From contig NC_009954.1 in the NCBI RefSeq assembly GCF_000018305.1, forward strand, positions 1,110,001 through 1,142,000: DNA of 32,000 bases, in the 5' to 3' direction. This document shows positions 1 to 32,000 of the stretch, in pieces. The position numbers and the translations under genes are program-made. The notes beneath the pieces were generated by a model. The model ran no database searches, was not told the DNA's origin, and worked only from the letters and a program-made list of their open reading frames with translations. The DNA comes from Caldivirga maquilingensis IC-167 (lineage in GTDB: Archaea; Thermoproteota; Thermoprotei; Thermoproteales; Thermocladiaceae). Position 1 is the stretch's first letter; the number at the start of each line of letters is the position of its first letter.

Positions 1-221
1 AACACCCTATACATGTTATTGTGCACCATAGACAAGACCCCCTTCTCATTGGGATTTATCCTACTTTCAAATAACCATTTAAGAACAAGCCTCTTCGCAT
101 TCATGTACCTTTCAACAAGGAGAGGGAGCCCGAGACCCGATGGGCGAATCTTCACACTAAGTGTCGCGATTCCCCCATCGATGGAACGCACCTCACGGTG
201 CGTTCGGTCTCGAGTCTCCAT
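1..221 (-). CDS. Partial ORF (5' end only, runs off the left edge); hypothetical protein
   Basis: ATG at 221-219 on the minus strand is followed by 73 open codons to the window edge (METRDRTHREVRSIDGGIATLSVKIRPSGLGLPLLVERYMNAKRLVLKWLFESRINPNEKGVLSMVHNNMYRV...). A TATA-like tttttaa (minus strand, + coordinates 244-250) sits 23-29 nt upstream, which fits a leaderless archaeal transcript. The ORF is missing from the supplied track because it has no stop inside the window. It competes with + ORF 13..261 and with an RNA-structure reading of the same bases. Confidence 0.35.
   Translation of the reverse strand, partial: METRDRTHREVRSIDGGIATLSVKIRPSGLGLPLLVERYMNAKRLVLKWLFESRINPNEKGVLSMVHNNMYRV
125..219 (-). 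ncRNA. Candidate structured RNA element: three-way junction with nested helices
   Basis: The pairings are visible by eye. P1 pairs cgagacc 131-137 with ggtctcg 206-212, extended by ggag 125-128 with ctcc 216-219. P2 pairs cgatggg 138-144 with cccatcg 174-180, then gaatc 146-150 with gattc 168-172, then acac 154-157 with gtgt 161-164. P3 is a perfect 9-bp hairpin, gaacgcacc 184-192 with ggtgcgttc 197-205. Its loop reads GUGA (a GNRA tetraloop) on the minus strand. About 36 bp are paired within 95 nt. I do not recognise the family. Confidence 0.3.
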
Positions 222-317
222 AAAGATCTTTACCGCTGCTGGGTTAAAAAGATTGCATTAAACCCACCTTAAAAACAAGACCCTCCACCCACGGTGTTAT
301 AACCATAACCAGTACTC

Positions 318-435
318 AGAGCCGATACTAGGTGTAATCGTATGGATGACGTAAGGTTCTCCTCACTTTATCCCCAGGCTATAATCATTTACAAGTAGAC
401 ATGTTTGCTACTGAATAATCCCTCTTCCTCATGCG
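318..435. repeat. Left copy of a perfect 118-bp direct repeat flanking the MTase/BrxL-like cassette
   Basis: agagccgatactaggtgtaatcg...ccctcttcctcatgcg is identical base for base to 6030-6147. The flanks diverge immediately outside (g436 vs a6148; c317 vs t6029). Stop codons occur in all six frames. It has no tRNA-like features. Confidence 0.95.
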
Positions 436-504
436 GTAGTATCAAGATAACAGTATCCTTTAGGGTGCTGGCGCCAGGGTCTCGATATAATCAGGGTTAA
501 CGAC

Positions 505-609
505 ATGACTAAGTACCCTTACTATGGCTATGAAGGTGATTTCAAGCTTAAAGGATGTAGAGCTCAGATTCTATGCTGTGAAATTTCTGGAGTATCCGAG
601 ATGCTGTGA
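505..609 (+). pseudogene. Decayed, truncated paralog of the small zinc-ribbon gene at 6457..6657
   Basis: It translates as MTKYPYYGYEGDFKLKGCRAQILCCEISGVSEML*, against MVKCPYCGYEGNFRLIKQW...ECPKCHGV in the intact copy. Hand alignment gives 38/51 nt identical over the first 17 codons. Both N-terminal Cys ligands are replaced by Tyr (TGT>TAC, TGT>TAT). There is an internal deletion and an early stop. Confidence 0.6.
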
Positions 610-686
610 AGTCATTAAATTATTACCAGAAGGATAAGGGTTAAGTTTATATTAAATTTCCTTAAAATTAAAATAGTGTCTCAGAT

Positions 687-3600
687 ATGGCTGCTCAACC
701 TCAAATAAGCATTGATGATGTTTTAAACTGTTTTCTACAAGGCATTAGGGAGGCTAATAATGAGGAAGAGTTGAGGATCAGGATATCCAGGTGCATAGAG
801 GATATGATCCTCGAGCCACTCGGCATAACACAGTACGGTGGTCGCTATGAGTACACCCTAGTCTCTGGGGCTAGGGTGGATGCCCTCTACGGACACGTAA
901 TCATAGAATATAAAGCCCCAGGCAGACTCTCAACAAACACCGACATAACCAAGGCCAAGGACCAAGTCATAAACTACATTAAAACCGAGGCCGCCTCAAA
1001 AGCTGAGTGGGATAGGTATCTGGGTATTATAATCAGTGATAGAATAGCCTTCGTGAGGTACTACAAACCGCAGGATACCTGGATCCTAAGGGGCCCGTAT
1101 AACATTACCAGGGAGAGCATTATAAAGATTATTGAGGCCCTGAGGGGGCTAAGGAGGAAGGCGCTCAGTGTGGATAACCTCTTGAGGGACTTCGGCTCCC
1201 AGTCGGAACTTGCTGGGAGAGTTATTAGGGCGTTGTACAGGAGGCTCATTGAGACTGGGAACCCGAGGACTAGGGTGTTGTTTGAGGATTGGATGAGGCT
1301 CTTCAGACAAGCAACAGGTTATAGGCCTGAGGAGCTTGAGGAATTACCCACGTTGGCTCAGGAGTACGGGTTAGCCGATAATGTGAACTTCGATGCATTA
1401 ATATTCGCAATACAAACATACTACGCCTTCATACTAAAGCTCCTCGCCGCGGAGGTTGTTTACCTATACGGCGGTGGTAGGTTTTACATATCCTACATAG
1501 CCGATCTCGATGACGCATACACAAGGGGCAGTGTCAACGCCCTAAGGGATGAGCTTAGGGAGTTGGAAAGCGGTGGCATTTTTAGGCACTTCGGCTATGA
1601 GAATTTCCTAGAGGGTGATTACTTCTCCTGGTACCTGGAGGAGCTTGATGGGGAGCTTGCTGGGGCGCTGGCTGAGGTGATCAGGAGACTCTCGGACTAC
1701 GAGCCGGCAACGCCTCAATTAGAGCCCGAGTACGCTAGGGACCTACTCAAGAGACTTTACCAGGAATTAATGCCCCGCGACATAAGGCATAATCTTGGCG
1801 AGTACTACACGCCTGACTGGCTCGCTGACTTCCTACTCGATGAGGTGGGGCTTAGCCTAGGGAACCTCATGGAGATGGGTAAGGAGGACTCACTGAAGCC
1901 ACTGCAGCAACTGAGGGTTCTGGACCCGGCATGTGGCTCGGGCACCTTCCTAGTGAGGTACATAGCGAGGCTTAGGGCTTATGCCAGGGAGTACTTCCTG
2001 GAGGATGTACTCGTGGACTACGTACTACAGAACGTGGTTGGCTATGACCTAAACCCACTGGCGGTACTCACCGCCAGAACAAACTACCTACTCATGATTG
2101 CGGACTTGCCAAAGAAGGGAACAATAGAGATACCGATTTACATGGCTGACTCATTGATGGTTGAGAGGAGATCCACACTAATGGGTGATGTTTATGCGCT
2201 GAGGACAACGGCTGGGGAGTTCAGGATACCGGCAAACATCATCGAGAAGAACCTACTGCCGGATATACTCCACGAGGTGACTGACGCATTGAGGAACAGG
2301 TACAAGCCGGAGGAGTTCAAAGCAAGACTACAGTACAGATTCAAGGAGTTGGGAGAAAACGAGCTCAGCGTCCTGTTGGATTTCTACAGCACACTCCTAA
2401 AGCTGGAGGAGGAGGGTAAGGACGATGTGTGGGTATCCATAATAAGGAACGCCTTCGCACCAATACTGAGGGGCAAGTTCGACTACATTGTGGGTAACCC
2501 ACCATGGGTTAATTGGGAAAACCTGCCGGAGGACTTCAGGGAGTTGTCCAATGACTTGTGGCAGCACTATGGGCTGGCCGAGATTAGGGGGAAGATGGGG
2601 TTGGGTAAGGTTAAGAGGGACTTGGCGATGCTCTTCATGGCCAGGTGCTTCGACCTATACCTAAAACCCGGCGGTAAGCACGCATTCCTAATGCCATTCA
2701 CAGTATTCAAGACACAGGCTGGTTCAGGGTTCAGGAGGTTCCTAGCCACAAAAACCAGGGTGCACGTTGTACATGACATGGTAACTCTGTACCCATTCGA
2801 GGGGGCCGTGAACAGGGTCTCGGCAATAGTTGTTGAGAAACCCGAGACGGGCAACGCTACGGGGAACAAGGGTGGGGTTAGGCACATCATATGGGTTAAC
2901 AGAACAGGGAAGCCCATACCCACCGATGCGCACTTAGAGGATGTCCTCAAAGTTACGGAGAGGTTCGAGGCCATAATGGCACCCGTAGTGGAGAGGGACC
3001 CGTCAAGCCCCTGGATGCAGGTAACAAGTAAAGTACTACCCTACATTAGGAAGATAACCTCCGGGACCTCACCATACGAGGCACATGCAGGCGTTTATAC
3101 AGCTCTAAACCAGGTATACTTCATACAGATCAAGCAGAGACTCCCAGACGGTAAGCTACTAATCATCAACCCGCCGGAGCCTGGGCAGAAGAAGAGGGTT
3201 AAGCAGGTCGAGGTGACTATAGAGCCTGACCTGGTCTACCCGCTCATTAGGGGTAGGGACGTCAAGAGGTGGTACGTAGACTACAAGGAGAGGTATATCA
3301 TTCTTCCTACAGATGAGCAGGGAAATATGATTAAGCATTATGAAATGAAGATAAAGTACCCCAATACGTATAGATACTTCTATGAGTTCTTCAGGGATCT
3401 AGTGAATAGGGGTGGTGAGCCCTACAAAAGTAAGTTAGAACCTTATAGGAGGTTACCACTTGAGGTGGCGGAAAAAAGCGCACCGCCGTTTTACTGGGTG
3501 TTCAACGTAGAGCCTAGCCTAGTTCCCTACAAGGTAGTGTGGAGTAGAATTGCCGGGGGCATTAGTGGTAAGGCTGTTAGTTTTTCATGTGCTGTAGTAG

Positions 3601-4382
3601 AACCCATAGAGATAAAGGATCTAGGTAAAAAGCCTGTGATACCTGATGATGGAACTATACTAATAGATCTCAAAGATCCGAAGGAGGCCTACTATATTGC
3701 TGGCGTCCTTAATTCAATTATCGTAAGGACAACAATAGCAGCATATACATACGAGTTGAGACAGGAAACGCATATAGTCGATTTTATAAGAATTCCTCGT
3801 TATGATCCTAATAATGAATTGCATGGGAGGATTTCCGAGCTCTCCAGGAGGGCTCACGAGATTGCCAGGTGTATCCACGCCAGTGCCAAGCCCGAGTACT
3901 GTGGGTTCATTAGGGACCCCGAGGGTGGGCTCAGGAAGATTGAGGATGAGCTTGATAGGGCCGTGGCTCAGCTCTACGGCATACCCGAAGATGCCCTGGA
4001 GGAGTTCAGGAAGTTACTGGGTGTGTTGTCTGGCGAGAGCGTTCCAGAAGAGGAAGAGAGTGTTGTGGGGGTTGTTAGGCCCTCGGTGGAGTTTCTCAAG
4101 GTCAATGTTGTTGCTGGGCAGACTGATTACCTGGAGGTTAATATTGTGACTGCGGGGCTTTGTGATAAGGCCGTACTCATTCTTAAGTGGCCCTGGGGCA
4201 CGCAGACGCTGAACCTTGATGATGGTAGGCATAGGATTGAGGTTAAGGTCCCTGAGGGGGTTTATGAGGTTGCGTATAGTTTTAAGTGCTCTGGTTATGA
4301 GTATGATGGTAGTGTTAAGGTAACGGCATCCTCCAAGGTGCCGGAGGGGCCTAGGAGGTCCAGGACTCTTAGACTTGGGTGA
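687..4382 (+). CDS. Single-chain type IIG/IIL-like restriction-modification enzyme (PglX/MmeI-like): N-terminal PD-ExK nuclease motif, gamma-class N6-adenine DNA methyltransferase, TaqI-like specificity domain, extra C-terminal beta-rich domain
   Basis: The ORF is 1231 aa. A nuclease-like motif D65-X8-E74-Y-K76 (RVDALYGHVIIEYKAPG, nt 879-914) is present. The MTase motifs are EYYTPDW (motif X), LDPACGSGTFL (motif I, nt ~1920-1952) and VGNPPW (motif IV, NPPW at nt 2496-2507). AYYIAGVLNS is typical of the Eco57I/TaqI C-terminal specificity domain. An acidic linker (SGESVPEEEES) precedes a ~105-aa beta-strand-patterned tail. Confidence 0.85.
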   Translation: MAAQPQISIDDVLNCFLQGIREANNEEELRIRISRCIEDMILEPLGITQYGGRYEYTLVSGARVDALYGHVIIEYKAPGRLSTNTDITKAKDQVINYIKTEAASKAEWDRYLGIIISDRIAFVRYYKPQDTWILRGPYNITRESIIKIIEALRGLRRKALSVDNLLRDFGSQSELAGRVIRALYRRLIETGNPRTRVLFEDWMRLFRQATGYRPEELEELPTLAQEYGLADNVNFDALIFAIQTYYAFILKLLAAEVVYLYGGGRFYISYIADLDDAYTRGSVNALRDELRELESGGIFRHFGYENFLEGDYFSWYLEELDGELAGALAEVIRRLSDYEPATPQLEPEYARDLLKRLYQELMPRDIRHNLGEYYTPDWLADFLLDEVGLSLGNLMEMGKEDSLKPLQQLRVLDPACGSGTFLVRYIARLRAYAREYFLEDVLVDYVLQNVVGYDLNPLAVLTARTNYLLMIADLPKKGTIEIPIYMADSLMVERRSTLMGDVYALRTTAGEFRIPANIIEKNLLPDILHEVTDALRNRYKPEEFKARLQYRFKELGENELSVLLDFYSTLLKLEEEGKDDVWVSIIRNAFAPILRGKFDYIVGNPPWVNWENLPEDFRELSNDLWQHYGLAEIRGKMGLGKVKRDLAMLFMARCFDLYLKPGGKHAFLMPFTVFKTQAGSGFRRFLATKTRVHVVHDMVTLYPFEGAVNRVSAIVVEKPETGNATGNKGGVRHIIWVNRTGKPIPTDAHLEDVLKVTERFEAIMAPVVERDPSSPWMQVTSKVLPYIRKITSGTSPYEAHAGVYTALNQVYFIQIKQRLPDGKLLIINPPEPGQKKRVKQVEVTIEPDLVYPLIRGRDVKRWYVDYKERYIILPTDEQGNMIKHYEMKIKYPNTYRYFYEFFRDLVNRGGEPYKSKLEPYRRLPLEVAEKSAPPFYWVFNVEPSLVPYKVVWSRIAGGISGKAVSFSCAVVEPIEIKDLGKKPVIPDDGTILIDLKDPKEAYYIAGVLNSIIVRTTIAAYTYELRQETHIVDFIRIPRYDPNNELHGRISELSRRAHEIARCIHASAKPEYCGFIRDPEGGLRKIEDELDRAVAQLYGIPEDALEEFRKLLGVLSGESVPEEEESVVGVVRPSVEFLKVNVVAGQTDYLEVNIVTAGLCDKAVLILKWPWGTQTLNLDDGRHRIEVKVPEGVYEVAYSFKCSGYEYDGSVKVTASSKVPEGPRRSRTLRLG

Positions 4383-5821
4383 TGGTTATGGGTGATCTTT
4401 ATGTTAAGATTAGGAGGGCTTTTGGGGATTATGCTGTGGATAAAAGCCTACTTCATGAGACGGAGATATCTAGGTTGCCGGGTTTTGTTGCTGAGTATCT
4501 CATAACGGAGTTTGCGATGGAGTATCCCAATGATTGGCAGACGAGGCTTAGGGAGTTCATTACACAGCATTATTTTGAGACCAGTGAAAAGGAGTACCTT
4601 AAGCATAGGCTTATTGAGGAGAGGCGCATTAAGATTATAGATGAGTTAAGGGTTTGGGTGGATTTGGAGAGTGGTGAACATAGGGGTGTAATTCAATCCA
4701 TTGGTGAGAGCGACATAAGAGTCCCACCGGATATAGCCAGTAATTATCCCATGACCATGATTACAGGGATGTGGGGTCTCATTGAGCTTGAATACTCACC
4801 TGAAACCGCTAAGAGGGATATTAACGGAGAGCTTATAGAAAATCCAGTCATTGTGACTGATTTCACACCATTCCAGGCACCCACCTCGGATCCCAAGATA
4901 CTTGCTGAGGCCCGAGGTTACTTTACCTTTGAGGAGTGGCTTGATGTTCTCATAAACACCATTGGTTATAATCACAATGCTTACCCGGGTATTAGGAGGA
5001 AGCTTGTCCTCCTCTCAAGGCTCTTACCGCTGGTGGAGGAGAATTTGCACATTGTAGAGTTTGGGCCTAAGGCCACTGGTAAGACTTACGTGTTTAGGAA
5101 TGTGAGTAGGTATACGAGGATTATCGTGGGTGGTATGATAAGCCCAGCAGCCTTGTTCTACAACCTCAGGAATGGTATGCCGGGCGAGATAGCCATTAGG
5201 GATTCTGTGGTATTCGATGAGATATCCAAGGTCAGATTCCCCAACCCTGATGAGATAGTTGCTAAACTCAAGGACTTCATGGAGAGTAGTCAGTATGAGA
5301 GGGGTAAGCAGAGAGTTGCATCTGGTTCTTCTATAGTTATGCTTGGGAATGTAGAGGTTGAGGAGAGGGAGGGGGCTTACGTGCCCGTGGAGGACTTAAC
5401 ATACATACTGCCAAAGCCCATGAGGGACTCAGCCCTAATAGATAGGGTTAGAGGGCTTATACCAGGATGGGAACTCCCTAAAATAGGTATGGTTAAATAT
5501 CATTTGTCCCAAGGTTATGGGATTGCTCTAGATTACTTCTCAGAAGCATTACATACAATGAGGAAGGAGACCTTAGTAGGTGAAGTTAGTAAGCATATAG
5601 AGTTAATGGGAGAGGTGACGATTAGAGATGAGAAGGCGATTAAGAAAATGCTAAGTGCATTCATTAAACTCCTCTTCCCAAACCTAGAATTTGATAAAAG
5701 AGAGTTGGATATAGTCACTGGGCATGTAGTAGAACTAAGACAGAGAATCAGAGATTGGATGCATAAGTTGTCTCCCTCAGAATTTCAAAGAGAGGAATTA
5801 TCATATATTGTGAAAGGATAA
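4379..5821 (+). CDS. BrxL-family AAA+ ATPase (BREX BrxL-like N-terminal and ATPase domains) lacking the Lon-protease-like C-terminal domain
   Basis: The ORF is 480 aa. Its start overlaps the upstream stop (GTGATG; GTG 4379 or ATG 4382 against TGA 4380-4382), implying translational coupling. Walker A is EFGPKATGKT (nt 5063-5086) and Walker B is VVFDEI (DE at nt 5216-5221). The stretch GGMISPAALFYN...KDFMESSQYERGK...SSIVMLGN...DSALIDRVRGLIPGWELPKI...GYGIALDYFSEAL follows the BrxL ATPase (Lon_2-type) pattern as I remember it. The protein ends about 80 aa later, whereas full-length BrxL is about 680 aa. Confidence 0.75.
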   Translation: MMVMGDLYVKIRRAFGDYAVDKSLLHETEISRLPGFVAEYLITEFAMEYPNDWQTRLREFITQHYFETSEKEYLKHRLIEERRIKIIDELRVWVDLESGEHRGVIQSIGESDIRVPPDIASNYPMTMITGMWGLIELEYSPETAKRDINGELIENPVIVTDFTPFQAPTSDPKILAEARGYFTFEEWLDVLINTIGYNHNAYPGIRRKLVLLSRLLPLVEENLHIVEFGPKATGKTYVFRNVSRYTRIIVGGMISPAALFYNLRNGMPGEIAIRDSVVFDEISKVRFPNPDEIVAKLKDFMESSQYERGKQRVASGSSIVMLGNVEVEEREGAYVPVEDLTYILPKPMRDSALIDRVRGLIPGWELPKIGMVKYHLSQGYGIALDYFSEALHTMRKETLVGEVSKHIELMGEVTIRDEKAIKKMLSAFIKLLFPNLEFDKRELDIVTGHVVELRQRIRDWMHKLSPSEFQREELSYIVKG

Positions 5822-6029
5822 AAACTACATGAGAAAGGCCTCAAGGACAACCCTAATGAGGGAGTTGTAAGAATGGCTCCTATTACTTTAAACCAGGTGA
5901 GGTAGGGTGCAAGCCCGTATTCTTTAGTTCCTCAATGTTTTCTCCACTGATTTAGGTAATTGAGGAGTGGCTTAGTTATTGAATCATTATTACTTGATTC
6001 ATTTAGACTGGGGTGTCAGTCCAAGTCTT

Positions 6030-6147
6030 AGAGCCGATACTAGGTGTAATCGTATGGATGACGTAAGGTTCTCCTCACTTTATCCCCAGGCTATAATCAT
6101 TTACAAGTAGACATGTTTGCTACTGAATAATCCCTCTTCCTCATGCG
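6030..6147. repeat. Right copy of the perfect 118-bp direct repeat
   Basis: It is identical to 318-435. The repeat period is 5712 bp, and 5594 bp (436-6029) lie between the two copies. Confidence 0.95.
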
Positions 6148-6456
6148 ACCCCTTCTCCTCACATATATTGATTTTCACGGATACCTCAGTGCCCTATCTT
6201 GTAGGCTCTCTAGCTCTCTTAATCCTCATCTCCATCATCTCCTAGGCATAGTTCCACAACTATTCAACGTGCAGCTTTAGTTCCCTCAAGCTTACCCTAT
6301 TTTCATCTTAATCTCTATGATGAGCTGATGTACATTATTGATATCTGTAATAACTATGTCAGGCACCTTTTCCTAGACTATGCCACTGGACTCCTTCAGA
6401 TACTGCTTAAGTTTCTCTAAAAAGACTATAAACACGGTTTCTCTACTCAAGCAACA

Positions 6457-6657
6457 TCACCTACTCTTAGGTTTCACCCTTATTACGAATTCCGAGACTT
6501 TGTTGGATTGAGTATTTACACCATAGTAATGGTTGAATACTCCATGACATTTTGGGCACTCAAGCTCCTTAACAATGTAGAACCTGAACCTCCACTGCTT
6601 TATAAGCCTGAAATTACCTTCATAACCACAGTACGGACACTTAACCATACTTCCCAC
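6457..6657 (-). CDS. Small zinc-ribbon protein (two CxxC pairs)
   Basis: The 66-aa product contains CPYC...CPKC (MGSMVKCPYCGYEGNFRLIKQWRFRFYIVKELECPKCHGVF...). The true start may be M4 (6648), because that is where the decayed paralog at 505 aligns. Specific family unknown. Confidence 0.6.
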   Translation of the reverse strand: MGSMVKCPYCGYEGNFRLIKQWRFRFYIVKELECPKCHGVFNHYYGVNTQSNKVSEFVIRVKPKSR

Positions 6658-7029
6658 CTCTCCTCCTAATTACTGCCATAGGCATATTCTTTTATATATT
6701 TAAGCTGTATGCTAAATTTAAACCTTCCTACACCTATAGGTTAATTAAATTAACATTAATTATGCTTCTCACCATGTCTTCAAGCCTGCCTCCTTAATCT
6801 CAAGTCTCTTCTTAGGGGTTGATTTATTGAAACTGAGTAGTGATTAATCCTCCTGGTTCATATGGAGGTAAACCCTCCCTCAGTGCACCTGGATTTATTC
6901 CCCATATTCCACAACCTAAACACCCACATCACACCATCCACCATATGGTTTATTTCAGCTTTACAAAAGAGGCTTACTGGATAAAATAAACGATAGGTTC
7001 TTAAGATACTCCTGAATGTTTACTATCTT

Positions 7030-7281
7030 ATGATTGGAACACAAGATTCATTAGTAGAATATGTGGTATTAGTAATGGTGACAGTAATAATGGGAATAAT
7101 AATTGGCTACTGGCTACCATATTTTATAATTTTGCTTTCTAATAATGGAATAATCACCCTTATTGAAGCACTAATACTTGAATTAACTGGAGCAGCACTA
7201 TTGGCGATGGCGGCATTGGCTGCTGGGATTCTGATTGGGTCTTGGATTCAGTCCAGGATAGAACAGTCTTCACCATGGTAA
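7030..7281 (+). CDS. Small hydrophobic membrane protein (about 3 predicted TM segments), hypothetical
   Basis: The 83-aa ORF is strongly hydrophobic (VVLVMVTVIMGIIIGYWLPYFIILL, LTGAALLAMAALAAGILIGSW). It lies in an AT-rich accessory block. No recognisable motif. Confidence 0.4.
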   Translation: MIGTQDSLVEYVVLVMVTVIMGIIIGYWLPYFIILLSNNGIITLIEALILELTGAALLAMAALAAGILIGSWIQSRIEQSSPW

Positions 7282-7497
7282 GTCCATTCATTGTAGGCTA
7301 ATGATTTAAATTTAAAACATGAATTCTTTATTGAGATAAACAACCTATTTTCCTCAATTAATTAAGACTCAGTATTATAGGACTCTATTGATCCGAGTAA
7401 AGAGTAAGCAATGCTCCAAAATAGCGAATATAACCTATCCTAGAAAAACGGAGAAATATAGAGAAAGGTTTATAAAGAATGCTTAAGCCCTTATACT

Positions 7498-7758
7498 ATG
7501 GATAGTGAAATAAAGGATATATTATTAATTATTGTAGGAGTTGCAATAATTGCGATAGTGCTTATTGCATCATATAAGTTAGCTAACTTAGTTGAGGTTT
7601 CCATAACTTGGTTTTCTAATATCACTGGAATAAATATTCCTGCTAATGTAAACTTCCTGAATCCCGCAATATCAACATTTACATTAGCTGGAGAAGTATT
7701 TATAGTAGTTGGTTCCATAATAGTTGGTTCCGGTATTATACGTATTTACTCCTCCTAG
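7498..7758 (+). CDS. Small membrane protein (2 predicted TM segments), hypothetical
   Basis: The 86-aa product has hydrophobic segments ILLIIVGVAIIAIVLIASY and AGEVFIVVGSIIVGSGII. An antisense ORF at 7491..7718 overlaps it, so the strand choice is uncertain. Confidence 0.35.
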   Translation: MDSEIKDILLIIVGVAIIAIVLIASYKLANLVEVSITWFSNITGINIPANVNFLNPAISTFTLAGEVFIVVGSIIVGSGIIRIYSS

Positions 7759-7947
7759 TGCCCTCTGGGTTGCTACAGAGGAACCATTTACTGTAAGTTC
7801 ATGATTAACATTAATCTAAATTTAAGAACCATCTTCATTAAAGGAGGTTTTCAATGAATTAAGAGTAGTGTTAGAATTCTGTATATTATCTAGCCATAAT
7901 TAGGATGGATGAATATGTGACTACTCAATGTGTTTCATTCTTATTCA

Positions 7948-8688
7948 TTAATTTGAATCCTTTCCCATACTTCTCATGATAAAAGCACCAATTCTAATTT
8001 CTTTAGAAGTAGCCCCATAAAGGGAGTAATATCTGATTGTTGAGTATTGAACCCAAGCGTAGTCCCCGCTTCCACTTCTCTGGTAACTGTAGCCGCCTGG
8101 GCCATTGATGCCAACGTTGATGCTCCACGGGATGCCTAATGAATCATTAGTAATCATTATGGTCACTGAACCCTCCCCACTACTTGATGCCTGTGTCTCA
8201 CCAGTGCCGTTACCGTATTCAGTTATTACCCATCTTAACATTACCCAGTTACACGTATTTGATGCCTGTGTTGGGCATACTTTAACAGATATGCCGTTGT
8301 AATGCCCCTTAATGATCATTAATAATGCGTGCCCGGGCTCCAGGAGTAGTCTACCGTTGATTACTATTGGTTCACTATGGTTAAGTATAGTGTAGGTTAA
8401 GTAATCCATGATTGAGTTCACGCCTATTAATACGCCTGAATTATTGGTTAAAGCGTACATGCCGTCTAAGTAGGCGTTAACCCTACCCAAGTTACCGAGG
8501 ATTATGAGTGTTGAGTTACTCATTGCGAAGCCGTAGGCCTCGAGCACAATGTTGGCTAACTCCTCATGTGCAATTAAGTAACGGGAGTAGTTACTGTAGC
8601 TCACTGATGCGTAGGTTAATATTATGGTGACTGCAGCTATTGAGGCGACTAGTATTATCGCCTCCTCAACGGCCTCCATTGGTTGCAT
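7948..8688 (-). CDS. Membrane-anchored or secreted protein with an N-terminal hydrophobic helix and a sequon-rich ectodomain, hypothetical
   Basis: The 246-aa product starts MQPMEAVEEAIILVASIAAVTIILTY, which is reminiscent of archaeal pilin or archaellum accessory N-terminal helices. No clear [KR]-[GA] class III cleavage motif is present. It has six N-x-S/T sequons (NYS, NST, NNS, NHS, NGT, NDS) and a Gly/Ser-rich C-terminal half. Confidence 0.5.
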   Translation of the reverse strand: MQPMEAVEEAIILVASIAAVTIILTYASVSYSNYSRYLIAHEELANIVLEAYGFAMSNSTLIILGNLGRVNAYLDGMYALTNNSGVLIGVNSIMDYLTYTILNHSEPIVINGRLLLEPGHALLMIIKGHYNGISVKVCPTQASNTCNWVMLRWVITEYGNGTGETQASSSGEGSVTIMITNDSLGIPWSINVGINGPGGYSYQRSGSGDYAWVQYSTIRYYSLYGATSKEIRIGAFIMRSMGKDSN

Positions 8689-8787
8689 TGGGTTAATGGT
8701 TGGGTTAATGATAAGTACGTAGGGTTATGTTTAAGTTGAGTTTACCCTACTTGGATTAATTTAAAAAGGAGTCATTGAGGCATCCCC

Positions 8788-9567
8788 ATGCGTGTAATAA
8801 CCCTACTCACTGACTTCGGTAATGGGGATTACTTCGTGGCATCAATGAAGGGGGTTATACTGGGTATTAACCCTAACGTAACCATAATTGATATAACGCA
8901 TGATGTACCATCCTTCAACATACGTAAGGCAGCATTCATACTATGGGCAACCTACAGATACTTCCCAAGGGGTAGTGTTCACGTTGCCGTCGTTGATCCG
9001 GGTGTTGGAACCAGTAGGAGGGCTATTGCAGTAATGAGTAGGAATTACTACTTCATAGGCCCGGATAACGGTGTCTTAACCATGGCTGCTGAGGATGATG
9101 GTGTATTGGAGGTTAGGGAGATAAGTAATAGGGGGGTTATGTTGAGTGATGTTTCATCAACATTCCACGGTAGGGATGTGTTTGCACCCGCGGCGGCTTA
9201 CCTTGGTTTAATTGATTTTAAGGATTATGGACCATTAGTGAGTGATTACGTTAAGTTAACCATGCCTAAGCCCGTTGAGAGGAATGGTGTAATTGAGGCC
9301 CAGGTGGTTTACGTGGATAAGTTCGGTAACGTCTACACCAGTGTTAGGAGGGGTATGTTTAACATAAATTATGGCGACTACATTACGGTTAACGTTAAGG
9401 GTAGGGGGATTAGGCTTGGGGTTAATAGGTCCTACGGGTACGTTAACAAGGGTGAGGCCCTCGCCCTCTTTAATAGTATGGGTTTCCTAGAATTGGCGAT
9501 TAATGGGGGGAGTTTCTCCAGTGAGTATGGGTTAAGTGAGGGTGATGTTATTCAGATTGTTCGCTAG
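8788..9567 (+). CDS. S-adenosyl-L-methionine hydroxide adenosyltransferase family protein (DUF62)
   Basis: The N-terminus ITLLTDFGNGDYFVASMKGVI, VVDPGVGT and FHGRDVFAP are hallmarks of the family. The length is 259 aa. Confidence 0.85.
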   Translation: MRVITLLTDFGNGDYFVASMKGVILGINPNVTIIDITHDVPSFNIRKAAFILWATYRYFPRGSVHVAVVDPGVGTSRRAIAVMSRNYYFIGPDNGVLTMAAEDDGVLEVREISNRGVMLSDVSSTFHGRDVFAPAAAYLGLIDFKDYGPLVSDYVKLTMPKPVERNGVIEAQVVYVDKFGNVYTSVRRGMFNINYGDYITVNVKGRGIRLGVNRSYGYVNKGEALALFNSMGFLELAINGGSFSSEYGLSEGDVIQIVR

Positions 9568-10138
9568 AGCTGTACTCACTCATTAATGAGTGGTAGTAGT
9601 TGTATATTCTGTAGAAGTTATCCTTAAGTTCACTGGAGTCCACGAAGTTATCCTTACTAACCTTAATACCATTAACCCTCACGTTCTCCATGCTTAAAAG
9701 CATCGCCTTAATACCCTTACCATCCCTATGCCACGCACTGTACCCGCCTATTGTGCCATCCCTGTTAATAACCCTATGGCATGGGATAAGGACGGGCATA
9801 GGGTTCTTTGAGGCGAATAGGCCTATTAGGCGTGGGGTCATGTTGAGTAATTCAGCTAAGTCACTGTAGGAGGCTACGAAACCCCTCGGTATGGCTAGTA
9901 TTGCAAGCATAACTAGGCCTAAATTATCATTAGGTATCTTAGCCATCCTAACCACAGTTAATGGGTCTGGTTCAACGTAATCAGTAATGTTGATGTTACT
10001 GAACTTGCGTAGAAATGAACTGATTCTAATTATCGTGGTCTTATCCACCAATCCCTTGAAATCCCTGTGAACCAAGAGCCCTAGGTCACTCTTACCCAGC
10101 CTCCATAGTTGATCGCTATTCTTCACGAACTGATTCAA
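9548..10138 (-). CDS. ogt: Methylated-DNA--protein-cysteine methyltransferase (O6-alkylguanine-DNA alkyltransferase)
   Basis: The active-site motif IPCHRVI and the following DGTIGGY are present. The length is 196 aa. It converges on the DUF62 gene with a 20-nt overlap. Confidence 0.85.
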   Translation of the reverse strand: MNQFVKNSDQLWRLGKSDLGLLVHRDFKGLVDKTTIIRISSFLRKFSNINITDYVEPDPLTVVRMAKIPNDNLGLVMLAILAIPRGFVASYSDLAELLNMTPRLIGLFASKNPMPVLIPCHRVINRDGTIGGYSAWHRDGKGIKAMLLSMENVRVNGIKVSKDNFVDSSELKDNFYRIYNYYHSLMSEYSSSEQSE

Positions 10139-10224
10139 TTTTTAAACCTTAAAAACCGTTACCTATGCTGATACCATGGTAATTACTCCAAAGTATGGTT
10201 TATAAACAGTAATGATGCGTAGTA

Positions 10225-10515
10225 ATGGTGGAGGAATGCAGGGTTAAGGTTAAGTTCGCCGGTGTACTTGTTACATTTGCCGGTTCGGAAACCATTGATG
10301 TGGGTGTGAAATGCGGTTCAACGCTTAGGGATTTGCTTAGGCAATTAGCCAGTGTGAACCCTAGGTTGAAGAGGAGGCTTATTGAGGATGATGGACTCTG
10401 GCCAGGTGTCTACGTAGCCATTAATGACACTGACATTAGGCTGCTTAATGGACTCGACACTAGGTTGAATAACGGTGACGTAGTACTCTTCCTATCCTAT
10501 ATTCATGGAGGTTAA
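10225..10515 (+). CDS. MoaD/ThiS-family ubiquitin-like small protein (SAMP-like), C-terminal Gly-Gly
   Basis: The 96-aa product ends ...LSYIHGG* directly before the stop. Its size and beta-grasp-like pattern fit MoaD/ThiS/SAMP. Confidence 0.7.
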   Translation: MVEECRVKVKFAGVLVTFAGSETIDVGVKCGSTLRDLLRQLASVNPRLKRRLIEDDGLWPGVYVAINDTDIRLLNGLDTRLNNGDVVLFLSYIHGG

Positions 10516-10545
10516 TTTATTTAAACCCAATGCCGGTTAATCACG

Positions 10546-11040
10546 GTGATTGAACCAATTAGGCTTAAGTTAGGTGATGAGGAGGCTCAATTCATAGTCT
10601 ACACAATGCTGCTTGAGGAGCCGCTTAGTAATGAGGCTTTAAGCATGCTCCTAAGCAATACTGAGGCTGACGTGTTCATTATCATTGATGGTTCAACATC
10701 ACCCACGGTGAATGATCTACTGTACTACCTTTATTTAGCCCACAGGAATGTTAATGATGGTGTTTCAATAGCCAGGGATGCTAACGTTGAGGCTATGCTT
10801 TACGTGCAATGCACGACGCAGATTAATGAGGCTAAGAGGATTAGTGACCCATTGGGTAAGAGGCTTGTAACCGTGGCAGCCTTATCCATCGGGAGGGGTG
10901 TGAGGGTGAATCCACCCCTCGGTGACTTCTTCATTGGTTCAGTGAGTAGGCTTAGTAGGGGTGGTTGCGGTAGAGGTAAGGTTATTAGGATGATTATGGG
11001 GAGGATTAGTACTAGGCGTCTAATAACTAATGATAGTTAA
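10546..11040 (+). CDS. cgi121: Cgi121-like protein (KEOPS complex subunit), tentative
   Basis: The 164-aa ORF has a GTG start. The segment IARDANVEAMLYVQCTTQINEAKRI matches the Cgi121 core pattern as I recall it from M. jannaschii (IAKSFWMEILVRASGQRQIHEAIKI). This is motif memory only. Confidence 0.5.
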   Translation: MIEPIRLKLGDEEAQFIVYTMLLEEPLSNEALSMLLSNTEADVFIIIDGSTSPTVNDLLYYLYLAHRNVNDGVSIARDANVEAMLYVQCTTQINEAKRISDPLGKRLVTVAALSIGRGVRVNPPLGDFFIGSVSRLSRGGCGRGKVIRMIMGRISTRRLITNDS

Positions 11041-11065
11041 GCGTTTAAGCGCTGTTAAAGGGCCT

Positions 11066-11124
11066 TAAGTGTGATGAACCCAGACGGCCCTGAGCCTTGA
11101 TGAGCTATGCCAAGACTGAATGAT
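11066..11124 (+). ncRNA. C/D box sRNA (2'-O-methylation guide)
   Basis: The architecture is canonical for archaea. C box gtgatga is at 11071-11077, followed by a 12-nt guide acccagacggcc (11078-11089). D' ctga is at 11090-11093, then a 3-nt spacer. C' ttgatga is at 11097-11103, followed by a 12-nt guide gctatgccaaga (11104-11115). D ctga is at 11116-11119. The C box starts 31 nt downstream of the upstream stop. Confidence 0.75.
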
Positions 11125-11314
11125 GCTTTTAAGGTAATGTTTAAGGAGTTAAGTAATATTTAACATATATAAAGATGCAAACTACATTGATCTATAAATT
11201 ATTTTTAACTGAATCTATTTTATTATTGGTTTCTATTCAAAATATATTGCTAATAGTCAAGCGGTTTACTTAGAAAGATTTAAAAATATCAAGGGGATTA
11301 TTTAAGCGAGGTTT

Positions 11315-14138
<2,824 letters not shown>

Positions 14139-14144
14139 ACTAAT

Positions 14145-14169
14145 TTTTAATTTAAGCCTTAAATTAAAA
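14145..14169. terminator. AT-rich perfect 12-bp inverted repeat between convergent genes (possible bidirectional terminator)
   Basis: ttttaatttaag (14145-14156), c, then cttaaattaaaa (14158-14169). A T5 run is adjacent. It lies between OFOR-beta (+) and the UPF0173 gene (-). Confidence 0.35.
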
Positions 14170-14179
14170 GCTCCTTATT

Positions 14180-14863
14180 TCACTTAATAGGCAGGTTAAG
14201 TACATCTCCAGGCTTCATCACGTAAACCCTCACGTGGGGGGCTAGGGACTCGGTTAGGTTCCTGAATTCCTCAGGATCCTGCCTAATCTGGGGGAAGGTG
14301 TTGTAGTGCATTGGCACCACAGCCCTGGGGTTTATTAGGGATACTGCGTAGGCCGCTTCCCGTGGACTCATTGTGAAGTAACCGCCTATGGGTAGTAGGG
14401 CCACGTCAGGCTTATATAATCTGCCTATCAACTCCATGTCACTGAATAAACCCGTGTCACCGGCGTGATAAATAACGGCCTCAGGGGACTTAATTACGAA
14501 GCCTACTGGTGAACCATGGGTTGAGCTGTGTAGTGCTGGAGTCATGTAAACCTCTATCTCGTTAGTTAATTTAACGGGTCCACCAATGTTCATACCTATG
14601 GTGTTCTTAACCCCCTCCTTCTCGGCTAGGTAAACGGCTAGCTCGAATATTGATACAACCGTGGCGTTAGTCTTATTGGCTATTTGAACCGCCTCACCCA
14701 AGTGATCTGAGTGATCATGGGTCACCAGTATGAAGTCTACCTTACTTAACTCACCTAGGGTTACTGGGGAATTGGGGTTTGATATCCATGGGTCAATAAG
14801 TATTCTCTTACCCATTAATTCCACTTCAAAGGCCGCATGCCCAAGCCACTTCAAGTAACCCAT
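14180..14863 (-). CDS. UPF0173-family metal-dependent hydrolase (metallo-beta-lactamase fold)
   Basis: The 227-aa product has the N-terminus LKWLGHAAFEVEL..ILIDPW and the metal motif THDHSDH. Confidence 0.8.
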   Translation of the reverse strand: MGYLKWLGHAAFEVELMGKRILIDPWISNPNSPVTLGELSKVDFILVTHDHSDHLGEAVQIANKTNATVVSIFELAVYLAEKEGVKNTIGMNIGGPVKLTNEIEVYMTPALHSSTHGSPVGFVIKSPEAVIYHAGDTGLFSDMELIGRLYKPDVALLPIGGYFTMSPREAAYAVSLINPRAVVPMHYNTFPQIRQDPEEFRNLTESLAPHVRVYVMKPGDVLNLPIK

Positions 14864-14874
14864 GATCCTAGAGG

Positions 14875-14888
14875 CTTAACGCATCTTA
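14875..14888. repeat. Proximal copy of a 14-nt direct repeat cttaacgcatctta in the promoter region of the hydrolase gene
   Basis: It is identical to 14964-14977. On the minus strand it reads taagatgcgttaag, 12-25 nt upstream of ATG 14863 and just downstream of a tttttaa TATA-like box. Confidence 0.6.
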
Positions 14889-14963
14889 AAAAGTTAACCC
14901 CTGAGGAATATTAGGGCATTTACCTAACAGTGCCCTGGTTTTAATCATAAGTAATTAACTCAA

Positions 14964-14977
14964 CTTAACGCATCTTA
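14964..14977. repeat. Distal copy of the 14-nt direct repeat cttaacgcatctta
   Basis: It is identical to 14875-14888, 89 bp away, and is also preceded on the minus strand by an AT-rich taatttatg. Confidence 0.6.
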
Positions 14978-15053
14978 CATAAATTAGTCCTCGAGGGTTT
15001 ACTAAGTCTAGTGAGGATGAGTACGATATTTAAGGTGAATCATGGGTCTTAGA

Positions 15054-16127
15054 TCATTCACCGTATATTAACCGATACAGTTCATTACTCAGCTTTAAGC
15101 CTGAACCCGTTAAAATAACTACAGTTGTGCCACTTAGGTTCACTTCCTTAAGGGCCTTAAAGACAACTGCGCTTGTTGGCTCAATTATGAACCCTAACCT
15201 AATACCCTCCCTTAACCCCTCAATAACCCCCTGATCATTAACAACCACCACGTCACCTCCAGTGTCCCGTATCGCGTCAATTATCTGAGTTAACCTAGGT
15301 GGCTGGGGCACTATTATGCCGTCGGGTAAGGTTGCCTTAACACCCATGGGTGTGTTGTGAAGCATACTGTAAGCCCACTCGTAGCCTGATGCCTCAACGG
15401 CTATTATCCTAGGTGTGTCTTTAATAAGCTTCAATTCCTCAGCCTCCTTGAAACCTAAGTATAGGCCTAGGGTTAAGGTACCGTTACCTAGGGGTGCAAC
15501 AACATTATCAATGTTCCCTAATTCTAATGCTAGTTCATAAGCTATTAACTTAACGCCATGTATGAAGAAGGGGTTCCATGAATGACCAACGTAAACCCCC
15601 TCTGTGAAGCTCATGGCAAGTGATGATGCATCAGCCCTAGTTGCAGCCTCAACCACATTAGCGCCTAGGAGCCTCATAAGTCTCTTCTTAGCCTCAGGGG
15701 CCGTCTTAGGGACGTAAATCCTAGCCCTAACCCCCTTAACCGCGGAGTATGCTGCTAGGGATAGTCCAGCATTACCGCTTGAATCCTCAACCACAGTGAC
15801 GTCATTACGTAGTACTGATAGGGCAAGACTCCACCCCCTATCCTTAAATGAACCAGTGGGGTTAAGGTACTCAAGCTTAAAGTAGTAATCACCCCTCCTA
15901 ACCAGTGGGGTTAAACCTTCACCAAGGCTTAACGGCTCCTTAACAGGTAGAATCCTCGTTAATTCACTTCTACTAAGCTCCCTAGGTCTCCTTAAATCAT
16001 AATTCACATTCAACGGTGACCCGCATCTAGGGCACTTGATAAGCCAGGTATTAGCCTCGGTTGTGAAGCCGCATTTAGGGCACTTGTACGTTACCTCCCC
16101 GCTCATGTTAGTTAAGTTAAGCACCAT
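15054..16127 (-). CDS. thrC: Threonine synthase-like PLP-dependent enzyme with an N-terminal zinc ribbon
   Basis: The 357-aa product has CPKC...CPRC at the N-terminus and the PLP-lysine motif NPTGSFKDRG. Confidence 0.65.
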   Translation of the reverse strand: MVLNLTNMSGEVTYKCPKCGFTTEANTWLIKCPRCGSPLNVNYDLRRPRELSRSELTRILPVKEPLSLGEGLTPLVRRGDYYFKLEYLNPTGSFKDRGWSLALSVLRNDVTVVEDSSGNAGLSLAAYSAVKGVRARIYVPKTAPEAKKRLMRLLGANVVEAATRADASSLAMSFTEGVYVGHSWNPFFIHGVKLIAYELALELGNIDNVVAPLGNGTLTLGLYLGFKEAEELKLIKDTPRIIAVEASGYEWAYSMLHNTPMGVKATLPDGIIVPQPPRLTQIIDAIRDTGGDVVVVNDQGVIEGLREGIRLGFIIEPTSAVVFKALKEVNLSGTTVVILTGSGLKLSNELYRLIYGE

Positions 16128-16229
16128 GAATAAGGAACTGTGCTCAGCTTTAAAACTAATTCACGGTTAGGAATACTTCTAGGTATTATTGAAATACTTG
16201 CTTAGGGCCTTTTTTAAATTAAGCCGTGT

Positions 16230-16460
16230 TTAAACCCTCCTTAATCCCCTAGCATCAATGCTGGCTTCACCCAGCCTCTTATAGCCTGTTTCATCATACG
16301 TGTAGACCTTGGCATCATCCTCATCCTGCACTAGTTTATGCTTCCCACTGCAGAACGGGTACTTATCACTCAGCCCACACATGCATATGGCTACTGTTTC
16401 CCCGCTGGGAAGCTTATATACGTATGGTTTCTTAGCCGTATGTATAACTAGCCTAGCCAT
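16230..16460 (-). CDS. CDGSH-type iron-sulfur domain protein
   Basis: The 76-aa product contains CMCGLSDKYPFCSGKH. This fits C-x-C-x2-S-x3-P-x-C-x-G-x-H, a variant of the CDGSH signature. Confidence 0.7.
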   Translation of the reverse strand: MARLVIHTAKKPYVYKLPSGETVAICMCGLSDKYPFCSGKHKLVQDEDDAKVYTYDETGYKRLGEASIDARGLRRV

Positions 16461-16661
16461 GGCGCATTTGATTTATGGTATTTTAAAAACGTGTCGCGTC
16501 TGTTAATTCATAATGTTTGAATGATTTATGTATTTAAGGACTACCTGTGAACCATAATTATATTAATATATAGAGTATGTTATTTCACAATTTGCATTAA
16601 TGTTAAATCTAAGTAGTTATAGGGGGTAATGCTTATAAGGAATTAAGAATAGCTCCTTTTT

Positions 16662-16874
16662 ATGTCTAGTAATGTTGGCTTAGGTAGAAGGGTTACTGCC
16701 GCAATACTCTTCATAGTGCCGTGGGTTTTCTACCTAGTGTTACCAGTGTATAATAGGGTTAATCCTGAGGTTGGTGGTGTACCATTCTTCTACTGGTTTC
16801 AAACCCTTTGGTTAATTATAGCCGCTGTATTAAGCCTAATAGGAGTGTATTTGATTTATGGTGGTGAGTCATGA
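16662..16874 (+). CDS. Small two-TM membrane protein coupled to the solute symporter (DUF3311-like)
   Basis: The 70-aa product has two hydrophobic helices. A 4-nt ATGA overlap links it to the downstream symporter gene. Confidence 0.6.
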   Translation: MSSNVGLGRRVTAAILFIVPWVFYLVLPVYNRVNPEVGGVPFFYWFQTLWLIIAAVLSLIGVYLIYGGES

Positions 16875-18433
16875 TTGGGATTGCTGGTTGGGTATCATTC
16901 CTAGTACTCTTCGTAATCTTCGTGCTGCTGGGCTTCTATGGGGCTAGGTGGCGTAGGGGTGATTTAAGTAGGCTTGATGAGTGGGCCTTAGCAGGTAGGA
17001 GGTTAGGCACGTTCCTGGTTTGGTTCCTAGTTGGCGCGGACTTATACACGGCATACACATTCGTCGCCGTTCCCGCTGGCGTATTTGCGAAGGGTGCATT
17101 ATACTTCTTCGCGGTACCCTACGTGGCCACTGTATTCGCATTAGCCACGGCAGTTATGCCCCCTCTCTGGGAGTGGTCTAGGAGGAGGGGTTACATTACG
17201 GCCGCTGACTTCGTTGAGGATAGGTTTAACAGTAGGTTATTGGCTGCATTAGTGGCGTTAACTGGTATAGTGGCTGAGTTACCTTACATTGCGCTTCAAA
17301 TAGTGGGTATGAGTGCTGTGTTAGCCGTTATGCTGCTTAATGTTGTCCCTGGGGCTAGCCTTGAGTTTGTGAGTGACTTAGCCTTAACCATAGCGTTCAT
17401 AATACTGGCGGCCTTCACATACACCAGTGGTTTAAGGGGTGCTACCTTAACGGCCGTGTTTAAGGATGCGTTAATATTCCTAAGCATAATAGCAATACTT
17501 ATTGCCGCACCCATAGCCATACCAGGGGCATTCCACACAGCCTTCAAGGTAGCCTCAAGCCTAAACAGCGGTAAAGGCTTACCCACAGGCACCAGTAGCC
17601 TTAATTCAGTATTCTCCTCAGCCTACTTATCACTTTGGGTTGGTAGTTCACTGGCGCTTTACCTATACCCCCACTCCGTTAATGGAGCCTTAAGCGCCGA
17701 GAGTAGGCGTAAACTAGCTGTGAGCACGGCCCTACTGCCAATATACGGTATTGGGCTTGCCTTACTGGCTCTTTACGGAATACTGGTTTACGCTGATTCA
17801 CAGGCCCTTAACATTATAAGGAGTTTCCCATCAACTGGGTACGCCGCTGTAATTAAAGGTAACTTACCCATACCAGCCCTAGCAGCCACAATACTGCCTG
17901 ATTGGTTAGCCGGGGTGGCGTTACTGGGCATTTTCATTGGGGGTATGGTGCCTGCGGCAATTATGGCTATGGCTCAGGCGAATTTACTGACCAGGAATGT
18001 GGCTAGGTATGTGGTTAAATTAACCCCCCAGGGCGAGGCCAGGTTGGCTAAGTGGGCTTCAGTTTTCTTTAAGTTCCTTGCACTTGTCTTCGCCTTAATA
18101 CCGGCATTAGCCTCAGTGTCAATAAACCTTCAACTACTTGGGGGAATAATAATAACCCAAACACTACCCCCAATATTCCTTGGCTTAGTCACTAATAGGT
18201 TTAATAAGTATGCACTCATGGCTGGTTGGGCTTCGGGAATATTAACAGGTGTATACATGTTTATCACTAGGTATATTGCAACAAAGGGTGCCTCACCAAC
18301 ACTATACCCGATTGCAGGCCACCTATACTACATTGCCGTATTAGCATTGGTAATAAACATACTAGTTACCTTAGTCGGCACCGCATTAGCTGTGTTAATT
18401 AAGAGAAGTGCCGTTAGTAAGGTTAAGGCATAG
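16871..18433 (+). CDS. Sodium:solute symporter family transporter
   Basis: The 520-aa polytopic membrane protein has an N-terminal pattern (GARWRRGDLSRLDEWALAGRRLG) typical of SSS transporters that pair with a small subunit. Confidence 0.75.
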   Translation: MIGIAGWVSFLVLFVIFVLLGFYGARWRRGDLSRLDEWALAGRRLGTFLVWFLVGADLYTAYTFVAVPAGVFAKGALYFFAVPYVATVFALATAVMPPLWEWSRRRGYITAADFVEDRFNSRLLAALVALTGIVAELPYIALQIVGMSAVLAVMLLNVVPGASLEFVSDLALTIAFIILAAFTYTSGLRGATLTAVFKDALIFLSIIAILIAAPIAIPGAFHTAFKVASSLNSGKGLPTGTSSLNSVFSSAYLSLWVGSSLALYLYPHSVNGALSAESRRKLAVSTALLPIYGIGLALLALYGILVYADSQALNIIRSFPSTGYAAVIKGNLPIPALAATILPDWLAGVALLGIFIGGMVPAAIMAMAQANLLTRNVARYVVKLTPQGEARLAKWASVFFKFLALVFALIPALASVSINLQLLGGIIITQTLPPIFLGLVTNRFNKYALMAGWASGILTGVYMFITRYIATKGASPTLYPIAGHLYYIAVLALVINILVTLVGTALAVLIKRSAVSKVKA

Positions 18434-18539
18434 GATAACTGACTACGTCTTAATTGTTAAATTAATATGCTCTTAAATGAGCCTTAGCTTAAATATGAAT
18501 TAATAATCATAGTTTATAAGGAGGCTTAATATAGGGGAT

Positions 18540-18595
18540 GCAGTGATGAGGATTATTAAGTTGTGACCAGTGATCGGGAACCCACGTACTGAATT
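18540..18595 (+). ncRNA. Probable C/D box sRNA with degenerate internal boxes
   Basis: C box gtgatga is at 18543-18549. It is followed by a 12/13-nt spacer ggattattaagt(t). A D'-like gtga is at 18563-18566 and a C'-like gtgatcg at 18570-18576. A 12-nt guide ggaacccacgta (18577-18588) precedes D box ctga at 18589-18592. It is intergenic between the symporter and sufB. Confidence 0.5.
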
Positions 18596-18675
18596 CATTA
18601 AACTTTTCTTAATAATAGTTTATATTTATATAAAGCTTTATAAAGTCATGAGGTTAATGAAGCATGTGGTGAGGA

Positions 18676-20091
18676 GTGAGTGATGTTAAGTTGAATCTCA
18701 TTAAGATTGAGGATTTCTCAAACATGCTTGGCTCAGCTAAGCCGATTAAGTGGGATGTAACAATAACAGGTAGGATAAGTAGGGATACTGTTGAGGAGTT
18801 GAGTAGGATTAGGGGTGAGCCTGATTGGATGAGGAGGCTTAGGTTAAGGGCCCTTGAAATGTTTGAGAAGCAGCCTTGGCCAAATTGGCTCCCCCTGGAG
18901 GGTAACATTAACCTTGAATCACTAATCCTATACGCTAAGCCAAGTGTTGAGAGGGCTAGGTCATGGGATGAGTTACCTAGGGAATTAAGGGAGTACTATG
19001 AGGCGCTTCAAATACCTGAAGTCGAGTCCAGGCTATTGGCTGGAGTCATTAGTCAAGTTGACTCAGGGGTTGTTTATGAGAATGTTAGGAAGAGTCTTGA
19101 GGAAGCTGGGGTTGTGGCAATGAGCATGGATGAGGCTGTTAAGAGGTACCCTGACCTAGTTAAGCAGTACTTCATGAAGATATTCCCACCTGAATATAAG
19201 TTCGCATCACTTAACATTGCATTATGGAGCGGTGGAGTATTCGTCTACGTGCCACCTAACACGCATGTTAAAATGCCCATGGAGCTCGTCGTATTAATTA
19301 GTAGTGCTAATGTTGGTCAATTCGAGCACTCACTCATCATTGTTGGTGAGAATTCCCAGGTTGAATTAATAGTGGCTTGTGCAGCCCCAGTCTTCAGTGG
19401 GCTTAGTCTACATGATGGTGTAACCGAGGTTTACGTGCATAAGGGGGCTAGGGTTAAGCTCGTTGACATGAAGAATTGGAGTAAGGGTGTTATCTACTTC
19501 GGTAATAATAGGGCAATAGCTGAAGCTAACACTAATGTTGAGTGGCTTAGTGGTTCACTGGGTGGTAAAGTAACCATGGTTTACCCAATGACTGTGCTTA
19601 AGGGTGAATACGCTAAAACAACAGTCACCTCAGTGGCCTTAGCCAATGGATTAACCTGGAAGGAGGAGGGCGCTAAGGTATTCCATGATGCACCACACAC
19701 GTCAAGTAAGGTAGTTAATAAGGGGGTGAGTGTAAATGGTGGCACCACCGTATATAGGGGTCTTGTTTACGTTAGGAGGGGTGCTAGGTTTGCTAGGTCT
19801 CATGTTTCATGTGATTCGCTTATTCTTGATGATAAGTCTAAGGCATACACTATTCCTCATGATCAAGTATTCGAGGACACGGCAGTGGTTACCCACGAAG
19901 CCTACACAGGCAGAATAAGCGAAGATAAACTATTCTACCTAAGAAGCAGAGGATTAAACGAAGAAGAAGCAAAAAGCCTAATAGTACTTGGTTACTTCCA
20001 TGATGTGATGGTTAACCTACCTATGGAGTACATGTCAATATTCAATAAGGCCATTGAATTAGAGCTAAGCAAGATGCATAAGGTTGGATGA
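18676..20091 (+). CDS. sufB: Fe-S cluster assembly protein SufB (SufB/SufD family)
   Basis: The 471-aa ORF has a GTG start. The C-terminal half (FHDAPHTSSKVVNKGVS..GGTTVYRGLV, EAYTGRISEDKLFYLRSRGL) matches the SufB pattern. Confidence 0.8.
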   Translation: MSDVKLNLIKIEDFSNMLGSAKPIKWDVTITGRISRDTVEELSRIRGEPDWMRRLRLRALEMFEKQPWPNWLPLEGNINLESLILYAKPSVERARSWDELPRELREYYEALQIPEVESRLLAGVISQVDSGVVYENVRKSLEEAGVVAMSMDEAVKRYPDLVKQYFMKIFPPEYKFASLNIALWSGGVFVYVPPNTHVKMPMELVVLISSANVGQFEHSLIIVGENSQVELIVACAAPVFSGLSLHDGVTEVYVHKGARVKLVDMKNWSKGVIYFGNNRAIAEANTNVEWLSGSLGGKVTMVYPMTVLKGEYAKTTVTSVALANGLTWKEEGAKVFHDAPHTSSKVVNKGVSVNGGTTVYRGLVYVRRGARFARSHVSCDSLILDDKSKAYTIPHDQVFEDTAVVTHEAYTGRISEDKLFYLRSRGLNEEEAKSLIVLGYFHDVMVNLPMEYMSIFNKAIELELSKMHKVG

Positions 20092-20371
20092 TTTCTTCCC
20101 CCCGCCTTAAAGGGTTGGTTACGTTGAGAGTCTCCTGCGTTAGCCTGTGCGGGTTAATGGATTATTGATTCACTTAAGTAATGTTATCACTAATCTCAAT
20201 TAACTCAAATTCACAAGTCCTTGTGGGCCAGTATGCAAAATAAGGGGAAACAGGTCTTAAAATTCATTCACCATGAATAAGAGGCTTTAAGTGCGTAGTA
20301 GTGTTTAAGCATTATGGGGTAGGGGCGAAGGGTTTATTAAAGGTGTTAGTGTGTGTTAGTGTTGGTTTGGT

Positions 20372-20680
20372 ATGATTGGTAGTGTTTGGGATTGGATAAT
20401 AGTGATTGCGGTGGTGTTAATATTGTTTGGTGGTGCTAGTAAGATTCCTGAGTTGTTTAGGGCGTTGGGTAGGGCTGTGGGTGAGTTTAAGAAGGGGCAG
20501 GTTGAGGTTGAGAGGGAGCTTAGGCAATTAACCAATGAACCCCAATCAAACCAAACCAACATAAGTAAACAAGACAACACAGTGAATAATAAGGATGAGG
20601 AAGCCCAGGAATTAAGAAGGCAGATAGAGGAATTAAGAAAGAAAATCGAGGAATTAGAGAGGAAGAAATCACAGAATTAA
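20372..20680 (+). CDS. tatA: Twin-arginine translocase TatA/E-family protein
   Basis: The 102-aa product has an N-terminal TM helix followed by an amphipathic helix (LFGGASKIPELFRALGRAVGEFKKG) and a charged C-terminal tail. Confidence 0.8.
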   Translation: MIGSVWDWIIVIAVVLILFGGASKIPELFRALGRAVGEFKKGQVEVERELRQLTNEPQSNQTNISKQDNTVNNKDEEAQELRRQIEELRKKIEELERKKSQN

Positions 20681-20798
20681 CTGCATTAACCCATGCTTAA
20701 GGGTTAAGGATAATTAGCCCTGAGTGTTACTTAATCAGAGTTGCTGAAAAGTATTAATTAATGCACTAGCTTTTTAACCTAAACATAGATTCGGTATT

Positions 20799-22016
20799 GT
20801 GCTCATTGCGCACATATCTGATGTGCACTTAGGTAGGAGGCAGTATGGGCTTGAGGCTAGGGCTAGGGATTATGAGGCAGCGTTCCTTAATGCTATTAGT
20901 GAAATCATTAAGTTACGTGAGGAGAGGGGGGTTGATGTTGTCCTTGTTACGGGGGATCTATTCGATAATCCAAGGCCATCCCCATCAACCTACCTAACCG
21001 CAATTAAGGGTTTTAGTAGGCTTAGGGATTCAGGCCTTAATGTTATTATAACCAGGGGTAATCATGACGCTTCCGTTATTAATCCTGTGGATAACCCAAT
21101 AAGCGTACTATCATCATCAGGCCTGGTTAAGTACCTTGACTTGGATTACATTGATTACGGTAAGTTAAGGATCATTGGTGTAGGCTGCGTACCCGGTAGT
21201 GAACATGGTAAACTCACCAGGGGTTTAAGGGGGTTAATGGGGGGTGGTTTAAACATAGTCATGATGCATCAGTACATTGAGGGTGCACCGTATAGGTACC
21301 CTATGCCTAACATTGACTACTACAGTATACCCGCTGATGAACTTCCAATAGACGCCTACTATGCGGTGGGTCATATTCATGAACACGCCTTGAGGCATCC
21401 ATCATTAAACGCAGTTTACCCTGGTTCCCTTGAGATCTGGGATTCCCAGGAGTTTGAAACCTACGTTCTTAATAATGGTAAGTTAAGTAAGGTTAAGGAA
21501 CAGGACCCTAAGGGTTTCCTGCTACTGGATGTTAATGAAGGTGCCGGTAGGGTTAAGGTTGAGCCAGTTAGGCTGCATGGAGGGCGTAGGATGATTAAAG
21601 TCCTGGTTAATATTAATGGTGAATCACCATCAGTATTCAGGGAGCATTTAAGTGAGTTAAGTAGCCTTAATTACAGGGACGCCTACGTTGAGGTTAACGT
21701 AACCGGTGAATTAAGTGAGGGCTTCAGTGTTAGGGATTACGGCTTCAATACTATTAAGGGTTTAATAAGTGATGCACTTAAGGTCAACGTTAAGTTAACG
21801 GTCACGAGGCGTAGTAGCGTTAAGGGGCAGGTTGTGCATGGTTTAATTGAACTTATTCAATCAGTACTAGGTAAGAACCTTGGTAATGAGGCTATGGTTA
21901 ACGCAGTCCTTAGGGCCCTTGACCTGGTGAGTGATGGTAAGGTTAATGAGGCTAGGGTTACTTTAGAGAAGGCGCTTGGTATAGGGGATGATGCTGAATG
22001 GCTTCAGTGGAGTTAA
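20799..22016 (+). CDS. mre11: DNA double-strand break repair nuclease Mre11
   Basis: The 405-aa product carries the phosphoesterase motifs HISDVHLG, TGDLFD, GNHD and GHIH. It has a GTG start with a tttttaa TATA-like box 22-28 nt upstream. It overlaps rad50 by 19 nt. Confidence 0.9.
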   Translation: MLIAHISDVHLGRRQYGLEARARDYEAAFLNAISEIIKLREERGVDVVLVTGDLFDNPRPSPSTYLTAIKGFSRLRDSGLNVIITRGNHDASVINPVDNPISVLSSSGLVKYLDLDYIDYGKLRIIGVGCVPGSEHGKLTRGLRGLMGGGLNIVMMHQYIEGAPYRYPMPNIDYYSIPADELPIDAYYAVGHIHEHALRHPSLNAVYPGSLEIWDSQEFETYVLNNGKLSKVKEQDPKGFLLLDVNEGAGRVKVEPVRLHGGRRMIKVLVNINGESPSVFREHLSELSSLNYRDAYVEVNVTGELSEGFSVRDYGFNTIKGLISDALKVNVKLTVTRRSSVKGQVVHGLIELIQSVLGKNLGNEAMVNAVLRALDLVSDGKVNEARVTLEKALGIGDDAEWLQWS

Positions 22017-24412
22017 TTGAGGTTGAGAACATTAGGTCAATAAGGAAGGCCTCAGTGAGGTTAAGCAGCGGGGTTAACTTCATACATGGCTTAAACGGTG
22101 CAGGTAAGACAACTATACTGGATTCAATAGCCCTAGCCCTCTATGGGACTGATTGGCTTAAGAGGAGGAGGATTAAGTTATCTGAGTTAGTTACCATAGG
22201 CGCCTCCACTGGTGCTGTTAGGCTTATGATTAATATTGAGGGGCGTAGGTACATTATTCAACGCGTCTTCACCAGGGAGAAGGTTATTGAATCCCAGACA
22301 TACGTCATGAGTGATGATGGTAGTAGGGTTGCAGGTAGGGATAAGGAGGTGACTAGGTGGGTTACCGAGAACCTGGGTGTTGATGTTGAGCTCTTCAACC
22401 TGCTTTACGTTAGGCAAGGTGAGTTAAGGGATATACTTGAGGTTAATAGGAGGGAGGAGTTTAAGCTCGATAAGTTGCTTAAGATTGACTCAATGGATAA
22501 GCTTCAGACTGATGTATTGAGGAGTATTGAGAAGAGGCTTGAGGGTGAGGAGAAGGCCCTTGAGGCAGCCATTAGGGAGAACAATGATGAGAAGGATAGG
22601 GTTGAGAGGAGGTTGAGTGATGCCAGGGTTAAGGTTAAGGAAATTGAAAGTGAAATCAGTAAACTTGATGGCGAATTAAGCGTTAAGGAGAGTGAACTAA
22701 GTAAGCTTAAGGAGGAGGAGAGGAGGCTAATTGGAATTAGGGAGAGGTTCAATACCCTTAATGACGAGTTAAGGAGACTTAAGGATGAATTAAATAGAAT
22801 TAACGCAAGCATTAAGGATGTTGAGGACAGGATTAAGGAGAGGGAGGGCATTAGGGCTAGGGTTAAGGGGATTGAGGAGAAGCTTAAGGGAATGAAGGAA
22901 TTAAGGGACGAAATCAGTAAACTTGAGGAAGAGGAGAGGGAACTACGGGGTAGGGTAATAGTCCTTGAATCCAAGGAATCAACAATAAAGGGGCTTGAGA
23001 GGCAACGAGCAGAGTTAAGCAATCAATTAAGGGAAACTGAGACTGAATTAGAGGAGTTAAGGGAGAAGGCGGCTGGTAAGAGTGAGTTAGAGGGGAAGCT
23101 TAAGGAAACCTTAACGAGGCTTAATGAGCTTGATGAATTAAAGTCAAGGAAACTGTCACTTAAGAGTGAGTTAAGTCACATTGAGGAGGAGTTGAACGTA
23201 TTGAAGTCATCTAAGGAACCAGTATGCCCAGTGTGTAAGAGACCGTTGAAGCCTGAGGATAGGGAGAGGTTGATTAAGGAGAATAATGAGAAATTAAGGT
23301 TAATTAGGGAGGAGATTAGGGAAATCGACTCAAGGCTTAAGGATTACAGTGACTTAAAGGAGACTGAGGAGGAGCTTAGGAATAGGCTTACCCAAGCAAA
23401 GATGGCTGCGGAGAAGATCCCCATCCTTGAGTCAAGGCTAAGGGAATTGAGGAGTAGGGTTAATGAACTTGATGAGGAGTTGAAGACAGCTAGGGAGGAG
23501 GTTAAGGAATTGGAGAACCTGAGGGTGAGGCATAGTGAAGTCAATTCAAGGCTTAGTGAATTAAGGAGGAGGTTAACTGAGGTTGAGATGCTTCAGGAGG
23601 AGTACGTGAGGCTTAATGCTGAGTTAGCCAAGAACCCTGAGGCTGATTTAAGGCATTTAATGGAGAATAAGGCTAATGTTGAGGCAAGGATTAGGGAACT
23701 GGAGAATGAGGTTGAGGCACTGGGGAAGGAGTTGGTTAGGCTTAGGGAGATTGAGGATAAGGTTAAGGAGACTGAGGAGGAGGTTAAGAGCCTGAGGACT
23801 AGGCTTGATAAAAACAACGGCATGTTAAGTCAATTGAAAGCCAGTATAAAGGAACTGGAGGATGAGGCCGGGCGTTTAAGGGAATTAATCAGTAAGAGGA
23901 GTGAGAGACTTAGGTTCATTAGAGGTAAGATTCAGGAGGTTGCGGGGTTGATTAACGCCATAGATAATGCCAAGCCAGCTTTAAGGAAGGCGCTGCTGAA
24001 CGCCATAAATGATGAATTAAAGGACGCCTTCAGGATGCTTAGGCATAAGGAATCCTTAATCGACATTTACGTAACAGAGGACTACGAGGTCATGGTTAAG
24101 AGGAGTGATGGTAAGGAGTTACCGGTGAGCATGCTTTCAATGGGTGAAAGAAACCTAGTGGCCCTAGTGCTTAGATTCGCGTTATCCAAGGCCATACTAG
24201 GTGACATACCAATAATGCTACTGGATGAGCCAACCGAGCACTTGGACTCTGAGCATAGGAGGAGGGTTTCAAACTGGCTACGTGACTTATCTAACGTAGT
24301 CGATACACTGGTGGTTACGTCACATGTTGATGCATTCGAGAACACCGCTGATAATATTATTAGAGTTGAGGTCACTAGTCCAAGGGGTGAGTCAGTGGCG
24401 TATAATGCGTGA
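21998..24412 (+). CDS. rad50: DNA double-strand break repair ATPase Rad50
   Basis: The 804-aa product has Walker A GLNGAGKTT, a long E/K/R/L-rich coiled coil and a zinc hook CPVCKRPL. It also has the signature LSMGERNL and Walker B MLLDEPTEHLD. Confidence 0.9.
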   Translation: MASVELIEVENIRSIRKASVRLSSGVNFIHGLNGAGKTTILDSIALALYGTDWLKRRRIKLSELVTIGASTGAVRLMINIEGRRYIIQRVFTREKVIESQTYVMSDDGSRVAGRDKEVTRWVTENLGVDVELFNLLYVRQGELRDILEVNRREEFKLDKLLKIDSMDKLQTDVLRSIEKRLEGEEKALEAAIRENNDEKDRVERRLSDARVKVKEIESEISKLDGELSVKESELSKLKEEERRLIGIRERFNTLNDELRRLKDELNRINASIKDVEDRIKEREGIRARVKGIEEKLKGMKELRDEISKLEEEERELRGRVIVLESKESTIKGLERQRAELSNQLRETETELEELREKAAGKSELEGKLKETLTRLNELDELKSRKLSLKSELSHIEEELNVLKSSKEPVCPVCKRPLKPEDRERLIKENNEKLRLIREEIREIDSRLKDYSDLKETEEELRNRLTQAKMAAEKIPILESRLRELRSRVNELDEELKTAREEVKELENLRVRHSEVNSRLSELRRRLTEVEMLQEEYVRLNAELAKNPEADLRHLMENKANVEARIRELENEVEALGKELVRLREIEDKVKETEEEVKSLRTRLDKNNGMLSQLKASIKELEDEAGRLRELISKRSERLRFIRGKIQEVAGLINAIDNAKPALRKALLNAINDELKDAFRMLRHKESLIDIYVTEDYEVMVKRSDGKELPVSMLSMGERNLVALVLRFALSKAILGDIPIMLLDEPTEHLDSEHRRRVSNWLRDLSNVVDTLVVTSHVDAFENTADNIIRVEVTSPRGESVAYNA

Positions 24413-24630
24413 ATACGAAGCAGTGATGCAACATTACTCAAGTGCATTAATTACCCACAGGTCTTCACCATATGGGATTTCACTAAGAATAGTGGATTAT
24501 TGTGAATAACCATTACTTAGGCGTATACTTAGTAAAGTGAGGTTCAGGTGCCTTATAAGCAATATTAAATGTACTGAAATATAAACTATATTTATAGCAA
24601 TAGTTTTAAAAACAGTAAATTGTCTATGTA

Positions 24631-26478
24631 ATGATGGCTAATTGCTCAGTGAGACTCATGTTGGGTAATCATGCGGTTGCTCATGCGGCATTAGAAGCGG
24701 GTTTAGCCGTTGCAGCAGGTTACCCTGGTACGCCTAGTAGTGAGATTATTGAGTACATTATTGACCACTCCAGGGAGACTGGGGTTTATGTTGAATGGTC
24801 AAGCAACGAGAAGGTAGCCTACGAGGTGGCTTACGGTGCAGCATTAGCCGGTGCTAAGGCATTGGTTAGTATGAAGCATGTTGGCTTAAATGTAGCGATG
24901 GATCCACTAATGTCAAGCGCGTACACTGGTGTTAGGAATAGTTTACTGGTTATTACCGCTGATGACCCTGGAATGTGGTCAAGCCAGAATGAACAGGATA
25001 ATAGGTGGGTTGGTTTACACGCCCATATTCCAGTAATTGAACCATACAGTCCACAGAATGCAGCTGACCTAGTTAAGTTATCAATGAGTATGAGTCAACG
25101 CCTCAATCACCCAGTGTTAATGAGACTGGTTACTAGGGTTTCCCACGTTAGGGAACCTGTTAAGGTCTGTGAATTCAGTAAACCTGACTATGCCCAAGGC
25201 TACCTCAAGGACCCATCACACCACGCCTTAGTTCCATCCAACGCTAGGCAACTTAAAGGTGAGTTAATTAAACGCTGGGAGAGTATTCAGTATGCCGTTG
25301 AGGATTTGCCTCACGAGTACGTTAACGATGGTAGAGTACTGGTTATTACGAGTGGTGTAGCGTATAATTACGTTAAGGAGGCTTTAAGGGACCTTGAAAT
25401 CCCCGTTAGTACACTCAACGTAATCACCCCAGTACCCCTACCTAGGAGGCTTATAGCTAATGCAGTGTCTAACTCAGATAAGGTCGTGGTTGTTGAGGAA
25501 GGTGACCCAGTGGTTGAGTTTCAGGTTAAGGAGGTGCTTTACGATGAGGGTATTAGGGTTCCAGTGTACGGTAAGGCTGAGGGTTTCTTCACCAGGGTTG
25601 GTGAATTAACACTAATGAATGTTGAGGAGGGGTTGGCTAAGGCACTTGGTGTTGAATTAAGGGGAATGCGAAGTAATGCGCAACGCATTGATGTACCACC
25701 AAGGCCCCCTGTCTTCTGCCCAGGTTGCCCCCATGCGGCATCATTCTATGAGTTAAAGATAACCACGGCTAAGGCCATGGTTAAGCCAGTCTTCAGCGGT
25801 GACATAGGCTGCTACTCCCTAGGCATAAACCCACCCTTTAATGAGCAAGACGTGTTAACGAATATGGGTAGTTCAATAGGCTTAGGCATGGGTATCCTTA
25901 GAGGCACTGGTGGTAGGCAATTCATCATAGCCATTATAGGTGACTCCACGTTCTTCCACGCCGGTTTACCAGCCCTGGTTAATGCAGTCTACAATAAGGC
26001 GCCAATGCTTGTTATTGTTATGGATAATAGGTTCACTGCGATGACGGGTGGTCAACCAAGCCCAACGCAGGTCATTGATATTGCCGCTGTAGCTAAGGCA
26101 ATTGGGGTTAAGTACGTGTACACAATTGACCCCTTCAACGTTAAGGAGGCTGAGGCTACGTTAAGCGATGCGTTAAGGAAGGTTAAGGATGGGGAATTAG
26201 CCCTAGTGGTTATGAAGAGGGCATGCGCCCTAGAGGCATCAAGGGGGCGTAGTTCACTCATTGTTAAATTCACAGTGGACCCCGATGCATGTAAGGCATG
26301 CGGCATCTGCTACAATCTAATAGCCTGCCCAGCCATAGCACCCCTTGAGAACAGGAAGGCTTGGATCGACCCCAATATGTGCGTGGGATGCTCAGTATGC
26401 GCTCAAGTCTGCCCTTACAATGCAATAAAGCCCAGCGGTAATGCAAAGGAGTGGCTTGATAAGTGGGCTGAAATGTGA
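24631..26478 (+). CDS. iorA: Indolepyruvate:ferredoxin oxidoreductase subunit alpha
   Basis: The 615-aa product has GYPGTPSSEI, the TPP region GDSTFFH and two C-terminal 4Fe-4S motifs (CKACGICYNLIACP and CVGCSVCAQVCP). Confidence 0.85.
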   Translation: MMANCSVRLMLGNHAVAHAALEAGLAVAAGYPGTPSSEIIEYIIDHSRETGVYVEWSSNEKVAYEVAYGAALAGAKALVSMKHVGLNVAMDPLMSSAYTGVRNSLLVITADDPGMWSSQNEQDNRWVGLHAHIPVIEPYSPQNAADLVKLSMSMSQRLNHPVLMRLVTRVSHVREPVKVCEFSKPDYAQGYLKDPSHHALVPSNARQLKGELIKRWESIQYAVEDLPHEYVNDGRVLVITSGVAYNYVKEALRDLEIPVSTLNVITPVPLPRRLIANAVSNSDKVVVVEEGDPVVEFQVKEVLYDEGIRVPVYGKAEGFFTRVGELTLMNVEEGLAKALGVELRGMRSNAQRIDVPPRPPVFCPGCPHAASFYELKITTAKAMVKPVFSGDIGCYSLGINPPFNEQDVLTNMGSSIGLGMGILRGTGGRQFIIAIIGDSTFFHAGLPALVNAVYNKAPMLVIVMDNRFTAMTGGQPSPTQVIDIAAVAKAIGVKYVYTIDPFNVKEAEATLSDALRKVKDGELALVVMKRACALEASRGRSSLIVKFTVDPDACKACGICYNLIACPAIAPLENRKAWIDPNMCVGCSVCAQVCPYNAIKPSGNAKEWLDKWAEM

Positions 26479-26487
26479 GGTGATGGT

Positions 26488-27078
26488 ATGAAGATGAACA
26501 TATATTTAACCGGCGTTGGTGGTCAAGGATTAATCACCTTCGCCTCAGTGCTTGGTCAAGCAGCATTGCATTCCGGACTTAAGGCACTGGTGGCTGAGAC
26601 CCATGGATTAAGCCAGAGGGGTGGTTCCGTAGACGTACATCTAAGGATCGGTAATGTACATGCACCCTTAATACCTAGGGGGAATGCAGACATTATAGTG
26701 GCCTTTGAATTACTGGAAGCCTTTAGGGCATTGAACTACGCTAATGATAACACCGTGATAGTGGTTAATAAGCGATTAATCAGACCACCAACCACTAGAG
26801 CCAAAATACCCAGTATCAATGAATTAGTAAGCGAGTTACGTAAGATGAATAACACTGTTTACGTAATTGATGCCTACAATGAAGCCCTTAAGCTCGGTAA
26901 CGCGATCTTTGAGAACATGGTAATGTTAGGAGCCTTGTACTCAGTATCCGATGTGAGTAAATTCATAAGTACGAAGGCAATTGAGGAATCAATTAAAGAG
27001 GTTATCAAGAGGGAGCGGGAGGAAAATATAAAGGCATTCCATGTAGGTATGGGGCTCATTAATACGCAAAGGCAATAA
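26488..27078 (+). CDS. iorB: Indolepyruvate:ferredoxin oxidoreductase subunit beta
   Basis: The 196-aa product starts GVGGQGLIT. It follows iorA after a 9-nt gap. Confidence 0.8.
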   Translation: MKMNIYLTGVGGQGLITFASVLGQAALHSGLKALVAETHGLSQRGGSVDVHLRIGNVHAPLIPRGNADIIVAFELLEAFRALNYANDNTVIVVNKRLIRPPTTRAKIPSINELVSELRKMNNTVYVIDAYNEALKLGNAIFENMVMLGALYSVSDVSKFISTKAIEESIKEVIKREREENIKAFHVGMGLINTQRQ

Positions 27079-27221
27079 TAATGCGAAGAATATTGCCTCG
27101 AATATGCTTAATAACGATATATAATGTATTATTGTATTTTTAGCATACCATCAAGTATACTCATGTTTAGAATTTATAAGGAAGATATTGAATTATTTTT
27201 AATGAATACGCAATGTACAAT

Positions 27222-28571
27222 TTACTTCTCCTTTACTATTCTTAAATCAATGCCTATTGTTTCCGGACCAATTGCCGCAGCCACTCCATATACAATACCA
27301 GCTAGTATTAGCCAGAACGCAGCCACAAACCATATATTAGTCCCCTCTATGGTTGCAAACGCGCTGTAAAGTGGTATTGAGTATAGTGGTATCCATGCAG
27401 ATATGAATATACCGGAACTATAACCAAAACCAACACCACTACCCCTCCTCTGCGTGGCAAAACGCTCACTTAGGTAAACGGGCACTAAGCCCCAGGGCCA
27501 TTGGGAGAGCCAACCCATTAGAAGGGCACCAAGGACTAGTAACGGTACGCTCCTAACCACAGCGCTATAGTAAACAACATAGTAAGCTGGGACTGCAAGT
27601 ACTGCGGATACCACTGCGGCGATTATTAAGGCACGTTTTCTACCAATGAAGTCACTGGCTAAGCCCCACAGCGTTGCTGCTATGGCTGCGAATATACCCA
27701 TTATACCATAGTAAAAGCTCGCCAAACCCTCCGGTAAGCCAGCCCTTGTATATATACCCACTGCAAAATCAAACATTGAGTAGGAGCTAAAGAATAAGCC
27801 AGTCATAAAGACAAGAACCTGCAGAAACGTCCAAAGGGCGGGAGGCTTAAAGATGCTGAAGAACGGTATCCTCTCAAGCTGGCCCTTCTCCTTAGCCTCC
27901 TGGAAGATTGGCGTATCCGGCATTGTATACCTAATTATGAAGGCCACAACGGCTGGTATTAGGCCCGTTAGGAACACGTACCTCCAAGCATATGCATACA
28001 TAGCCTTTACCCCAAAGAGTGCTGTGAAGCCCGCGACCACTAATCCTCCTAATGCCACACCCCATGAGAAACCACCCTGAACTATACCACTAACTAATCC
28101 CCTCCACCTGGGTGCTGAGTACTCCATGGCGAATGGATGCCCAGCCGCGTACTCACCACCAACAAAGACCCCCAATATGAACCTTAAAACTGCATAAATC
28201 CAAAAGGCTGCCCAACCCACGGCCGCGTACGTTGGTATCGCAGCCGTGACCGCACTGGCGAGGCTGTAGCCCAGTATTGTTATCATGAGGGTGTCCCTAC
28301 GCCCAATCCTATCGGCATAGTTACCGAATAATGCGCTACCCACTGGTCTCGCAATCATGGTGAATGCGTAACCAAGCAGTGTTAAGAAGTAACCAACCAC
28401 TGACTTAGCCAGTGTCGATGGGAAGAGAACTGTTGCTAATATTGGCGTCATTGCCGTTACGAACGTTAAATCATAGGCATCCAAGAAGAAGCCTAGAAAT
28501 TGAGATGCTATAGCCTTACCAGCGTTTGGTGGCCATTCATAGTGTTTAGATGCCCACTGAATCCTGGCCAT
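27222..28571 (-). CDS. MFS transporter (metabolite:H+ symporter-like)
   Basis: The protein is polytopic and carries the MFS loop motif GNYADRIGRRDTL. I prefer the start at MARIQW (28571) over the track start at 28658. The extension is AT-rich and non-hydrophobic, and a TATA-like box sits 22-28 nt upstream of 28571. Confidence 0.8.
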   Translation of the reverse strand: MARIQWASKHYEWPPNAGKAIASQFLGFFLDAYDLTFVTAMTPILATVLFPSTLAKSVVGYFLTLLGYAFTMIARPVGSALFGNYADRIGRRDTLMITILGYSLASAVTAAIPTYAAVGWAAFWIYAVLRFILGVFVGGEYAAGHPFAMEYSAPRWRGLVSGIVQGGFSWGVALGGLVVAGFTALFGVKAMYAYAWRYVFLTGLIPAVVAFIIRYTMPDTPIFQEAKEKGQLERIPFFSIFKPPALWTFLQVLVFMTGLFFSSYSMFDFAVGIYTRAGLPEGLASFYYGIMGIFAAIAATLWGLASDFIGRKRALIIAAVVSAVLAVPAYYVVYYSAVVRSVPLLVLGALLMGWLSQWPWGLVPVYLSERFATQRRGSGVGFGYSSGIFISAWIPLYSIPLYSAFATIEGTNIWFVAAFWLILAGIVYGVAAAIGPETIGIDLRIVKEK

Positions 28572-28592
28572 CAGTAAATATATCTCTATGTC

Positions 28593-28599
28593 TTTTAAA
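28593..28599 (-). promoter_or_regulatory. TATA-like box (tttaaaa on the minus strand) for a leaderless MFS transcript
   Basis: The minus-strand sequence is ctttaaaagacatagagatatatttactgATGGCC. The box lies at -28 to -22 relative to ATG 28571. Confidence 0.35.
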
Positions 28600-28730
28600 G
28601 TATTACTGTGGTATTTAATGATCATATAGTTTAAATATGCATAATAGGGCAATCTCATCTTAGTTCCGCATCATTGTAGAGCCTATTACTAACTCCATAC
28701 TGCTTGGGATTGTGTTAAATATTATTGTGA

Positions 28731-29209
28731 ATGAACAATCTAGACTTATTAATTCAGGGTTTAATAGCTTGCTTAATCATAATTAGGCTTAGTAACGGTG
28801 AGGCATTAATAGATTCAACCTCATGTGTTGGTTGCTTGGTTTGCGCCAAGGTTCGCTCATATGATGCAATAAGGCTTCTTAGTAATAACGTGCATGTTAT
28901 GTTGGGGTTTGTTGCCTCATTATTAATACCTAGGGGTAAGGCCAATGTTGCTGTTATCTTTGAGTTGATTGAGGTGCTTAGGCATTATCTTTAATTAATA
29001 AGTCCACTTTACTGATCATTAATAGGAGGCTTATACTCCCGGTGCTTAAGGGTTTGTTACCTAGGCCTGAATCAATAGAGGTTGAGGTCAAGATGACTAA
29101 GGTGTATTTCATTAATGCATATGATTACGCAGTTAAGATTAGGAATCCTGTGTTTGAAAACGTGGTGATGCTGGATTGCGTTGCATGCGTTATTCAGGCT
29201 TGGGTGTGA
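28731..29209 (+). pseudogene. Decayed remnant of an iorA 3' end fused to iorB (ferredoxin-domain fragment plus two iorB fragments, with frameshift and internal deletion)
   Basis: LIACLIIIRLSNGEALIDSTSCVGCLVCAKVRSYDAIRLLSN aligns to IorA LIACPAIAPLENRKAWIDPNMCVGCSVCAQVCPYNAIKPSGN (22/42 aa and 74/126 nt by hand count; one Cys ligand lost). VHVMLGFVASLLIPRGKANVAVIFELIEVLR aligns to IorB VHLRIGNVHAPLIPRGNADIIVAFELLEAFR. In another frame (29000-29209), LIINRRLI...TKVYFINAYDYAVKIRNPVFENVVML aligns to IorB VVNKRLI...NTVYVIDAYNEALKLGNAIFENMVML. Confidence 0.75.
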
Positions 29210-29253
29210 CACAGTGGCTGTGGCCTAATAAGGGCTAATTCTTTAGTATTATT

Positions 29254-30447
29254 TTGTTGAGTGAAAACGACACAAACCATTATAAATGGGTCAGCGCCTA
29301 TACAATTATGGAGTCAGCCGGTGGTAAAGGCATTGAAGACATTAGGAACCTGTACCTTAAGCTTAACAGCATGTTTTACAAGTACAGTAATGAGGTTACT
29401 GGCATATTAATGTCAACGCTGGCTAGGGAGAATTACCTACTCATAGGGCCTCCTGGCACAGCTAAGACAACGCTGGTTTACGTATTATCAAAGCTACTTA
29501 ATGCCAGGTGGTTTTACAGGCAGTTAACCAAGTTCACTGACCTTGAGGAGATACTTGGCCCTATTGATGTTGCTAAGCTACTGGAGGGTAAGGTTGAGAG
29601 GATTTACGTTAATTCAATAGTTGAGAGTGACTTCGCTCTACTTGATGAAATATTTAATGCATCAAGCGCGATACTGAATACACTCCTCTCGCTTCTAAAC
29701 GAGAGGGTGGTTTATGACGGTGACAAGGTTATTCCAGTTAAGACTTGGACAGTATTCGGTAGCAGTAACAGGATTCCTGAGGAGGAGGAGCTTCAGGCAC
29801 TCTACGATAGGTTCCCGTTAAGAATATTCACAGAGTACGCCGCACCCGAGGACACTGAGGCGTTACTCACTAAGGGCTGGTACCTACGTAGGGAGACCGA
29901 GAACCTAAGCCCAGTGGCGACCATGGAGTTGATTCGTGATACCTATAATGAGTTAATTAGGCACCTCTACGTTAACATTAATGATGTGGCTAAGGTCACT
30001 TCACCAATAATAGCTGACTTTGTTGAGCATGTCCCCATAAGTAATAGGACTAGGATAAAGGTTCCATTATACGCGTTAGCCTACTTAATGATACAAGGCT
30101 TCCCACTCAGCCAGGTTAATGCAACGATGCTTAAGGTCGCCGTCATGAAGGTTTCCCGCTACCTGGTTCACGATAAGGAGCAGTTGAGTGAGTATGAGGC
30201 CTTCCTAACCGCCCACCTACCTGATGAATTACTTAAGGTAAGTGACCTGGTTAGTGAGGCTAAGGCATTGTTAAACAATAACATGGTTAATGAGGCGGCT
30301 CAGAAGATTAAGGAGGCTGAGGAGACTTTGAATAAGCTTAAGGCTAGGTGGGATAAGTCCCTCCTAAGCCTATACATTAGTGAAATAGAGGAGACAGAGT
30401 ACCTAATCCAGAGGTTAAGGGGTGCTATATATGGGTCAGAGCAGTGA
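29254..30447 (+). CDS. MoxR/RavA-like AAA+ ATPase
   Basis: The 397-aa product has Walker A LLIGPPGTAKTT and Walker B plus sensor region ALLDEIFNASSAILNTLLSLLNERVV, which resembles RavA [23 protein letters not shown]. The start (TTG at 29254 or a downstream ATG) is uncertain. Confidence 0.8.
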   Translation: MLSENDTNHYKWVSAYTIMESAGGKGIEDIRNLYLKLNSMFYKYSNEVTGILMSTLARENYLLIGPPGTAKTTLVYVLSKLLNARWFYRQLTKFTDLEEILGPIDVAKLLEGKVERIYVNSIVESDFALLDEIFNASSAILNTLLSLLNERVVYDGDKVIPVKTWTVFGSSNRIPEEEELQALYDRFPLRIFTEYAAPEDTEALLTKGWYLRRETENLSPVATMELIRDTYNELIRHLYVNINDVAKVTSPIIADFVEHVPISNRTRIKVPLYALAYLMIQGFPLSQVNATMLKVAVMKVSRYLVHDKEQLSEYEAFLTAHLPDELLKVSDLVSEAKALLNNNMVNEAAQKIKEAEETLNKLKARWDKSLLSLYISEIEETEYLIQRLRGAIYGSEQ

Positions 30448-31777
30448 AGAGGATTACGGTATACTACTTAACGTTGATTATGATGAGGAGTTAACCCGGT
30501 ATAGGCTTAGGGAGGTTTACCTAATGGCTAAGCGCCACATGATACCTAACCTTGATAAGTTAAGGAACTACATACTCGCCGACTCATTCTACATACACTA
30601 CAGGCAACCAATACTTAGGAGTGGTAATGATAGTAATAATTATAGGGCATTATGGAGAATGATAGTTAGCAATTACATTAATAGTGAGCAGTATGCTGAA
30701 GTCTCCAGGTTAACTAAACTAAATGGTAGGTTATCCAGGATAATGGCGGTTAAGTTACTTAGAATATACGTTAACATGCTTAATAGGATTGAAAGGAACG
30801 AGAGACTTGCCAATGCATTGAGGGATGCGTCAAATAAATCGTCGCAATCATCAAGGGAGAGTAGAAATATGCTTGATAGGGAGATTAGATCATTAATCTC
30901 ATTTTACATGGGGAACATGAAGAAGGTTAATGACACTATTAATAAGGCTCGCTCCGTTCTAGGACCGGCTATAGGCCATGAGGTTGCTGAATTAATACTG
31001 GATACGGACATAGACCCATATAGGGCTAGGTTAGTTAACATGCTTAATTCACTGCTTAAGCTAGTCACGGAGTCAAGCCGCATGTATGATGAGGGGATAC
31101 TTAATGAGATGCTTGATAAGGGGGTTATGACTGGTATTAAGAGGATGGATAAGGTTAATGAGGTTAAGGACCTAACCCCAACCAATAGGGCATTGGCTAA
31201 GTTCGCTAAACCAATATACGCCTACAAGTTAGCCACAGGGAGCTTAACGGTTAAGGAGAGGAAGATGATGAGGAAGCCTAAAATATACCTGGTTATAGAT
31301 AAGAGCGGCAGCATGTTCTACACAGTTATGAATAACATATTTGAGTACAGTAGTGTGAGTAAGATAACCTGGGCAGCCGCATTAGCCATAGTAATGGTTA
31401 TGAAGGGTCATGAAGTCGTGGCAAGGTTCTTCGACCAGCAGATATATCAATTAATGACTAATAAGAAGGACATAATAAAAACACTCCTATCCCTGGTCCC
31501 ATTAGGTGGAACAAACATAACCTCAGCCATTAGGGTAGCCTACGATGATGCTCACAGGAACCCAGCCTTAAGGAATTATAAACTAGTGCTAATAACTGAT
31601 GGTGAGGATGATGAACTTGACTTAGCGTTAATTAAGCAGGGTTTATCAGGTTTCAGTGACTATAGGATAATACTAATAGGTAATGAACACTCAGCCCTTG
31701 AAATGCTTGGACCAAAGGTAACTAAGATACATAACCTTAACGCTAGATCATTAATAAGCGTACTAAGAAAAATATAA
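30422..31777 (+). CDS. von Willebrand factor A (VWA) domain protein, ViaA/CoxE-like partner of the MoxR ATPase
   Basis: The 451-aa product has a helical N-terminal ~280 aa and a C-terminal VWA domain. The MIDAS residues are LVIDKSGSM (DxSxS), GGTNITSA and LITDGEDD. It overlaps the ATPase gene by 26 nt. Confidence 0.8.
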   Translation: MLYMGQSSEEDYGILLNVDYDEELTRYRLREVYLMAKRHMIPNLDKLRNYILADSFYIHYRQPILRSGNDSNNYRALWRMIVSNYINSEQYAEVSRLTKLNGRLSRIMAVKLLRIYVNMLNRIERNERLANALRDASNKSSQSSRESRNMLDREIRSLISFYMGNMKKVNDTINKARSVLGPAIGHEVAELILDTDIDPYRARLVNMLNSLLKLVTESSRMYDEGILNEMLDKGVMTGIKRMDKVNEVKDLTPTNRALAKFAKPIYAYKLATGSLTVKERKMMRKPKIYLVIDKSGSMFYTVMNNIFEYSSVSKITWAAALAIVMVMKGHEVVARFFDQQIYQLMTNKKDIIKTLLSLVPLGGTNITSAIRVAYDDAHRNPALRNYKLVLITDGEDDELDLALIKQGLSGFSDYRIILIGNEHSALEMLGPKVTKIHNLNARSLISVLRKI

Positions 31778-31862
31778 TCAAGGGGCTTTCCCTAATTACT
31801 ATTCGTAATCAGTTAATTCACGTGTTTTAAAAAGCGAGTCATTCATTCACCATAGTCTCCAT

Positions 31863-32000
31863 TCACAGAACCGATAATTCCCTTAATAACTCAGCAATCC
31901 TCTCCACACCTTCACGAAGCCTATCAGTTGACTCCCTGGTGAAGTTAATCCTAATGTGTAACGCACCCCCATCACCGAACGCGGAGCCTGGTACAACACC
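31863..32000 (-). CDS. Aminotransferase (class I/II-like), C-terminal fragment entering from the right edge
   Basis: The minus-strand translation is GVVPGSAFGDGGALHIRINFTRESTDRLREGVERIAELLRELSVL*, with the stop at 31865-31863. The PGSAFG...iRi pattern is typical of aminotransferase C-termini. Confidence 0.6.
   Translation of the reverse strand, partial: GVVPGSAFGDGGALHIRINFTRESTDRLREGVERIAELLRELSVL

What the first reader, a model, noticed from the sequence alone, without database searches (positions are those of the whole stretch)
318..6147. Perfect 118-bp direct repeats bracket a 5.6-kb two-gene cassette with no integrase or transposase inside
Positions 318-435 and 6030-6147 are identical at all 118 positions, and identity stops abruptly on both sides. 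The repeats enclose only the MTase-nuclease gene, the BrxL-like gene, a decayed zinc-ribbon fragment and about 200 bp of non-coding DNA. The repeat is not a tRNA, has stops in all six frames and lacks terminal inverted repeats. That excludes an SSV-type split integrase, and it is longer than typical archaeal att cores. Nearby pseudogene remnants are only 59-75% identical to their parents, so perfect identity here implies a recent event or ongoing gene conversion. Recombination between the copies would release a 5712-bp circle and leave a single-repeat scar. This would be a simple on/off or mobilisation route for a defence cassette.
Basis: seen in the sequence. Interest (0 to 1): 0.65.

Follow-up and report, generated by a model that had tools for sequence, protein, structure and literature searches.

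The report
Restriction-defence cassette bracketed by 118-bp repeats
A horizontally acquired archaeal defence cassette (restriction-methylase plus BrxL-like ATPase) is flanked by two perfect 118-bp direct repeats, which most likely formed when it inserted, as already described for bacterial restriction systems, and which could let it loop out or amplify; neither has been shown.

Summary
Positions 318-435 and 6030-6147 are identical at all 118 bases, the edges are sharp, and the spacing is 5712 bp. Two independent short-read assemblies break exactly at the repeat edges.

The repeats enclose a three-gene module that is conserved across hyperthermophilic archaea: a small Zn-ribbon gene (here a pseudogene), a Type IIG restriction-methylase and a short BrxL-like ATPase. 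The gene bodies are 87-92% identical in DNA to a decayed copy in Vulcanisaeta thermophila, which indicates recent horizontal transfer. The cassette lies in a strain-specific island that ends near position 8035.

No integrase, transposase, tRNA or terminal inverted repeats were found. The repeat was found nowhere else. One homologous cassette, in a Ca. Caldarchaeum MAG, is bracketed by a different, host-derived 66-bp repeat (the 3' end of topoisomerase VI B). At least twelve others are not bracketed.

The best fit is the known phenomenon of restriction-modification units flanked by long direct repeats, called "insertion with long target duplication" (Kobayashi group). That phenomenon has not been documented in archaea. 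The decisive evidence is missing: no empty site, circular junction or deletion allele could be retrieved. The excision or on/off idea is therefore plausible but unproven. This is a new member of a known kind, of moderate interest.

The parts
318..435 (.). Left copy of the 118-bp direct repeat (R)
   Evidence: Identical to 6030-6147. It has stops in six frames and no inverted termini, no RNA-family match and no fold signal.
6030..6147 (.). Right copy of the 118-bp direct repeat (R)
   Evidence: Logan contig L168 ends exactly 30 nt into it. Logan contig L001 ends exactly at its last base.
436..504 (.). Inner left end of the cassette, non-coding
   Evidence: It has no similarity to the right flank or to other cassette loci. 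GC skew of 436-686 is positive, like the rest of the cassette.
505..640 (+). Decayed copy of the cassette's canonical first gene (about 65-aa Zn-ribbon protein): Cys to Tyr changes and a frameshift
   Evidence: Positions 510-573 are 77% identical to 6643-6578 on the opposite strand. The translation is shown. Intact homologues lie directly upstream of the Type IIG gene in at least 12 other loci.
687..4382 (+). Type IIG restriction endonuclease-methyltransferase fusion (1231 aa), apparently intact
   Evidence: PADLOC REase_MTase_IIG scores 1285 bits over the full length. Pfam hits are Eco57I, N6_Mtase and MmeI_Mtase. The D65/E74/K76, DPxCGSGTF and NPPW motifs are invariant in the 28-sequence alignment A1.
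4379..5821 (+). BrxL-like AAA+ ATPase (480 aa) that ends before the C-terminal third of the long BrxL models
   Evidence: Pfam BrxL_N plus BrxL_ATPase, 372 bits. It matches only positions 5-473 of a 680-position PADLOC BrxL model, but matches the 482-position models nearly in full.
5822..6029 (.). Inner right end of the cassette, non-coding (208 nt)
   Evidence: It has no similarity to the left flank or to other loci. GC skew is positive.
6457..6657 (-). Intact Zn-ribbon gene homologous to the cassette's first gene, lying outside the right repeat in inverted orientation
   Evidence: It is 54-67% identical in protein to the Zn-ribbon genes that directly precede Type IIG in L113, L087, L004, L086, L094, L109 and L111. 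The closest database homologues are 70-73% identical.
1..317 (.). Left flank. It has no convincing gene and contains a strongly structured element at about 125-220
   Evidence: Six-frame translation is. Predicted fold z is -5.5 and -6.4 on the two strands. GC skew is negative, as in the right flank.
6148..6456 (.). Right flank next to the repeat, non-coding and C-rich on the + strand
   Evidence: GC skew is -0.39. It has no homologue in other cassette loci and no Type IIG or BrxL remnant.
8033..8045 (.). Right boundary of the strain-specific island that holds the cassette. Synteny with other Caldivirga species stops here, inside a gene that is truncated in the window
   Evidence: blastn of L165-L167 against the window ends at 8033-8045. 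The relatives' proteins continue past residue 215-218, where the window protein diverges.

Best explanation
The 118-bp repeat is a junction duplication left by insertion of a horizontally acquired, self-contained restriction/defence cassette into a variable chromosomal island. The cassette is a Zn-ribbon pseudogene, a Type IIG restriction-methylase and a BrxL-like ATPase. The host is an archaeon, by inference Caldivirga maquilingensis.

Before insertion the locus would have read left flank - one R - right flank. After insertion, R is present on both sides of 5594 bp of foreign DNA. No recombinase is encoded in cis. The insertion would therefore have been made in one of two ways:
- by the still unexplained process that Kobayashi's group called "insertion with long target duplication" of restriction-modification units, or
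- by a single homologous crossover of a circular copy that carried one R.

The two perfect copies are now substrates for host homologous recombination or replication slippage. That could delete the cassette (a 5712-bp circle plus a one-R scar) or amplify it in tandem.

Shown: the repeat, its sharp edges, the cassette content, the horizontal transfer, the absence of mobility genes, and a second cassette with a different host-derived flanking repeat.

Inferred: that R pre-existed as a single chromosomal copy, the insertion mechanism, and any excision or amplification.
For: - The repeat is perfect and sharply bounded, with no residual similarity beyond it.
- It meets three formal criteria used by Furuta et al. 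2010 (PMC2853133). R and M functions are both inside. The insert is under 20 kb. The duplication is over 30 bp. There are no mobility genes inside.
- The cassette is foreign and recently exchanged: 87-92% nucleotide identity to Vulcanisaeta thermophila, against 85-87% for housekeeping DNA within the genus. It sits in an island that relatives lack.
- L005 (Ca. Caldarchaeum MAG) has the homologous cassette flanked by a 66-bp, 95% identical repeat. That repeat is the 3' end of the host topoisomerase VI B gene, and an orphan copy lies on the far side. Furuta et al. describe the same pattern of repeats spanning a stop codon.
- The two flanking repeats are unrelated in sequence, as expected for target-derived duplications and not for a conserved element-borne att site.
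- GC skew of R (-0.12) goes with the flanks (-0.25 and -0.39), not with the cassette's non-coding ends (+0.22 and +0.14). This is weak evidence at 118 nt.
- In SRR253096 the contig runs from the cassette into R without a branch. That argues against many other genomic copies of R.
Against: - No empty site was found. The left flank beyond the window start could not be fetched, and contigs of related Caldivirga break before reaching the locus.
- At least 12 homologous cassette contexts with usable flanks have no repeat directly flanking the cassette. Repeat bracketing is not a regular property of this cassette family.
- The high-identity stretch shared with V. thermophila begins 25 nt inside the Type IIG gene. 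The R-bounded unit is therefore not shown to be what transfers.
- The in-cassette Zn-ribbon gene is badly decayed while R is perfect. Either the gene decayed before insertion or the repeats are being homogenised.
- An intact Zn-ribbon homologue lies just outside the right repeat. This hints at a more complex history, such as an earlier cassette or a rearrangement, that a single clean insertion does not explain.
Confidence: 0.5

Rival explanations
1. R is attL/attR of a site-specific integrative element. Its integrase would be encoded elsewhere (for example just left of the window, or on a helper element) or would have been lost. Excision would then need that recombinase, not general recombination.
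For: - Direct repeats flanking foreign DNA are the classic signature of site-specific integration.
- Furuta et al. list this as one of three classes of repeat-flanked restriction-modification units.
- Only 317 bp of left flank are visible, so a neighbouring integrase cannot be excluded.
- In L005 the duplication covers the 3' end of a host gene, and the gene's reading frame continues for 14 further codons into cassette-side DNA. Integrative elements often do this.
Against: - There is no integrase in the cassette or in the 26 kb to its right.
- There is no tRNA at this or any of 12 homologous loci scanned.
- No integrase or transposase was seen among the neighbours that were examined: Pfam scans of ten ORFs at L113, L104, L004 and L120, and the precomputed Pfam labels at L084 and the Pyrobaculum contigs.
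- The flanking repeats of the two bracketed cassettes are unrelated.
- From general knowledge, 118 bp is long for an archaeal att core.
Confidence: 0.2
2. R is a pre-existing repeated sequence (a dispersed element, or a local duplication made for other reasons), and the cassette merely lies between two copies. Furuta et al. call this "chance insertion between repeated sequences". The repeats would then say nothing about how the cassette arrived.
For: - The locus has a complicated history: a decayed Zn-ribbon gene inside the cassette, an intact inverted one outside, an AT-rich stretch, and a truncated neighbouring gene.
- The full source genome could not be searched for further copies.
Against: - There are only two copies in 32 kb.
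- A 24-mer from R has no exact match in GTDB representative genomes, JGI metagenomes or IMG/VR. There is no blastn match in the phage or plasmid collections.
- R has no inverted termini and no coding or RNA signal.
- The SRR253096 graph shows no extra branches entering R.
- The copies are perfectly identical with razor-sharp edges, and each lies within about 70-210 nt of the ends of the foreign gene block.
Confidence: 0.15
3. The arrangement is an assembly artefact. A free 5.7-kb circular episome, or a collapsed repeat, was wrongly threaded into the chromosome.
For: Logan contig SRR253096_53 is exactly 5712 + 30 nt long, and its first 30 nt equal its last 30 nt. That is the form a circular molecule takes in a k=31 graph.
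Against: - The contig starts exactly at the repeat's edge. That is expected if separate cassette and repeat unitigs were merged after a short left-flank tip was clipped.
- The independent contig SRR9435971_236 stops 30 nt into R, which shows a second path entering R, namely the left flank.
- The source contig is 2.08 Mb long.
- None of the other fetched loci has a terminal overlap, so no other cassette contig looks circular.
Confidence: 0.04

Closest known systems
Restriction-modification units inserted with long target duplication (Nobusato et al. 2000, Gene 259:99; Furuta, Abe and Kobayashi 2010, NAR 38:2428, PMC2853133)
   Same: - A compact restriction-modification unit with no transposase or integrase is bracketed by long direct repeats (46-423 bp in their tables; 118 bp here).
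- The repeats are unique in the genome.
- The insert has atypical ancestry.
- Type IIG and IIS enzymes feature prominently.
- The repeats often span a host gene's stop codon, as in L005.
- The authors propose that the repeats allow amplification and release.
   Different: - All their validated cases are bacterial. They state that no archaeal system survived their empty-site screen.
- Here the empty site is not available.
- The unit also carries a BrxL-like ATPase and a Zn-ribbon gene.
- Most members of this cassette family lack flanking repeats.
Archaeal integrative elements with tRNA-targeting tyrosine integrases (SSV type and pNOB8 type)
   Same: Foreign DNA is flanked by direct repeats, with the potential to excise as a circle.
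   Different: There is no integrase (whole or split) and no tRNA target. The repeat is longer than usual att cores. Related cassettes do not share an att sequence.
BREX (bacteriophage exclusion) systems
   Same: - The cassette contains a BrxL-family AAA+ ATPase (31-36% identical to annotated BrxL proteins).
- It also contains a large gamma-class N6-adenine methyltransferase related to PglX (PADLOC PglX 4.5e-14).
   Different: - No PglZ, BrxC, BrxA or BrxB was found among the window ORFs scanned.
- The methyltransferase is a full Type IIG enzyme with an N-terminal PD-ExK nuclease.
- The BrxL ends before the C-terminal third of the long BrxL models.
- The conserved partner is a roughly 65-aa Zn-ribbon protein.
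Tandem amplification of restriction-modification genes through flanking direct repeats (work cited as reference 84 in PMC2853133)
   Same: Long direct repeats bracketing a restriction-modification unit are the substrate for unequal crossing-over. The 5712+30-nt cyclic contig would fit a tandem or circular form.
   Different: No read-level evidence for amplification is available here. The contig shape has a simpler explanation.

Membership tests
[quoted passage not shown] 2010) | Both restriction and modification functions lie inside the inserted segment | tested here: met
   A single-chain Type IIG enzyme carries the PD-ExK (D65, E74, K76), SAM-binding and NPPW motifs.
[quoted passage not shown] 2010) | Insert shorter than 20 kb, with no other mobile-element genes | tested here: met
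   There are 5594 bp between the repeats. The ORFs are a Zn-ribbon pseudogene, the Type IIG gene and the BrxL-like gene only.
[quoted passage not shown] 2010) | Flanking direct duplication longer than 30 bp | tested here: met
   118/118 identical.
[quoted passage not shown] 2010) | A related genome has an empty site with a single copy of the repeat and matching flanks | tested here: inconclusive
   - The repeat 24-mer is absent from three public collections.
- Contigs of related Caldivirga end before the locus.
- The left flank could not be extended.
Site-specific integrative element (att-flanked) | Integrase or recombinase gene in or next to the element | tested here: not met
   None is present between the repeats or in the 26 kb to the right. 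Only 317 bp of left flank could be examined.
Site-specific integrative element (att-flanked) | Integration into a tRNA or other conserved target, with a shared att among related elements | tested here: not met
   No tRNA is present. The flanking repeat in L005 is an unrelated sequence.
Transposon, composite transposon or MITE | Terminal inverted repeats, a transposase, and multiple dispersed copies | tested here: not met
   There are no inverted termini on R or on the cassette, no transposase, and only two copies in the window and none elsewhere.
Type IIG restriction-modification enzyme | Single polypeptide with a nuclease domain, a gamma-class N6-adenine methyltransferase and a C-terminal target-recognition region | tested here: met
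   It matches a PADLOC REase_MTase_IIG model over its full length at 1285 bits, with Pfam Eco57I and MmeI_Mtase hits. Enzyme activity was not tested.
BREX system | PglZ phosphatase plus BrxC ATPase together with PglX and BrxL | tested here: not met
   No PglZ or BrxC domain appears in any window ORF scanned or in homologous loci.

The most novel reading that the evidence does not exclude
The Zn-ribbon - Type IIG - short BrxL module is an autonomous, recombinase-free mobile defence unit in archaea. It would insert by creating long duplications of host sequence, possibly through breaks made by its own nuclease and DNA handling by the BrxL-like ring ATPase. It would then leave as a 5.7-kb circle or amplify through those repeats. 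This would be the first archaeal case, and an experimentally tractable one, of the unexplained "long target duplication" route of restriction-system mobility.
Probability: 0.12. Interest if true: 0.75.

Novelty: new member of a known kind. Interest (0 to 1): 0.4.

Why it matters
If the empty site and a circular or deleted form were found, this would extend a poorly understood mode of restriction-system mobility, insertion with long target duplication, from bacteria to hyperthermophilic archaea. It would also give a clean two-gene test case for how defence cassettes move between defence islands without their own recombinase.

Separately, the conserved Zn-ribbon / Type IIG / short-BrxL operon is widespread in hot-spring archaea and is exchanged between genera. 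It is a candidate minimal BREX-like or restriction-modification hybrid that I did not find described in the papers searched.

Tried and rejected
- Searched for further copies of R or an empty site. An exact 24-mer scan of GTDB genomes, IMG/VR and JGI metagenomes gave 0 hits each. blastn against phages and plasmids gave none. The source genome itself is evidently not searchable.
- Tried to extend the left flank and recover junction contigs through exact-protein look-ups of small flank ORFs. All failed.
- Looked for an empty site through right-flank homologues. Contigs of related Caldivirga stop inside the neighbouring gene.
- Tested R as an RNA gene, tRNA, or att overlapping a tRNA. Rejected.
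- Tested R or the flanks as decayed Type IIG or BrxL sequence. tblastn and a family HMM gave only insignificant hits. One was a tempting 7-of-15 residue match of R to the PD-ExK motif, at -6.8 bits and E = 12. Rejected as chance.
- Tested whether R is the core of a longer decayed duplication. Rejected.
- Asked whether the cassette is a free circular episome in metagenomes. None of the other fetched loci has a terminal overlap.
- Asked whether the 5742-nt cyclic Logan contig proves a circle. Rejected as proof. The same shape arises if a short left-flank tip is clipped, and a second run shows the expected branch at the start of R.
- Looked for sequence shared between R and the borders of homologous cassettes. 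None.


Full report
OBSERVATION

The repeat is real. Window 318-435 and 6030-6147 are identical at all 118 positions, 5712 bp apart. Immediately outside, identity collapses. Only two further bases match on the left, after one mismatch. Local alignments of the next 100 or 300 nt on either side score no better than shuffled sequence (z between -0.75 and 1.2). This is therefore a single, sharply bounded duplication and not the homogenised core of an older, longer repeat. About 5e-63 such repeats are expected by chance in 32 kb.

The repeat (R) has stops in all six frames and no terminal inverted repeats. It contains no tRNA, even with introns allowed, and matches no Rfam family. Its predicted fold is no more stable than shuffles.

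INDEPENDENT ASSEMBLIES

Two Logan assemblies of public sequencing runs carry this DNA without a single mismatch.

- Contig SRR9435971_236 equals window 3857-6059 and stops exactly 30 nt into the right repeat. That is where a k=31 de Bruijn graph must branch if two different sequences enter R.
- Contig SRR253096_53 equals window 406-6147. It is 5742 nt long, which is 5712 + 30, and its first 30 nt equal its last 30 nt.

The second contig looks like a circle, but I do not read it as proof of one. The same contig results if the short left-flank unitig was clipped as a tip and the cassette and repeat unitigs were then merged. It does show that no other long sequence enters R in that genome, which argues against R being a multi-copy dispersed element.

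WHAT IS ENCLOSED

- 687-4382 encodes a 1231-aa Type IIG restriction-methylase. It matches a PADLOC REase_MTase_IIG model over its full length at 1285 bits, with Pfam Eco57I, N6_Mtase and MmeI_Mtase hits. The nuclease motif (D65, E74, K76), the SAM-binding motif and NPPW are invariant across 28 homologues.
- 4379-5821 encodes a 480-aa BrxL-like ATPase with BrxL_N and BrxL_ATPase domains. It matches only the first 473 positions of a 680-position PADLOC BrxL model.
- About 505-640 is a decayed Zn-ribbon gene.

It is in fact the canonical first gene of the module. An intact gene of about 65 aa from this family lies directly upstream of, and on the same strand as, the Type IIG gene in at least 12 other loci. 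The unit is therefore a conserved three-gene operon: Zn-ribbon, Type IIG, short BrxL.

Type IIG homologues at 56-78% identity come from Thermofilaceae, Zestosphaera, Nanopusillaceae, Archaeoglobaceae, Sulfolobales, Desulfurococcus, Pyrobaculum and Korarchaeota, among others. The BrxL-like gene follows the Type IIG gene in 22 of the fetched loci, and also in the Pyrobaculum contigs fetched later. The bacterial homologues at 33-37% identity lack the BrxL partner.

No PglZ or BrxC is present, so this is not a canonical BREX system.

THE CASSETTE IS FOREIGN AND RECENTLY EXCHANGED

Cassette positions 712-3301 and 3887-4579 are 87% and 92% identical in DNA to a decayed copy in Vulcanisaeta thermophila, a different genus. 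In that copy the Type IIG gene is truncated and BrxL is fragmented. For comparison, the housekeeping block to the right of the cassette is only 85-87% identical to other Caldivirga species.

The segment 3302-3886, in the C-terminal region of the enzyme where the target-recognition domain is expected, is not shared. This resembles the recognition-domain swapping known for Type IIG genes.

Homology with V. thermophila begins 25 nt inside the Type IIG gene. It excludes R and the cassette's non-coding ends. Gene-body exchange is thus demonstrated, but movement of the repeat-bounded unit is not.

WIDER CONTEXT

Synteny with other Caldivirga contigs stops at window 8033-8045, inside a gene that is longer in the relatives and truncated here. 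Everything to the left of that point is strain-specific: an AT-rich stretch, an intact inverted Zn-ribbon gene, the cassette and the visible left flank. The left boundary of this island lies beyond the window.

The rest of the window holds ordinary chromosomal genes, including pyruvate-ferredoxin oxidoreductase, SufBD and Mre11/Rad50. The source contig is 2,077,567 bp. From memory this is the size of the Caldivirga maquilingensis IC-167 genome.

ARE HOMOLOGOUS CASSETTES BRACKETED?

I compared up to 3 kb upstream and downstream of 20 cassette loci that had at least some flank on both sides. I also ran a whole-locus self-comparison on one of eight Pyrobaculum contigs that share one context.

- Only L005, a Ca. 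Caldarchaeum MAG, has repeats directly flanking the cassette. They are 66 bp long, 95% identical and 5476 bp apart. That repeat is the 3' end of the host topoisomerase VI B gene. The gene runs through the right copy. An orphan copy of its last codons lies on the far side of the cassette, next to a leuA-like gene.
- L085 has a 122-bp, 88% identical repeat about 2 kb away on each side. Its meaning is unclear.
- At least 12 contexts with 500 nt or more of flank on both sides have none.
- The repeats of L005 and of the window are unrelated. R has no similarity to any other cassette locus.
- No tRNA lies in any of the 12 cassette loci scanned.
- The neighbours that were examined are defence-island genes: Piwi, PLD nuclease, Cas4-like, EVE, a second methyltransferase and a DEAD/Cas3-like helicase. 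No integrase or transposase was among them.

COMPARISON WITH WHAT IS KNOWN

Furuta, Abe and Kobayashi (PMC2853133) showed that restriction-modification units are flanked by direct repeats more often than other genes. They sorted such cases into three classes: site-specific recombination, insertion with long target duplication, and chance insertion between repeats.

Their criteria for the second class were that R and M functions both lie inside, that the insert is under 20 kb with no other mobile element, and that the duplication exceeds 30 bp. All three are met here. Their fourth requirement, an empty site in a related genome, could not be tested.

They note that such repeats often span a host gene's stop codon, as in L005. 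They also note that repeat-flanked units can amplify, and that no archaeal case survived their screen. They leave the mechanism of the duplication open, suggesting only that it involves DNA double-strand breakage.

MOST LIKELY EXPLANATION (confidence about 0.5)

R was a single-copy chromosomal sequence. The cassette inserted there and R ended up on both sides. This happened either by the long-target-duplication process or by a single homologous crossover of a circular copy carrying R.

Weak internal support comes from GC skew. R (-0.12) resembles the flanks (-0.25 and -0.39), not the cassette's non-coding ends (+0.22 and +0.14).

The perfect copies can now recombine to delete or amplify the cassette. 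From general knowledge, direct repeats of this length support pop-out recombination in crenarchaeal genetics. No excision product has been seen here.

RIVALS

- Att sites of an element whose integrase lies outside the window or was lost: 0.2.
- Pre-existing repeats unrelated to the insertion: 0.15.
- Assembly artefact or free episome: 0.04.

UNEXPLAINED

- The in-cassette Zn-ribbon gene is badly decayed (Cys to Tyr changes and a frameshift), while an intact homologue lies 310 nt outside the right repeat on the opposite strand. That outside copy is 54-67% identical in protein to the Zn-ribbon genes that directly precede Type IIG in seven other loci. It may supply the function in trans, or it may be the relic of an earlier cassette. 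No Type IIG or BrxL remnant accompanies it.
- The decay of the inner gene contrasts with the perfection of R. Either decay preceded insertion or the repeats are being homogenised.

VERDICT

The arrangement is a new, archaeal, BrxL-carrying member of a known kind and not a new kind of element. The key claim, excision or mobilisation through the repeats, remains untested. Interest is 0.4.

Noticed in passing
window 125-220: A strongly structured Y-shaped element lies about 100 nt left of the left repeat. Its minimum free energy is -58.8 kcal/mol on the + strand and -66.6 on the - strand, with z of -5.5 and -6.4 against shuffles. It is not a tRNA and matches no Rfam family. It may be an unannotated small RNA, or a cause of the short-read coverage break inferred for the left flank.
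   Followed up: partly
window 505-5821; L004, L085-L092, L094, L102, L109, L111, L113, L119, L169-L176: There is a conserved three-gene operon: a roughly 65-aa Zn-ribbon protein, a Type IIG restriction-methylase, and a 470-480-aa BrxL-like ATPase that ends before the C-terminal third of long BrxL models. It is spread across many hyperthermophilic archaeal lineages, without PglZ or BrxC, and usually sits in defence islands. I found no description of this combination in the paper search.
   Followed up: partly
window 6457-6657 (-) versus 505-640 (+): An intact Zn-ribbon gene of the cassette family sits outside the right repeat in inverted orientation, while the canonical in-cassette copy is a pseudogene. 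The two are 77% identical over 66 nt. The reason is unexplained.
   Followed up: partly
window 8033-8045 and 7000-8035: Synteny with other Caldivirga species ends inside the 246-aa gene (7948-8688, - strand), which is longer in the relatives. To the left is an AT-rich stretch (31-34% GC) with small membrane-protein-like ORFs. This marks the right edge of a larger strain-specific island.
   Followed up: partly
L084 (Vulcanisaeta thermophila BCLI01000001.1) 10001-19622: This is a decayed copy of the cassette, 87-92% identical in DNA to the window. The Type IIG gene is truncated. BrxL is split into fragments about 5 kb apart with unrelated genes between them. The stretch corresponding to window 3302-3886 is replaced.
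   Followed up: partly
L005 (Ca. Caldarchaeum subterraneum MAG) 9682-9747 and 15158-15223: A 66-bp direct repeat, the 3' end of the topoisomerase VI B gene, brackets a homologous cassette. The host gene's reading frame passes through the right copy and ends 43 nt further on, in cassette-side sequence.
   Followed up: yes
L085 77-198 and 9765-9884: A 122-bp, 88% identical direct repeat lies near both ends of a 10.2-kb metagenome contig that carries the cassette. It is non-coding, and the neighbouring ORFs have no Pfam match.
   Followed up: partly
L001 (Logan SRR253096_53): This contig is exactly 5712 + 30 nt long with identical 30-nt ends. It would fit a circular or tandemly amplified form of the cassette in that culture, but it is also explained by tip clipping in the assembler.
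   Followed up: partly
window 22500-24000: Several families of short, imperfect AGG/GAG-rich direct repeats (D1, D2, D4 and D5) fall mostly inside the Rad50-like coiled-coil gene (21998-24412). They look like codon-level repetition in a coiled coil, not a separate feature.
   Followed up: no

What the first reader, a model, noticed from the sequence alone, without database searches (positions are those of the whole stretch)
687..5821. Candidate minimal two-gene defence system: nuclease-bearing PglX/MmeI-like methyltransferase coupled to a BrxL-family ATPase, without PglZ or BrxA/B/C
In described BREX systems, BrxL occurs in types 1 and 4 alongside PglZ and BrxC/PglY. PglX, present in type 1, resembles the type IIL enzyme MmeI but lacks its nuclease domain. 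Here a PglX/MmeI-like gamma-class N6-adenine MTase retains an N-terminal D-X8-E-X-K motif. Its gene is translationally coupled to a BrxL-family AAA+ ATPase gene through overlapping stop and start codons (GTGATG). These two are the only intact genes between the flanking repeats. This architecture sits between classical single-chain type IIL restriction-modification and BREX. It suggests an NTP-dependent, ring-ATPase-assisted restriction or exclusion mechanism, conceptually like McrB with McrC. It could also be an evolutionary intermediate in the origin of BREX. To my knowledge this pairing has not been described as a system, and functional data for such systems in hyperthermophilic crenarchaea are lacking.
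Basis: partly seen in the sequence, partly recalled or inferred. Interest (0 to 1): 0.85.

Follow-up and report, generated by a model that had tools for sequence, protein, structure and literature searches.

The report
Restriction enzyme paired with BrxL motor
A large restriction-and-methylation enzyme and a BREX-type ring ATPase (BrxL) form a self-contained, mobile two-gene cassette that recurs across many archaea, and the enzyme carries an extra tail domain only when BrxL is next to it, so the two very probably work together as an undescribed ATP-dependent anti-virus system.

Summary
Window 687-4382 encodes a 1231-aa single-chain type IIG/IIL restriction-methyltransferase with a conserved E26/D65/E74/K76 nuclease signature and gamma-class motifs DPACGSGTF and NPPW. 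It overlaps (GTGATG) a 480-aa short BrxL at 4379-5821, which has BrxL_N plus an MCM-like AAA+ domain and no Lon-like domain. 121-nt direct repeats bracket the pair in Caldivirga maquilingensis.

The pair is conserved in Sulfolobus, Saccharolobus, Pyrobaculum, Bathyarchaeia, Caldarchaeum, ANME-1, Aenigmatarchaeota and Thermotogaceae. No PglZ or BrxC accompanies it.

New here: the enzyme's last ~115 residues form an acidic linker, an Ig/PKD-like beta-sandwich and a basic C-terminal peptide. This tail tracks BrxL: tail with BrxL 35 loci, neither 38, tail without BrxL 0 (Fisher 2e-19), with about 10 coupled changes on the enzyme tree. Enzyme and BrxL distances co-vary (Mantel r = 0.81).

Best reading: a two-component, ATP-dependent restriction-modification system. 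The enzyme recognises, methylates and cuts; its tail recruits a BrxL ring onto DNA. It is not BREX and the enzyme is not PglX. I found no paper describing it. Function is untested. I rate it a new variant of a known kind, interest about 0.7.

The parts
315..435 (.). Left 121-nt direct repeat bounding the cassette
   Evidence: the repeat finder: 315-435 vs 6027-6147, 99% identical, spacing 5712. The exact part is 318-435.
510..573 (+). Degraded fragment of a Zn-ribbon gene, an inverted partial copy of the intact gene at 6457-6657 (-), lying inside the cassette next to the left repeat
   Evidence: blastn: 510-573 vs 6643-6578, 77% over 66 nt. Translation KYPYYGYEGDFKL compares with KCPYCGYEGNFRL.
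646..656 (+). AT-rich TATA-like element (TTTATATTAAA) 31-41 nt upstream of the ATG; candidate archaeal promoter (inferred, not tested)
   Evidence: Read directly from the sequence.
687..4382 (+). Type IIG/IIL restriction-methyltransferase gene (1231 aa)
   Evidence: PADLOC REase_MTase_IIG PDLC03630, 1284.7 bits, residues 18-1116. Pfam Eco57I, N6_Mtase and MmeI_Mtase. 100% identical to the C. maquilingensis protein P0121.
687..1166 (+). N-terminal alpha/beta domain (residues ~1-160) with the putative PD-(D/E)XK active site E26, D65 (879-881), E74 (906-908), K76 (912-914)
   Evidence: E26, D65 and E74 are invariant in 25 homologues. E-D-E-K occurs in 35 of 38 BrxL-linked enzymes. AF2 model pLDDT 81 with topology a-a-b-b-a-b-b-b-a. 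No Foldseek, Pfam or PDB match.
1923..2507 (+). Gamma-class N6-adenine methyltransferase core, from motif I DPACGSGTF (1923-1949) to motif IV NPPW (2496-2507)
   Evidence: Motifs located and conserved in all homologues. Family profile hits PglX 8c45 (3.5e-9), BrxX 9ewz (7.7e-6) and MmeI 5hr4 (2e-3) over this region.
2799..4034 (+). Putative target-recognition and C-terminal core region (residues ~705-1116)
   Evidence: Covered by the full-length PADLOC type IIG model. Weak TaqI_C match, E 0.0095. Sparse conservation.
4035..4379 (+). BrxL-associated tail (residues 1117-1231): acidic linker, Ig/PKD-like beta-sandwich (~4083-4331), basic C-terminal peptide GPRRSRTLRLG (4332-4379)
   Evidence: AF2: eight strands at pLDDT 81-91. 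Foldseek PKD domain 4xed, E 3e-4. Present only where BrxL follows: 35/0/2/38, Fisher 2e-19. Architecture conserved in 36 tails. No Pfam match.
4379..5821 (+). Short BrxL gene (480 aa from GTG 4379; alternative starts ATG 4382 and ATG 4388)
   Evidence: TIGR02688 491 bits (cut-off 329). Pfam BrxL_N residues 14-139 and BrxL_ATPase residues 158-474. Aligns to Acinetobacter BrxL 8EMC residues 32-471, E 1e-58.
5063..5221 (+). AAA+ nucleotide-binding motifs: Walker A GPKATGKT (5063-5086) and Walker B VVFDE (5207-5221)
   Evidence: Motif positions 229-236 and 277-281. G229, P230, T233, G234, K235, D280 and E281 are invariant in 14 homologues. Walker B aligns with the 8EMC VAFDE segment, presumably the Walker B of the E280Q mutant.
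6027..6147 (.). Right 121-nt direct repeat bounding the cassette
   Evidence: A Logan contig of 5742 nt from run SRR253096 spans exactly window 406-6147.

Best explanation
The cassette is a self-contained, horizontally mobile, two-component restriction-modification system. Gene 1 is a single-chain type IIG/IIL enzyme. It recognises a specific DNA site, protects host DNA by N6-adenine methylation, and carries an N-terminal PD-(D/E)XK-type nuclease. Gene 2 is a short BrxL, an MCM-like AAA+ ring ATPase that lacks the Lon-like ring-dimerisation domain of type-1 BREX BrxL. The enzyme's C-terminal tail (acidic linker, Ig/PKD-like beta-sandwich, basic peptide) is the adaptor. It docks BrxL or loads it onto DNA when the enzyme sits on an unmethylated site, taking the role that BrxC and BrxB are thought to play in BREX. 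The ATP-driven ring then supplies what a type IIL enzyme lacks. This could be long-range communication or translocation between sites so that two enzymes can complete a double-strand cut, as in type III and type ISP systems. It could also be local unwinding, or a block to replication of the invader. BrxL is predicted to be needed for restriction but not for methylation. Shown here: gene identities, conserved catalytic motifs, conserved tight synteny, co-divergence, tail-BrxL co-occurrence, absence of PglZ/BrxC, and mobility of the pair as a unit. Inferred: physical contact through the tail, the order of events, and any anti-virus activity.
For: Identities. Conserved motifs: E26/D65/E74 invariant, K76 in 35 of 38 BrxL-linked enzymes, NPPW and DPACGSGTF conserved, Walker A/B invariant. 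Synteny: Sulfolobus tengchongensis, Pyrobaculum and Saccharolobus shibatae; 24 of 59 species-genome BrxL loci; 24 of the 85 loci scanned (80 from the metagenome scan, plus L065-L069) carry the tail, and all 24 have BrxL. The junction overlaps or is at most 11 nt in 29 of 37 loci. Tail vs BrxL: 35 both, 38 neither, 0 tail-only, 2 apparent exceptions that are a frameshifted and a truncated tail; Fisher 2e-19. Tail-less, BrxL-less enzymes at 54-62% identity nest among tail-bearing ones that reach down to 39-47% identity. Fitch parsimony gives 10 coupled changes. Co-divergence: Mantel r = 0.81, 0 of 2000 permutations. RM-linked BrxLs form essentially one clade, distinct from PglZ-linked short BrxLs. 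The tail is a folded beta-sandwich, a common protein-interaction fold. The pair alone lies between direct repeats in C. maquilingensis (121 nt) and in Caldarchaeum (66 nt, between a leuA-like gene and top6B). It also lies inside a tRNA-att element in S. shibatae. Cassette GC is 0.47-0.52 against 0.40-0.45 in the flanks. Published BrxL biology: an ATP-dependent dsDNA-encircling ring, MCM-like, required for restriction but not methylation in type-1 BREX (PMC10164562; PMC12707154).
Against: There are no functional data. The nuclease fold of the N-terminal domain could not be confirmed: Foldseek vs PDB gave nothing below E 0.2, and there was no Pfam or PDB profile hit. Coupled loss of tail and BrxL could partly reflect single deletions that remove the 3' end of gene 1 together with gene 2. 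Close relatives without tail and BrxL persist, so the core enzyme can evidently exist alone and BrxL is not essential to it. In 8 of 37 loci other genes sit between the two genes. No complex prediction could be run. In Salmonella BREX, BrxL is dispensable, so its role may be modulatory.
Confidence: 0.55

Rival explanations
1. BREX-like exclusion rather than assisted cleavage. The enzyme marks self DNA and senses unmethylated sites. The tail-recruited BrxL ring is itself the effector, clamping on invader DNA and blocking replication. The nuclease is secondary or vestigial.
For: BrxL is proposed to disrupt phage replication initiation (PMC10164562). The same short-BrxL family serves true BREX loci with nuclease-less methyltransferases (L023: MTase + BrxB-like + BrxC + PglZ + BrxL). 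The enzyme's MTase core is closest to PglX/BrxX.
Against: The nuclease signature E26/D65/E74/K76 is maintained in 35 of 38 BrxL-linked enzymes, which argues that it is used. No ORC-like loader (BrxC/BrxB) is present.
Confidence: 0.2
2. BrxL is a regulator or remodeller of the enzyme, not a DNA motor. It engages the basic C-terminal peptide to disassemble, unfold or gate the enzyme. This would control restriction of self DNA after replication or damage (restriction alleviation).
For: AAA+ rings commonly thread terminal peptides. The tail ends in a disordered basic, Leu-containing peptide after a flexible acidic linker. Tail-less enzymes survive without BrxL.
Against: BrxL's closest structural relatives are MCM helicases, and it encircles dsDNA rather than polypeptide. 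This form lacks any protease-like domain.
Confidence: 0.1
3. Two independent defence genes merely share a defence island or mobile element. The enzyme is an autonomous type IIG system and BrxL works alone or with unlinked partners.
For: Defence genes cluster. Short BrxL occurs in many other contexts: type-4 BREX, DUF499 systems and unknown partners. Cargo genes can separate the two.
Against: Overlapping stop and start codons, perfect tail-BrxL association, r = 0.81 co-divergence, and a monophyletic RM-linked BrxL clade. The pair alone is bounded by repeats in two distant genomes.
Confidence: 0.07
4. A decayed BREX locus that lost PglZ, BrxA, BrxB and BrxC.
For: NCBI names the second protein a BREX component. 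The enzyme's MTase resembles PglX.
Against: The same two-gene unit is intact across phyla. The enzyme carries a nuclease domain and tail that PglX lacks, and it scores 48.6 and 30.1 bits against PglX cut-offs of 400 and 500. No BREX gene remnants flank it.
Confidence: 0.03

Closest known systems
MmeI-type (type IIL / IIG) single-chain restriction-methyltransferases
   Same: One polypeptide with an N-terminal D-x8-E-x-K nuclease signature, a helical connector, a gamma-class N6-adenine methyltransferase (NPPW) and a C-terminal specificity region. No separate methyltransferase gene. Full-length PADLOC type IIG model match.
   Different: About 300 aa longer than MmeI (919 aa). The N-terminal domain has no detectable sequence similarity to Pfam MmeI domains other than the MTase. 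It carries an extra Ig-like tail and an obligately linked AAA+ partner; MmeI-type enzymes need no NTP (my own knowledge).
BREX type 1 and type 4 (PglX/BrxX, BrxC, PglZ, BrxL)
   Same: A bona fide BrxL (BrxL_N plus MCM-like AAA+). The Lon-less form is the one described for type-4 BREX (PMC12839542; Thermomicrobium locus). The MTase core is closest to PglX/BrxX among solved structures.
   Different: No PglZ, BrxC, BrxA or BrxB, which define BREX. The methyltransferase protein keeps a nuclease domain. It fails all NCBIfam PglX models.
Type III and type ISP (LlaGI, LlaBIII) ATP-dependent restriction-modification enzymes
   Same: Proposed logic: recognition of a presumably asymmetric site (not determined here), a motor that communicates between distant sites, and a nuclease that fires on encounter. 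Reviewers already suggest translocation-based orientation sensing for BREX (PMC12707154).
   Different: Those use SF2 helicase-like motors, fused or in the Res subunit. Here the motor is a separate ring AAA+ of the MCM/BrxL clade. No homology; analogy only (my own knowledge).
McrBC and LlaJI (AAA+ ring plus nuclease restriction systems); CglI/NgoAVII (type II enzymes with an ATPase H subunit)
   Same: A restriction nuclease depends on a separate NTP-hydrolysing partner. LlaJI couples this to a methylation-protected specific site (my own knowledge).
   Different: McrB belongs to a different AAA+ clade and uses GTP, and its nuclease is McrC. Pfam shows no AAA_5/McrB signal in this BrxL.

Membership tests
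BrxL (TIGR02688 / PF20442 + PF13337) | Whole-protein HMM score above the curated cut-off | tested here: met
   TIGR02688 491 bits vs 329; BrxL_ATPase 371.8 bits; BrxL_N 99.3 bits. PADLOC BrxL models up to 325 bits.
BrxL (TIGR02688 / PF20442 + PF13337) | Homology to the solved BrxL N-terminal and AAA+ domains, with intact Walker A/B | tested here: met
   8EMC residues 32-471, E 1e-58. GPKATGKT and VVFDE are present and invariant in homologues.
BrxL (TIGR02688 / PF20442 + PF13337) | C-terminal Lon-like domain (type-1 BREX form, TIGR02653) | tested here: not met
   The protein ends at the AAA+ domain. TIGR02653 scores 270.5 bits vs a cut-off of 628. This is the short form reported for type-4 BREX.
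BREX system | PglZ and BrxC/PglY encoded in the same locus | tested here: not met
   None in 26 kb downstream. None within the 6-10 kb visible on each side of the pair in the homologous loci with long flanks; the only families shared across those loci are the enzyme and BrxL. Only 686 nt upstream are visible in the window itself.
PglX / BrxX methyltransferase | NCBIfam BREX MTase models above cut-off; no nuclease domain | tested here: not met
   Best scores 48.6 bits (cut-off 400) and 30.1 bits (cut-off 500), local MTase-core matches only. The protein has an extra N-terminal domain with a conserved E/D/E/K signature.
Type IIG / IIL restriction-methyltransferase | Full-length match to a type IIG enzyme profile | tested here: met
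   PADLOC PDLC03630 REase_MTase_IIG, 1284.7 bits, residues 18-1116 on model positions 17-1100 of 1100.
Type IIG / IIL restriction-methyltransferase | Gamma-class N6-adenine MTase motifs (motif I before motif IV NPPY/W) | tested here: met
   DPACGSGTF at 413 and NPPW at 604, conserved in all 82 homologues examined.
Type IIG / IIL restriction-methyltransferase | N-terminal PD-(D/E)XK nuclease domain | tested here: inconclusive
Type IIG / IIL restriction-methyltransferase | Site-specific cleavage and single-strand methylation activity | not testable with these tools
   Needs a methylome and biochemistry.
McrBC / LlaJI-type AAA+ restriction | McrB-clade AAA+ (AAA_5) GTPase with a McrC nuclease partner | tested here: not met
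   The Pfam scan of BrxL shows only BrxL_N and BrxL_ATPase. No McrC-like gene is in the cassette.

The most novel reading that the evidence does not exclude
These pairs constitute a distinct, widespread class of ATP-dependent restriction-modification system. It is found mainly in archaea, often thermophiles. A type IIL enzyme uses a dedicated Ig-like tail to recruit an MCM-like BrxL ring without any BrxC, BrxB or PglZ. This would be the simplest natural setting in which to learn what BrxL does with a PglX-like protein. It may also be a relative (ancestor or derivative) of BREX.
Probability: 0.5. Interest if true: 0.8.

Novelty: new variant of a known kind. Interest (0 to 1): 0.7.

Why it matters
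How BREX stops phage, and what BrxL does, are still open questions. BREX needs six proteins, which makes biochemistry hard. Here nature offers only two proteins: a PglX/MmeI-like recognition-modification enzyme that still has its nuclease, and a BrxL ring. A clear candidate interface, the tail, appears and disappears together with BrxL. That turns 'how does a site-specific methyltransferase talk to the BrxL ring?' into a directly testable two-protein problem with thermostable proteins. It would also add an AAA+-ring-coupled branch to restriction-modification classification. It would explain many archaeal genes now annotated as 'BREX system BrxL' in genomes that have no BREX. Finally, it would give archaeal virology a new, common defence module.

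Tried and rejected
- **Nuclease fold, sequence search.** Pfam on the isolated N-terminal 170 aa and connector gave no family at E up to 10. An N-terminal-only profile against the PDB gave only spurious coiled-coil hits. The nuclease fold therefore remains unconfirmed.
- **Tail in other proteins.** phmmer of the 115-aa tail against 1.84 billion representatives returned only fragments of the same enzymes and unrelated Ig-repeat proteins, so it was uninformative. A local tail HMM found no tail in the partners of other short BrxLs.
- **Upstream of the window in C. maquilingensis.** The BrxL protein is not on record in the contig index. The enzyme is on record only on a 5.7-kb Logan contig. Upstream context had to be judged from other genomes.
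- **Viral contigs.** No BrxL relatives were found.
- **Literature.** Searches for BrxL with type IIG, MmeI, standalone, archaea or Sulfolob*, and for TIGR02688 and COG4930, found no description of the pair. The 2026 BREX survey does not mention it. Goldfarb 2015 and Makarova 2011 are not held, so earlier mentions in subscription literature or REBASE cannot be excluded.
- **Rejected readings.** Decayed BREX; chance co-location of two independent defence genes.
- **Other scans.** tRNA and Rfam scans of the window were empty.

Full report
**What is there.** The window is from Caldivirga maquilingensis; both proteins are 100% identical to its annotated proteins. Two co-directional ORFs fill 687-5821: a 1231-aa protein (687-4382) and a 480-aa protein (4379-5821).
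- The junction is GTGATG. The TGA stop overlaps a GTG start by 4 nt and an ATG by 1 nt. A third possible start, the ATG at 4388, is the one NCBI uses.
- A 121-nt direct repeat (315-435 and 6027-6147, 99% identical) brackets the pair.
- The cassette is more GC-rich (0.47-0.52) than its surroundings (0.40-0.45).
- The remaining 26 kb encode housekeeping functions: pyruvate:ferredoxin oxidoreductase, SufB, Mre11/Rad50 and transporters. There is no PglZ or BrxC.

**Gene 1 is a type IIG/IIL restriction-methyltransferase, not a PglX.**
- It matches PADLOC's REase_MTase_IIG model end to end (1285 bits, residues 18-1116). It also matches Pfam Eco57I, N6_Mtase and MmeI_Mtase.
- All NCBIfam PglX models score far below cut-off: 48.6 vs 400 and 30.1 vs 500.
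- Motif I (DPACGSGTF, 413) precedes motif IV (NPPW, 604), the gamma-class order.
- A profile of the family finds PglX (8c45, 3.5e-9), BrxX (9ewz, 7.7e-6) and MmeI (5hr4, 2e-3) in the PDB. These hits cover the methyltransferase core only.

**The nuclease signature is conserved, but the fold is not proven.**
- D65-x8-E74-x-K76 would occur by chance in a quarter of shuffled proteins.
- However, E26, D65 and E74 are invariant across 25 homologues of 24-78% identity, in a domain averaging 39% column identity.
- E-D-E-K is kept in 35 of 38 BrxL-linked enzymes.
- The AF2 model of residues 1-330 (pLDDT 81) gives an a-a-b-b-a-b-b-b-a domain followed by a helical connector. This matches the MmeI layout as I recall it.

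**Gene 2 is a short BrxL.**
- TIGR02688 scores 491 bits (cut-off 329). BrxL_N and BrxL_ATPase match with no Lon-like domain.
- It aligns to Acinetobacter BrxL (8EMC) residues 32-471 at E 1e-58.
- Walker A (GPKATGKT) and Walker B (VVFDE) are invariant in homologues.
- Published work shows BrxL to be an ATP-dependent, dsDNA-encircling, MCM-like ring whose C-terminal Lon-like domains join two rings tail to tail (PMC10164562). The short form lacks that domain.
- The 2026 BREX survey assigns the extension-less form to type-4 BREX (PMC12839542).

**The pair is conserved and self-contained.**
- Exact-protein look-ups show the same ~1230-aa enzyme directly upstream of BrxL in Sulfolobus tengchongensis, Pyrobaculum and Saccharolobus shibatae B12. 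These usually have a 4-nt overlap and no PglZ or BrxC within 10 kb.
- A scan of one genome per species returned 59 short-BrxL loci. Twenty-four have the enzyme upstream. They come from Thermoproteota, Bathyarchaeia, Caldarchaeum/Nitrososphaerota, Methanodesulfokora, ANME-1, Alkanophaga, Thermoplasmata, Aenigmatarchaeota, Nitrosotalea, Thermotogaceae and an unclassified bacterium.
- Clustering all neighbouring ORFs found no other family shared across these loci.
- In 29 of 37 loci the stop-to-start distance is an overlap or at most 11 nt.
- In the rest, unrelated defence cargo is inserted between the two genes: a methyltransferase plus a STAND-like ATPase plus PIN, an SMC-like ATPase, DUF6084, and an Argonaute.
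- In Caldarchaeum the pair alone sits between 66-nt direct repeats, 5476 nt apart. It lies between a leuA-like gene and top6B, and the repeat duplicates the 3' end of top6B. In S. shibatae it lies inside a 10.9-kb element flanked by a repeated tRNA 3' end.
- Together with the 121-nt repeats here, this shows that the transferable unit is just these two genes.

**The new observation: a BrxL-linked tail.** The PADLOC model stops at residue 1116. The remaining ~115 residues form the tail.
- AF2 predicts a disordered acidic linker, an eight-strand beta-sandwich (pLDDT 81-91) and a disordered basic end, GPRRSRTLRLG.
- Foldseek places the sandwich with PKD, FN3 and Ig-like domains (4xed, E 3e-4).
- Thirty-six tails share this architecture while diverging fast in sequence.
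- I scanned 85 loci (L065-L149): 80 enzyme loci fetched from metagenomes plus five from contig look-ups. Every enzyme whose match extends past profile position ~1200 has BrxL downstream. Every enzyme ending at ~1112-1129 has none anywhere in the locus.
- After de-duplication and pooling with the genome loci the counts are: tail and BrxL 35, neither 38, tail only 0, BrxL only 2. The two exceptions are a frameshifted tail in Vulcanisaeta and a truncated tail in an ANME-1 MAG. Fisher's exact test gives 2e-19.
- This is not a simple clade effect. Tail-less, BrxL-less enzymes at 54-62% identity to the window protein nest among tail-bearing ones that reach down to 39-47%. A neighbour-joining tree of the enzyme core needs about 10 state changes.
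- The NJ tree and Fitch count are rough, and single deletions spanning the 3' end of gene 1 plus gene 2 could explain some coupled losses. But BrxL-only losses that leave the tail behind were never seen.

**Co-inheritance.** Across 29 loci, pairwise distances of enzyme and BrxL correlate (Mantel r = 0.81, 0 of 2000 permutations). RM-linked BrxLs form essentially one clade. Short BrxLs outside it are linked to:
- true BREX (MTase without nuclease + BrxB-like + BrxC + PglZ);
- DUF499/HmaC-like ATPases;
- unknown 400-580-aa proteins.

On bacterial plasmids the short BrxL appears in classical type-4 BREX (Thermomicrobium) and in a vWA/tubulin-like/RecQ context (Thermus oshimai). Short BrxL is therefore a reusable motor module, and the type IIG pairing is one stable, ancient use of it.

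**Mechanism.**
- Shown: a complete modification-plus-recognition-plus-(probable)-nuclease enzyme, an intact AAA+ ring ATPase, tight operon coupling, and a dedicated domain that exists only with BrxL.
- Inferred: the tail docks or loads BrxL on DNA at unmethylated sites, replacing the ORC-like BrxC/BrxB of BREX. The ring then gives ATP-dependent communication, unwinding or a replication block. BrxL is needed for restriction but not methylation, as in type-1 BREX.
- The analogy to type III/ISP site-orientation sensing echoes a suggestion already made for BREX.
- Rivals are pure BREX-like exclusion, BrxL as a remodeller of the enzyme, independent neighbours, and decayed BREX. They are weighed in the rival section.

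**Known or new.** Every literature search found no description of this pairing. The most complete BREX survey is anchored on BrxC, PglZ and DUF499 and does not mention it. Subscription papers and REBASE notes could not be checked. The parts are known families. The combination, its spread and the BrxL-specific tail appear undescribed. I therefore rate it a new variant of a known kind. It is of real interest to restriction-modification and BREX specialists, but it has no functional evidence yet.

Noticed in passing
window 406-6147 / L069: A Logan assembly contig from run SRR253096 is 5742 nt long. It starts 30 nt before the end of the left repeat and ends at the end of the right repeat, so its length equals the repeat period (5712) plus 30. 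This could be an assembly-graph effect of the repeat or a hint of a circular excised form.
   Followed up: partly
window 510-573 and 6457-6657: Just inside the left repeat lies a degraded, inverted partial copy (77% over 66 nt) of the intact 66-aa Zn-ribbon gene that sits outside the right repeat. It is a trace of a rearrangement at the insertion site.
   Followed up: partly
L009 6016-6081 and 11492-11557: In a Caldarchaeum MAG the same two-gene pair is bracketed by 66-nt direct repeats (95% identical, 5476 nt apart) between a leuA-like gene and top6B. The repeat duplicates the 3' end of top6B. No integrase is present.
   Followed up: yes
L005 3401-3443 and 14285-14327: In Saccharolobus shibatae B12 the pair lies within a 10.9-kb element flanked by a repeated tRNA 3' end. 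The element also holds integrase fragments and a pRN-family plasmid gene.
   Followed up: partly
L065 6001-15375 (Vulcanisaeta thermophila): A decayed copy of the pair. The enzyme's tail is frameshifted into 67- and 73-aa ORFs. BrxL is split into an 88-aa N-terminal fragment and a distant ATPase fragment by about 5.3 kb of metabolic genes.
   Followed up: partly
L002, L003 vs L004, L016 (Pyrobaculum): With a BrxL identical in L002-L004, the enzyme gene is intact in L004 (and in P. oguniense L016) but split at different points in L002 and L003 (1008+197 aa; 166+1051 aa). This may be inactivation or assembly error. These loci also have a divergent 466-aa Eco57I/TaqI_C methyltransferase and an EVE-domain protein just upstream.
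   Followed up: no
L054 335-2461; L020 5776-9912; L030 6902-9403; L012 8696-9283: Unrelated defence-type genes are inserted between the enzyme and BrxL in some loci. These are an Argonaute (Piwi+PAZ), a DNA methyltransferase plus STAND/BrxC-like ATPase plus PIN, an SMC-like ATPase, and DUF6084.
   Followed up: partly
L033 11384-13018; L050 6112-7857; L046 11395-12606: Other short BrxLs are followed by conserved proteins of 544, ~580 and 403 aa that match no Pfam or PADLOC family. The last is followed by a HEPN/nucleotidyltransferase pair. These may be further undescribed BrxL-based two-gene modules.
   Followed up: partly
L150 (Thermus oshimai pTHEOS01): A short BrxL sits in an operon-like row with vWA, a tubulin-like protein, a 3'-5' exonuclease and a 1716-aa RecQ-family helicase. 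This is another unexplained BrxL context.
   Followed up: no
L013 5726-6187: Eight tandem copies of a 42-nt unit lie immediately upstream of the enzyme gene in a Nitrososphaerota MAG.
   Followed up: no
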